Assembly: GCA_977020255.1 (NCBI GenBank)
Contig: CDROCS010000506.1
Span: forward strand, 3,224,001-3,288,000
Direction: 5' to 3'
Origin: Obrimoposthia wandeli
Taxonomy: Eukaryota
Length of the DNA stretch: 64,000 nucleotides
Shown: positions 1-64,000 of the stretch, one piece after another
Layout of the letters: each line of letters begins with the position of its first letter
Position numbering within the stretch: the first letter of the stretch is position 1
The notes under the pieces: generated by a model
What the model was told of the DNA's origin: nothing
Seen by the model: only the letters and a program-made list of their open reading frames with translations
Database searches by the model: none
Translations under genes and position numbers: made by a program

Positions 1-793
1 GGAATGCTTGTGTTAATGCATTGACTAGGGTGCGCGGACTTATCGCGCCAATGGCTAAATAAGGGGATAGCCCTGATGTCCCTTTTATCGCTGGATAGTC
101 TCTTAGCTGCTGGTAATCCTGGCACTTATTTTCAATAAATTCGGGAATTACTTGCTGTAAAATGACAGTTACTAGCGGCCATTTTTTGGAACAGGTTTTA
201 TTACCTGCTAATACAATGTCTTCTCTTGGCTGGTGGCCTACTACTGTCGTTGTGGCTGCTGTGATAGCTGCGGGCTCAGGCAAGAAAGCCAAATTGAGTG
301 GGTTCTGCCTTAACTGTTTTAACCAGGCATTACGAAAGGGGGTAAACACCTTATACATTTCATGCTGGCCATTGAGTACAGCGCCTTTTGGCACGATGAC
401 ATCGGCCTCGCTGAGTCGTAACGGCAGGCCATTGGCGATGATCTTTTCATCACGGCGATGTTCGTTTAGTTCAACTTCGCTGTTGGCGTAAATATATTTG
501 ATCTGTTGTGCTTGGCAGTATGTGGTTAAACAGTCAATTTGCGCTTCAAAATCTGTCACGGTTAAGCAGGTTAGTTCCACGCCGAGTTCAGCGAGCTGAT
601 CACGTAATAAATTTAAATGGCGCTCAATAAAATCAAGCTGAATAGGCGCCATATCATGCAGTACCCATTGTCCAAGTGGAGCAATGAATAAAGCTTTAGT
701 GCAACCTTGTCTTAATGCTTTCGCCAAAGCTGGGTTATCTAATATACGTAAGTCGCTGCGAAACCACATGACACTTTCAGCTTTATTTTCCAT
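1..793 (-). CDS. phrB: Deoxyribodipyrimidine photolyase (CPD photolyase); C-terminus runs off the window edge
   Basis: Absent from the ORF track because it is truncated. Manual translation of the minus strand from ATG at 793 gives MENKAESVMWFRSDLRILDNPAL, the photolyase N-terminal WFRxDLRxxDNPAL motif. It lies directly downstream of a DUF523/DUF1722 gene, a known phr context. Confidence 0.93.
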   Translation of the reverse strand, partial: MENKAESVMWFRSDLRILDNPALAKALRQGCTKALFIAPLGQWVLHDMAPIQLDFIERHLNLLRDQLAELGVELTCLTVTDFEAQIDCLTTYCQAQQIKYIYANSEVELNEHRRDEKIIANGLPLRLSEADVIVPKGAVLNGQHEMYKVFTPFRNAWLKQLRQNPLNLAFLPEPAAITAATTTVVGHQPREDIVLAGNKTCSKKWPLVTVILQQVIPEFIENKCQDYQQLRDYPAIKGTSGLSPYLAIGAISPRTLVNALTQAF

Positions 794-892
794 TCGTTAT
801 TATCCACTCGTTATTATCGTTCCGTTATGCCGCATAAACTTATTCCGATCAATTCCTTTCCCACTCACGGCGATTAATTTATCGCTCTAAAA

Positions 893-1846
893 TTAAATGC
901 CGTATCTTAATTTTAACGAATCAGGGTAAGGAGATAGATATACCTGAGAATTTAAATAGTCATTCGAGTGCTGTTTCAAATAATGATTAATCAGTGTTAA
1001 TGGCACTAATAATGGTGCTAAACCCGTGCGGTAATCATCGATGTGTTGGGTGAGCTCAGATTTTTCATCGGTGTTTAAATGGGATTTAAAATAGCCCTGT
1101 AAATGGTGTAGGGTATTGGTATGGCTTTTACGGTTTGCCATGTGTTTTAACCCCGCCATTAGCCCTGCTATATATTTATCCGCCATCTCTTCTAAATTCA
1201 TATCAGCGTTACCTAACAATTTACCAACGCTTTTGTATGATGGCGTGTGATGGCTCATTAACAGGTATTTCCTTTCACTGTGGAATTTAATCAGTTTATG
1301 TTTTGTTAAACCACTGGCGACCAGTTCTTGCCAAAGTTTGTAGGTATATACGCGAATAATAAAGTTTTCACGTAACCCTGCATCATTTAAACGGCCATTT
1401 TCTTCACAAGGTAGCAGTGGGTTTAGCTCCATGATTTGTTTTGTGAACAGCCCAACCCCGTCATTTGCACTGCCTTTACCGTGTTCGTAATACACTTTTA
1501 CGCGTTCCATACCGCAACTTGGACTTTTCTGACAGAAAATGAAACCACTCAAGCCATCAATGTTACGACCTACCGACTGACCATAGTCTGTCAACGCTTG
1601 CGTTACGTCACCACTACCATCTGGACGACTTACAGCAATGACATCGCCGTGTTTAATTTGACGTATTGTTGGTCGTGGCGTCGGTAACCCTACCGCCATT
1701 TCAGGACAAAAGCCTTTGAACTCCATATGTTTGCTTAATTCATTCATACAGAAGTCTGATTTTTTATGACTCTTATCAAAACGAACCGGTTCGCCTTTAA
1801 CACAAGCACTGATACCGAGCGTAATTGTTGTTTTTGGTATGATCAT
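893..1846 (-). CDS. ybgA: DUF523-DUF1722 fusion protein (2-thiouracil desulfurase-like N-domain plus YbgA domain)
   Basis: Motifs LGISACVKGEPVRFD, CPEM..GLPTPRPTIR, KSPSCGMERVKVY and C-terminal YLSPYP. ATG at 1846 preferred over TTG at 1864. Confidence 0.88.
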   Translation of the reverse strand: MIIPKTTITLGISACVKGEPVRFDKSHKKSDFCMNELSKHMEFKGFCPEMAVGLPTPRPTIRQIKHGDVIAVSRPDGSGDVTQALTDYGQSVGRNIDGLSGFIFCQKSPSCGMERVKVYYEHGKGSANDGVGLFTKQIMELNPLLPCEENGRLNDAGLRENFIIRVYTYKLWQELVASGLTKHKLIKFHSERKYLLMSHHTPSYKSVGKLLGNADMNLEEMADKYIAGLMAGLKHMANRKSHTNTLHHLQGYFKSHLNTDEKSELTQHIDDYRTGLAPLLVPLTLINHYLKQHSNDYLNSQVYLSPYPDSLKLRYGI

Positions 1847-2070
1847 AGTGGCCGCCGTTTTCAAAAATTAATTTAAAAATCATCCATGCTGGAACGATTT
1901 GATGTTTTATAAGTGTTTTATTTTGTTGCTATAAATAACAATACGATAGTAATTAAAGAATAGATCACTATTAATTTAAAAAGTTTATTATTTAATTAAA
2001 TCATGGTCTTTAGATTGGTTTATGCGTGTTGAGTGGCTATATTTTTAATATTGTCGGATTTAGGTGGCAT

Positions 2071-2129
2071 GAGAAGAGAAAAGAGAAAAGAGAAAAGAAA
2101 CGGATCACATTATATGGCGTTCCCGTTCC
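2071..2129 (-). terminator. Probable intrinsic terminator of ogt whose U-tract is expanded by a (GAGAAAA)3 repeat
   Basis: Minus-strand stem ggaacgg...ccgtttc (2129-2097) followed by ttttctc repeats (2076-2096). Confidence 0.55.
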
Positions 2130-2156
2130 TAATTTTATTGTGTATGACCTTGAGGT

Positions 2157-2645
2157 TTAATTTGATGAACGATTATGCTTTGTTTCTAAGTTCAATAATC
2201 GTTGTTTTATATCTAAGCCACCCGCGTAACCTGTGAGGCTGCCATTTTTACCAATGACGCGGTGACACGGCACAATAATCGATATCGGATTTTTACTGTT
2301 TGCGCCACCAACAGCTTGCGATGCTTTGGGGTTACCGACTGCGATAGCCAAGTCTTTATAACTCCATGTCTCGCCATACGGGATAGTGGTGAGCGCCTGC
2401 CATACCTTATTTTGAAACTCAGTGCCATTCGCCGCTAACGGAATGGAAAATTCATGACGCTGACCGTTAAAGTATTCTTGTAGCTGCGTGACTGTAAGTT
2501 GCAAAATAGGGTGGTCATCGGCTTTCTTGCCAAAATCACTGAGCTGTCTGGCGTGGCTTTCATACCAAATACCCAGTAAACCATCATCATTACCATGCAC
2601 AGTAACGGTACCTAATAGACTTTCAAATTGGGTGTATACGTCCAT
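2157..2645 (-). CDS. ogt: Methylated-DNA--protein-cysteine methyltransferase
   Basis: Active-site PCHRV motif, plus IPYGETWSY and AVGGANSKNP. Confidence 0.95.
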   Translation of the reverse strand: MDVYTQFESLLGTVTVHGNDDGLLGIWYESHARQLSDFGKKADDHPILQLTVTQLQEYFNGQRHEFSIPLAANGTEFQNKVWQALTTIPYGETWSYKDLAIAVGNPKASQAVGGANSKNPISIIVPCHRVIGKNGSLTGYAGGLDIKQRLLNLETKHNRSSN

Positions 2646-2677
2646 GGTATTCTCTCTCTTGAGGTTTTGAAATGATC

Positions 2678-2704
2678 GATGCAGCCTTCGGGTGAGGCTG
2701 CATC
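2678..2704. terminator. Hairpin between the YkgJ-like gene and ogt
   Basis: gatgcagcc-ttcgggtga-ggctgcatc, a perfect 9-bp stem. Confidence 0.55.
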
Positions 2705-2724
2705 CTTGGTCGATGATCTCGTGA

Positions 2725-3279
2725 TTAGCTACGGTCGATACTTGGAATTTGTGATGTTTGCTGTGCTAATGAAAATTCAATTAATTCAATCATCTTATCT
2801 TGGATCATAGGTAGGCTTCTCGCCTCTACACCAGCGGCTAAAGGCGCATTAAGCGCAGTGCTATAACTGCGGTAACCTTGCTTCACTGGAATAGACATAG
2901 ACATAGGGATGCCTTGAGCAACACCACCACCAATTAACTCGATTGCTTGCGCTGTGATTAACACCGTTTTAGGATCGCGTATTGGCTGAAAAATAATGCC
3001 ATTTTCGTCAGAACGCAGCATGATGCCTGATATATCAGGACGCCAGCTCTCATCTAACTGCGCCATGAAACGCCATGCACAATGCCAATCTTGGCACACT
3101 GAAGGTCTTTTGGTGTAGATCTTACAGCCACCTTTCTCCATCAAGTTTTCACAAACTTGATCGGCAGGCTTTTTAAAATTGTCATCATCAATATGAAGTA
3201 CAACGCAACAGGCGGTACATTCACCACATTCACGACCAGAAACTAAATGTGACTCGTTGTTTTTACTCAATTCTTTCAC
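2725..3279 (-). CDS. YkgJ-family cysteine-cluster (Zn/Fe-S) protein
   Basis: RECGECTACC and C..L...GCKIYTKRPSVCQDWHC motifs. Confidence 0.75.
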   Translation of the reverse strand: MKELSKNNESHLVSGRECGECTACCVVLHIDDDNFKKPADQVCENLMEKGGCKIYTKRPSVCQDWHCAWRFMAQLDESWRPDISGIMLRSDENGIIFQPIRDPKTVLITAQAIELIGGGVAQGIPMSMSIPVKQGYRSYSTALNAPLAAGVEARSLPMIQDKMIELIEFSLAQQTSQIPSIDRS

Positions 3280-3542
3280 CTAAAAATTACAATTTAAAAA
3301 TTAATCGATATAGCTTATCAGCACACATAAAATAAGCGCTGGTAACTTAACATTAAACAATACTTCTACCGTCATACTCAAGTGTATACGTTCATCGAGT
3401 GAGGACGGACAAATTTAGCTGGATTATACAGGTTTCAACGCGAGGTGAATGTTTAAATCCGTAAAATTACCGTATTTCCTATTCTCGCCAATCCTTATAA
3501 TTTCTCAACACATAGATTTAATCTAATGAGAGAAACCGTATC

Positions 3543-4373
3543 ATGAAAAAAAATATACTTATCATTGGTGCCTCTTCAGGTATTGGTTACGACTTAGCTA
3601 TTCAACTTTTAAAGGATAATCATCATGTTTACTGCGGTGCTCGCCGACTGCATAAACTCGATAACCTTGCCGTACTTGGTGCAAAAATACATAAAGTCGA
3701 CGTATGCTCAGAAAAAGATATTACCGATATAGTCGATGCCATGACTAAAGAAGTCGGGCACATTGATATTGTCTATGCCAACGCCGGATTTCCCATTGCA
3801 GGGCCTGTAGAGGAAACTAGTATCGAAAAAGTACATCAGCTGTTTGATACTAATGTCTATGGCGCAGCAAGACTCGCGCGTGCTGTATTACCACACATGC
3901 GAGAACAAGGCGCTGGTCGTATTGTCTTTACCACTTCGATCGCTAGCCGCGTTTCTACCAGTATGAACGCTTGGTATTCAGCCAGTAAACACGCATTGAA
4001 TGGCATGGTTAAAGGGTTAGCGCAGGAAGTTGAAGGCTTTAATATTCAAGTTGTCACGGTTGAACCAGGTTGTGTGCAAACAGAATTGGGCGCTATTCAA
4101 TTAGCGGATATGAAAAACACCAACAAATTAGCTTGTTATAAAGAGGTGGTGGATAAATCCCATGACTTTTTAGACAATGCTTACCGAGCTGGTTCGGACA
4201 CTAGTTCAACCGTGGATACCTTGATAAAAGCTGGTTTTAGCCCGTCACCTCGACTCAGTTACCAAAGTACGCTTGATGCGAAATTAATGGTTTGGGCGCA
4301 GCGTATTTTTGGCGAAAAACTGATTGGTAAACTGTTTGTTTTGTTGATTAAAAAAACCAAAGTGAATCCGTAA
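3543..4373 (+). CDS. SDR-family NAD(P)-dependent oxidoreductase
   Basis: IIGASSGIG Rossmann motif, NAG, catalytic YSASK, VEPG. Confidence 0.93.
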   Translation: MKKNILIIGASSGIGYDLAIQLLKDNHHVYCGARRLHKLDNLAVLGAKIHKVDVCSEKDITDIVDAMTKEVGHIDIVYANAGFPIAGPVEETSIEKVHQLFDTNVYGAARLARAVLPHMREQGAGRIVFTTSIASRVSTSMNAWYSASKHALNGMVKGLAQEVEGFNIQVVTVEPGCVQTELGAIQLADMKNTNKLACYKEVVDKSHDFLDNAYRAGSDTSSTVDTLIKAGFSPSPRLSYQSTLDAKLMVWAQRIFGEKLIGKLFVLLIKKTKVNP

Positions 4374-4449
4374 TATTACTGATTTTTCTGCCGTATTTTG
4401 TATCTATCATATCGGTATATTTTTATGACCCATATTGATGGATATTCTG

Positions 4450-5652
4450 ATGAAAAAAACACTATTAGCATTATTGATTTGTTCGACATACGCCAACGCC
4501 AGTGGATTACTGTTACAAGAAGCGGTTGTTGCTAACGCAGGTACAACAGGTGCCGGTGATGGTGTCTATACCGAAACAGCAACTGCAACTTGGACTAACC
4601 CAGCGACGATGACGCACATGGGTGAACAGAAAACCACGGTCAATATGATGGTGCTTGATCTGCAAATGGATTATATCGATACCGATACAGGTCGAAGGAC
4701 TGAAGGTGGTCAATATGAAGGTGATGGTGACGCTGAAACCGTAATGCCTTCGATTGGTATATTTCATGTAATGCAAGTGAGTGAAGATATCCATTTAGGC
4801 ATCAATTTTGGTGCGGTCGGTGGTTCATCTGTTGACTACGGTACTGAATGGGATGGTGGTAATCATTTAGATAAGGCTGTAATGACAGCTGTACAGTTAA
4901 ATCCAATCATGAGTTATAAAATCGATAATAACTGGTCTGTTGGTGTGGGCGCGCAAATTAACTACGGCATTATCGAGGTGAGTACGGCCGGTTTTGATAC
5001 TGAAGCGGGAACAGATTGGGCGTTTGGTTATAATGCCGGTGCCATGTATAAAGCTGAAAAATGGGCTGTAGGTTTAAGTTATCGCTCAAAAGTAGAGTTT
5101 GAGTTCGATGATATAAATGCGGATGTTATCGCTTCAGATCCTGCACCAGTACTCCCATCTTCTTTTACTGTAAGCACTGAGCTACTTGCTCCTGCGATTG
5201 TTGATTTAAGTGGCAGTTATGATGTTAATGGACAACTAACGTTATTGTCTTCAGTGCAGTTCCATCAGTGGAGTGATTTTAGTGGTACCCCTGTTTACAA
5301 CGATACTCTCGCAGCTAATGGTAAAGACCTTGAGATTGATCGTGATTGGGATGATGTGTGGAAATTTGCAGTCGGTGCTGATTACCAGTTAAACGCTGAG
5401 TGGGCATTAAAAGCTGGTTTCTCTTATGAAACTTCTCCGCAAGATGATCCAACGAAACAGTGGGTTGATTTACCTGTTGGTGAACAGTATCGCTACTCTG
5501 TAGGTGCTACGACATACTGGAATGATACCCGTATCGATATGTTCTATGAATATGCTGACTTAGGTTCAGTTGATATTGATAGAAGTAAAGCCAACGTGAG
5601 CGGTACATTTGACGGCAAGATCCACTTTATCGGTGTTAACGTAACGTTCTAA
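4450..5652 (+). CDS. OmpP1/FadL-family outer-membrane transporter
   Basis: Signal peptide ending ANA-SG, NPATM hatch motif (NPA), beta-barrel pattern, terminal Phe (GVNVTF). Start refined to ATG 4450. Confidence 0.88.
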   Translation: MKKTLLALLICSTYANASGLLLQEAVVANAGTTGAGDGVYTETATATWTNPATMTHMGEQKTTVNMMVLDLQMDYIDTDTGRRTEGGQYEGDGDAETVMPSIGIFHVMQVSEDIHLGINFGAVGGSSVDYGTEWDGGNHLDKAVMTAVQLNPIMSYKIDNNWSVGVGAQINYGIIEVSTAGFDTEAGTDWAFGYNAGAMYKAEKWAVGLSYRSKVEFEFDDINADVIASDPAPVLPSSFTVSTELLAPAIVDLSGSYDVNGQLTLLSSVQFHQWSDFSGTPVYNDTLAANGKDLEIDRDWDDVWKFAVGADYQLNAEWALKAGFSYETSPQDDPTKQWVDLPVGEQYRYSVGATTYWNDTRIDMFYEYADLGSVDIDRSKANVSGTFDGKIHFIGVNVTF

Positions 5653-5704
5653 CTGTCGGTAATGTAAGCACTATTATCTAAGCAGTTTCATATAGGAATA
5701 GACT

Positions 5705-6109
5705 ATGTTTTTTACACGTAATTTAAAGCCATTTCTTGTCATCGGCGGTTTAATCACAATGTTCGCGGGTGTCTATGCGATCAACCCTGAATTAGCATTA
5801 CTTGAAATGAATAATCTACCGTATGACGACAACTATGTGTTCCTATTTAGACATTGGGGCATCATGGTAGGTTTGATGGGGTTCTTTATTACGTTATCTG
5901 CGTTTATTGTGCAGTGGCGTGGTTCGATAATGCTTTACTCGTTTATTGAAAAATTATTCATGGTGTATTTATTCATGTCGAATTTTTTCAATCCAGAAAC
6001 TGCGCATTTAAACGTAGACTTCATTGCTTTTGCTATCACAGATGTGACGATTTGTGTTTATACGCTCGGTTATTGGTATGAACAGTACCGTAATAAGCAG
6101 AAACTGTAA
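5705..6109 (+). CDS. Hypothetical membrane protein (about 4 TM segments)
   Basis: 134 aa with several hydrophobic stretches and a polar RHWG motif; RBS aggaa upstream. Confidence 0.7.
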   Translation: MFFTRNLKPFLVIGGLITMFAGVYAINPELALLEMNNLPYDDNYVFLFRHWGIMVGLMGFFITLSAFIVQWRGSIMLYSFIEKLFMVYLFMSNFFNPETAHLNVDFIAFAITDVTICVYTLGYWYEQYRNKQKL

Positions 6110-6148
6110 TTACATAAGAATGCAGCTGTATTAGGTCATAGAATTTGT

Positions 6149-6188
6149 GTGGGTTAGTGTGCCTTTTGTTAGGGGCACGCTGACTCAC
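6149..6188. terminator. Long hairpin between convergent genes
   Basis: gtgggttagtgtgcc pairs with ggcacgctgactcac (15 bp including G-U pairs). Confidence 0.55.
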
Positions 6189-6245
6189 CAATATGTGTTA
6201 TCCGCTTACTCGTTTATTAGCTCAAACCTCCGCGCACGTCCCCCT

Positions 6246-7139
6246 TTATTGATTAAATAGATATTTACCATTTTGATGGAGCTGACAAAACGCAATAAAA
6301 TCCTCGATAAACACTTTGCTTAAGCGAGATAAATGCTTTCTCGATGGATATATTATGTGTAGGTCCACTTCTGGGAATGGGTAATCAATAAGTACTTCCA
6401 CCAGTTCACCCGATTGCAATAATGGATTCGCAAGCATAGGTGGTAATTCACCTAACATGTCACCGCGACGAATAGCTGAAAGTGAATGAGCATAGTCACT
6501 GGATGTGAATTTCGGGTTAATCTCAATGCAATGTTCACCTAATTGCCAAGTGATAGCGCCATGCCCAAACCGCCATGCAGCAATCGGTAATGAGGCGAGG
6601 TCGGCTGGAGTTTTAGGTATACCGTAGTTATTAATAAATTTTTGTGAACAGACCACAACGTGATGGTACTTACCTAGATGCCTTGCGATCGCGGATTGAT
6701 AGTTAACATCACCCACCCGAATCACAATATCAATATCATCATCAATAAAATCTGTTTTTCTCACGGTACTGAAAATATCTAACTGGATTAGTGGGTAAGT
6801 ATTATTAAATTGATGAAACATATCATCAAAGACATAAAGGGCTGGTGGAATAGAGATGCGTAGCTGACCTTTTAGTTCTTCTTGTTCTTCTTGAATAGCC
6901 TGCTCTGCTTCAAAAATAGCATCCAGTCCTGAGCCTGCTCGTTGATACAGTAATTGTCCGACATGAGTGACCGCTAATTTACGTGTGGTACGGATTAATA
7001 ATTTTTGATCTAATTGCGCCTCTAATTCACTCACTCGTCGGCTAACCGTTGCAACCGGGATACTCATTATTTTGGATGCAGCAGAGAAAGAACCGTGCTT
7101 GACGACGTTAACAAAAATATTCAAAGAATTGAGATCCAT
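6246..7139 (-). CDS. LysR-family regulator (CrgA/DmlR-like)
   Basis: MDLNSLNIFVNVVKHGSFSAAS HTH and LLIRTTRKL. Divergent from the oxidoreductase at 7314. Start refined to 7139. Confidence 0.92.
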   Translation of the reverse strand: MDLNSLNIFVNVVKHGSFSAASKIMSIPVATVSRRVSELEAQLDQKLLIRTTRKLAVTHVGQLLYQRAGSGLDAIFEAEQAIQEEQEELKGQLRISIPPALYVFDDMFHQFNNTYPLIQLDIFSTVRKTDFIDDDIDIVIRVGDVNYQSAIARHLGKYHHVVVCSQKFINNYGIPKTPADLASLPIAAWRFGHGAITWQLGEHCIEINPKFTSSDYAHSLSAIRRGDMLGELPPMLANPLLQSGELVEVLIDYPFPEVDLHIIYPSRKHLSRLSKVFIEDFIAFCQLHQNGKYLFNQ

Positions 7140-7313
7140 TGATCTTACCCACTCACTCATGATGATAATGAAACTTAGATTAGCATCAAAAGTGGAATAA
7201 TGATTCTTAAAAGCACCGCTAATTTTATCTATTGAGTTTGGTTATAGTGTTTGCATTGAAACGAGATACACAAACATTCATCAATAATCGAAACAAATTA
7301 ATAGGAATAAAAT

Positions 7314-8297
7314 ATGAAAGCAATTATCGCAACACAAGCTGGTGGCCCTGAAGTATTAGAAATCCATTATGCAGCAGAACCTGTTACTGCGGCGGGTGAA
7401 GTTAAAATTCGCGTGAAAGCATTTGGACTAAACAAAGCTGAAGCATATTACCGTAATGGTGCGTTCGGCGCGTTAAATGTAGAACTTGCTCCGGGCATCG
7501 AAGCGGCTGGTGAAGTCATTGAAGACCCATCAAACACATTCCAACCGGGTGATAAAGTGATCACAGCTATGGGTGGAATGATGTTTGCTCGTCATGGCAG
7601 CTATGCAGAAATCATTGTCGTTAACAAAACCAACGTGCAACGTATTACCAGTGATATTGAATTTACACAGCTCGCATCTTTACCAGAGTTATACCTGACT
7701 GTATGGGGTGCATTAGACAAAACGTTAAACATCGCATCAGGCGAAGTATTGTTAGTGCGAGGTGCAACATCTGGACTTGGCTTAGCCGCATTGGTTTATG
7801 CAAAAGCACGTGGTCTAACAGTTATAGCGACGACGCGAAATGTTGAAAATACCAAGCGCTTACAAACACTCGGTGCAGATCATGTTGTTATCGATAATGG
7901 TGACGTTGCTGAGCAGGTGAGAGCGCTTTACCCACAAGGCGTGGACAAAGCGTTAGATGTTGTTGGTGCTGCAGCGGTGAAAGATACCATGAAAGCATTG
8001 CGACCGTGGGGCGAAGTGACTGTTGTTGGTCTGCTAGGTGGTTCACCTGTGATTGAAAACTTTGGCTTGATGAGTGATTTACCAAGTTCAGTGAAATTAA
8101 GTTTCTTCCAAAGTGGCATGTTAGGAAGTGATGCGCTGCCTTTAGATGAGTCACCATTAAATTGGATTGCAGAACAAGTGCATACAGGTCAAATGCCTGA
8201 TATTACTTCGGCAATCTTTAACGCTGAAGATATTCAAAGTGCGCATGCCTTAATGGATAGTAATAAAGCGATTGGTAAAATTGTCGTTAAACATTAA
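7314..8297 (+). CDS. MDR-superfamily NADPH:quinone oxidoreductase-like protein
   Basis: GGPEVL, PGIEAAG, GSYAE, LVRGATSGLG and C-terminal IGKIVV. Lacks the catalytic Zn cysteines. Confidence 0.88.
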   Translation: MKAIIATQAGGPEVLEIHYAAEPVTAAGEVKIRVKAFGLNKAEAYYRNGAFGALNVELAPGIEAAGEVIEDPSNTFQPGDKVITAMGGMMFARHGSYAEIIVVNKTNVQRITSDIEFTQLASLPELYLTVWGALDKTLNIASGEVLLVRGATSGLGLAALVYAKARGLTVIATTRNVENTKRLQTLGADHVVIDNGDVAEQVRALYPQGVDKALDVVGAAAVKDTMKALRPWGEVTVVGLLGGSPVIENFGLMSDLPSSVKLSFFQSGMLGSDALPLDESPLNWIAEQVHTGQMPDITSAIFNAEDIQSAHALMDSNKAIGKIVVKH

Positions 8298-8373
8298 TCC
8301 GGCGTGACGAGTAAGCGGGCTGCTAAAGCCTGCTCACTCCTTATTTTAATTGCAGTAAAACGAGAAAATAATC

Positions 8374-8880
8374 ATGTTATTCAACAGAAGTTTTAAATTA
8401 GCTAACGCCATCATATTACTTTTTATGTGCGTTTATGTCAGTAAAGTCAGCGCGGCAGTATCAGTGGATGAAACAACCAAAATAAGCGTGGTTGAACAAA
8501 GCGATGTAGCTCAGATAGAAGCACTGATGACGTCTTATCAAGACATCTTAAATAATAAAAAGGTAGGTAATGTTAAAACGGTTTATACCGCAGACGCGCA
8601 GTTTATTGGTGAAAATTTTCCAACGGCAACGGGGGTTAATAATATTGCTGCGCTGTATGGCGACTTCCTGTCTAAATTAGATTTTAATATTCGTTTCGAA
8701 ATTCTTGAGGTGGCATTAAAGCAAGACTTTGGTTTTATTCAAACGATATCTACAGGCACGATCACCCCTAAGGGCGGGCTTGCTGGTAATGAAGAGGCGA
8801 ATAGAGAAATATTCGTAGTGAAAAAAATAAACAATGAATGGCAAATTTATCGTTATATCTTTACCGCTGAATTGAATTAA
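8374..8880 (+). CDS. Secreted SnoaL/NTF2-like (YybH/DUF4440) protein
   Basis: Signal peptide (VSA-AV); NTF2-like core ending NREIFVVKK...WQIYRY. Confidence 0.75.
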   Translation: MLFNRSFKLANAIILLFMCVYVSKVSAAVSVDETTKISVVEQSDVAQIEALMTSYQDILNNKKVGNVKTVYTADAQFIGENFPTATGVNNIAALYGDFLSKLDFNIRFEILEVALKQDFGFIQTISTGTITPKGGLAGNEEANREIFVVKKINNEWQIYRYIFTAELN

Positions 8881-8945
8881 GAGCGTGAAATAGAGATTTT
8901 TTCTATATAAAGTATCTTCCATTGATGCGTTTTAGTTACCGTCAG

Positions 8946-8977
8946 AACCAAGTGTCTTCAATACACTCGGTTTTTTT
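8946..8977 (+). terminator. Intrinsic terminator
   Basis: aaccaagtgt-cttcaat-acactcggtt stem (one mismatch) followed by a T-tract. Confidence 0.7.
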
Positions 8978-9333
8978 GTGCCCGTGATTACTTTCCCATA
9001 TTTGAGAATATAATCACCCGGTGTAATTCGAGCTAGTTGGATGTCGTTGGATGTAATAGGAAGTCGTTGGATGCCCAGTTAGCTCTGACAATTATCCTAA
9101 TTATGGGGGAGTTAATCGAAGGTACTTGGTATGGCATTGGCTATGAAACCAAGTCTGCACATTATTTTTTTAAGGCTTTTACATATCTATTGCGTGAATA
9201 TTAATTAGTCTGAAATGTGCGCTAGCAGTCAGCAATGATTTGGGTTTACGTGACAATGTGTAGTATAAAGCTAGCCAACCACTATTTTCATGTAAACCTT
9301 AATTACAGTTATGTATTACCCACAAGGATGTTT

Positions 9334-9933
9334 ATGTTCAATTCAACGTTGACGCGTATTTGTTGCATCGCCACTATTTGCTTCACCATGAGCGCTTGCT
9401 CGACACGAGAGAGTGCTGATCAATACCGTGGTTCTACGAGCCAAAGATTACTGACCTACAGTATTAACGAACTAGTATCAGACCTGCCTGATGATAGCTT
9501 TACCGAATTGGGTTCACAATCCATCTATGTTCGCACACACTTTATCAGTAAAACAGAAGCTCTTGTTTATGCTGAACAGCGTTTGAAAATGGAATTGGCT
9601 AGTCGTTTCAAATTGAACTTAGTCGATTCGGCAGCAGACGCTGATATTGAATTTGATTTCTTTTTCACGTCTTTAGGGACAGATCAAGATGTATATGGTT
9701 TAAGTGTGCCGGTATTTTGGGTGAGTACTGACGGGGAAATGCCGTCATTGGACATCCTTGCAGTGCGCATGTATCACGGCGTAAGTGAAATGTACTACTT
9801 CATTAAGGATAAAAAGACAGGTGTAACCACAGCGCATGATGGTAGCATCGCCCGATCTCGCAGTGATAAATTCTCAACCCCTTTCTTTAGCTTTCCAATT
9901 GATAGTTTAGAAGAAAAGTCAGTGTTGGATTAA
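9334..9933 (+). CDS. Predicted lipoprotein, DUF6655/MafA-like
   Basis: From ATG 9334 (aagga RBS): hydrophobic leader and lipobox-like MSA-C at residue 22, followed by RGSTSQRLLTYSINELV. Family assignment is by recalled resemblance only. Confidence 0.55.
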   Translation: MFNSTLTRICCIATICFTMSACSTRESADQYRGSTSQRLLTYSINELVSDLPDDSFTELGSQSIYVRTHFISKTEALVYAEQRLKMELASRFKLNLVDSAADADIEFDFFFTSLGTDQDVYGLSVPVFWVSTDGEMPSLDILAVRMYHGVSEMYYFIKDKKTGVTTAHDGSIARSRSDKFSTPFFSFPIDSLEEKSVLD

Positions 9934-9985
9934 ATAATATGAAGGTATAATAACGCTCAGCGCCGACTACTTAACAGGGAAAAAA

Positions 9986-10783
9986 ATGCTTGAAGCCTTA
10001 ATAAAAACAATAAGTATTTTGAGCAGTAATTTTGGTGTAGTACTGGCGTTGATTATTTTATTGTATGTTATTCAGCGGATCACCAGCGGCATTATACAGT
10101 CAAGTTTTAAACGTGGTGGCTATTACCTTAGCGCTTGCTTTGGTGTGGCTATCCATGAATTAAGTCATGCTGCTATGTGTCTTGTGTTCGGGCATAAGAT
10201 CAATAAGATCGTGTTATTTAAACCTGATGCATCCGGTACATTGGGTTATGTTGAACATACTTACAATACCAGAAACGTTTATCATCAATTGGGTAACTTC
10301 TTTATCGGTATGGCGCCACTGCTTGGTGGACCTCTAGCTATTATTGCTATTACGATGTTGTGTTTACCGAATGGTCAGAGCATTGTTGATTTTTTGTTTA
10401 GTGCGGGAACTGATTTACAGTCAGTGAACAATTTATCAAGCTTAATGGCATTACTTCAGTATCAGATCCAAGGGCTATTTGAGTTACTGCCAGCATCTTA
10501 TGAAGATAATACGCTGGGATTTTGCATTTGGTTGTATTTAAGCTCAAGCATTGCCCTGCATTTATCACCATCACCCGTGGACTTGAAAGGTTCTATTTTT
10601 GGTGGGCTGTTACTACTCGTTGTTTTAGTTTGCTTGCCGTTAATTATGGATCTAGACACCTTGTATGCCTCGATAAGTTCAATCCTAATACCGCTATCGA
10701 CAATCCTGATTCTGTGTATCGCCCTTGCTACAGGCTTATCAATTATAATTTTTTCGGTATCAAGGATATTTACTCGCAACTAA
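9986..10783 (+). CDS. Integral membrane HExxH protein, peptidase M50-like
   Basis: IHELSHA zinc motif within a TM segment, G.LGYV, APL..G, and a later LSPSPVDL that could supply the third-ligand Asp. Confidence 0.75.
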   Translation: MLEALIKTISILSSNFGVVLALIILLYVIQRITSGIIQSSFKRGGYYLSACFGVAIHELSHAAMCLVFGHKINKIVLFKPDASGTLGYVEHTYNTRNVYHQLGNFFIGMAPLLGGPLAIIAITMLCLPNGQSIVDFLFSAGTDLQSVNNLSSLMALLQYQIQGLFELLPASYEDNTLGFCIWLYLSSSIALHLSPSPVDLKGSIFGGLLLLVVLVCLPLIMDLDTLYASISSILIPLSTILILCIALATGLSIIIFSVSRIFTRN

Positions 10784-10902
10784 GTAGGCGATAAATATAT
10801 TACCTAGATTGGGATTTTGGATTAGCACGTAGGATTCACTGGATAGGTTGGGTTCTATTTTTGAATAGTACGGGCTGTGAGTTCTTACTGAATTTCAGGC
10901 AC

Positions 10903-10925
10903 AAAAAAAGATGCATACGCATCTT
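10903..10925 (-). terminator. Terminator of tRNA-Ser
   Basis: Minus strand aagatgc-gta-tgcatctt followed by a T-tract, just downstream of the tRNA 3' end. Confidence 0.75.
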
Positions 10926-10951
10926 AAGAGTTCATCTTTTAACAAAGAGAA

Positions 10952-11039
10952 TGGCGGTGACGGAGAGATTCGAACTCTCGAAAGGTTACCCTTTACACGC
11001 TTTCCAGGCGTGCTCCTTCAGCCACTCGGACACGTCACC
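10952..11039 (-). tRNA. tRNA-Ser(GGA)
   Basis: Reverse complement GGTGACGTGTCCGAGTGGCTGAAGGAG...CACGC-CTGGAAA-GCGTG..., long variable arm, GAGTTCGAATCTC T-arm, GTCACCGCCA end; 88 nt. Confidence 0.97.
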
Positions 11040-11329
11040 TAAATAAATAGTTATATAGAATATAACGAGTCGTACTTTAGATAATCACCCTGCAAAGGTC
11101 AATGAAAAACTAACATTTACAGTTTGACTGCTGCATTACTGAACATACATACCGTATTACATATTATCCCTACCATGACTAATTGGCACATAAATAGCAT
11201 GTTTAATTGTATATTTTAGGCGGCAATACGAATTGCCTAAAGTTGTCAGCAGAGCTGACGATATAAATATTATAATTTGTGCGATTAAAGATATATCGCG
11301 ATTCAAATATCATAAGGATTCATGAGCTG

Positions 11330-12421
11330 ATGAACATTCAACGTCGCCAAGCATTACTGTTACCTCTATCTCTAGGGATTGCATTTACAAGTTGTTCACT
11401 ATTGGCGACGGAGTTTGATGCACGCTCATATGCAATGGGTGGCGTTGGTGTCACGACGGCAGATTATGTCACCGCTTCGTTTCATAATCCGGCAATGGCG
11501 GCAAAACATGACGTACGTGATGACTTTGGTTTACTAGCTCCTGTGCTCGGTTTACAAATTGATGATGAAGATGATTTATTTAATGACCTACCGTCTGATC
11601 CATTAGAACTAATTGGTGATAAAGCTTATTACGAAACTGGCTTTGGCCTCGTTGCATCTGTACCTACACGTTATTACTCCACCAATGTCTTTATTAAAGG
11701 CTATGCCGATTCATTAGCATTTGCAGATATCGTTGCCAATGATAGCGATTCTAAAGTAAGCGTATACGCGATCTCAGTTTTAGAATTCGGAATGACGTTT
11801 GCGCGTAAGTTTGATACTCGTTACGGTGGCATGCATTTTGGGTTTTCACCGAAATATAATGTCTTTTCCACTTATAACTATTCTGAAGTTGTGAATAATT
11901 TTGATCCTGACAAATATAAAGACGGTGCAAGCAGCGACGAAAAAGGTTTTAACCTTGATTTGGGTATGGAAATGGGATTGTTGTATGGTTTAAGTGTTGG
12001 CGCGGCAGTGAAAAACTTAATACCACAATCAGTCGATTTAAAACCAATGAATGGATCGAGTGCGAGTTATAACTTGAATCCCGTTGTAACGACAGGTATT
12101 AGTTGGAGCAGTGATTATGCCACGCTTGCGATGGATGTGGATTTAAATGCCACACAGCGTTATGAAGATATGGATACATTATCTGGGATTGGCGATAGTT
12201 TTGACGATTCTCAAATGCTGAAAATTGGTGGTGAAATAGGTTTCGAGTCAGCTATACAGTTTCGTGCAGGTTATATGCACGATTTACAAGGCAATAAAAG
12301 CCAAGTTTTTACTGCAGGTGTAGGCTTATCGCCGTTTAATGTTTTCCAACTTGACCTTGGTGCAAGCTATGGTGGTGAAAATAAACTTGGTCTTGCAGCA
12401 CAAACAATGGTGTGGTTTTAA
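11330..12421 (+). CDS. TraF-like (TraF_2 family) outer-membrane beta-barrel protein
   Basis: Signal peptide, then DARSYAMGGVGV...ASFHNPAM, typical of this family; terminal Phe. Start refined to ATG 11330. Confidence 0.78.
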   Translation: MNIQRRQALLLPLSLGIAFTSCSLLATEFDARSYAMGGVGVTTADYVTASFHNPAMAAKHDVRDDFGLLAPVLGLQIDDEDDLFNDLPSDPLELIGDKAYYETGFGLVASVPTRYYSTNVFIKGYADSLAFADIVANDSDSKVSVYAISVLEFGMTFARKFDTRYGGMHFGFSPKYNVFSTYNYSEVVNNFDPDKYKDGASSDEKGFNLDLGMEMGLLYGLSVGAAVKNLIPQSVDLKPMNGSSASYNLNPVVTTGISWSSDYATLAMDVDLNATQRYEDMDTLSGIGDSFDDSQMLKIGGEIGFESAIQFRAGYMHDLQGNKSQVFTAGVGLSPFNVFQLDLGASYGGENKLGLAAQTMVWF

Positions 12422-12596
12422 GTAAAACTTATAGCGGCTGCTTACTCGTTGAACCTAAGTATGGTATTTCAAAAAAATTTGGGCAATTACTCTAAGAGTA
12501 TAAAAGCTTGAGATAAGTCATGAACTAAAGGCGTTCTTTACTCTACTATCTTGTTATATGGTTTATTATTGAATCTAATACAAGGAGTGTTAAGAG

Positions 12597-13433
12597 ATGC
12601 CAAAGAATCAAACTGCAACAAATCAATCTACAGTAAAGCAACCACGCGTAACCGTGGAAATCATCGATGAAGTGGCGATAGTCACCCTCAATCGAGGCGC
12701 TAAATATAATGCACTCGACATGGATATGTTCCATGCATTAGATAATACCGCGACAGAACTTGCCGATAACAAAGCCATCCGAGCAGTGATCGTTCGCGGT
12801 GATGGTAAGGTATTCTGCGCTGGCCTTGATGTTAAAAGTATTATCAAAAATCCCCTCAATCCCGGCAAACTATTAAAACGTGAAGAAGGCGAACTCGCTA
12901 ACCTAGCTCAAAAAGTCGGTTATCTGTGGCGTCAAATTCCTGTACCTGTCATTGCGGTGACGCACGGTGTGTGTTTTGGTGGCGGATTACAAATCGCACT
13001 CGGTGCTGATTTTCGTTATAGCACTGCAGATTGCGAATTTTCAGTGATGGAAATTAAATGGGGGTTAATCCCTGATATGAGCGGCATGGTAACGATGCGT
13101 GAACTTACGCGTATCGATATTGCCAAAGAACTCACCATGACAGGGCGTAAATTTAGCGGTACTGAAGCTGAGAAATATGGATTAGTGACACATGTTTGTG
13201 ATGATCCAATGGCGGCCGCTATGACCTTTGTTGATAGTATCAAAACACGTTCTCCAGACGCCATTGTTGCGGCTAAATCATTATTAAATGAGTCATGGGT
13301 TGCATCAGAGCAAGCAGCGCTGGTACTCGAAACCCAAACACAGAAAAAAGTCATGGGAAAGTGGAATCAAATTGCGGCAGTAACTCGTAATTTTATCAAA
13401 AAATCATTACCCTATAGAAAACGTAGTATTTAA
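12597..13433 (+). CDS. Enoyl-CoA hydratase/isomerase (crotonase) family protein
   Basis: FCAGLDV oxyanion motif, CFGGGLQIALGADFR, MEIKWGLIPD. Confidence 0.93.
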   Translation: MPKNQTATNQSTVKQPRVTVEIIDEVAIVTLNRGAKYNALDMDMFHALDNTATELADNKAIRAVIVRGDGKVFCAGLDVKSIIKNPLNPGKLLKREEGELANLAQKVGYLWRQIPVPVIAVTHGVCFGGGLQIALGADFRYSTADCEFSVMEIKWGLIPDMSGMVTMRELTRIDIAKELTMTGRKFSGTEAEKYGLVTHVCDDPMAAAMTFVDSIKTRSPDAIVAAKSLLNESWVASEQAALVLETQTQKKVMGKWNQIAAVTRNFIKKSLPYRKRSI

Positions 13434-13450
13434 CAGGCGATCTTATAACT

Positions 13451-15904
13451 ATGTCCCAATTGAATATAAAAGCATTATTAGAACCTTCGTCAATAGCCGT
13501 TATTGGTGCTAAAAATAGCACTGAGAGTATTGGTTATTGGGTCGTTAAAAATTTAATAGCCAGTCAGTATGATGGTCCGATTATGCCGGTATCATTAAAG
13601 GCTAATAATGTCTGTGGGATTTTAGCGTATGAGAAACCAAGTGATTTACCGATAGCGCCCGATCTCGGTGCTATCTGTACGCCGATCCGTTTTGTTCCTA
13701 AAATAATCAAAGAGCTCGGTGAGATCGGCTGCAAAGCGGTTATTTTATTTAGTGATGAACCTTATGAAGGCAATGCTGATACTTGGGAAAAGATTGGGTT
13801 AATTGCGGCAAAATACAACATTCGTGTATTAGGTCCAAGCAGCTTAGGGGTATTGAACCCTCGATTAAAATTAAATGTCAGTGTCGCTCACGTCGCGCCG
13901 CCTGCAGGTGATGTGGCGGTGATCTCTCAATCTGCTGCATTTGCTACCTCGATGATCGATTGGGCCGAAACACGTGGTGTGGGCTTCTCTTGTTTCATTT
14001 CTATTGGTACGCGTATTGATGTGAACTTTGCCGATTTAATCGATTATTTAAGTCGTGACCGTTTTACTAAATCGATTGCCTTGTATGTTGATAATATTAT
14101 CGATACACGCCGCTTTATGTCTGCAGCCAGAGCCGCGGCATTTAAAAAACCGATTGTGGTGGTACGTTCAAGCTCAAACATTGGTGGTCCAACCGAACAA
14201 TTACAAGATCGTCGCAACAAAATCTCGTATAACACGGCGTATACCGCGGCATTCCAACGCTCGGGCATGCTACGAGTGAATGATACGTTTGAATTATTGT
14301 CGGCAATCAAAACGGTTGCTACGATCAAACGTTCAGTACGTGGTGATAAAATGCTGATCATCTCTAACGGTGGTTCGCCAGCCTATATGGCGATTGATGT
14401 ATTAATCAAATCAGGCTGTAAGTTAGCTGAACTGAGTTATGAAACCGAGCAGAAATTGTTAAAAGCATTTCCGGGTAAAATCACGGCAATGAACCCGATC
14501 AATATTCTGGGTGGGGTTGATGCGCAGGCATACAGTAAAGTGATTGATATTGTCCTTGAAGATGCAAAGTACGATGCGTTACTGATTATTCATGCGCCAC
14601 AAGTAACAGAGTCATGCGAGGCAACAGCTGAAAAGCTAATTCCACAGCTGGTTAAAAATAATAAAAAAGGCCCGATCATATTCACTTCATGGATGGGTGA
14701 AACCAGTGGTCGTATTGCCCGTCAGACGTTAATTAAAGCCGGTATCCCATCTTATGGCACACCAGAAGTCGCGGTGAATGCGTTTAACTACATTGTTAAA
14801 TTTAGACGTCACCAAAAGCAACTGATTCAAACACCTGAAACCTTGGCTGATTTAAATCCCAATGCGATGACTGCCGCGAAGATGATGATTGATAAAGCCA
14901 TGAGTAAAGGCGTAAAAGAAGTTAATGAGAAAGGCGTTAATTTGCTGCTCAGTGCTTATGGCATTACTTCTGATACTGCGTTATCGCGAGACGAAGTGAA
15001 TAAACTGCGTATTGAAGTGATTGACGATGCGGCATTTGGACCCATTATCTGTCTAGGTGAAGCGGGCGGCGATTGGGATATAGACCAAGATGCTGAAGTT
15101 GCTCTACCACCATTGAATATGGCGCTATCGCGTTATTTAGTCGTTGGTGCAATCAAGCAAGGCATTATCCGTGAGCGTAGTTTATCGGTACGCTTAAACA
15201 TGGATGGTTTGTGTGAACTATTAACCCGTATTTCGCAGATGATTATTGATTTCCCGATGATAAAGTCGCTCTTGTTAGATCCATTAGAACTCGGCCGAAC
15301 ATCGTATAACATTAAGATAGAAAACGTTAAAATTGGCTTACGTGGTCGCCGTTCACAACAAAAATTAGCCATATTACCTTATCCGAAAGAACTGGAAAGT
15401 ATCTACACCATGAAAAATGGTAAAGGGGTACTGCTAAGACCGATTCGCCATGAAGATGAGCCACAACATCAAGCCTTTGATTCTTCACTTACCGCTGATG
15501 ACCGCTATTTACGTTACTTTGGTGCTCGCTCTAAGTTCAGCCATTTCGAAATGGCGATGTTAACGCAAATTGATTACGAGCGTGAAATGGCGTTTATTGC
15601 CAGCGCGAAAAACCCGATGGGGCAAGCAGAAACTTTGGGTGTAGTACGAGCTATTTTTGATTGGGATACCGGTGAAGCAGAATTTGCTATTTCAGTACGC
15701 TCTGATTTGAAAGGCCAAGGATTAGGTAAAGCACTGATGTTGAAGATTATTGATTTTTGCCGTCAATCAGGCCTAAAAACCATGGTCGGTTTCACTATGC
15801 CGACTAATTCGGGCATGATTAAATTAGCAAAATATTGTGGCTTTAAAGTGGTAATGGATTATCGTGAAGGCAACGCAGATTTGAAATTAAAGCTAAATGA
15901 TTAA
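13451..15904 (+). CDS. pat: Pat/PatZ-type protein lysine acetyltransferase (NDP-forming acyl-CoA synthetase-like domain plus C-terminal GNAT)
   Basis: N-terminal CoA-binding domain (SIAVIGA, GPSSLG, ISQSA), C-terminal GNAT with DLKGQGLGKALM. The ligase phospho-His motif (SHTG) is absent. Confidence 0.85.
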   Translation: MSQLNIKALLEPSSIAVIGAKNSTESIGYWVVKNLIASQYDGPIMPVSLKANNVCGILAYEKPSDLPIAPDLGAICTPIRFVPKIIKELGEIGCKAVILFSDEPYEGNADTWEKIGLIAAKYNIRVLGPSSLGVLNPRLKLNVSVAHVAPPAGDVAVISQSAAFATSMIDWAETRGVGFSCFISIGTRIDVNFADLIDYLSRDRFTKSIALYVDNIIDTRRFMSAARAAAFKKPIVVVRSSSNIGGPTEQLQDRRNKISYNTAYTAAFQRSGMLRVNDTFELLSAIKTVATIKRSVRGDKMLIISNGGSPAYMAIDVLIKSGCKLAELSYETEQKLLKAFPGKITAMNPINILGGVDAQAYSKVIDIVLEDAKYDALLIIHAPQVTESCEATAEKLIPQLVKNNKKGPIIFTSWMGETSGRIARQTLIKAGIPSYGTPEVAVNAFNYIVKFRRHQKQLIQTPETLADLNPNAMTAAKMMIDKAMSKGVKEVNEKGVNLLLSAYGITSDTALSRDEVNKLRIEVIDDAAFGPIICLGEAGGDWDIDQDAEVALPPLNMALSRYLVVGAIKQGIIRERSLSVRLNMDGLCELLTRISQMIIDFPMIKSLLLDPLELGRTSYNIKIENVKIGLRGRRSQQKLAILPYPKELESIYTMKNGKGVLLRPIRHEDEPQHQAFDSSLTADDRYLRYFGARSKFSHFEMAMLTQIDYEREMAFIASAKNPMGQAETLGVVRAIFDWDTGEAEFAISVRSDLKGQGLGKALMLKIIDFCRQSGLKTMVGFTMPTNSGMIKLAKYCGFKVVMDYREGNADLKLKLND

Positions 15905-16823
15905 TTTACAACGTATCAACCTTAATTTATTACTCAGTTTGCAGTACTTGTTGCAAGAACAACAAGTCACTGCAGCGGCGCAACGCCAATTTATTACCCA
16001 GTCGGCAATGAGCAAAAATCTGGCTAAATTACGCGAGATATTTGCCGATCCCTTGTTGATCAAAATTGATAATAAAAGTCAGTTGACTGAAAAAGCCAAA
16101 CAGTTAAAACCGGTATTAGCGCAGATCTTAAATAACATTGATGGTTTGTTAGTGACGGGCGGTTTTGACCCTTTGCAATCGCAACGTGAATTTACTATTG
16201 CTTCAACCGACTATGTGACCGATTATATTTTGCCGGTAGCGGTGGCGCATCTGTACCAACAAGCACCGAATATTAAACTTAACCTGACGTATTGGGATAA
16301 GTTTACCTTGGCAGCGATGGAACGTGGTGAGATTGATTTAGGGGCAACGATCATTCGCCCTGAACATAAACACCTTTCGTATTTACCACTCGAGCAAGAC
16401 AGCTATGTGTGTATTATGCGTCAAGGTCACCCGTTAGAGCAGGTCCCATTAACCCTGTCTAATTACACTCAATATCCACACGGTATTATTACTTCAGGCG
16501 CAGACAAGTCCAGTGATATTGACGTGGCGTTGTCGGCACAAGGGGTATTTAGAGACGTGGCATTGCGTATTCCGTCTTATTCTTCGGCCTTTAGTATTAT
16601 TGCTAAAACAGACCATTTATTGACCATTCCTAATTCGATAGCCGATAAACTCATCATTGGCGAGCAGTTCACCCGAAAAAAATTACCCATTAAATTACCG
16701 ATTTTACAGGCTGCAATCATCTGGCATCCGCGTTTTGACCACGATCTGGCGCATAAATGGTTGCGTGACGAACTACATGCTCAATTAAGTAGCAATATTC
16801 CAAACAGGACTACCGAGGAGTAA
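15897..16823 (+). CDS. LysR-family regulator (NodD/YidZ-like)
   Basis: INLNLLLSLQYLLQEQQVTAAA...TQSAMS HTH and WHPRFDHD. Overlaps the pat stop by 8 nt. Confidence 0.92.
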   Translation: MINLQRINLNLLLSLQYLLQEQQVTAAAQRQFITQSAMSKNLAKLREIFADPLLIKIDNKSQLTEKAKQLKPVLAQILNNIDGLLVTGGFDPLQSQREFTIASTDYVTDYILPVAVAHLYQQAPNIKLNLTYWDKFTLAAMERGEIDLGATIIRPEHKHLSYLPLEQDSYVCIMRQGHPLEQVPLTLSNYTQYPHGIITSGADKSSDIDVALSAQGVFRDVALRIPSYSSAFSIIAKTDHLLTIPNSIADKLIIGEQFTRKKLPIKLPILQAAIIWHPRFDHDLAHKWLRDELHAQLSSNIPNRTTEE

Positions 16824-16879
16824 AAGAAGTCATTTTATTCATTTCAATATGCGTTCTATTATGATTGTAACGCAATGGA

Positions 16880-17503
16880 ATGGTGAGCATCATGTACGAA
16901 ATTATAGTGTCTTTATTAATTATTAACTTCTTTGGAATGCTCAGCCCTGGGCCTGACATGATGTTAGTTTTAAAATACGGTAGCCTCAATGCTAAACGTG
17001 CTGCTTGGTACTGTGTTGGCGGTATCATTAGTGGTCTAGCTGTACACATGATGTTAGGTTTGTTCGGTATTTCATTATTGATTTCAAGCAACCCTATGCT
17101 CTTCAATATCGTACGTTGGTTAGGTGCTGCATACCTTATTTATATTGGTATTAAATCACTGCGTGCTGGTAAAAGCGAAATCGAAGTGGATGCTGGTACA
17201 TTAAACTACCGTCCAATGAAAGCCTATTTAGATGGCTTGTTGTGTAACTTATTAAATCCTAAAATCTTGATGTTTATGGTGGCTGCATTCAGTCAGGTGA
17301 TTGCACCTGAAACACCAACGTCAGATAAATTATTAATCAGCTTATCTATCTTTGTAGAAACAGCAGTACTGTGGTCTTGTTTCATTATTTTGCTGAATCG
17401 CGGTACGCTAAAGCAAATGCTGAATCGTTATCAAGACAAGATTAATAAAGCGACTGGTGGTCTACTGATCACGCTGGGTGGCTTCATCGGTCTAAGCAGT
17501 TAA
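16880..17503 (+). CDS. LysE/RhtB-family translocator
   Basis: SPGPDM, GAAYLIYIG and NLLNPK motifs. Start may be 16892. Confidence 0.92.
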   Translation: MVSIMYEIIVSLLIINFFGMLSPGPDMMLVLKYGSLNAKRAAWYCVGGIISGLAVHMMLGLFGISLLISSNPMLFNIVRWLGAAYLIYIGIKSLRAGKSEIEVDAGTLNYRPMKAYLDGLLCNLLNPKILMFMVAAFSQVIAPETPTSDKLLISLSIFVETAVLWSCFIILLNRGTLKQMLNRYQDKINKATGGLLITLGGFIGLSS

Positions 17504-17556
17504 TTACTTAATTAATAGCTAGTCGTTAAAATGCGTTAACGAAAAATTGATAAAAG

Positions 17557-17593
17557 AAAGGCGCTGTGGGTAGATACCGACAGCGCCTTTTTT
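17557..17593. terminator. Bidirectional intrinsic terminator
   Basis: aaaggcgctgt...acagcgcctttttt between convergent genes. Confidence 0.85.
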
Positions 17594-17638
17594 GTATTTT
17601 CATTTTAGAACGAAAGCTTATAATTTCGTGTTTATAAT

Positions 17639-20473
17639 TTAAAGCTCAAAGATATTACTCTGTTGTTGGAAGGTTTCTACATCGGTAATATAGGTGCCTT
17701 CAAATTTATCTACAGGGCGTTCTTCGTATTCATCGACATCTGCATCCTGCGCGTTTACTGGGTTCGCTGTTGCCATGATCAAGCGATCTGACGTACGAGA
17801 CTTTAACTCCACCATAAAGCGAATCAGGTCGACACGTTCTATTTTCTCTAGTTCTTCTGCAATTTTATCTGACTTATTAAAATCAGTATCTTTAATACCA
17901 ATCGAATGCCACAGACGTTTACTCTTGCCGTTAATATTGTTGTCCGGTTCACGTAACTTTGAAACTAAGCCTTGTTTGCTCGATTGCCATTGTTGCTCGG
18001 TAAACGAGATCATCCCGAACGGAAAGAAATCAATAAAGTCATTGATCGCCTCGAGTAGCTTAGTTGGCGCGGTATGTGGCGATTGCACATAGAACATCAA
18101 TCCAGCATGGCGGTTAAGCGGAATGTTACCTGTACCGACAACATAGCCGAGTTGTTGCTGTGTGCGCAGTTCATAGAAGAACTTCGATGACATCACGTGA
18201 TTAGCTAAGCTGTAATAGGCTAGCTCTTTCGGTGATATTTTCGGTGCTTGATAATACACAATCAGCGCGGCATCGTTATGTTCCACGGCTATTTCATGCA
18301 CCAAAGAACCTGTATCATGAATATCCACCAGTTTACGTATTGTTTCTTTACCTGGCGTGCTTATCGGGTGCAGCTTGTCTTTGACGTATTGGCTTATTTC
18401 TAGGGCTTGAGGTTGATGCCAATCGCCGTGGATCAATACTTCGACACTGATGTTTTGATATACCTTTTCTAGATATTCAGGTAACTGCTCCTGCTTAATA
18501 CTCGTTAAGGCTTTAGCTAAGCGCTCACTCGATGGATTATTAGGTTGCAGTACCGAGGTTAATTCTGAAAATAAGCGGTTGATCGGTTTTGCTTGTTTGT
18601 GGTTTTCCCACGAGATCAGTAGTTGATTACGAATACTGGCAAACGTCTCATTGTCCACTGCTTGTAAGTGGCGATGACCAATGAGTAATTTTAACAACTC
18701 AAGCTGTTTCTGCGCAAAGCCAGCAAGGTGTAAGGTAAAGCCGCCTTGATGGGCATAAATATGGTAATTAATACCTGCAATCTCAGCTTGGTAGGTGAGG
18801 CTGTTTAATTGCTCCATTAATAGCTCGACTGCTAACCGAGTCATCGCTATGTTATGGGTATTGGCGATCGCATATTCACTGTCAATGGAAATGAAGATAT
18901 TGCCTTTCGGCAGATGGAACTCATGCTCTTGCATAAACCAAGTTTTAAAACCGTCACTTTGATCAATCAAGGTAGGTTTGTCTGTGAGGTTCGCTTTATC
19001 CAGCGCCAGGGCTTCTAAAGACGAACTCATGAACAGATTTTTAATTGGTAGAGCAAGGTGTTCGTTTATCTCTACATCGGCCCAGCGTTGTTTTTGGCTC
19101 GCTGAAAATGCATCGACACGATAAGGAGTGTCATACCAAGCTGCTTTTTTATCTGTGTCTAAGTTTGGCGCTGACACCATTAACCGCATATTGCTGGCAC
19201 TGAGCTGTTGTAAGAAGAAACGACAAGCGTCGATATCAAACCCTGTCATCATGTAATCACCGTAAATCACATGCTCTGGTTGATAGATGTGCAAGTTTTG
19301 CGACAGGTGTGAAACGTTTTTAATTGCCGGTATTTTTTCTTGATAGCGAAATGCTTGTTCTAGGAAATTTTTCTTCTCGTCATAACGCCAAGCTTGTAAT
19401 CCCTGTTCGCTAATCAGTTTGATATATTGTAAGCAGCATTCAACAATATCGGAAATATGCAGAAAGCCCTCATTGGTTAAGCCAACGATGACATTATAAT
19501 CTTTGAAGTTGGCGCCTGTTTGACCGCTACCAGCCGATAACGCGGTGACCCAACCCTTACCTTTTAACAGTGACAGTAAACTACCTTCGGTTTCATCACC
19601 GATTAATTGACTGATATAGCTTAATGGTTTGATTTGGTAATAAGGCTGGGTATTGCCCAAAGGAAAACAGATATATAACTTTTTGTGGCCGCTGAGTGAT
19701 TCAACCCAAATACTCTGCTGTAATTGCGCCGCGGTATAGAGTGGGGTAGCTAAAGGTACTCTATTAATGCCACGATTCGGTACCGCCGAAAACATATCCC
19801 TGAGCATGTATTCTTGCTTGTCTAATGTTTGATCTGACTGGATCACGAGCTTCATTAAAGAGGCGCAGTAATGTTGTTGGTAAAATCGTAACAACTCATC
19901 GCGTAAAGTGTAGTGTTCAGTATCTGCTAATGTCGTTAGGTTACCCACTGAAAATTTACTGAAAGGGTGGGTAGGATTAACGGTTTCCTTGTGGGCTTGA
20001 TAGAAACGACGTACGTCATCTTTTAGCTTGAGCTTATATTCAGAATCAACAGCATGGCGTTCGCGCTCTAACAAGTCTGCATTAAAGCTGGGCGCGATAA
20101 AAAATTGTGCGAAACGATCAAGCGCGTTATGGAAGTAGCTGTTGTTAATGTCAAAGTAATAGTTGGTATATTCGGTACCCGTCCAAGCGTTGTTGCTGCC
20201 ACCATGCATGGAAATAAACGATTGGTACTCACCGGGTTTAGGGTATTTATCTGTACCCAAAAATAACATGTGTTCGAGTAAATGCGCGAGTCCTTCATGT
20301 TGTAAAGGATCATCAAAATGACCGACGGCAACAGACATGGATGCGGCGGACTTCTTACATTGTTCATCTTGGATCAGTAATACAACTAAACCATTTTGGA
20401 GCGTGACGTGGCGATATTGTTTGTAATCATTAGGGCTAGTTATCAAGGCGAGTGCTCCATGTGATGACTGCAT
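17639..20473 (-). CDS. Insulinase-family (M16A) zinc metallopeptidase, pitrilysin-like
   Basis: Inverted zinc motif HLLEH in GLAHLLEHMLFLGT, NAWT, ELRTQQQLGYVV. No signal peptide is evident. Confidence 0.93.
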   Translation of the reverse strand: MQSSHGALALITSPNDYKQYRHVTLQNGLVVLLIQDEQCKKSAASMSVAVGHFDDPLQHEGLAHLLEHMLFLGTDKYPKPGEYQSFISMHGGSNNAWTGTEYTNYYFDINNSYFHNALDRFAQFFIAPSFNADLLERERHAVDSEYKLKLKDDVRRFYQAHKETVNPTHPFSKFSVGNLTTLADTEHYTLRDELLRFYQQHYCASLMKLVIQSDQTLDKQEYMLRDMFSAVPNRGINRVPLATPLYTAAQLQQSIWVESLSGHKKLYICFPLGNTQPYYQIKPLSYISQLIGDETEGSLLSLLKGKGWVTALSAGSGQTGANFKDYNVIVGLTNEGFLHISDIVECCLQYIKLISEQGLQAWRYDEKKNFLEQAFRYQEKIPAIKNVSHLSQNLHIYQPEHVIYGDYMMTGFDIDACRFFLQQLSASNMRLMVSAPNLDTDKKAAWYDTPYRVDAFSASQKQRWADVEINEHLALPIKNLFMSSSLEALALDKANLTDKPTLIDQSDGFKTWFMQEHEFHLPKGNIFISIDSEYAIANTHNIAMTRLAVELLMEQLNSLTYQAEIAGINYHIYAHQGGFTLHLAGFAQKQLELLKLLIGHRHLQAVDNETFASIRNQLLISWENHKQAKPINRLFSELTSVLQPNNPSSERLAKALTSIKQEQLPEYLEKVYQNISVEVLIHGDWHQPQALEISQYVKDKLHPISTPGKETIRKLVDIHDTGSLVHEIAVEHNDAALIVYYQAPKISPKELAYYSLANHVMSSKFFYELRTQQQLGYVVGTGNIPLNRHAGLMFYVQSPHTAPTKLLEAINDFIDFFPFGMISFTEQQWQSSKQGLVSKLREPDNNINGKSKRLWHSIGIKDTDFNKSDKIAEELEKIERVDLIRFMVELKSRTSDRLIMATANPVNAQDADVDEYEERPVDKFEGTYITDVETFQQQSNIFEL

Positions 20474-20792
20474 TAGTGTGAGAATTAAAATCAGATCAAC
20501 TTCAAAGTATAGTTAATCGCAAATGCAGTAATGAATGCTGAGGTTTAAGCTTAATATAGATACCGAAATAGACGATACCGTTACATATAATATAAATCAG
20601 TATGGCGCTAAAATCGCGGTAAGTAATTATTTTTTGAAAACTTTTTAAAAGAAATGTTGAAAAATATAAGCGTGCCGAGGTTTTTAATATTTTTGTCATC
20701 AAGTGGCGCTACTATACAAACGTTTTTTGGGGGTGTGTTAAGATCTAAGTCTTATTCAGTAGATAACCCAATTGATAATATAGTGTGGTGAT

Positions 20793-21260
20793 ATGAAGAT
20801 TTATATTATGCGTCATGGCCAAGCCGGTTTGTATGCGAATAGCGATGCGGAACGTGAATTAACGGGTACAGGACGTCAGCAATCTGCAGATATGGCGGAT
20901 TGGTTAAGTGCGATTGAACCGACGTTAGATTGTGTATTACACAGCCCATATGTTCGTGCTGCACAAACTTGGGATGTTATCGGGAACTTTTTCACGGTTA
21001 ATAAGGTCGAAGTATGTGAAGACATTACGCCTTATGGAGATGCCGAATTTATAGCTGATTATGTTAAGGCGTTAGTCGCACAACATAATCATGAAACAAT
21101 CTTACTGGTTTCACATTTACCTGTGGTGAGTTATTTAACCTCAGCGATGACCGCCGGTAAGCATATGCCAGCCTTCGCAACATCCGCGATAGCTTGCTTA
21201 GAAATGAATGGAAATGATTGTCATTTAAAGTGGTTAGAAACACCAGCGAGTATAAAGTAG
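20793..21260 (+). CDS. sixA: Phosphohistidine phosphatase
   Basis: IMRHGQA, SPYVRAAQT and LVSHLP motifs; conserved position near smrB-prmB-aroC. Confidence 0.95.
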   Translation: MKIYIMRHGQAGLYANSDAERELTGTGRQQSADMADWLSAIEPTLDCVLHSPYVRAAQTWDVIGNFFTVNKVEVCEDITPYGDAEFIADYVKALVAQHNHETILLVSHLPVVSYLTSAMTAGKHMPAFATSAIACLEMNGNDCHLKWLETPASIK

Positions 21261-21418
21261 TTAACTGATTTTTTATTTATTTTATGATTAGTGCTTACAC
21301 TTTATACAACGGGTAATACAGTGCTAAAAGCCTTTGCATTACCCCATTGTTAGTATATTATGCCGCTTCTGTTTGGGTACTTGGATGGTACCTATATAAG
21401 CGTATAAAGGAGTGCTAA

Positions 21419-21616
21419 ATGCGTAGTTTTAAACAGTTTAACTCGTTACGTATCGCAAGATATGTGAAAAGTTTTTTTCGTGGAACTCTGTATGTCACAG
21501 GTTTGGGATTATTAGAGTTTCAGCAAGGTATGTTAATCATGCCGAGCAACGCAGGTAACAATGTTAAAATGCGTATCTCGGAAGTGAATCGTGAAATTAA
21601 ACGATTTGCGGTTTAA
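21419..21616 (+). CDS. DUF1107-family small protein
   Basis: 65 aa, F...RIARYVKSFFRG.LYV.GLG..EF..G pattern; aaggag RBS. Confidence 0.75.
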   Translation: MRSFKQFNSLRIARYVKSFFRGTLYVTGLGLLEFQQGMLIMPSNAGNNVKMRISEVNREIKRFAV

Positions 21617-21630
21617 CAGACTGAGCTCGA

Positions 21631-21660
21631 AAGGTTAGTGTTATGCACTAGCCTTTTTTT
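21631..21660 (+). terminator. Intrinsic terminator
   Basis: aaggttagtg-ttatg-cactagcctt followed by a T-tract. Confidence 0.8.
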
Positions 21661-21713
21661 GTGCCTGTTTTTTAGTGTTAGACCATTTCCGGGACACGCA
21701 AATAGTCTTCGTT

Positions 21714-21980
21714 TTACTCAAAAAACATCGCAGCATTAAATCCTGCCGTAATGCATACACTCAGCAGCATCATGATGATGACATTGTAACGCTTTAAAAA
21801 CCCCAGTTTCGGGTGCTTGGCGTGAAATGCTGCCACTTTTTCAGCCTTTACCTTTATCTTTGCTGATTTTATAACGTGTAGCCTATTTTCTTCCTGCATT
21901 GCTTCTTCAATTTCAGCCAGACGTTCGTTATTTTCTTTTTCGAGATCTGCAAACCACTGGTCTTGTTTATCTGCCACCAT
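21714..21980 (-). CDS. Small hypothetical protein with a C-terminal membrane anchor
   Basis: 88 aa: charged helical N-terminus plus one hydrophobic C-terminal segment; aagg RBS. Confidence 0.65.
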   Translation of the reverse strand: MVADKQDQWFADLEKENNERLAEIEEAMQEENRLHVIKSAKIKVKAEKVAAFHAKHPKLGFLKRYNVIIMMLLSVCITAGFNAAMFFE

Positions 21981-22056
21981 TAATACCTTACCTTAATACC
22001 TTAAAACAAATCATCTTAAAAAATGACCTTCAAAAACGATCAGCTTAAAAAAACAA

Positions 22057-22686
22057 TTATCTTAAAAAGTCTTCTTTGCTCGTTAGCTCTACGAGAATCG
22101 AGATAGCAGCACTGCCACCCCACATTTTGGTCGCTTGATGAAAGGCTTCGATATCGGGATGCTGTGCTAGCCACATCGGTAATTGGCGCTTAAGAATATT
22201 CTTGCCATGCCCGTGCATTACATTACAGCAGCGAATATGTTGTTTACGGCATTCAGCGATTAACGCGGATATTTCTACCTTGGCCACTTCTTGCGTTAGA
22301 CCGTGTAAATCCAACATCAGTTCTGGTTCGTAATCACCGCGACGTAATTTTTTCAACTCATACGGAGAAACGCCGTCACGTATATAACGGGTAGGGCCTT
22401 CGTCAGCAATGTGGGGCTCAAATTGATCGGAGAAAAAATGTTCACGTTGCGCTGATTCTTGTCTTATTGAATCATTTGCTTGAGTTTTCGGTTTATTTGC
22501 CCTGATTTTTGTTTTGCGTATGGTATCCTGTGCAAAAGGTTTTGTGCCTTTCATACTATCAGAAAAAAGAGCTCGGTCATCCGGTTTCAATGCGGCTTGT
22601 GATACTTTCACTTGCGCTGCTTGCGCCTGTTCTTTTGCTACATCTATTTGTTGCAGCATCTTTTTTTTCATTTGTTTATTAAACAT
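22057..22686 (-). CDS. smrB: Ribosome-rescue endonuclease SmrB
   Basis: LKKLRRGDY, LDLHGLT, HGHGKNILK, WGGSAA (Smr domain); divergent from prmB. Exact start uncertain. Confidence 0.93.
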   Translation of the reverse strand: MFNKQMKKKMLQQIDVAKEQAQAAQVKVSQAALKPDDRALFSDSMKGTKPFAQDTIRKTKIRANKPKTQANDSIRQESAQREHFFSDQFEPHIADEGPTRYIRDGVSPYELKKLRRGDYEPELMLDLHGLTQEVAKVEISALIAECRKQHIRCCNVMHGHGKNILKRQLPMWLAQHPDIEAFHQATKMWGGSAAISILVELTSKEDFLR

Positions 22687-22763
22687 AATGTTAGTTACCC
22701 AGATTCAACTGCTAAGCTCAGTTGATTAAACATTTTGTTACTTTACCAAAATTGGAGTCAATT

Positions 22764-23693
22764 GTGGACAGGATTTTTATTGACGAAGCAGTCAAAGAGT
22801 TAACTACAATACAAGATATTATCCGTTGGGCGGTTAGCCGTTTTAACGATGCGGGTATTTTTTATGGTCACGGTACTGATAACGCGTGGGATGAAGCTGT
22901 ACAGTTGATCCTACCGACACTACATTTACCATTAGATATTGACCCTCAAATTCGTCATGCGAAACTGCTTACTTCTGAACGCCAAAAATTGGTTGAACTG
23001 ATTGTTCGCCGCGTTAATGAACGTATCCCTGCAGCGTACCTGACTAACAAAGCTTGGTTTGCTGGTTTAGAGTTCTTTGTTGATGAACGTGTTTTAGTGC
23101 CACGCTCACCGTTTGCAGAACTAATCATGAACGGTTTCCAACCTTGGTTGACACACGAACCTATGCGTATCCTTGATATGTGTACGGGCAGTGGTTGTAT
23201 CGCAATTGCAATGTCACACGCATTCCCAGATTCAGAAATTGACGCTGTTGATATTGAACACGGTGCGATTGAAGTTGCTGAAATCAACATTCAAGACCAT
23301 GGCGTAGAGCATCACGTTACGCCAATTCAATCTGACTTGTTCTCTAACCTAACGGGTTTACGTTACGACATGATCGTATCTAATCCTCCTTATGTTGATC
23401 AAGAAGACATTGATAACCTACCTGAAGAGTTCAAACATGAACCTGAGATTGGTTTGCAGTCTGGCTTTGATGGTCTTGAGCTAACGCTTAAAATGATTGC
23501 TCAAGCACCTGATATGCTAAACGATGGTGGTTTACTGTTCGTTGAGATCGGTAACAGCATGGTTCACATGCAAGAGAAATTCCCAGAAGTACCATTTACA
23601 TGGTTAGAAATGCAAAATGGCGGCCACGGTATCTTCGTGATCAGCAAAGAGCAGATCGAAGATTCAATGGTAGAATTTGCTCCGTTTAAATAA
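22764..23693 (+). CDS. prmB: 50S ribosomal protein L3 N5-glutamine methyltransferase
   Basis: GTG start giving [18 protein letters not shown] (ggag RBS), LDMCTGSG and NPPY; upstream of aroC. Confidence 0.96.
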
Positions 23694-23734
23694 ATAGTGC
23701 TGAGTTTAAATAAATAGTCGCACTGTTTAAATAA
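23684..23734 (+). repeat. Tandem echo of the prmB 3' end
   Basis: gtttaaataaatagt at 23684 and 23704, partial gtttaaataa at 23725. The first copy contains the stop codon. Confidence 0.85.
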
Positions 23735-23776
23735 TTCGGTCGTACCGCTATTTCAGTGAGTGTTAAAACTCACGAT

Positions 23777-23814
23777 AAACCTGTGTTCATCTTTGATGGC
23801 CACAGGTTTTTTTT
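23777..23814 (+). terminator. Intrinsic terminator after prmB
   Basis: aaacctgtg...cacaggttt followed by a T-tract. Confidence 0.8.
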
Positions 23815-23906
23815 ATTGTTTTTTTTAACGATTTGCTATTGTCGCTAAGCCGTTGGTCTTGTATTCTCAAGGGTATTAGTCAGTATTTTATAAAGGAAAA
23901 GCTGTT

Positions 23907-24995
23907 ATGGCAGGGAATAGTATTGGGCAATTATTTAAGATCTCCACATTCGGAGAAAGCCATGGTCCAGCACTTGGGTGCATCGTTGACGGCTGCCCTC
24001 CAGGACTGGAAATTTCACTAGAAGATCTACAGCTTGATCTAGACCGCCGTAAACCTGGCACATCTCGCTATACGACTCAACGCCGTGAAGCGGATGAAGT
24101 GCAGATCCTTTCTGGTATTTTTGAAGGTAAAACAACTGGTTGTTCAATTGGATTGATGATCAAAAATACTGATCAACGTTCACAAGATTATTCGAACATC
24201 AAAGACACCTTCCGTCCGGGTCATGCTGATTACACATATCATCAAAAATTCGGTCACCGTGATTACCGTGGTGGCGGTCGTTCATCGGCACGTGAAACGG
24301 CTATGCGCGTAGCGGCTGGTGCAATTGCGAAGAAATACCTAGCACAGCAACACGGTATTGTTATTCGTGGTTATTTATCACAACTGGGTCCAATTAAAGC
24401 TGAAGCGCTGCAATGGGATCAAGTTGAACAAAACCCATTTTTCTTCCCTGATCCAAGTAAATTAGAAGCGCTTGATGAATACATGCGTGGTCTGAAAAAA
24501 TCAGGTGACTCAGTGGGCGCTAAAGTAACGGTTGTTGCCCAAGGCGTACCTGTTGGTTTAGGTGAACCGGTATTTGATCGTTTAGATGCTGAAATTGCCC
24601 ATTCACTAATGAGTATTAACGCTGTGAAAGGTGTTGAAATCGGTGATGGTTTTGGCGTTGTAGAACAGCTTGGTAGCGAACACCGTGATGAGATGACACC
24701 AGAAGATGGTTTCCTTTCTAATCATTCAGGTGGCGTGTTAGGTGGCATTTCAAGTGGCCAAGACATTATTGCTCACATTGCGATGAAACCGACTTCAAGT
24801 ATTACTATTCCAGGTAAATCAATTGATAAATTTGGTAACGCCATTGAAGTGGTTACTAAAGGTCGTCACGATCCATGCGTTGGTATCCGCGCAGTGCCAA
24901 TTGCTGAAGCACAACTTGCTATCACGCTAATGGACCACTTGCTAAGACACCGAGCACAGAATCTACATGTGGTAACAGATACACCAAATATGTAG
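23907..24995 (+). CDS. aroC: Chorismate synthase
   Basis: [20 protein letters not shown] and GRHDPCV signatures. Confidence 0.98.
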
Positions 24996-25031
24996 TATGA
25001 GTTACATTAAGTAAAAAAGGCCGCTATATTT

Positions 25032-25493
25032 TTGAAAAATAAAGGTGTACGTGCAATTGCAGTATTGGAAGGGTTCAAAGGGAGCGTTTCTCTTTTGGTT
25101 GGTTTTGGACTTCATGCCTTAGCTGGGCGTGATATTCACCAATTAGCCGAATCGCTTGTTAGGCACTTTCATCTAAATCCGGCGAGCCATTTATCCAGTG
25201 TGTTTTTAAATGCCGCGAGCGACTTAACGGACTCTCGAATGGTATTGCTAGCGCTGGCAGCATTTGGTTATTCGGTTATTCGATTTATTGAAGCTTTTGG
25301 TTTATGGCGTGGATTAGTCTGGACCGAGTGGTTCGCATTGGTTTCTGGGGCAATATACATACCCTTTGAAGTATATGAAATAATTACCCATGCTAGTTTC
25401 TTTAATGTCGGTATATTTTTGATAAATGTGTTGGTTGTTTGGTATATGAGTTATGTACTTTTCAGCAGAAGAAAACAACACGTTAAACATTAA
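25032..25493 (+). CDS. DUF2127-family membrane protein
   Basis: AIAVLEGFKG, EAFGLW, WTEWFAL and YIPFEVYE pattern; TTG start. Confidence 0.82.
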   Translation: MKNKGVRAIAVLEGFKGSVSLLVGFGLHALAGRDIHQLAESLVRHFHLNPASHLSSVFLNAASDLTDSRMVLLALAAFGYSVIRFIEAFGLWRGLVWTEWFALVSGAIYIPFEVYEIITHASFFNVGIFLINVLVVWYMSYVLFSRRKQHVKH

Positions 25494-25508
25494 TATTGAG
25501 CATTGATT

Positions 25509-25542
25509 TTATACCCATCAGTTTCGGTTGATGGGTATTTTT
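25509..25542. terminator. Bidirectional terminator at the left edge of the ddd cluster
   Basis: atacccatca-gtttcggt-tgatgggtat perfect stem. Confidence 0.8.
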
Positions 25543-25568
25543 ATATTTAATCGGTTGCATCATTACGG

Positions 25569-26450
25569 TTAACAAATTTCACTTAAAATCCATTGTCTAA
25601 ATGTTTCAATTTTTTTATTATCAATTTGGCTTGTTGGTGTTTTTAAATAGAAACCTTCCGTTGTCGGTATCGTTTGCGAAAAAGGGGCTATTAGCTCACC
25701 TTTGAGTATTGATTTCTTAACTAAAGAACTACGTCCTAGCGCAATACCGTGTCCGTGTTTTGCCATTTCAAATGCAGATACTAACGTGTCAAACGTCATC
25801 CCTTTGTCTGTATTAATATCATGAAACCCTGTCGAATTAAGCCAATGTCCCCAGCCTTCTTCATAACCTATAACGTGTAATAAAGAATGATCATTAAGCT
25901 CACTCGGGCATGTAGGGATTGGCATGCCACTTAATAATTTGGGACTACATACAGGAATTAATTCATCCCAAGTTAATCTATCAGAGCGAAAACCGTCCCA
26001 ATTACCATGGCCGTATCCGACATTAACATCTGAATTCTTATCAAGATCATCAGCCCAAATATTACTTGTAAAACGAATCAGAATGTCAGGGTGCTGTTCG
26101 TAAAATGAGGCCATTTTAGGTGCTAACCATTGGCAAAAAAACACGAGATTAGAGCACACTGTAATTTTAATCTTTTTGCTATCACCAAAAATCTCATTGG
26201 TGGTGGCCGCTAGTTTACTAATAGCTTCGCTAACGGGTGGTAAATATGATTGCCCTGAATCTGTCAATGTTAAGCCACGTGGTAAACGTGTAAATAGAGG
26301 CATACCTAAATTAGCTTCTAAACATTTTATTTGAGTACTAATTGCGGCTTGGGTTAAATTAAGTTCATTTGCAGCTTGGGTAAAGTTCAAATGGCGAGCA
26401 GATGCTTCGAAGGAACGTAACCAGTTTAAAGGGGGAAGATTTTTTTTCAT
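25569..26450 (-). CDS. dddR: GcvA-like LysR regulator of the DMSP cluster
   Basis: LPPLNWLRSFEASARHLNFTQAA HTH; last gene after dddTBC, as in Marinomonas. Start refined to 26450. Confidence 0.82.
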   Translation of the reverse strand: MKKNLPPLNWLRSFEASARHLNFTQAANELNLTQAAISTQIKCLEANLGMPLFTRLPRGLTLTDSGQSYLPPVSEAISKLAATTNEIFGDSKKIKITVCSNLVFFCQWLAPKMASFYEQHPDILIRFTSNIWADDLDKNSDVNVGYGHGNWDGFRSDRLTWDELIPVCSPKLLSGMPIPTCPSELNDHSLLHVIGYEEGWGHWLNSTGFHDINTDKGMTFDTLVSAFEMAKHGHGIALGRSSLVKKSILKGELIAPFSQTIPTTEGFYLKTPTSQIDNKKIETFRQWILSEIC

Positions 26451-26632
26451 TTTAGAACCATAAATGAGACACGTTGTCGCGAATGTTATCATGCTGAAAT
26501 TAACTTTTATTAGACTTAGATCTAAGAAAAAAAACTTATATTAAGAGCATGCTCATACTTAATTTAATTCGGTATAAAAATAAAAAGTTAGATATGTTAA
26601 TGAGTTAAAATATATTTTCATTGTTAAAATAA

Positions 26633-26670
26633 TTTGTCTGTAGCGCTATATTTTTGCGGCTACAGACAAA
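26633..26670 (-). terminator. Terminator between dddC and dddR
   Basis: tttgtctgtagc...gctacagacaaa 12-bp stem. Confidence 0.75.
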
Positions 26671-26700
26671 AGTTAAATAAGCTCTAGCTTGTTCTTGGCC

Positions 26701-28242
26701 TTATTTTAATGTCGGCATTGCAAACTCAACATTTTCACGCAAGCTTGCAGAGGGCCAGCGTTGGGTAATAGTCTTACGTTTTGTATAAAAGCGAACGCCA
26801 TCTGGACCATAGGCATGTAAATCGCCAAACAATGAACGCTTCCAACCACCAAAGCTGTGATATGCAACAGGCACTGGTAACGGTACGTTTATACCGACCA
26901 TACCAACTTGAATATGGTCAGAGAAGTAACGTGCAGCTTCGCCATCACGGGTAAAGATACAAGTACCGTTACCGTACTCATGGGCATCGATTAATGCCAT
27001 TGCTTCTTGCATTGTGTTAACTCGAATTACCTGCAGTACAGGGCCGAATATCTCGTCTTTGTAGCTCAACATCTCGGTTGTTACGTTATCTATTAATGTA
27101 CCTCCGACATAAAATCCGTCTTCATATCCAGGCACTTCAGGATTTCGACCATCAACAACAATCGTAGCGCCATCTTGTTCTGCGCTATCAATATACGCAT
27201 TTACTTTTTCTTGATGCGCTTTTGTAATCACAGGGCCAAAATCATTTTTGGGATTGTTATATGGGCCGACTTTTAAGTCTTGCATCGCCACTGTCATTTT
27301 TTCAATCAACAAATCACCTGCAGTATCGCCCACCGCCACAGCAACGGATAATGCCATACAGCGTTCGCCAGATGAACCAAATGCAGCGCCAACAAGCTGG
27401 TTTACAGCGTTATCCATGTCTGCATCAGGCATAATAATGGCGTGGTTTTTAGCCCCACCAAGTGCTTGGCAACGTTTACCATTAGCAGCCGCTGTAGAGT
27501 AAATATATTCCGCAATCGGTGTTGAGCCTACAAAGCTAACGGCTTGAACACGCTTATCTGTTAAGAGTGTATCAACTGCGGTTTTATCACCATTAATGAC
27601 GTTAAGAACGCCTTTTGGTAAACCCGCTTCTTGTAGTAACTGAGCAATGAATAGTGTTGCGCTTGGATCGCGTTCAGATGGCTTAAGAATAAATGTGTTA
27701 CCACACACGATCGCCATTGGAAACATCCAACAAGGTACCATCACAGGAAAATTAAATGGTGTAATACCAGTTACAACACCAAGTGGTTGAAACTCGCTCC
27801 AGGAATCGATACTTGGTCCTACATTTTTACTAAACTCGCCTTTTAGTAGTTCTGGCGCACCACATGCATATTCCACATTCTCGATACCACGTTGTAATTC
27901 ACCCATCGCATCATGCGAGATTTTACCGTGTTCTTGGCCGATAAGTTCGCAGATTTTTTCTGCATTTTGTTCCAATAACTCTTTAAATTTAAACATAACA
28001 CGAGCACGCTTGATGGGTGCTGTGTTACGCCATTCAGGGAATGCCGCGTGGGCACTTGTAATAGCAGCTTCAACAGTTGTCACACTGGCAAGATCAATAT
28101 TCTTTTCTGATTTACCTGTCGATGGGTTGAAGATAGGTTGACTACGCTCACCATCAATAATCATTTCACCGTCAATCAGCTGACCAATAGTTGTTAATTC
28201 TGTTATTGTCGTTTCAGATTTATCCATTACTACTTCACTCAT
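26701..28242 (-). CDS. dddC: CoA-acylating (methyl)malonate-semialdehyde dehydrogenase
   Basis: ITPFNFP, LKPSERDP, GGAKNH, catalytic GERCMA, EIFGPV and FGGWKRSLFGD (MmsA/IolA type); cluster context. Confidence 0.88.
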   Translation of the reverse strand: MSEVVMDKSETTITELTTIGQLIDGEMIIDGERSQPIFNPSTGKSEKNIDLASVTTVEAAITSAHAAFPEWRNTAPIKRARVMFKFKELLEQNAEKICELIGQEHGKISHDAMGELQRGIENVEYACGAPELLKGEFSKNVGPSIDSWSEFQPLGVVTGITPFNFPVMVPCWMFPMAIVCGNTFILKPSERDPSATLFIAQLLQEAGLPKGVLNVINGDKTAVDTLLTDKRVQAVSFVGSTPIAEYIYSTAAANGKRCQALGGAKNHAIIMPDADMDNAVNQLVGAAFGSSGERCMALSVAVAVGDTAGDLLIEKMTVAMQDLKVGPYNNPKNDFGPVITKAHQEKVNAYIDSAEQDGATIVVDGRNPEVPGYEDGFYVGGTLIDNVTTEMLSYKDEIFGPVLQVIRVNTMQEAMALIDAHEYGNGTCIFTRDGEAARYFSDHIQVGMVGINVPLPVPVAYHSFGGWKRSLFGDLHAYGPDGVRFYTKRKTITQRWPSASLRENVEFAMPTLK

Positions 28243-28319
28243 GAGAGCTCTTCCCTTTTGATAAGCGAATATTCGCTATATTTAAATTAATATAAAATAC
28301 GACCTGTGAAAGTTGGGCG

Positions 28320-29483
28320 TTAATCAACCCAAATCTCTTTATATATCGCAATCATTTCGTCAACGCTTGGAACCCGAGGATTGTTATTTGGTGAACCTGA
28401 CGCTAATGCTTGTTTTGCCATTGTCGGTAGTAAATCAAAGTACTTAGTACTCTCAATACCAAATTCAGCAGGTGTCGGTACGTTAAGTTCAACATTGAGA
28501 GCCTTAAGTTCTACAATCAATTTGCCATTGGCGGCATCTGTTGAATCTGTTTCGCTTGCAATCCCCATGGCTTTAGCGCAATCAGCATAACGTTCAGGTG
28601 CTGCTGGAATAGAAAAGGCCGTCACAGCCGGTAGTAACATCGCGTTGGATAAGCCGTGCGGAACATGAAATGCAGCGCCAATGGGACGGCTCATGCCATG
28701 AACAAGTGCAACTGAAGCGTTTGAAAATGCCATTCCAGCAAGTGTAGAACCTAACATTATGTTTTCACGTGCCGTTTTGTCATTACCGTCATGATATGTT
28801 TTACGTAAATTTGGCGCGATGAGTCTCATCGCTGAGATAGCTTGTGAGTCACTAAACGTATTCGCTTTTTTACTTACATAAGCTTCTATCGCATGAGTTA
28901 ATGCATCAATGCCGGTATCCGCGGTAATTCTGGCTGGTAAGGAGAGGGTTAACTCAAAATCAACCAATGCAGCAACAGGCATGAACCCCACACCTGCGCA
29001 TAACATTTTTTCATCATTTTGTTCATCGGTGATAATCGTAAAACAAGTACATTCAGTACCAGTGCCAGCGGTCGTTGGAATTGCAATTAGGGGCAATCCT
29101 TGCTCGCTAACAACGCGAGGTACTTTATAATCACGCATTTCACCACCAAATTGTGACAACACAGAGATTGCTTTCGCGCTATCAATTGGGCTGCCACCAC
29201 CGAGTGCGATTAAGCAATCAAAATCACCACTTTTAGCTTTGTTGATACCATTTTGAATCGAAGCGACAGTCGGTTCTGGTACCGTGTCATCAAAGATCTC
29301 AGCGGCTAGATCTGATAAGGCTAATGCATTTTGAATTTGAGCTGCATAACCTAATTTAACCATCATTTTATCTGTAATAATTAAGGGTTTTGATACACCT
29401 AAATTATTTAAAACGTTAACGATGTCTTTACTTGCGCCTGCACCAATTTGCATTATGCGTGGTAATATTACTTGTGATGACAT
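28320..29483 (-). CDS. dddB: Iron-containing alcohol dehydrogenase (putative 3-hydroxypropionate dehydrogenase)
   Basis: GGGSPID, PTTAGTG, DALTHAIE, HGMSRP and HGLSNA Fe-binding motifs; cluster context. Confidence 0.87.
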   Translation of the reverse strand: MSSQVILPRIMQIGAGASKDIVNVLNNLGVSKPLIITDKMMVKLGYAAQIQNALALSDLAAEIFDDTVPEPTVASIQNGINKAKSGDFDCLIALGGGSPIDSAKAISVLSQFGGEMRDYKVPRVVSEQGLPLIAIPTTAGTGTECTCFTIITDEQNDEKMLCAGVGFMPVAALVDFELTLSLPARITADTGIDALTHAIEAYVSKKANTFSDSQAISAMRLIAPNLRKTYHDGNDKTARENIMLGSTLAGMAFSNASVALVHGMSRPIGAAFHVPHGLSNAMLLPAVTAFSIPAAPERYADCAKAMGIASETDSTDAANGKLIVELKALNVELNVPTPAEFGIESTKYFDLLPTMAKQALASGSPNNNPRVPSVDEMIAIYKEIWVD

Positions 29484-29543
29484 GACTATTTCCCTATTTG
29501 TTTATAAATAGCAGGGCGTTGACACCCCGCTATTTGGCTGTGA

Positions 29544-31103
29544 CTATTTTAGATCGGCAAGTGTTGCGGACTCAGTCGGATAATCCTCATGTAATGCCCG
29601 GATTAAGCCTATAACTGAAAGTATAATAACGAATGAGAATGGTAGCGCCGCTAATACAGAGGCGGTTTGTAATGTTTTTAAACCGCCTGCAAGTAGCAGC
29701 ACTGCTGCAGATGCGCCTATCGCACAGCCCCAGAAAATACGGTATCTTGGTAGTGGATTTTTTTCACCCATGCAGACAAGTGAACAAATAACTAATGTCG
29801 CGGAGTCTGCTGAAGTGACGAAATAGGTCACAAGCATGACGACACAAATAACAGCCATTAAGAGCGTAATGATTGAGCCTGCATCCATGGCTTCAATTGT
29901 TTTAAATAAAGCCATCGTCATGTCACTGTTTACCGCATCGATAATACCAGCACCTGCTTGTTCTAAATAAAATGCCGTAGAGCCAAATGTAGTGATCCAG
30001 AATGCGCCCATTATTGTTGGTGCAACTAAAACACCCGCGACAAATTCCCTAATCGTACGTCCTTTTGAGATACGAGCGATGAATACACCAACAAATGGTG
30101 CCCACGATAACCACCAACCCCAATAGAAAATTGTCCAATCACCTTGCCAAGAGTCATCTGGATTAGTGTTAACCCAAAAACCAAGCCCGACAACATTTGT
30201 TAAATAATCACCAAAGTTAAGTATGAATTCACTTAAAATATAAACCGTTGGTCCGAGTATTAAAAATAATACTAGGATGACAATCGTCAGCTTCATATTG
30301 ATGGTACTAATGACTTTAATACCTTTATCAACACCGAGTAATACCGAGCCGATAGCGACTACTGACACAATGGCGATAATGATGATTTGATTGACTGTCG
30401 ATACTTCAAATCCAAGTAAGTAGCTCATACCTGCATTTATTTGTTGAGCGCCAAGGCCAAGGGATGTTGCAATACCAAATACAGTACCAAACACGGCTAG
30501 ATAATCTGCTATGTGGCCTATTGGGCCATAAATTTTCTCACCAAATATCGGATATAATGCTGAACGTATCGTCAGTGGTAGTCCTTTATTATACGAAAAA
30601 TAAGATAAAGCTAAGCCAATAAGAGCGAATATAGCCCAGCCATGTAATCCCCAATGGAAAATAGTTACTCGCATCGCAACTTGCTTTGCACCTTCAGGGT
30701 CTGTCACGGCACTGACAAAGGGGTTTGATTGGTAGTGATATATGGGTTCTGCGATACTCCAGAATAGAATACCAATGGCGATACCAGCACTGAACAGCAT
30801 CGAAAACCAAGCGAAATCACTGTATTCAGGTCTGTCCGTTTCTTTGCCTAAGCGTACTTTACCAAAGCGGCTGAAAATCAACCAGATTGAGATAAACAAA
30901 AATATGCTCATTAAGCCAATGTAATACCAGCTTAAATTATCTGTAATAAATTGTTTTGAATCGTTATAAATATCATTGGCAAAATCCCCACCAACAATTG
31001 TAAAAATAATAAAAAATAAAATTAATAGCCCAGACCCAATCATCATGACTGGGTTTGAACCTTTAAAAAATCCTTCCTTCGCGATCATATTTTGATGACT
31101 CAC
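29544..31103 (-). CDS. dddT: BCCT-family (betaine/carnitine/choline) transporter, putative DMSP importer
   Basis: WFSMLFSAG, FHWGLHGW, WTIFYWGWWLSWAPFVG (aromatic box), RISKGRT, TSADS; GTG start with aaggag RBS. Confidence 0.9.
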   Translation of the reverse strand: MSHQNMIAKEGFFKGSNPVMMIGSGLLILFFIIFTIVGGDFANDIYNDSKQFITDNLSWYYIGLMSIFLFISIWLIFSRFGKVRLGKETDRPEYSDFAWFSMLFSAGIAIGILFWSIAEPIYHYQSNPFVSAVTDPEGAKQVAMRVTIFHWGLHGWAIFALIGLALSYFSYNKGLPLTIRSALYPIFGEKIYGPIGHIADYLAVFGTVFGIATSLGLGAQQINAGMSYLLGFEVSTVNQIIIIAIVSVVAIGSVLLGVDKGIKVISTINMKLTIVILVLFLILGPTVYILSEFILNFGDYLTNVVGLGFWVNTNPDDSWQGDWTIFYWGWWLSWAPFVGVFIARISKGRTIREFVAGVLVAPTIMGAFWITTFGSTAFYLEQAGAGIIDAVNSDMTMALFKTIEAMDAGSIITLLMAVICVVMLVTYFVTSADSATLVICSLVCMGEKNPLPRYRIFWGCAIGASAAVLLLAGGLKTLQTASVLAALPFSFVIILSVIGLIRALHEDYPTESATLADLK

Positions 31104-31582
31104 AAATAGCTCCTTAGATTATGTATCAATATTATTACCTACCAACAATGTCATATATCAGCGTATTGAATTTCGGTTTTAATACGTAATTCACAACAAT
31201 GAAAACACTGTTAAAAATGTTAACAAAGTGATGCTTAAAATTAATATCCGGTCATGAATTTAGTGTTTGCATTGTTAAGCAGTTACCTGAGATTGAAAAG
31301 TAATTTAAATCACCTCTATGACCATAGTTTTTTTATAGTTATAAAACAGCATGTTAAAGGTACCCATTAGGAGGTGCTTTGTTGTTTTTAAATAAAAGTC
31401 AAAGATTTTAAAACCAGAATATGAGACTTGTCACTTTATTTTTAGCCATAAAAAAAAACATACCTAAGGTTAAATTTTTGTTGCTGGTCTGTTTTTTATT
31501 TTGCTAATAGTATCCGTTTGAAAGAACACGGTATTAATAATTTACATCATAAAATCGAACTTCATATAATTGGAATCTAATC

Positions 31583-34138
31583 ATGACAACTCAAATTCAG
31601 TTACCACTTAAAGGTATTTCTATTATCGATTTTGGTCAGCAAATTGCTGGCCCGGGTGCAGCAATGATTTTTGCTGACTTAGGCGCAACGGTCATTCATA
31701 TTGATCCACCGACTGGTCCGCTTTGGGATCATCCAGCCAACGCCATATTGAACCGTAATAAGAGCTGTCTTCGTTTAGACTTGAAAGATCCAACTCAGCG
31801 TAAAGAAGCACTGGCTCTAATAGCCAAAGCTGATGTTGTACTCGAGAGTTTTCGTCCTGGTGTCATGAAGAGATTAGGTATTGATTTTGAACTGCTACGT
31901 CAGGAAAATCCGGCGTTGGTTACATTATCAATACCAGGGTTTGCAAGTAATGATGAATTACGTAGTGGTTGGAAAGCAACAGAGGCAGTCGTTTCTGCAG
32001 CATCTGGTGCGTTTAGTGATATGGGCTACAACCGAGTATTAATGGGATTAAATCCTAGCTTTTCGCCATTACCATTAGGTTCTTCATACGCAACCGTACT
32101 TGCCGCAAGCTCTGTTATTTTGGCGCTTTATGCCAGAGAAAAAAGCGGGCGAGGTGATCATATAGAGGTGCCCATTGTTGCAGCGCTAATGGAAGGCTTA
32201 TCATATAATTCTTATGTTGTTGAAAATTTACCAAATCGTTATAAAACAATGCGTGATCATGAAATTGAATATCGTCAAGCAAACAATATAGAAATGGATT
32301 TAAGTTACGAGGATCTTCAAGAGTACTTAGACCCATTTTATCGTACATATTTATGTGCAGATGGGCGCATGTTTTATTGTGTTTGCCCATCACATCGAAA
32401 TCATGCCAAACGAGCATTAAAGGCATTAGGCATCTATGAAGAGCTTATTCGTGATGGTTTACCTGAAGTTGACAACCTACATTTACCAACAAATGAATGG
32501 GATGGAGAAACATCAATAGGTGTTTATCCACTCCCTAAAAAATGGGCTGATATTATATCCACAAAAATGAAAGTCGCATTCCTTACAAAGACATCTGAAG
32601 AGTGGGGGACTATTTTTGGTGAAGGTAAAATTCCTGGTGCACCGCACCGTACTACGCAAGAATGGGTGAACAGCGAGCATTGTGCAAAATCAGGCCTTAT
32701 TGTTACAGTCGAAGATTCACAGTACGGATCAATGAAGCAGCCCGGTCCAATAGCCTGGTTGGAGGAATGTGCTACAGATATGGTCGCACCGGTAGCGCGT
32801 GAGGATGTGAGTGCTGCACGTGCTTTAGATTTATTATCTGTCAACGAAGCTGCTCGTGATTTACCGGAAGTTTCCGCCGTTGTGAGCCAAAAAGGTTGGC
32901 TAGACGGAATTAAAATCCTAGACCTCACTAATGTTATCGCTGGACCACATGCTGCTGCGTTACTTACTCGTTTTGGCGCAGAAGTAACAAAGGTTGATAC
33001 TGTATCTCCTATGTATGATCCATTGATCGGGACGTTTTTTACTTTCCTAACGAATATGGGTAAAAAGAGTGCGTTAATCGATATCATGTCTGGTAAAGGC
33101 CGTGAAGTCTTTAAGCGTTTAGTACAAGAAAGCGATATTGTTCTGATTAATGCACCAAGCAGACAAATGGTACAGTTAGGTCTGGATTCAGAAAGCCTAT
33201 TGGCGGTAAATCCTAAAATATTATTCTGCCGTTTAGATTGTTTAGGTGGTCCATTAGAGGGACCTAAAACAGACTATATTGGTTATGATGATATCATTCA
33301 GGCTAATAGTGGCATCATGAGTCGATTTGGTGGTGTGGCTACGCCAGAAGAGCATGCGCATCTAGGCACTCTAGATGTTAATTGTGGTTTTGCTGGTGGT
33401 TTAGCGATGGCAACATCATTATTTCATCTACAGCGTACTGGAGAAGTAAGTCGTGCGAGGACATCGCTTTCAGCTGTAACAAACTTAGCGCAACTTCCAT
33501 TTGCTTTTGATTATGAAGGTCGGGCACCATTTAATGAACCGTCAGGTCGTGATGCGCTGGGAAATAATGCTTTATCACACTTTTATAAAACCCAAGACGG
33601 TTGGATTTTCATTGACTCTAATACGCAAGAACAAGATAAATTAGCCACTGTTTTAGGTCTTGAAGCATTGATTGATGCGCAAGATAAAAAAGCATTTTTA
33701 ACAATCGCTTTGGCAACAAAAAAATCTCAGGCATGGATTGATGCACTACTTCCACTTGATATTGCAGCCGTCATCCCTCGTAATATTGAAGATTTACGTA
33801 AGCAATATAGTCGTGAAATAAATGGCACTGCAGGTATAGATAGAGGTAGTTATGCTTTTTCTATCTATCCTAATCATCCTAGTGGCCACAAATTAACACA
33901 AGTTGATCATTATGCTATTCGCCCAGTCGAAGCATTTATTAAATCGGTTACGCCGACTGAACGATTTGGTCATTCGACACAAGAGATTTTAGCTGGAGTT
34001 GGTTATGATAAGGCTGAGATTGCAGAGATGATTGAAGAACAAATTGCTGGTTTAGGCTGGGGTAAAGAATTTTTACCAAGTGATGGACTCACTGTTACTG
34101 TAAAAGAAGAAACTAGCGAAACGCTACAACCTGCTTAA
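31583..34138 (+). CDS. dddD: DMSP CoA-transferase/lyase (class III CoA-transferase with two fused CaiB domains)
   Basis: Two CaiB N-motifs (IIDFGQQIAGP and ILDLTNVIAGP), GYDDIIQANSG catalytic-Asp region, and long stretches matching recalled Marinomonas DddD (LDPFYRTY, HPSGH, WG.EFLPS); divergent from BCCT-ADH-MSDH-LysR. Confidence 0.93.
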   Translation: MTTQIQLPLKGISIIDFGQQIAGPGAAMIFADLGATVIHIDPPTGPLWDHPANAILNRNKSCLRLDLKDPTQRKEALALIAKADVVLESFRPGVMKRLGIDFELLRQENPALVTLSIPGFASNDELRSGWKATEAVVSAASGAFSDMGYNRVLMGLNPSFSPLPLGSSYATVLAASSVILALYAREKSGRGDHIEVPIVAALMEGLSYNSYVVENLPNRYKTMRDHEIEYRQANNIEMDLSYEDLQEYLDPFYRTYLCADGRMFYCVCPSHRNHAKRALKALGIYEELIRDGLPEVDNLHLPTNEWDGETSIGVYPLPKKWADIISTKMKVAFLTKTSEEWGTIFGEGKIPGAPHRTTQEWVNSEHCAKSGLIVTVEDSQYGSMKQPGPIAWLEECATDMVAPVAREDVSAARALDLLSVNEAARDLPEVSAVVSQKGWLDGIKILDLTNVIAGPHAAALLTRFGAEVTKVDTVSPMYDPLIGTFFTFLTNMGKKSALIDIMSGKGREVFKRLVQESDIVLINAPSRQMVQLGLDSESLLAVNPKILFCRLDCLGGPLEGPKTDYIGYDDIIQANSGIMSRFGGVATPEEHAHLGTLDVNCGFAGGLAMATSLFHLQRTGEVSRARTSLSAVTNLAQLPFAFDYEGRAPFNEPSGRDALGNNALSHFYKTQDGWIFIDSNTQEQDKLATVLGLEALIDAQDKKAFLTIALATKKSQAWIDALLPLDIAAVIPRNIEDLRKQYSREINGTAGIDRGSYAFSIYPNHPSGHKLTQVDHYAIRPVEAFIKSVTPTERFGHSTQEILAGVGYDKAEIAEMIEEQIAGLGWGKEFLPSDGLTVTVKEETSETLQPA

Positions 34139-34191
34139 TTTAGGGCTGTTATTTTCTTTAGCTAATCGATTATTAAATAAATTTGAGTCAT

Positions 34192-34225
34192 AAAAAAGGC
34201 ACTGATAATAAATATCAGTGCCTTT
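34192..34225. terminator. Bidirectional terminator at the right edge of the ddd cluster
   Basis: aaaaaaggcactgata-ataaa-tatcagtgccttt. Confidence 0.85.
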
Positions 34226-34244
34226 ACGTTTACTTAGAACTTAA

Positions 34245-35719
<1,475 letters not shown>

Positions 35720-35896
35720 CTATATTAATTAAATTATTAAGTGAGCTTTAGTAAATGGTTACTATTAGCTTACTAAAGATTACTGTGGTTAAAGTCATTA
35801 AACAGAACGTAAGAAACAAGCCAAGTGAGTATAATAGAATACCTGGCTGTACTTATTGAACTATGTTAACGAAGGTGTTTAATAAAGGTGTTTAAC

Positions 35897-35927
35897 AAAA
35901 AGGAAGCACCGATATCACTGGTGCTTC
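35897..35927 (-). terminator. Terminator between the two permeases
   Basis: gaagcacc-N9-ggtgcttc with a T-tract on the minus strand. Confidence 0.75.
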
Positions 35928-35943
35928 ATGATGTAATTCACTC

Positions 35944-37476
<1,533 letters not shown>

Positions 37477-37502
37477 TTATTATTTATGTAGCTAGTACTT
37501 AG

Positions 37503-41212
<3,710 letters not shown>

Positions 41213-41250
41213 CTAAAGTTTTAGTAAAACAAATAAAAATGTTGTTTTAG

Positions 41251-41266
41251 TTTTAACTTGATCACA
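41251..41266. promoter_or_regulatory. Putative CRP site upstream of ebgA
   Basis: Minus strand TGTGA-tcaagt-TAAAA versus consensus TGTGA-N6-TCACA. A second candidate, TGTGA-tgtaga-TCTAG, lies at 41337-41352. Confidence 0.5.
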
Positions 41267-41566
41267 CTTGATGGTGAGGTTTGTGAGCTGGCTAACGTTA
41301 ACTAGAGGTTTCGATGTGACGAGCTTGTGGTGCTAATGTGATGTAGATCTAGTAATGTTAATGCGTAATTTTAAATGTTAATAACGGATTGGTTGATAAA
41401 GAAAGTCGAATGAAAATTAAAGGCAGAGTTAAAGGTAGATTTAAGGCCGGGTTTGATGAGGATTTAATGAAGGTTTAATGGGGCGTTCAAGGAAGAAAAG
41501 GCGATTTGAAGGAAAATAGCAGCGTAGTCATACACTGCTTTATTTCATTATTGAGGTGTTTAAGGC

Positions 41567-42562
<996 letters not shown>

Positions 42563-42646
42563 TCATCCTCCAGCCCAGTCATATTATTCTTTATAGGGTA
42601 GTTATTTTACGGAAAAAATGATGATTTTGATACCTAAATCTCACTT

Positions 42647-42665
42647 TTAGTAAAATGTTTACTAA
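42647..42665. promoter_or_regulatory. Perfect palindrome, candidate EbgR operator
   Basis: TTAGTAAA-atg-TTTACTAA in the ebgR-galE divergent spacer; a matching half-site TTAGTAAA lies at 41221 upstream of ebgA. Confidence 0.5.
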
Positions 42666-42680
42666 TTGGTGGTTGTTTTT

Positions 42681-42696
42681 GTGGAAACGTTTACAT
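42681..42696. promoter_or_regulatory. GalR/GalS-type operator upstream of galE
   Basis: GTGGAAACGTTTACAT fits the gal operator pattern GTG(G/T)AA.CG.TT(A/C)CA(C/T). Confidence 0.8.
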
Positions 42697-42767
42697 TTGA
42701 GCGGTAGGGTAGTCAAATATCTTATAGATTTACCTATTTTGTGTTCAAAATTACGGGAGAATTCATT

Positions 42768-43778
42768 GTGAAAGTACTGGTAACAGGTGGCATGGGCTAC
42801 ATCGGTAGTCATACATGTGTACAGATGATTGCTGCGGGCATCGAGCCTATCATTATCGATAATTTAGATAATAGTAAATTAGCTGTACTCGATCGTATTG
42901 AAGCATTAACGCAGGTGCGCCCTGTTTTCTATCAGGGAGATGTGCGTGATGAAGCCTTTCTCGACCGTATTTTCACTGAACACACTATTGCATCGGTTAT
43001 TCATTTTGCTGGATTGAAAGCCGTCGGTGAATCAGTACAAAAACCGCTGGAATATTACGACAACAATGTAAACGGATCTTTAGTTTTGGCGCGATCAATG
43101 CGTAAAGCCAATGTGAAAAGCATTGTATTTAGCTCTTCGGCTACCGTGTATGGCGATCCTGCGATTGTTCCTATTACCGAAGATTCCCCAACGGGTGCCA
43201 CAACCAATCCTTATGGCCGTAGTAAATACATCATTGAAGAATGTTATTCAGATCTGTTTGCTGCAGATAATGATTGGAGCATTACGTTATTGCGTTATTT
43301 CAATCCGGTTGGCGCGCATCCGTCTGGCACTATGGGGGAGGATCCTCAAGGGATCCCGAATAACTTAATGCCATTTATTGCCCAAGTTGCTGTTGGTCGT
43401 CGTGAATCTCTGTCGGTATTTGGCGATGACTATCCAACACCTGATGGTACTGGCGTTCGTGATTATATCCACGTGATGGATTTAGCCGATGGCCACATTG
43501 CCGCATTAACCACTGTGGGTGCCAAGTCCGGTCTACATATTTACAACCTCGGTACTGGCACTGGTTCAAGTGTATTAGAAATGGTCAATGCGTTTGCACA
43601 AGCCTCTGGTCAGCCTATCCCATATCAAGTATGTCCACGTCGCGCTGGTGATATTGCCGAGTGTTGGGCAAGCACAGCAAAAGCAGAAAAAGATTTAGGT
43701 TGGAAAGCCAGCCGCAATGTAATGGAAATGAGTGCTGATACGTGGCGCTGGCAGTCAACTAATCCACAAGGATATTAA
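42768..43778 (+). CDS. galE: UDP-glucose 4-epimerase
   Basis: GTG start [35 protein letters not shown]. Confidence 0.97.
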
Positions 43779-43782
43779 GCTT

Positions 43783-44859
43783 ATGTCTAGTTTAGAGTCT
43801 ACTCAAGAATGTAATGAAAAGTTTAACCCAATTGATCATCCGCACCGTCGTTATAACCCGTTAACTGGGCAATGGATCTTAGTATCACCGCACCGAGCAA
43901 AGCGCCCGTGGAGTGGTCAAGATGAAGCACCAGATACGGCTGAATTATTGACGTATGACAAGGACTGTTTCTTATGTCCAACTAACAAGCGTATCTCTGG
44001 TGATGAAAATCCAAATTACGCCGGCACTTATGTATTTAGCAATGACTTTGCCGCGTTAATGCCTGATTCACCTGCAGCGCCTAAATCAACTAATCCGTTG
44101 TTTAAAACTGAAGGTGTACGTGGCTTAAGTCGCGTTATTTGTTTTTCACCGGATCACAGCAAGACACTACCAGAACTGCCAACTGAAAAGATACGCGGCG
44201 TGATTGATACCTGGAATGAACAAATTGAAGAATTAGGTAAAGAATATCTGTGGGTACAAGCGTTCGAGAATAAAGGCGCTGCAATGGGCTGTTCGCAACC
44301 GCATCCACACGGACAAGTATGGGCGAATAGTTTTTTACCTAACGAAATTGAACGTAAAGAAAAGCTACTGAAAGCGTATCAGCAAGAACACGGTTCGAAC
44401 TTATTAGTCGATTACGTGGCATCAGAATTACAAGACGGTGAACGTACAGTCGTTGAAACCGAACATTGGCTTGCGGTTGTACCATATTGGGCGGCGTGGC
44501 CGTTTGAAACAATGTTGTTGCCCAAAACACATATCCGCCGCATGAGCGAATTAACTGAAGCGCAGCGCGATGATTTAGCGTTAGCGATTAAGAAACTGAC
44601 TTGCCGTTATGACAATCTGTTTCAATGTTCATTCCCTTATTCAATGGGTTGGCATTACGCACCGTTCTTTGAAGAAGGCACGGATATAGAACATTGGCAA
44701 TTACACGCATTATTCTATCCGCCGCTATTACGCTCTGCATCAGTGCGTAAATTCATGGTGGGTTATGAAATGTTAGCTGAAAGCCAGCGCGATTTAACCG
44801 CCGAGCAAGCTGCGCAAAAACTGCGTGATGTCAGCGACGTACATTATAAAGATCAGTAA
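43783..44859 (+). CDS. galT: Galactose-1-phosphate uridylyltransferase
   Basis: [16 protein letters not shown], catalytic HPH in [10 protein letters not shown]. Start refined to 43783. Confidence 0.97.
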
Positions 44860-44972
44860 TGATAAAGCGCCGTCATAATAAAAAAAAGTTAACAGTGAGA
44901 CTCGGTAAGCGCAGTGTAATGGCATTGCGTTCAACTAGAGATTCAGCCCCTTACAAAATGTGGAAGGCACCG

Positions 44973-46133
44973 ATGACCAATTTAATTCAAAACGTAAAAA
45001 ATGCATTTAACGCAGTACTTAATTATGCACCAACGCATATTGTGCAAGCCCCTGGTCGTGTGAACCTGATTGGTGAACATACCGATTATAACGATGGTTT
45101 TGTATTGCCTTGTGCAATCAACTATCAAACCGTGGTGGCAGCAGCAACACGTGATGACAATATCGTGCGTGTGGTTGCCGTGGATTATGATAATGCCACT
45201 GATGAGTTTGATATTACTCAGCCGATCGAGTTTCAAGACGATAAAATGTGGGCTAATTATATTCGTGGTGTGGTTAAGTGTTTGCTTGAACGTGGTTTTG
45301 AATTTAAAGGTGCCGATATTGCGGTGACAGGTAATGTGCCACAAGGGGCTGGGTTAAGCTCATCTGCGGCACTTGAAGTGGTTATCGGTCAAACGTTTAA
45401 AGAGTTATACCAGTTGAATATCACTCAAGCAGAAGTGGCCTTAAACGGTCAGCAAGCTGAGAATGAATTTGTTGGTTGTAACTGCGGCATTATGGATCAG
45501 ATGGTATCGGCAGAAGGCAATGAAAATCATGCCATGTTACTCGATTGTCGTAGCCTTGAAACAACAGCCGTATCTATGCCTGAAAACATGTCAGTAGTGA
45601 TCATCAACTCGAATAAGAAACGTGGGCTGGTGGATTCTGAATACAATACTCGCCGTGAACAATGTGAAGAAGCTGCGCGTATCTTTGGGGTTAAAGCATT
45701 ACGCGATGTCTCTATCGACACATTCAATGCCAAAGAGCATGAGCTGGATGAGATGGTCGCAAAACGTGCGCGTCACGTGATCACCGAAAATGATCGCACC
45801 GTTGAAGCGGCAAGTGTGTTGGCAGCAGGTGACATTAAACGTATGGCTGAGCTGATGGCAGAATCGCATGCGTCAATGCGTGATGATTTTGAGATCACTG
45901 TGCCGGAAGTGGATACCTTGGTTAACATCGTCAAAAACGTTATCGGCGTTGAGGGCGGTGTGCGTATGACAGGTGGTGGTTTTGGTGGTTGTATCGTTGC
46001 GTTAGTACCGCCAGCATTAGTTGATTCAGTGCGTAGTGCAGTTGAAGAATTGTATGAGCCAGCGACAGGCTTAAAAGAATCTATTTATGTGTGCCAAGCT
46101 CAAAATGGTGCTGGATTAGTATCAGCTATATAG
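44973..46133 (+). CDS. galK: Galactokinase
   Basis: [36 protein letters not shown]. Start refined to 44973. Confidence 0.97.
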
Positions 46134-46148
46134 GCTTAGTCTCTGCGG

Positions 46149-46178
46149 TATAGGTATAGGTATAGGTATAGGTATAGG
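46149..46178 (+). repeat. (TATAGG)5 simple sequence repeat between galK and galM
   Basis: Five perfect hexamers ending one base before the galM ATG (46180). The same hexamer spans the galK stop (46129-46134). Confidence 0.95.
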
Positions 46179-46179
46179 T

Positions 46180-47331
46180 ATGATGATTGAACAATCAAGT
46201 TTGTTCGACAGCATGACAGCAGAGGCGGCCTTTGATGGTCGCCCAGCTCAGTTGTTTGAATTAACAAATAATAACGGCATGCGCATTGTCTTAATGGATA
46301 TTGGCGCTGCATGGCTAAGCTGTAAGGTACCTATAGAGGGGGAATGTCGAGAAGTATTACTTGGTCAAAGTAATATGACTGACTTTCAACTGCAGCAAAG
46401 CTATATGGGCGTAACTGTTGGCCGTGTGGCTAATCGCATCGCCAATGGCCAGTTCTCTATTGCAGGCACTGCATATCAAGTTGATATCAATCAGGCGGGT
46501 AATACCTTACATGGTGGCACTGTAGGATTTGATAAACGCCGTTGGACTGCGACTGATAATCGTAATGAAAAGAATAACGAAAATAATGTCGATAGTAATG
46601 TCGATAGTAATGTTGATAGTAATGTCGAAAATAATGTCGAAAATAATGTCGAAAACAGCATCGAGTTTGAATTAGTTTCACCCGATGGCGATCAGGGCTT
46701 TCCGGGAGAGTTAACGGTTAAAGTTAAATACCAACTGACTGATGATAATGCAGTGGTGATCAGCTATAGCGGTAATACCACCCAAGCAACGCCGATTAAC
46801 TTGACCAACCATGCCTATTTTAATTTGCTAGGCGCGGACAGTGGCCAATTAGCACTAACGCACAGCTTAAGCATAAATAGTGATGCCTTTGTACCGACGA
46901 ATGAAGTTGGGATCCCGACAGGTGAGTGGTTAAACGTTAAAGGTAGCAATTTTGATTTCACCACTGAGAAACGTATTGACCAAGATTTCATGTTAGATAC
47001 GCAACAGCAAGGTGCGAAAGGCTACGACCATGCTTTTGTATTAGCTAAAAGTTGCCGACAAGGGGCATTAGCCGCTACGCTAGCATCGCCTGATAATCTA
47101 ATTAGCTTGAATGTATTTACCAGCAAACCTGCCATACAAGTGTATAGCGGTAATTGGTTAGCAGGTACGCCAAATCGTGATGGAGGTGAGTATCAAGACT
47201 ATGCCGGTATCGCGTTAGAAACTCAGTTTGTACCTGATGCACTCAACCATCCTGATTGGGATCATCCAAGCACCATATTGCAACCTGAAGCTATGTATCA
47301 ACAGCAAACTCGTTACCAGTTTAATTTGTAG
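46180..47331 (+). CDS. galM: Galactose mutarotase (aldose 1-epimerase)
   Basis: GRVANRI, LHGG, DQGFPGEL, NLTNHAYFNL, GYDH, ALETQ. Confidence 0.96.
   Translation: MMIEQSSLFDSMTAEAAFDGRPAQLFELTNNNGMRIVLMDIGAAWLSCKVPIEGECREVLLGQSNMTDFQLQQSYMGVTVGRVANRIANGQFSIAGTAYQVDINQAGNTLHGGTVGFDKRRWTATDNRNEKNNENNVDSNVDSNVDSNVENNVENNVENSIEFELVSPDGDQGFPGELTVKVKYQLTDDNAVVISYSGNTTQATPINLTNHAYFNLLGADSGQLALTHSLSINSDAFVPTNEVGIPTGEWLNVKGSNFDFTTEKRIDQDFMLDTQQQGAKGYDHAFVLAKSCRQGALAATLASPDNLISLNVFTSKPAIQVYSGNWLAGTPNRDGGEYQDYAGIALETQFVPDALNHPDWDHPSTILQPEAMYQQQTRYQFNL
46573..46656 (+). repeat. In-frame 12-bp tandem repeat (7 units) inside galM
   Basis: aatgtcgatagt / aatgtcgaaaat units encoding NNEN-NVDS-NVDS-NVDS-NVEN-NVEN-NVEN. 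Confidence 0.95.
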
Positions 47332-47532
47332 TCTGATTCTTTTTACATTTTTTATTACGACAGCATTTCCTCTATTATTTCCTCTATAAAGTCCTTACCA
47401 GTCGCGAGGGCTTGATAGATGCTAATCAGGCACAAATAAATGCGGCTTAGATCATAGTTAGGTTAATTTTTTAATGCAAAAGACTGAGATTACTTATATT
47501 ACTAGGTAAGTGATTGGTTTTATGGTGGTCAA

Positions 47533-50142
47533 ATGTCTTTAAAGAAAAAAAGTATTATTGCGCTGGGCTTTTATGCTTGTTTACTCATGACCATCATTGC
47601 TAGCATTACTTATTATGTCGTCGAACCTCCTATCCGTGATAATCTCGAAAATAACCTTAATTTAAGGACTCAATTACTGTCGCATGAAATTGAAGAGCCT
47701 TTAGAGCGTTCAGTCGCTAATTTACATGGGTTAGTCGGCGTCGCGGTAAGTGGTTATCCTATTGATGTACTCGAAAAAATGATTTTTTCGGTATTTAACC
47801 AGAGTAATGACATCATCATCAGTGCTGGTATCTGGCCTGAACCCAACACTTTAATCCCAGCCAAAAACTTAGCGAGCTTATTCTTTTCCCGAGATGAACA
47901 GGGCAATGTCGAATTCATTAATGATTATAACAACCCTGCTGCAGCGCCTTATCAGTTAGAGCCTTGGTATACTTCTGTCGCCCACGAAAATAGTCATCTT
48001 AAAATATCATGGTCTGCGGTATACGTGGATCCTTTCACCAAGCAAAAAATGATCACTGCATCTCAACCGTATTTTAATGATGGTCAATTTGCGGGTGTGG
48101 CCACAATTGATATTTCGTTAAAAGGCATGGTCGGTTTTATAGAATCTCATGCCGAAGAACATCAATTAGGAGTGCGTGTTTACAGCGAAAGTATCGCCAT
48201 TGCAGACTATAAATTCAATGTCATAGAAGGGATGTACGTTGTTCAAAATAGCCTAAGTAATTTTAACTGGCAGCTTGAAGTGATCAATTCTCACAATACC
48301 GTAGCTGATGATGTTTATACCCAAATAGTTAATATTGAAATGGGTATTATCCCGCTCTTATTGATCTGCGTGATTATTGGTTATTACATTATCAGCCATG
48401 GGTTAATTAACCCGATCACCAGAATATCAAAACAGATTGATAACAATGATGTTGGTGAGGCTATCGATATTAATTATCGTTATAAAGATGAAATTGCCAA
48501 TTTGATCGGCTCTTTTAATAAGAAGACTGAATATCTTGAAATAGAAAAAATAAAAGCGGAATCATCCACCAAAGCCAAAACCTCTTTTTTAGCCAATATG
48601 TCTCATGAAATCCGCACGCCGTTAAATGGTATTATTGGCATGTCGGATATTCTTGCTAGCACAGAGTTGACCCCTGTACAGGTTGAATATTTACAAACCA
48701 TAGACACCTCATCGAAAATATTATTATTACTGATTAACGATATTTTAGACTTATCGAAAATAGAATCTGGTCATCTTGTGCTGGTGGCTCAGGAATCGAA
48801 TGTCGCTGAAGTTGTGTATGACACAGTCACGATTGTACAGAGTAAAGCCGCTGATAAAGGCTTATCGTTACACATTGAATTATCGCCAGAACTGCCAGAA
48901 TTAGTGATGATAGATGCTCACCGTTTACATCAAATATTGATGAACCTGATGTCGAATGCGGTTAAGTTTACCCTGCAGGGATCTGTGACGGTATCGGTGG
49001 GCTATGAATCGCAAGGCTGTGACGCTGAAGGTAAGGGCAGAGGACGATTACTATTTACAGTGCAGGATACTGGAATAGGGATTGGTGAGGATAAATTAGA
49101 TCAAGTATTTGCGCCTTTTATTCAGGAAGATGGCTCTATCACCCGTCAGTTTGGTGGTACCGGACTTGGGTTAGCAATATGCCGTCAATTAGTGGTGTTA
49201 CTCGGTGGTGAGATTAAACTAGAGTCTGAAAAGGGCGTTGGCAGTAAGTTTTATTTTGCACTTGATGTGGCCGTTATTGAACCTAAAAGTACCGCGTTAA
49301 CAAGCTTTAATAGTATGCCATGTTTAATTATCAGTGAGAAAAATAAGGATGCACTGCAACCACAATCTCAATCTCAATCTCAATCTCAGCTGCAAGCGGA
49401 ATGCTTAAAATGGGGGATTAACCCAACAGTGATAACGCCAGATACTGATTTTATGGCGCTTGCGAAGCGATATGAACTGATTATTTATTGTCAAAATAGC
49501 ACCGCAGAGACACTCGTTAATATCGAAAAATTGCATGGTTTAGATCATAATCCTGCTTTGATTATTTGCGTACAACAGAATAAGTATATTGATTTGAACC
49601 ACTCGGTCTTTAAGCAAAGTCTGGATGGTTTGATCACTATGCCTCTGTTAGGAAAACGTTTTGCGAAAGTAGTGCGTAAGGCGCTAGATAAATCACAGCC
49701 AAGTCGCTTAGCAACTAGCGCGTTAAAACTAAAAATAGGCAAAGAAGAAGGCAATGTAGAGAGTGACAAAAAAATCATTTTAGTTGTCGAAGATAACCTC
49801 ATTAATCAAAAAGTGGCGACGTTATTACTCAAAAAAGAAGGTTTCATTGTAGCCTTAGCAAATAACGGCAAAGAAGCGTTAGAGATGATCCAAGCTGAAT
49901 CGCTCGAGTATTCTCTAGTATTAATGGATTGTATGATGCCGGTTATGGATGGTTTCACTGCCACCGGAGCGATCCGTGAATGGGAACAACAGCAAACGAA
50001 AAAGCGCTTACCTATTATCGCGTTAACTGCCAGTGTATTTGTTGAAGATATTGAAAAATGCTACCAATCCGGTATGGATGATTATGTCGCGAAACCTTTT
50101 AATAAAGATGTCGTGTTTGAAAAAATTGCCGCTTATACCTGA
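47533..50142 (+). CDS. Hybrid sensor histidine kinase (periplasmic Cache, HAMP, HisKA, HATPase, degenerate REC, intact REC)
   Basis: [16 protein letters not shown]-box, [22 protein letters not shown] and C-terminal LVLMDCMMP; two TM segments flank the periplasmic domain. Confidence 0.93.
49363..49386 (+). repeat. (CAATCT)4 in-frame repeat encoding QSQSQSQS in the kinase
   Basis: Four perfect hexamers in the degenerate receiver/linker region. Confidence 0.9.
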
Positions 50143-50219
50143 TATGACGAGCCTAAGCAGTTCATTGTTTAGGCCCATCATTCAGTCTTTTGCAGTGCGT
50201 TAAGTTAAGTCGATTTAAG

Positions 50220-51221
50220 TTAAGTGCGTTTCGCGACGGATAATCGTTCCACCAATATAGCCTCAAATACCTTGCCCTTAATGTCACTATTATTGCCTTT
50301 GGCGAGCGCTAAAGATAATTCAGCTGCTTGCTCGGCCATCGTCTGAATTGGATAGTGCATGGTCGTCAGTTTAGGATGCAAGTACTTGGCAATCAAACCA
50401 TTATCAAATCCCATCAAAGATATATCATTCGGTACAGCAATATGTTGTTTCTCAAGTGCTGCTAATGCCCCTGCTGCGACATAATCGTTATAACAAACCA
50501 CGGCTGTAATCGGTAAATCACGCGCTAACAGGTCTGCCATCGCTGCTTCACCGCCTTCATCTGTTGGTTGGCCTTCTGTAATATATGCCTCACGTGGCGC
50601 AATATCATGGCTAATTAATGCTTGTAGATAACCTGCTTTGCGATGTGCTGAGTCATCAATATCATGGCAAGAGTTAATATAAGCAATGTGCTGGTGGCCT
50701 TGAGCTATTAAATGCTGAGTGGCTAAGTTGGCACCTTGCTGATTGTCTAACGCAATGCAGCGTTCTGCAATCTCTGGAATATGGCGATTGATGAGGACGA
50801 GTCCTGGCACTTCTTCGGCAAATTGAAGCAGCTCTTGGTCCGTTAATGCTTTGGAGTGAATGACTAATGAGTCACAACGGTTATTGATGAGTAATTCAAT
50901 TGCTTCTTTCTCGGTGGTGGCGTTGTGGTAGCCATTACCAATGAGCAAATGTTTTTGATGTGCACGCGCGACATTATCAACGGCTTTAATTAAAACGCCA
51001 AAAAATGGATCGGATACATCACCAACCATTACCCCGATAGTATTCGTGCTTTTATTTACCAGCGCTCGAGCATTGGCGTTAGGGCGATAAGCTAAGGCTT
51101 TCATTGCCGCATTAACAGATGTGATAGCAGCCTTGCTAGCTTTCGGTGACTTGTTGACGACTCTTGAGACTGTGGCAACTGATACGCCAGCTGCTTTTGC
51201 TACATCTTTGATCGTTGCCAT
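50220..51221 (-). CDS. galR: Galactose repressor (GalR/GalS)
   Basis: MATIKDVAKAAGVSVATVSRVVN, YRPNANARAL, VSDPFFG, LIGNGYH. Confidence 0.92.
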   Translation of the reverse strand: MATIKDVAKAAGVSVATVSRVVNKSPKASKAAITSVNAAMKALAYRPNANARALVNKSTNTIGVMVGDVSDPFFGVLIKAVDNVARAHQKHLLIGNGYHNATTEKEAIELLINNRCDSLVIHSKALTDQELLQFAEEVPGLVLINRHIPEIAERCIALDNQQGANLATQHLIAQGHQHIAYINSCHDIDDSAHRKAGYLQALISHDIAPREAYITEGQPTDEGGEAAMADLLARDLPITAVVCYNDYVAAGALAALEKQHIAVPNDISLMGFDNGLIAKYLHPKLTTMHYPIQTMAEQAAELSLALAKGNNSDIKGKVFEAILVERLSVAKRT

Positions 51222-51310
51222 AATAAGACTTTTAATCCTTTAATTTGATCGAGTTAATATTTTAGTAAACGTTTTATTTTATTTGCTTGAACAATCGCGC
51301 AGTATTGATA

Positions 51311-51326
51311 ATGTAAACGTTACCAC
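51311..51326. promoter_or_regulatory. GalR-type operator between galR and the ygjH-like gene
   Basis: ATGTAAACGTTACCAC (reverse complement GTGGTAACGTTTACAT) differs by one base from the galE operator. A weaker copy lies near 51263. Confidence 0.78.
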
Positions 51327-51345
51327 AAACTAAAGTTAAGGATAA

Positions 51346-51684
<339 letters not shown>

Positions 51685-51751
51685 AGCAGTTCCCTCCCTT
51701 TTTTGAGGGGAGGGCTAGGGTGGGGTCATGTCTTTATCGAATCCCAGATAC

Positions 51752-51781
51752 AAAAAAACCGGCGAGGTGACTCGCCGGTTT
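51752..51781 (-). terminator. Terminator of the HAAAP permease
   Basis: aaccggcgag-gtga-ctcgccggtt with a T7 tail on the minus strand. Confidence 0.85.
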
Positions 51782-51839
51782 CGTTCGTACTAATCTTAAG
51801 TGCTGTTATTACCAGTACTTTTATTCAGTTAGGTGCGGT

Positions 51840-53180
51840 TTAGAATGCGCCGTAGATAACTGAAGTGATAGCCATAAGACCACAGATAGTAACGAAGATG
51901 TTAGCTGCTTTAGCGCTAGCATATTTTTGCATTGCAGGTACTTTCTTGATTGCGTACATAGGCATTAGGAACAAGATAGCAGCAATCATTGGTGCGCCAA
52001 TTGTTTCGATAAGACCTAGTACACTTGGGTTGATAATTGCTACAGCCCATGTAGTTAGTACGATGAATGCAATAGAGAATGTGCTGATGTTCTTCTCTGA
52101 TGCTTTTGGCACAACTTGCTTAACTAGACCGTTTAGACCTTCTTGAGCACCTAAGTAGTGACCGAAGTAGCTAGACGTAATCGCTGCGAATGCTACGAAA
52201 GGACCGAAGTATTGAATTAATACTGAGTCATGTACGTTAGCAAGGTAAGACAAGATTGAGATGTTTTGATCTTTAGCTTCTGCTAGTTGCTCTGGTGATA
52301 GTGATAACACACAAGAGAATACGAATAGCATTACGAAACCAAGTAGCATTTGACCAGCACGTTTACAGATAAGGTCAGTTTTTTGTACTGCGTTGTCACC
52401 GTAAGTTTCACGTTGTGCTTTAGCAAACTGGCTGATTACTGGTGAATGGTTGAACGAGAACACAATAAGTGGAATCGATAACCAGATAACAGGTAAGAAC
52501 GAAGATGCTTCAGGAACAACAGTTAACATTGTTGTGTTCCAGCTCGGGATTAAGAATAAAGATAAACCGAACAGGATGAATACTAGTGGGTAAACTAATG
52601 CAGATGTTGCTTTAAGCATTAAGTCTTTACCGAATAGAATCAGTGCAGTCATAACTAAAATTAGACCACCAGATAGTAACCAACGTGGGATACCGCTTAC
52701 TTTATCCATTAACTGAACACCAGCTTCGTTAAGCAAAGGTGCGCCATCAGCCGCTAGGCGTGGGATTTCAGTAAAGATATCAAGTTGGTTAACAATGAAA
52801 CTTTCAAATGTGTTTGTAATACCAACACCGTAGATTAGTACGATAGGGTAAATAGCAAAGAAGTAAGCAAATGTAATTAATTTTGCAGCGCCTTTACCGA
52901 AATGCTCTTCTACAACATCTGTGATGTCTGAATTAGGATTTTTTGATGATAGTACGAAACGAGCAAGTGATCTATGCGCTAACCAAGTCATTGGACCCGC
53001 AAGTAATGCTAGTACTACTAATGGCCAAAAACCACCTAAGCCTGCTTTAATAGGTAGGAATAAAACACCAGCACCTACTGCTGTGCCGAATAAACTTAAT
53101 ACCCATGTTGTGTCTGCTTTGTTCCATTTAGCAGCGTCCATAGTGCTTCCTGCGCCTGTTTTAGTAGCTTGCTCTGACAT
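51840..53180 (-). CDS. HAAAP-family serine/threonine:H+ permease (SdaC-like)
   Basis: [36 protein letters not shown]. Confidence 0.92.
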
Positions 53181-54084
53181 TACTTTCTCACTTGTTTTTT
53201 TATACTCAATCTCAACTGCTGCATAGGATAATGATTTGAATTTTATTTAAAGTGATGTAGATCGCTTTTTTGATTCGAACCTAAAAAAATACCCGTATTT
53301 ATCAAAATAATTTGATGTTTTACGTATTTATTATTAACAACCTTTGTTTTTGTGTGTTTATTGTACTTGTTATTGTTTTTAGGCTATTTAAAACTTCTAA
53401 CCATTCATTTATTGGTGTTTTATACTGCTTTTTTGGTATTTTGCAGTGTAAAGGTTGTTCCTATAAAATATCATAAAGTACCATTGTAGCCATTAAGGGG
53501 TATTTTTATCATTTTTAACAAGTTGGCATCAATTGATTTGTATACACAGATCACACTAATGATTGCAGGCCTCAACTTTATTTGAACACTGCTTTTAGCC
53601 GTTTCGAGGTAAAAGTAGTATAACTGCCTAGTTTTGAGTATTCATCTAGTAGTGATGTCGAGTTTTAAGCCGATATCTCAGTATCTAAAGAGAATAGATG
53701 CTGAAATGTTTATTGGTCGATTTATGTCACCTATTTATGCTTTGAGTTGATAAAGCCGCTAAATTACGCCGTTATTTATGCCTGAGTGATTTTAGCAAGT
53801 AAGTACGGATTTTAAGCAGTTGAATGGATGGCATGATGAAAATTAATATATTCATGTCATGAACCTGTTGGCGGAAGCTGCTATTTTAAGTCGAGATTGT
53901 TGGTTTGGCGCAACACAATCTTGTTAATTGTTTTTTTGTTAGTTTATTATTGCTCTATTGTGGTTATTTATTGGTTTTAAAACCTGATCTTTGTGGGTTT
54001 TTATAGATTTTAATAGTTGTCTTTGTTGTATTTTTAGGTATAAATCCTACTATTAGTCGAATTTAGCAAATATGGTATGGAATA

Positions 54085-55452
54085 ATGGCAACAGTACAGA
54101 GTAATGATAGTGCAGAACGCGGGCATTTTGGTTCTCGCTTTGGTTTTATAATGGCAGCCGCTGGTTCTGCTGTTGGTGTTGGTAATATCTGGGGCTTTCC
54201 AACGCAAGCTGCAAGTAATGGCGGCGGCGCGTTCTTAATGGTCTACATGTTCCTGATCTTCTTATTGGGTTATCCAATGTTAGTTGCAGAACTTATGGTT
54301 GGCCGCCATGGTCAAACTAACCCTGCGGGCGCTATGGCTAAATTAGGCCGTTCACCAGCAACTAAAATGATTGGTGGTTTGATTGGTCTTGCTTCGATTA
54401 TCTGTGCTGGACTGATCTTCAGCTTCTACGCTGTGCTTTCTGGCTGGTTCGTGAGTAACACACTAGCGCCGATTGCCTCGATAGTAGGTGCTGATGAAGT
54501 AAGCCGTTGGTTAATTGATTTCTCGCTATCGCGTAATATCGTATTTACCTTAATATTTGCATTGATGTGTGTTTACGTAATTCAAAAAGGTGTACAAGAC
54601 GGTATTGAGAAATGGTCGAAGCGTTTAATGCCGTTATTATTCGCTATCTTGATTGCGAGCGTTATTTATATCTTGTTTCAACCTGGCGCAATGGATGGTG
54701 TTGAAGCATTATTTACAGTCGACTTTGAAACAGTGATGCATCCTGATGTACTCATTGGTGCACTTGGTCAGACATTCTTCTCGTTGTCGATTGGTACGGG
54801 CGTAATGATGATCTATGGTTCATACCTTAAAGCAAATGAAAACATCAGTAAGTTAGCTGTGCACGTTACCTTTATGGATACCGGTGTTGCTTTCCTAGCG
54901 GCGATGTTGATCTTACCTGCTATGTATGTTGCTAAGCATAATGGTGTGACAATTTTTGATGCTGACGGTAACTTACTGAGTTCTGATACATTAGTGTTTA
55001 CAGTATTACCTGCATTGTTTGCGACTATGGGCGCTGCAGAACATGTTGTTGCGATTATCTTCTTTGCATTGATGTCTGTTGCTGCATTAACGTCAGCAAT
55101 GTCGGTAGTTGAAGTACCAACGAGTTATATTGTTGATAAAACGTCAATGTCACGTAAGAAAGTAACTTGGATTGTTGGTGCGGTATTAACTGCATTAGCT
55201 ATGGTCGTTGTGAGTAACTTCGACTTTATGTTTGGCTTTATGATTAAGATATCGACTGAAATTATTCAGCCCTTAGTATGCTTAGGTCTTGCTATCTTTG
55301 TGGGTTGGGTATGGCATCGTAATAGCCTATTGACTGAAATTAAAGGTCAAGATGGTGCTGACGTAAATGGTATATTCTGGAAAGTATGGCCATTGTATGT
55401 GAAGTTTGTTTGTCCTGCTTTAATCATTGTATTAATTAGTACATCGCTTTAA
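54085..55452 (+). CDS. Sodium-dependent transporter, NSS/SNF family
   Basis: RGHFGSRFGFIMAAAGSAVGVGNIWGFP, GQTFFSLSIG, YGSY. Confidence 0.94.
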   Translation: MATVQSNDSAERGHFGSRFGFIMAAAGSAVGVGNIWGFPTQAASNGGGAFLMVYMFLIFLLGYPMLVAELMVGRHGQTNPAGAMAKLGRSPATKMIGGLIGLASIICAGLIFSFYAVLSGWFVSNTLAPIASIVGADEVSRWLIDFSLSRNIVFTLIFALMCVYVIQKGVQDGIEKWSKRLMPLLFAILIASVIYILFQPGAMDGVEALFTVDFETVMHPDVLIGALGQTFFSLSIGTGVMMIYGSYLKANENISKLAVHVTFMDTGVAFLAAMLILPAMYVAKHNGVTIFDADGNLLSSDTLVFTVLPALFATMGAAEHVVAIIFFALMSVAALTSAMSVVEVPTSYIVDKTSMSRKKVTWIVGAVLTALAMVVVSNFDFMFGFMIKISTEIIQPLVCLGLAIFVGWVWHRNSLLTEIKGQDGADVNGIFWKVWPLYVKFVCPALIIVLISTSL

Positions 55453-55552
55453 TGATAGCCAAAATCTCAATAGGTCATAAAATGAAGAATGGATAGAGAT
55501 ACTTATTGAGGCTTAAGTTTAGGTTAGGTTTAGGTTGAGGTAGTAAGTGTAT

Positions 55553-55582
55553 AAAGCCCAGTAGAGCGATCTACTGGGCTTT
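55553..55582 (+). terminator. 30-bp palindromic terminator, copy 1
   Basis: aaagcccagtagagcgatctactgggcttt followed by a T-tract; identical to 56856-56885. Confidence 0.9.
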
Positions 55583-55812
55583 TTGTTTTTTTGGTTGTTG
55601 TTCTCTCACATTGTTTATCATTAATCTTCATAAATACTGACCACCGGATCACCTTTTGGCATAAAAAGTATCGTTACAACATCAATTTCGTAGAAAGGAA
55701 CTACGCTTGACTAGTAGTCAATGTAAGAGGCAACAACTTACCTTGAATATAAAGAATACTTTGGTTAAATAAAAAATGACTTAAACAACGACTTAAAAAA
55801 CAAGGATGGAGC

Positions 55813-56814
55813 ATGAAAAATACTTTATTAGTCACCGCTATTCTCGCTAGTCTGGTTCCTACTGCACACGCTACCGTGAATGTTTACAAAGATGATGCTA
55901 ATCAGGTGGATTTGTATGGTCGAGCTTACGCGGCTTATATTTACCAAGATGGTAAAGGTACAGAGAGTGACGGTCGTTCAGATAGCTATTTCCGTACTGG
56001 CTTTAAAGCTTCTTCAAATTTAAATGGTGATTTAACAGCGCTCGGGCATATTGAGATGCAATTTGAATCCAAAGATAACAATGATGCTAACTCAGAATCT
56101 AAAACGCGTTTGATGTATGCCGGATTGAAAAATGATGGCGGGCAACTGACGTTTGGTCGTAACTATGCCGCAGATGAAATCATTGCTGATTGGGCTGATG
56201 CCGGTACCACCAACTATTCGGGTAACCCAGCACTCGGTAACTTAGGTCGACAAGCTAATATTTTAAAACTTGAAGCTAAGATGCTTGATGATAACCTTAA
56301 CTTAGTGGCGCATGTGCAACCAGAATCCAGCGTTGATGCTAGTACAGGTAAAAATAGTCAATCAAGTTATGCAGTAGGCGGTGTGTATGGCTTTGATTTT
56401 GGGCTGGAATTAGGTGCAACCTATACAGGTGTTATGATAGAAGATTATGGTTTAAGCCCAGATTATGACCGTTCTACTATCCTTGTTGCAGCGCGTTATA
56501 AGCTGAAAGGTTTAACCGCTTCTATTGTCGGTGATAGCACTTCTGTTGATACGCCTAATACAGCCGGCGCTAAAGATGGTAATGACTGGATGGCTTATGA
56601 ACTTTCACTTGCTTACAGCTTAGATAAGCTAACGGGCACGGTTACTTATAAACAACGTGATACCGATACGATAAATGATAACACGGTCGATCAAACGGCA
56701 CTTGGTCTGGCTTATAAGTTCAATGGTAACTTCCGATTAGTGACTGAGTATGTGATTGATGGCGTTGATGGAAATGAAGATCAGTTACACATGGCTGCAC
56801 GATATGATTTCTAG
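55813..56814 (+). CDS. Gram-negative general porin
   Basis: Signal peptide AHA-TV, YKDD..QVDLYG, amphipathic beta strands, terminal RYDF. Confidence 0.9.
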   Translation: MKNTLLVTAILASLVPTAHATVNVYKDDANQVDLYGRAYAAYIYQDGKGTESDGRSDSYFRTGFKASSNLNGDLTALGHIEMQFESKDNNDANSESKTRLMYAGLKNDGGQLTFGRNYAADEIIADWADAGTTNYSGNPALGNLGRQANILKLEAKMLDDNLNLVAHVQPESSVDASTGKNSQSSYAVGGVYGFDFGLELGATYTGVMIEDYGLSPDYDRSTILVAARYKLKGLTASIVGDSTSVDTPNTAGAKDGNDWMAYELSLAYSLDKLTGTVTYKQRDTDTINDNTVDQTALGLAYKFNGNFRLVTEYVIDGVDGNEDQLHMAARYDF

Positions 56815-56855
56815 TTAATCTCTTGGTTATTATTTTATTATTAAGTGCGCACAAA

Positions 56856-56885
56856 AAAGCCCAGTAGAGCGATCTACTGGGCTTT
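56856..56885. terminator. 30-bp palindromic terminator, copy 2
   Basis: Identical sequence in the same orientation, preceded by an A-tract (so it terminates ybaK on the minus strand). Confidence 0.9.
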
Positions 56886-56958
56886 ACTTTGATAGATTTA
56901 GACTTTAGGTTTTAACTTTAGATTTCGACGTTAGATAGTTGGCCGTAGCTGCTAATGA

Positions 56959-57429
56959 CTATTCATTGCTAATAGCAGCAAACTCGGCGTTGGTTAACTG
57001 CTTTAAGTCTAGTGGGCTAAGTTCGATCTCCAAGCCTCGGCGACCAGCACTCACATAGATCGTCTCATGATCTTGTGCTGAGTTATCAATCACGGTTAAT
57101 AGCCGTTTCTTTTGTCCTAACGGACTAACCCCACCCAGTACATAACCTGTCGAACGCATCACATCATCTTTGTTCGCCATTACTGCTTTCTTGGCTTTGG
57201 CGGCCTTGGCAATGGCTTTTAAATTGAGCATCGCGGTGACAGGGACGACAGCAACGACCAGCTTTTTATCACCTATATCCACCACTAAGGTTTTGAATAT
57301 GCGCTCAGCAGCGACAGCCATTTTTTCTGCCGCCTCTAAGCCATACGACTCGGCATTTGAATCATGCTTATATTCATGGGTCTTGTGAGCTACCTTTGCC
57401 TTTTTCGCTAATTGTACTGCTGGAGTCAT
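56959..57429 (-). CDS. ybaK: Cys-tRNA(Pro) deacylase
   Basis: MTPA, IFKTLV, TGYVLGGVSPLGQKKRL, VSAGRRG. Confidence 0.95.
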   Translation of the reverse strand: MTPAVQLAKKAKVAHKTHEYKHDSNAESYGLEAAEKMAVAAERIFKTLVVDIGDKKLVVAVVPVTAMLNLKAIAKAAKAKKAVMANKDDVMRSTGYVLGGVSPLGQKKRLLTVIDNSAQDHETIYVSAGRRGLEIELSPLDLKQLTNAEFAAISNE

Positions 57430-57479
57430 GGTATTTATTCAGCCTTATTAAAGTCGTTTTGTTAAATATCACTGTCTTA

Positions 57480-59354
57480 TTAAATATCAAAGTCTATTGG
57501 TTTTTGCGGTTTATCTTTATTTTTCATTACTTCGGCTAAACTATCTTCAAGCTGTAGATACAGGTCACGATAAGCGGTATTAAATTTATCGTCTTCACTA
57601 TTATTGAGCCAAGTTTGATACAAGGTTTCTTTACTGTGTTTTTCAATCTCTTTGAAAGTAAGTTTAACGTCTTTTGCTTGTTCTTCATTAAAGCCTAGGT
57701 TCGTCAGCGCGTGTGAACCGAGTATTAAGGCTGAATGATAAGTTTCACTCACCACATGATCCGCCCCTGCGTGACGTAGTGAATAACCATGGCCACGGTC
57801 ATAAGCACGCGCGAGTACTTTAACTTGTGGGTAATGCTGTTTGATATAACGCACGAGATCAACCGCTCTAGCTTTATCGTCAATGGCAACGATAAATAAG
57901 CTGGCGTTAGCGATGCCCGCGGTTTCAAGCAAGCTTGGTTGGGTTGCATCACCAAAGTAACTTGTCATTTTAAATGAGCGCACTCGTTCGATCATATTCA
58001 CATCATGATCCAGTACCACTGTTTTCACGCCATTAGCAACTAATAGACGGTTAACAATCTGGCCGAAACGACCAATACCTGCAACGATAACATCGCCATG
58101 TTCTTCGATATCGTCATTTTCTTGTTGATTGGTCTTATCCATGTAGCGCGGTAAAATCACACGATCATAAAAGATAAATAATGCTGGTGTTAAGAACATC
58201 GACAGCGCAACTGAAAGGGACAAGGTTTGCGCAAGGTCAACAGGTAACACATGGTTGTTCACGGTAAAGCCAAGTAGTACAAAACCAAACTCACCTGCCT
58301 GGGCTAAACTCAGCGCCAATAGCCAGCGGTCACTGCCTTTAATTTTAAATACTACCGTTAGAATAAATAATACCGTGGCTTTTATTAGCATCAATCCTAA
58401 CGTGATTGAAACAATCGTGGCGGTGTCGTTAAACAGGATCGCGAAATCGATACCAGCGCCTACGGTCATAAAGAACAAGCCTAATAGCAAGCCTTTGAAA
58501 GGTTCAATAGTAGCTTCAAGCTGATGTCTAAACTCACTAGTCGCTAAGACGACACCTGCTAAGAAAGCGCCAAGGGCAGGGGATAGACCGACTAAATTCA
58601 TGATAGCGGCGATACCGATGACCAGCATCAATGAGGTGGCAGTAAAGATCTCGTTAACTTTAGAGCTGGCGACAAATTTAAACAGCGGACGACTTAGGTA
58701 ATGACCGCCAACAATCACGCCTGTGATCGCCACTACAATGACTAAGGCATAATAAATACCTGAGATATTCGCGACAAGAGATAACTCTTCATGTTGTGCA
58801 CTGGCAGCTTGCACGGCATTTTGCGCCTGCTCAACCAATTCAGGAATAGCTAATAATGGAATTAACGCTAACATCGGGATCACGGCTATATCTTGAAACA
58901 ATAATACGGAGAATGCAGAGCGTGCGCCTTCGGTTTTGGTCAGGCCTTTTTCGTTAAAGGTTTGTAATACGATCGCGGTTGATGACAATGAAAATACCAA
59001 GCCAATGGTCAGGGCAAGTCCCCAATCTAAACCAAGTGCGAGGGCAACGCCCATCACGGCGGCAATCGTTAAACCAACTTGTAAACCACCTAAGCCAATA
59101 AGACGGTGACGCATATCCCACAGCATACGCGGCTCAAGTTCGAGTCCGACTAAAAATAACATCATCACCACACCGAATTCGGCAAAGTGCTGAATTGTGG
59201 CGGTTTCACTGCCCACTAAGCCAATAACCGGTCCGATAATAACGCCGGCAATCAAATAACCGAGTACAGAGCCGAGGCCCAAGCGTTTAGCGATGGGTAC
59301 AGTGATAACGGCGGCAAACAGATAGATGAATGCTTGAATGAAATAACCTGTCAT
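57480..59354 (-). CDS. CPA2-family K+ efflux antiporter with C-terminal TrkA-N (KefB/KefC-like)
   Basis: LGLGSVLGYLIAG, FAEFGVV, LFQDIAVIP, GEFGFV; KTN domain AGIGRFGQ, FGDAT. Confidence 0.92.
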   Translation of the reverse strand: MTGYFIQAFIYLFAAVITVPIAKRLGLGSVLGYLIAGVIIGPVIGLVGSETATIQHFAEFGVVMMLFLVGLELEPRMLWDMRHRLIGLGGLQVGLTIAAVMGVALALGLDWGLALTIGLVFSLSSTAIVLQTFNEKGLTKTEGARSAFSVLLFQDIAVIPMLALIPLLAIPELVEQAQNAVQAASAQHEELSLVANISGIYYALVIVVAITGVIVGGHYLSRPLFKFVASSKVNEIFTATSLMLVIGIAAIMNLVGLSPALGAFLAGVVLATSEFRHQLEATIEPFKGLLLGLFFMTVGAGIDFAILFNDTATIVSITLGLMLIKATVLFILTVVFKIKGSDRWLLALSLAQAGEFGFVLLGFTVNNHVLPVDLAQTLSLSVALSMFLTPALFIFYDRVILPRYMDKTNQQENDDIEEHGDVIVAGIGRFGQIVNRLLVANGVKTVVLDHDVNMIERVRSFKMTSYFGDATQPSLLETAGIANASLFIVAIDDKARAVDLVRYIKQHYPQVKVLARAYDRGHGYSLRHAGADHVVSETYHSALILGSHALTNLGFNEEQAKDVKLTFKEIEKHSKETLYQTWLNNSEDDKFNTAYRDLYLQLEDSLAEVMKNKDKPQKPIDFDI

Positions 59355-59411
59355 GGTGCGTCCTTGTTCCTTAGGGGAGCTGAAAAGTAATCGATAGTCG
59401 TTAAGTTAACG

Positions 59412-59447
59412 CTTAGATTCAAACTTAGATTCAAACTTAGATTCAAA
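59412..59447. repeat. (CTTAGATTCAAA)3 perfect 12-bp repeat
   Basis: Three exact copies between the trp terminator and the Kef-like gene. Confidence 0.95.
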
Positions 59448-59451
59448 TAAT

Positions 59452-59521
59452 AAAAAGCCCTTAGCGCTAACTTATCTAACTATCGTCTTGTGATAGTCAT
59501 AATAATAGGCATTAAGGGCTT
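59452..59521 (-). terminator. Composite hairpin terminator after trpA
   Basis: Outer stem aagccctta...taagggctt with an inner actatc/gatagt hairpin and a T-tract on the minus strand. Confidence 0.65.
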
Positions 59522-59587
59522 AATTGGTAAAGCTTTATATGTCGTTAATGGCCAAGCGTTTTAATATAACTTGGCTATTAATTTCGC

Positions 59588-60394
59588 TTACGCGCGTGTT
59601 GCCGCTTTCATTGGCGTCACAAACTCAGCTAATTCTTGCAGCATTTGTGGATTATCACCTAGATTTTTCTCAATGATATTTACAATTGCTGAACCTGAAA
59701 TGGCACCTGCAGCACCTGCTTCAATGGCTTTTTTAACTTGTTCAGGTGATGAAATACCAAAACCAAGTAGACAAGGCGCGGCATTAAATGATTTCAGTTT
59801 TGCCAATAATGGGCCCACTGGCATCTCTGCTTTAGTTTCTGCACCTGTTACACCAGCGCGGCTTAGCAGGTAGGTATAACCAGAACCTTGCTCTGCAACT
59901 TGCTTCAATGTTTCATCGTTGGCATTTGGCGGAGCGATGTAGATACTCTCGATACCGACTTTATCGCCCGCTTCTTTAAACTGCTGACCGTATTGTACTG
60001 GCACGTCAGCAATCAATAATGAATCAACACCAGCAGCGGCCGCTTTAGCCATGAAGTTTGCAGTGCCATTACCGTATACTAGGTTGGCATACAGCAATAG
60101 ACCAATTGGCATTTGCGGGTATTTAGCACGGATCTCAGTCAGCATTTCAAAACAGATATCTGGGTTGATACCGGCGTTTAGTGCACGAGATGTGGCTTTT
60201 TGAATTGTTGGACCATCAGCAACTGGATCTGAGAAGGGTATTCCCAGTTCTAGCGCGTCAGCACCGGCGGCAACTAATGTTTCGATGATCGCCATTGATT
60301 GTTCGCGGTTTGGATCGCCAATCGTTACAAATGGTACGAAAGCACCTTCATTTTTTTCTGCTAGTGCAGCAAAAGCTTGTTGATAACGTCCCAT
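59588..60394 (-). CDS. trpA: Tryptophan synthase alpha chain
   Basis: [33 protein letters not shown]. Confidence 0.98.
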
Positions 60395-61584
60395 TATAGC
60401 GCTCCTTTACCTTCAAGAATATCTGCAACAGTGAAGATATCTTTATCACCACGTCCAGATAAATTAACCACTAAGATTTGTTCTTTATCCATGTCTTTTT
60501 CCATCATTTGCAGTGCGAATGCTAATGCATGAGATGATTCAAGTGCAGGGATAATACCTTCTTGCGATGATAATAACTGGAATGACGCCAGTGCTTCTTC
60601 ATCGGTTACAGATGGGTATTCAGCACGACCTGATGTGTATAAATGTGCGTGCTGTGGACCAACAGATGGGAAATCTAAACCAGCTGATACAGAATAAGAC
60701 TCTTGGATCTGACCATAAGTGTCTTGCATCAATAGTGAGTGCATACCAAAGAAGATACCGTTAGTACCTTCGGCAATTGGCGCACCGTGTTCACCAGAGG
60801 AAATGCCTTTACCTGCAGGTTCTACACCGTACAGTTTCACGCCTTCTTCTTCGATGAAGTCGTTGAACATACCAATCGCGTTCGAACCACCACCAACACA
60901 GGCAATAACGGCATCGGGTAGACGACCTTCTGCTTTTAAGATCTGTTGTTTGGCTTCTTCGCCGATCATTTTTTGGAATTCACGCACAATCGTTGGGAAT
61001 GGGTGAGGACCTGCCGCAGTACCCAGTAGGTAATGGGCATTTTCATAGTTTGCAGACCAGTCACGTAATGCTTCATTACACGCATCTTTCAACGTGCCAG
61101 CGCCAGAATCAACGCCAATTACTTCTGCGCCCATTAGCTTCATGCGGAATACGTTAGGCTTTTGGCGTTCCATGTCTTTTACACCCATATAGATGCGACA
61201 TTTTAGGCCTAATAAAGCACAGGCAAGCGCCGATGCTGTACCGTGTTGACCTGCGCCTGTTTCTGCGATGATCTCGGTTTTACCCATGCGTTTAGCCAGT
61301 AGTGCTTGACCCAATACTTGGTTAGTCTTGTGCGCGCCACCGTGCAGTAGATCTTCACGCTTTAGGTAGATCTTAGTTTTTGAACCTTTAGTAATGTTAC
61401 GGCATAGCGTCAATGGTGTTGGACGACCTGCGTATTCATTCAATAGCGTTTGAAATTCTTTTTCAAATTCAGGATCGTTTTGTGAGTCAATAAATGCATC
61501 TTCTAATTCATCTAATGCAGGTATTAAGATTTGCGATACGTATTGGCCGCCGAATTCGCCAAAAAAGGCATTAAGTTTTGCCAT
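60394..61584 (-). CDS. trpB: Tryptophan synthase beta chain
   Basis: [15 protein letters not shown] (PLP lysine), [17 protein letters not shown]. Confidence 0.98.
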
Positions 61585-61595
61585 GATAAGTTCCT

Positions 61596-63008
61596 TTAAT
61601 AATGTCTAAGCGCGCTAAATGCCGCAATAATTTTGTTTGTATCTTTAATACCGGGTGCTGATTCTAATCCTGAGTTTAGATCCAGTCCTAAGCAACCGAG
61701 TTTTGCTGCGTCTGCTACGTTGTCAGGGGTTAAGCCACCTGCCAGCATGGTTTTACTGCAATCTTCAGGTGTTAGCAGTGACCAATCAAATGCTTGTCCT
61801 GTGCCGCCTGATTGTCCTGCTACCTTTGTATCGACTAAATGACGATCCACGTTGTTTTTACTTAATTGTTTATTTAATTCTTTCTTTAACGCTTCTGCTT
61901 GTTCGCTAACACCGTGTGCTTGCCAAATTTGAATATTATCGTCGAGTAAGACGCGTAACATGGCAATATAACTGTCGTCTTCGTTGCCGTGTAACTGTAC
62001 TGCGGCCAAGCCTAAATGGTTTGCTACTTGTGCAACAAGCGTTACTTGTTCGTCTACAAACACACCCACATAAGCCAATGGTGCTGCGGCCATCACGTCT
62101 TGCGCTGTTGCTAAGTTTACGCAACGTGGCGATTTTTTTGCAAAGATAAGGCCGCCATAAATAGCACCTTGTTCATAGACTGTTTTTGCATCTTCTGGGC
62201 GTGTTAGACCACAGACTTTATTGTCGCCTAAAATCAAACGACGACAAGCTAAATCAACATTGTCTTGTGACATTAATGAACTGCCGACAAGGAAACCGTT
62301 GGCGTAGTTCGCTAAATCGCGGACTTGTTGGTTACTATAAATGCCCGATTCTGAAATGATGATACGATCAGCTGGAATTTGCGGGGCAATAACCTTAGTA
62401 CGGTTTAAGTCAATTGACAGATCACGTAGGTCGCGGTTATTAATACCAATTACTTTTGCATCTAAGGCGATTGCACGTACTAATTCTTCTTCGTTACTGA
62501 CTTCAGTAAGCACGCCCATATTAAGGTCGTGAGCTACTTTCGCTAAGGCAATATATTCAGCATCATCTAATACTGACAACATCAATAGTGTTGCATCTGC
62601 TTGATGTAAACGCGCTAAATAGATCTGATATTCATCAATGATGAAGTCTTTACAGATCACAGGCTGTGTCACTATGCTACGTACTTTAGTCACGTACTCA
62701 AAGTCGCCTTGGAAATATTTCTCATCTGTTAGTACAGATACTGCTGCGGCATAATTTTTGTAAACACCAGCGATCAAATCTAAATCGAATTCTGGGCGAA
62801 TTAAGCCTTTTGATGGCGATGCTTTTTTGCATTCCAAAATAAACTTGGTTGGCTTACCAGATAACGCGGCATAAAAGTCACGATCTGTTGGTTCTAGTTC
62901 AGCAATAAAACTCGCTAATGGTTGGCTGGCTTTACGCGCAGCAACCCAAATCACTTTATCGTCAACAATATTACCGAGAATGGTTTGCTGTAACTCTTTC
63001 GTTAACAT
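61596..63008 (-). CDS. trpCF: Bifunctional indole-3-glycerol phosphate synthase / phosphoribosylanthranilate isomerase
   Basis: [17 protein letters not shown]; TrpF part [24 protein letters not shown]. Confidence 0.97.
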
Positions 63009-63049
63009 TTATGCTTCCTTCTTGTTAGGTACGGTTATTAACGGTATGA

Positions 63050-64000
63050 CTAAGCTTGCTGACTCTTTGCTGCTAGCTGGTTAATCAAGGCTAATGCGCT
63101 GCCATTATCAATTGCAGCCATCGCTAATTCAGTGCCGTGTTTAAAGTCTGTCGCTATCTCAGCAACCACTAATAAGGCTGATACGTTGATTGCCACAGCG
63201 GATTTTTGTGCATAAGTACCGTGACCTGATAATAGGCGTTCGATAATGACTTTATTTTCTGCAGCATCACCACCACGCAGTTCTGCTACGTCATAACGTG
63301 CAACGCCAAAGTCTTCAGGAGTAATGCTGTATTCGGTGATCATGCCGTTATTTAACTCGGCTACTTTAGTTTCACCGTGCAAGGCTACTTCATCTAAGCC
63401 ACTGCCGTGGACGACTAATGCGCGTTGCACACCGAGTTTATCCATGGTTTCAGCGATAGGTAGAATTAAACTTTCGTCATACACACCCATTAATTGTACT
63501 TGTGGGCGCGTTGGGTTTAACAATGGGCCAAGTAGGTTAAAGATGGTGCGGGTTTTTAGCGCTTGACGTACTGGCATCGCATGGCGAATACCGGCGTGGT
63601 ATTGCGGTGCGAATAAAAAGCAAATACCTAATTCATCAAGGCAGGCTTTTGCTTGTTCTGGTGTTTGCGTTAGATTAATACCGAACGCTTCTAATAAGTC
63701 TGAAGAACCTGATTTACTCGATACGCTACGATTACCATGCTTAGTCATTTTTAACCCGCAAGCAGCAGCGACAAACGCCGCTGTTGTCGAGATATTAATG
63801 GTGTTCATGTTGTCGCCACCAGTACCACAGCAATCGGCATGTATTTCATCAACTGCTGGGAATGGCGTTGCTGCTGCTAATAAGGCTTGTGCTGCACCCG
63901 CGATCTCGTCGGGTTGTTCACCACGTATTTTTAATGCTGTTAACACAGATGAAAGTACGATTGGATCCATTTCACCTTGCACGACCGCGGTAAATACCGT
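63050..64000 (-). CDS. trpD: Anthranilate phosphoribosyltransferase; N-terminus beyond the window
   Basis: DCCGTGGD, KHGNRSVSSKSGSSD, RTIFNLLGPL, HGSGLDE. Confidence 0.96.
   Translation of the reverse strand, partial: TVFTAVVQGEMDPIVLSSVLTALKIRGEQPDEIAGAAQALLAAATPFPAVDEIHADCCGTGGDNMNTINISTTAAFVAAACGLKMTKHGNRSVSSKSGSSDLLEAFGINLTQTPEQAKACLDELGICFLFAPQYHAGIRHAMPVRQALKTRTIFNLLGPLLNPTRPQVQLMGVYDESLILPIAETMDKLGVQRALVVHGSGLDEVALHGETKVAELNNGMITEYSITPEDFGVARYDVAELRGGDAAENKVIIERLLSGHGTYAQKSAVAINVSALLVVAEIATDFKHGTELAMAAIDNGSALALINQLAAKSQQA

Follow-up and report, generated by a model that had tools for sequence, protein, structure and literature searches.

The five genes at positions 25569-34138 of the window (the whole stretch of 64,000 nucleotides analysed here) very probably constitute a genuine and intact Marinomonas-type dddD / dddTBCR cluster for DMSP cleavage in a psychrophilic Moritella, as judged from gene content, phylogeny and predicted structure. 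The cluster is presumed to import the algal sulfur compound DMSP and to split it into the gas DMS and carbon that the cell can use. The system is already known, its host has been little studied, and no new mechanism is involved. The AroC encoded next to it is 97–99% identical to Moritella proteins, and the flanking DNA shows 86–93% identity to Moritella genomes over more than 20 kb, in agreement with the Moritella-like host that a preliminary description of this DNA had proposed.

Gene content, order and selection

The five ORFs were assigned to domain families by Pfam and NCBIfam profile searches. On the forward strand, dddD (31583-34138) encodes an 851-aa protein composed of two fused class III CoA-transferase (CaiB-like) domains (366 bits against CoA_transf_3 over the two domains). 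The other four genes lie on the reverse strand. The first, dddT (29544-31103), encodes a 519-aa BCCT-family transporter (609 bits against BCCT) and begins with a GTG start codon that has an AAGGAG Shine-Dalgarno sequence 6 nt before it. It is followed by dddB (28320-29483), encoding a 387-aa iron-containing alcohol dehydrogenase (Fe-ADH), and by dddC (26701-28242), whose 513-aa Aldedh product scores 660 bits against TIGR01722, the CoA-acylating methylmalonate-semialdehyde dehydrogenase family of NCBIfam (cut-off 448.5). The last, dddR (25569-26492), encodes a 307-aa LysR-type regulator of the GcvA subfamily with the Pfam domains HTH_1 and LysR_substrate. All five frames are intact in the ORF list of the window and, with their domains, bear out the complete five-gene dddD / dddTBCR cluster of the preliminary description.

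The accessory operon follows the Marinomonas-type order of BCCT transporter, Fe-ADH, CoA-acylating semialdehyde dehydrogenase and LysR regulator, divergent from dddD. The gap between dddC and dddR measures 208 bp and holds no iclR gene, which is also the Marinomonas-type layout. Of 80 related loci, about half have the same R<C<B<T< >D arrangement, which is the MWYL1 arrangement in the literature (PMC10746254, PMC9327192), so the claimed match to Marinomonas MWYL1 in gene order and orientation stands. Synteny extends to all five genes across genera at 50–82% protein identity, with 57–66% for dddT, 66–76% for dddB, 75–82% for dddC and 50–60% for lysR. When this genome is compared with that of Moritella sp. 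JT01, the ddd genes have dN/dS values of 0.03–0.06 and a dS similar to that of flanking core genes, and the GC content of the cassette is the same as that of the genome. All ddd genes are evidently kept under strong purifying selection.

Identity and active site of DddD

Over residues 1–833, the Moritella protein is 65% identical to the reviewed CoA-transferase/lyase DddD of Marinomonas MWYL1 (Swiss-Prot A6W2K8), whereas identity drops to 20% for the next reviewed protein. Its AF2 model (pLDDT 93.9, pTM 0.94) superimposes on that of MWYL1 DddD with TM scores of 0.97/0.99 and an rmsd of 1.0 Å. Identity to 187 genomic homologues ranges from 65 to 72%, and these include the proteins of SAR92 H921 (67%) and E. 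acroporae (70%); according to the literature, SAR92 H921 makes DMS and its dddD is induced 15–158-fold. Trees were built with FastTree on 101 sequences and with IQ-TREE on 39. The core DddD clade is separated from paralogues with 99% support and the Moritella protein is nested inside it, grouping with the SAR92, Pseudomonas-type and E. acroporae proteins with weak support (94% SH-aLRT) in IQ-TREE. The paralogues at 49% and 37% identity have no ddd neighbours, and a representative at 53% identity adjoins a DddA-like GMC oxidoreductase. DddD is recognised by at least 40–50% identity to functionally ratified DddD proteins and by clustering with them in a tree (PMC9327192), and both are found for the Moritella protein. 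Its build is likewise the expected one, with two class III CoA-transferase domains in tandem on one chain longer than 800 aa. Thus, the 851-aa double-CaiB protein that had been called DddD-like is supported as such by its identity to A6W2K8 and its position in the core clade, and it does not group with the double-CaiB paralogues.

The two halves of DddD align to each other and each aligns separately to solved transferases. In the C-domain, D598 (in LGTLDVNCG) aligns with the catalytic Asp of the solved transferases 10uh, 4ed9 and 9br7, and an acidic residue is kept at the position of Frc Glu140. In the N-domain, Ser167 occupies the nucleophile site and aligns to Frc residue 169. D598 and S167 are both invariant in 88 DddD family members. 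The preliminary description had placed the catalytic Asp in the motif GYDDIIQA; that residue, D569, is ruled out as the nucleophile, since it aligns with the Frc Tyr139-Glu140 position, and the alignments point to D598 instead. In Marinomonas DddD numbering D598 is position 602, and this match in numbering supports its equation with Asp602, the reported catalytic residue of that enzyme. D598 and S167 are common to non-DddD double-CaiB paralogues too, and the catalytic residues are therefore no proof of DMSP specificity: the predicted Asp nucleophile of the C-domain is a necessary but non-discriminating feature of DddD.

The Moritella enzyme also has features of its own. Its stem branch in the IQ-TREE phylogeny is 0.46 long, as compared with a median tip of 0.16, and 243 of the 249 invariant columns of the family are kept while six are substituted. 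It carries a Moritella-specific C-terminal tail of 18 extra residues, with residues 838–851 disordered. Because of the long branch, the six substitutions and the tail, altered kinetics or specificity of the Moritella DddD are conceivable.

Strain distribution, cassette boundaries and regulation

The ddd genes form an 8.65-kb cassette with a terminator hairpin on each side; it occupies a hypervariable slot downstream of aroC. The left-edge hairpin (25511-25538, forward strand, z = -4.4) stands directly after aroC in the ddd-less Moritella sp. Urea-trap-13. The right-edge hairpin (34195-34225, forward strand, 13-bp stem, z = -6.7) stands between dddD and the APC permease gene, which converge, and homology to Urea-trap-13 resumes at 34190. 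The cassette is carried by this genome, Moritella sp. JT01 and sp. 5, and it is absent from Urea-trap-13, M. dasanensis and a third Moritella-like genome. A survey of the genus had been proposed in the preliminary description; the cluster was recovered in JT01 and sp. 5 but not in Urea-trap-13 or M. dasanensis, and the ddd cassette is accordingly an accessory, strain-variable element in Moritella, not a trait of the genus. A DUF2127 membrane-protein gene (25032-25493, forward strand) forms a separate 0.5-kb indel; among the Moritella examined it occurs only in ddd-positive ones, and in other genera it is unlinked to ddd. No part in the DMSP pathway is assigned to it.

No mobility genes (integrase or transposase) were found between aroC and Aa_trans, a tRNA scan found no tRNA near the slot and an Rfam scan of the aroC-proximal slot returned nothing relevant. 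The search for flanking att-like repeats yielded only a 10-bp direct repeat, which is at chance level. The cassette thus lacks the integrase, transposase, tRNA target and att-like repeats of a mobile island, yet it shows a clear presence/absence polymorphism.

The divergent dddT-dddD intergenic region (31104-31582; 479 bp, 28% GC) should be the site of both promoters, that of dddT and that of dddD, and of a DddR operator if there is one. A sigma-70 scan of the region gave 22 sites against 28.5 expected, promoter-like sites being no commoner than in shuffled sequence. An 11/12 sigma-70 match at 31541-31570 falls within a stretch covered by a contig from an RNA library. Phylogenetic footprinting of 46 dddT-dddD intergenic regions detected no shared dyad operator, only A/T-rich noise, and the only palindromes left are ones conserved within Moritella. 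Two candidate dyads are kept in JT01, CTATG-N2-CATAG (31316-31327) and TTTTATAGTTATAAAA (31331-31346), and these are putative operators only; the top-ranking 6+6 dyad (31209) has no conserved counterpart in JT01 and was rejected as a candidate.

Metagenomes from ice, surface-marine and seafood samples contain sequence nearly identical to the cluster. Two marine metatranscriptomes hold contigs that match it at 99% identity or more, with coverage that is thin and patchy and lacks a silent-region control. JT01 is a psychro-piezophile isolated from 6957 m. The occurrence of dddD in deep water has already been documented for other taxa, with relative enrichment in water of 2000–8000 m (PMC7494906), and a broad literature search on hadal dddD gave nothing specific. 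The preliminary description knew of no report of the cluster in this lineage. Among the papers searched, none discusses DMSP catabolism or dddD in Moritella, but GenBank already lists the JT01 orthologue under the name DddD; dddD in Moritella is therefore only partly new, and its novelty is modest.

Proposed function and relation to known ddd systems

By homology, DddT would import DMSP as a BCCT transporter, and DddD would then move CoA from acetyl-CoA onto DMSP through the nucleophile Asp598 of its C-domain, acting as a pseudo-dimer in which one chain holds both class III CoA-transferase domains. Elimination of DMS by the same enzyme would leave 3-hydroxypropionyl-CoA / 3-hydroxypropionate (3-HP), as in the acetyl-CoA-dependent mechanism described for DddD (PMC8163506). 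DddB would oxidise 3-HP to malonate semialdehyde and DddC would convert the latter to acetyl-CoA, regenerating the CoA donor and feeding central metabolism; in the literature, too, these two reactions are only inferred. DddR, a LysR-type protein, may respond to DMSP, or to a catabolite of it such as 3-HP, by activating the divergent promoters, a mode of regulation drawn from PMC13104084.

In coastal water, most use of DMSP carbon is attributed to bacteria with DddD (PMC9327192). Bacteria also gain protection from hydrostatic pressure through DMSP (PMC7494906). We tentatively suggest, as a possibility short of an even chance, that some psychro-piezophilic Moritella, including the hadal JT01, consume DMSP in cold, dark or high-pressure habitats in which it acts as a piezolyte, through an independently acquired, fast-evolving DddD cassette whose enzyme, with its long branch and extra tail, would be a cold- or pressure-adapted variant. 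If this is true, ddd-positive and ddd-negative sister strains would offer a ready test of what DMSP catabolism adds in deep water, sea ice and chilled seafood. Culturable psychrophilic and piezophilic Moritella with an intact, selected cluster are tractable organisms in which to study DMSP cleavage in cold and deep habitats, with a built-in control in the polymorphism between this genome, JT01 and sp. 5 on one side and Urea-trap-13 and M. dasanensis on the other. The metagenome matches suggest ice, surface-marine and seafood settings as further places where the cluster could matter, and a DMS off-odour in chilled seafood is conceivable. DMS that forms in deep water probably does not escape to the atmosphere, which limits the bearing of the cluster on climate, and the understanding of the DMSP pathway itself is unchanged by the Moritella cluster.

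Three other readings deserve consideration. It is possible, if rather unlikely, that the main role of the cluster in Moritella is to control an intracellular pool of DMSP as osmolyte, cryoprotectant or piezolyte, with growth secondary and DMS a by-product. The pressure protection afforded by DMSP, the deep origin of the carrier JT01 and the use of BCCT-type transporters for compatible-solute uptake as well would fit such a role, although the lyase is coupled here to a full route to acetyl-CoA, a linkage that goes with growth on DMSP elsewhere (PMC9327192). The sequence does not separate pool control from growth on DMSP, and the two roles are not mutually exclusive.

That the enzyme is a diverged double-CaiB paralogue for another zwitterion (for instance a carnitine-like compound, or a different propionate of the sulfonium or betaine kind, DMSOP among them), making little or no DMS, is improbable. 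The protein is nested in the core clade between lineages with DMS-making strains, retains 65% identity to the type enzyme, with an rmsd of 1.0 Å between the two, and has the full dddTBCR synteny that is missing in paralogues at or below 49% identity; these points outweigh the long stem branch with its six changes at otherwise invariant positions, even though the catalytic residues do not discriminate between substrates and BCCT specificity cannot be read from sequence. Least credible, and hardly to be expected, is that the cassette arrived recently and rides along, unexpressed or decaying, in a variable slot of the genome. Its location in a hypervariable interval and its absence from Urea-trap-13, M. 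dasanensis and the third Moritella-like genome would suit a passenger, but the ORFs are all intact, dN/dS is 0.03–0.06 with a dS equal to that of flanking core genes between the two strains, GC content is the same as that of the genome and near-identical sequence appears in RNA libraries. A functional DMSP-cleavage cluster therefore remains our preferred reading, and it is best viewed beside the ddd systems already described.

The locus of Marinomonas sp. MWYL1 (Todd et al. 2007; A6W2K8) matches the Moritella cluster in its five genes, their order and their orientation, and neither locus has an iclR gene between dddC and dddR. Its DddD shares 65% identity, a superimposable predicted fold and a nucleophile Asp at the equivalent position 602. 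The hosts differ, Moritella being a psychrophile of the Alteromonadales and Marinomonas MWYL1 a member of the Oceanospirillales, and the predicted Moritella DddD differs in its 18-residue disordered C-terminal tail and long stem branch. In the SAR92 (H921/H231) and Pseudomonas-type clusters, dddD is divergent from dddT-B-C-...-lysR as in Moritella and the proteins are 57–82% identical, but an extra IclR regulator, absent from Moritella, stands between dddC and lysR. The same cassette type is found on a conjugative Antarctic Pseudomonas plasmid (pMPC6-328K); this MPC6 copy lies beside IS30 and IS630, whereas the Moritella copy is chromosomal and without mobility genes.

The dddD-dddT-dddA-dddC-acuNK clusters of Halomonas HTNK1 / D47 resemble that of Moritella in leading through DddD to 3-HP and acetyl-CoA and in being controlled by a LysR-type regulator, which in Halomonas (DddZ/AcuZ) senses 3-HP or acrylate. 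They differ in gene order, in using the GMC flavoprotein DddA where Moritella has the Fe-ADH DddB, and in adding the acrylate genes acuN and acuK; dddA, acuN and acuK are all absent from the Moritella cluster. The single-domain class III CoA-transferases Frc, CaiB, SUGCT and YfdW have the fold of each DddD half (TM by target 0.7–0.8), and the Asp169 nucleophile of Frc and the acidic residue at its Glu140 position have equivalents in the C-domain of Moritella DddD. The single-domain enzymes form homodimers from chains of ~400 aa and have two active sites, whereas DddD is one 850-aa chain with a Ser at the nucleophile site of its N-half and an extra lyase step that releases DMS. Finally, the dddD genes of Colwellia, Glaciecola punicea and Psychrosphaera belong to the same family and come from the same order (Alteromonadales) and similar cold habitats. 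Their proteins nevertheless fall in a different clade, a joint clade with Moritella being rejected (p-AU 8e-64), and in their layout, unlike that of Moritella, lysR separates dddT from dddD and is read from the same strand as dddD. The phylogenies presented here show that the Moritella cassette was gained independently of the copies in other Alteromonadales such as Colwellia and Glaciecola.

The ddd genes and the family position of DddD

An ORF listing recovered all five genes claimed in the preliminary description. On the reverse strand these are a LysR regulator of the GcvA subfamily (dddR, 25569-26492; Pfam, NCBIfam), a CoA-acylating methylmalonate-semialdehyde dehydrogenase (dddC, 26701-28242; TIGR01722, 660 bits vs a cut-off of 448.5), an iron-containing alcohol dehydrogenase (dddB, 28320-29483; Pfam, NCBIfam), and a BCCT transporter (dddT, 29544-31103; 609 bits, Pfam/NCBIfam), which starts at GTG with an AAGGAG Shine-Dalgarno 6 nt ahead. 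Divergent from these on the forward strand is dddD (31583-34138), encoding an 851-aa protein with two CoA_transf_3 domains (Pfam/NCBIfam). The GC content of the cluster (about 0.40) is the same as that of the remainder of the window. The proposed Moritella-like host was borne out, as the adjacent AroC is 99% identical to that of Moritella sp. Urea-trap-13 and 97% to that of M. dasanensis, and more than 20 kb of flanking DNA is 86-93% identical to Moritella genomes at the DNA level.

The 851-aa protein shares 94% identity with proteins from Moritella sp. 5 and Moritella sp. JT01. Over its whole length it is also 65-72% identical to members of a large family, about 837 aa long, that occurs in Oceanospirillales, Pseudomonas, SAR92, Endozoicomonas, Pseudovibrio, and others. 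With a 62-sequence alignment as input, AlphaFold2 gave a very confident model (pLDDT 93.9, pTM 0.94). Compared with reviewed UniProt entries, the model matches A6W2K8, the CoA-transferase/lyase DddD of Marinomonas sp. MWYL1, with 65% identity over residues 1-833 (TM 0.97/0.99, rmsd 1.0 Å), while the next reviewed match, Rv1866, is 20% identical. Working criteria for DddD ask that a protein match ratified ones at 40-50% identity or more, exceed 800 aa, and group with ratified sequences (PMC9327192); the protein falls within all of these, in line with its earlier description as DddD-like.

For the DddD tree, double-CaiB representatives of 50%-identity clusters from an exhaustive search served as outgroups, and these proteins grade continuously down to about 27% identity. 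The core DddD family was split from the outgroups with 99% SH-aLRT and the three Moritella proteins form their own clade within it (100% support). Together with Endozoicomonas acroporae, Pseudomonas/Rhizobium, and the SAR92/Porticoccaceae clade, they make up a group of weak support (94%). DMS release has been shown for SAR92 H921, in which dddD is up 15-158-fold on DMSP (PMC10746254), and E. acroporae likewise releases DMS and induces dddD (PMC7174347). The border of the core family drawn from the tree is the same as that drawn from genomic context: a 53%-identity representative adjoins a DddA-like GMC oxidoreductase gene, and ddd partner genes are absent from the genomic context of the 49% and 37% representatives. 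The second-highest score (1529 bits) belongs to a 996-aa ENA metagenome protein (P0002) with 63% identity over just 76% of the query, possibly a Moritella-like dddD that is fused or mis-called.

Active site, integrity, and selection

Each half of DddD was aligned separately with solved class III CoA-transferases. Asp598 of the C-domain (LGTLD598VNCG) coincides with the catalytic Asp in 10uh, 4ed9, and SUGCT. The preliminary description had placed this residue in GYDDIIQA; D569 of that motif instead occupies the Tyr139-Glu140 position of formyl-CoA transferase (Frc; VYENVAQ), as confirmed by counting along chain 1t3z and by internal N/C alignment, and is thereby ruled out as the nucleophile. 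D598 corresponds to residue 602 in Marinomonas numbering, in agreement with the catalytic Asp602 reported for Marinomonas DddD. In the N-domain, Glu134 lies at the second position of the Frc Tyr139-Glu140 pair, and Ser167 takes the place of Frc Asp169, in alignment with both 'LGDSN' of 3ubm and the D169S mutant 1t3z.

Asp598, D569, Glu134, and Ser167 are invariant in 88 family members and in 13 outgroups. Such conservation points to a competent enzyme of double-CaiB architecture and does not set DddD apart from its paralogues. The picture that emerges is of a putative single-chain pseudo-dimer with one functional nucleophile. Each half aligns to monomeric transferases with a TM by target of 0.7-0.8, and the high pTM of the model speaks for the two halves being packed against each other in a fixed way.

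Of the 249 columns that do not vary among the other 85 family members, Moritella DddD keeps 243; the six changes are A25G, F149Y, E225D, F460L, Q489L, and D747N. Its stem branch is long (0.46 vs a median tip of 0.16), and an 18-residue Moritella-specific C-terminal extension (residues 834-851, window 34085-34138) runs past the family's ...GWGKEFLPS end. This extension differs among Moritella strains, and its residues 838-851 have pLDDT below 50 and are predicted to be disordered. When this genome is compared with JT01, the five ddd genes have dN/dS of 0.027-0.061; judged by these ratios, the cluster is under purifying selection. Their dS is 0.24-0.68, against about 0.50 in prmB and aroC on the flank, and the cluster was probably already present in the common ancestor of the two genomes.

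A variable slot beside aroC and its occurrence

What follows aroC varies with the strain. In a Moritella-like genome (AroC 89%) it is directly the Aa_trans gene (window counterpart 51840-53180), and in M. dasanensis a sensor kinase and a LacI remnant. Urea-trap-13 carries a 125-aa nucleoside deoxyribosyltransferase-like gene and then an APC/beta-galactosidase/gal block, without ddd or DUF2127. DUF2127 and ddd are followed by an MFS gene in JT01 and by a 17.6-kb block in this window (two APC permeases, DUF386, GH2 beta-galactosidase, LacI, galE-T-K-M, hybrid sensor kinase, second LacI). In Moritella, the interval from aroC to the Aa_trans gene (24996-51840) is a hypervariable catabolic slot that, by strain, holds nothing, a sensor kinase, the small deoxyribosyltransferase-like gene, the ddd cassette, and/or the 17.6-kb block.

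Homology with Urea-trap-13 ends at 24996 and restarts at 34190, and the hairpin at 25511-25538 is the one that follows aroC in that strain. By these breakpoints and the shared hairpin, the 8.65-kb cassette is flanked precisely by two strong terminator hairpins (z = -4.4 and -6.7). Homology with JT01 stops 4 nt past the dddD stop codon. The cassette edges carry no integrase, transposase, or tRNA gene and no meaningful repeat, and the aroC-Aa_trans interval holds no mobility gene. Within the genus, the cassette would most likely have moved by exchange through flanking homology.

A 10-bp direct repeat, TAAAAAAGGC, occurs at 25012-25021 and 34191-34200. Relative to the ddd-less strain, the first copy lies 15 bp within the left breakpoint and the second coincides exactly with the right one; alone, the repeat is not significant (chance expectation about 0.2-0.5). 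Just downstream of dddD in JT01 (12772-12949 of the fetched locus) lies a 60-bp remnant of the APC permease 3' end, and after it a 125-bp fragment that resembles an aroC-internal stretch (window 24653-24777). Both have the look of scars left by a former deletion or rearrangement at this junction.

Near-identical ddd sequence turned up in sequencing runs of isolates, in metagenomes from seafood ('food'), marine, and ice sources, and in two metatranscriptomes of marine origin. Contigs from these two RNA libraries match dddB, dddT, and parts of dddD with at least 99% identity; at a depth of 3-5, with patchy coverage and without a silent-region control, they are consistent with expression but do not prove it. 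Several 'food metagenome' runs (X2, X3, X5, X11, X14, and X15) contain 47-77% of the sampled words of the dddD locus; ddd-positive Moritella are thus present in food, presumably in chilled seafood.

The cluster had been thought undescribed in this lineage. A literature search found no paper joining Moritella to dddD or DMSP catabolism, and a Moritella comparative-genomics paper does not mention DMSP, but the JT01 protein is already named 'DMSP acyl CoA transferase DddD' in GenBank. At depths of 2000-8000 m, dddD is documented for Halomonas-like sequences (PMC7494906). We regard the finding as a sound annotation that places a known system in an under-reported host and adds some population-genomic detail; the mechanism is not new, and what is new is the setting in Moritella (aroC slot, breakpoints, and strain variation).

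Pathway, origin, and comparison with known ddd loci

By homology, the whole pathway and its regulation may be carried over to Moritella: DddT would be the presumed importer, and DddB and DddC would presumably convert 3-hydroxypropionate (3-HP) via malonate semialdehyde to acetyl-CoA, although the biochemistry of these two enzymes is not firmly established (PMC7174347). Marinomonas DddR is a LysR activator that responds to DMSP, whereas its Halomonas counterpart AcuZ binds 3-HP and acrylate, not DMSP (PMC13104084). No operator or promoter could be defined in the dddT-dddD intergenic region. At 31316-31346 it holds a palindrome, CTATG-AC-CATAG, followed by TTTTATAGTTATAAAA; both are retained in JT01, the sole change being the 2-nt center of the first (AC to GT), and they are candidate regulator sites.

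A joint DddD clade of Moritella with Colwellia, Glaciecola, and Psychrosphaera, a group named after the first tree had been seen, was rejected (p-AU 8e-64). Phylogenetically, the original source of the cassette is placed outside the sampled Alteromonadales lineages. The entire cassette also lies on pMPC6-328K (NZ_CP034782.1, 158362-178857), a conjugative 328-kb plasmid of an Antarctic Pseudomonas, beside IS30 and IS630, and such a plasmid is a plausible type of vehicle. Core-type dddD genes 68-70% identical occur on pMPC6-328K, on plasmid NZ_CP115240.1 of a human-derived P. aeruginosa isolate, and in the enterobacterium Leclercia tamurae, all unexpected non-marine carriers.

When the window proteins were mapped onto 80 fetched loci, the order dddR<dddC<dddB<dddT< >dddD was found in roughly half, including Marinomonas MED121, M. 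rhizomae, Amphritea atlantica, Marinobacter, Pseudomonas, and SAR92 H921, with protein identities to the syntenic partners of 50-60% (R), 75-82% (C), 66-76% (B), and 57-66% (T). JGI metagenome contigs share the arrangement, which is that of MWYL1 in the literature (PMC9327192, PMC10746254), as the preliminary description had recognized. Like Moritella, Marinomonas has no IclR gene between dddC and lysR, judged by spacing, whereas Pseudomonas and SAR92 carry one there, and the ddd layout of Colwellia, Glaciecola, and Psychrosphaera is unlike that of Moritella.
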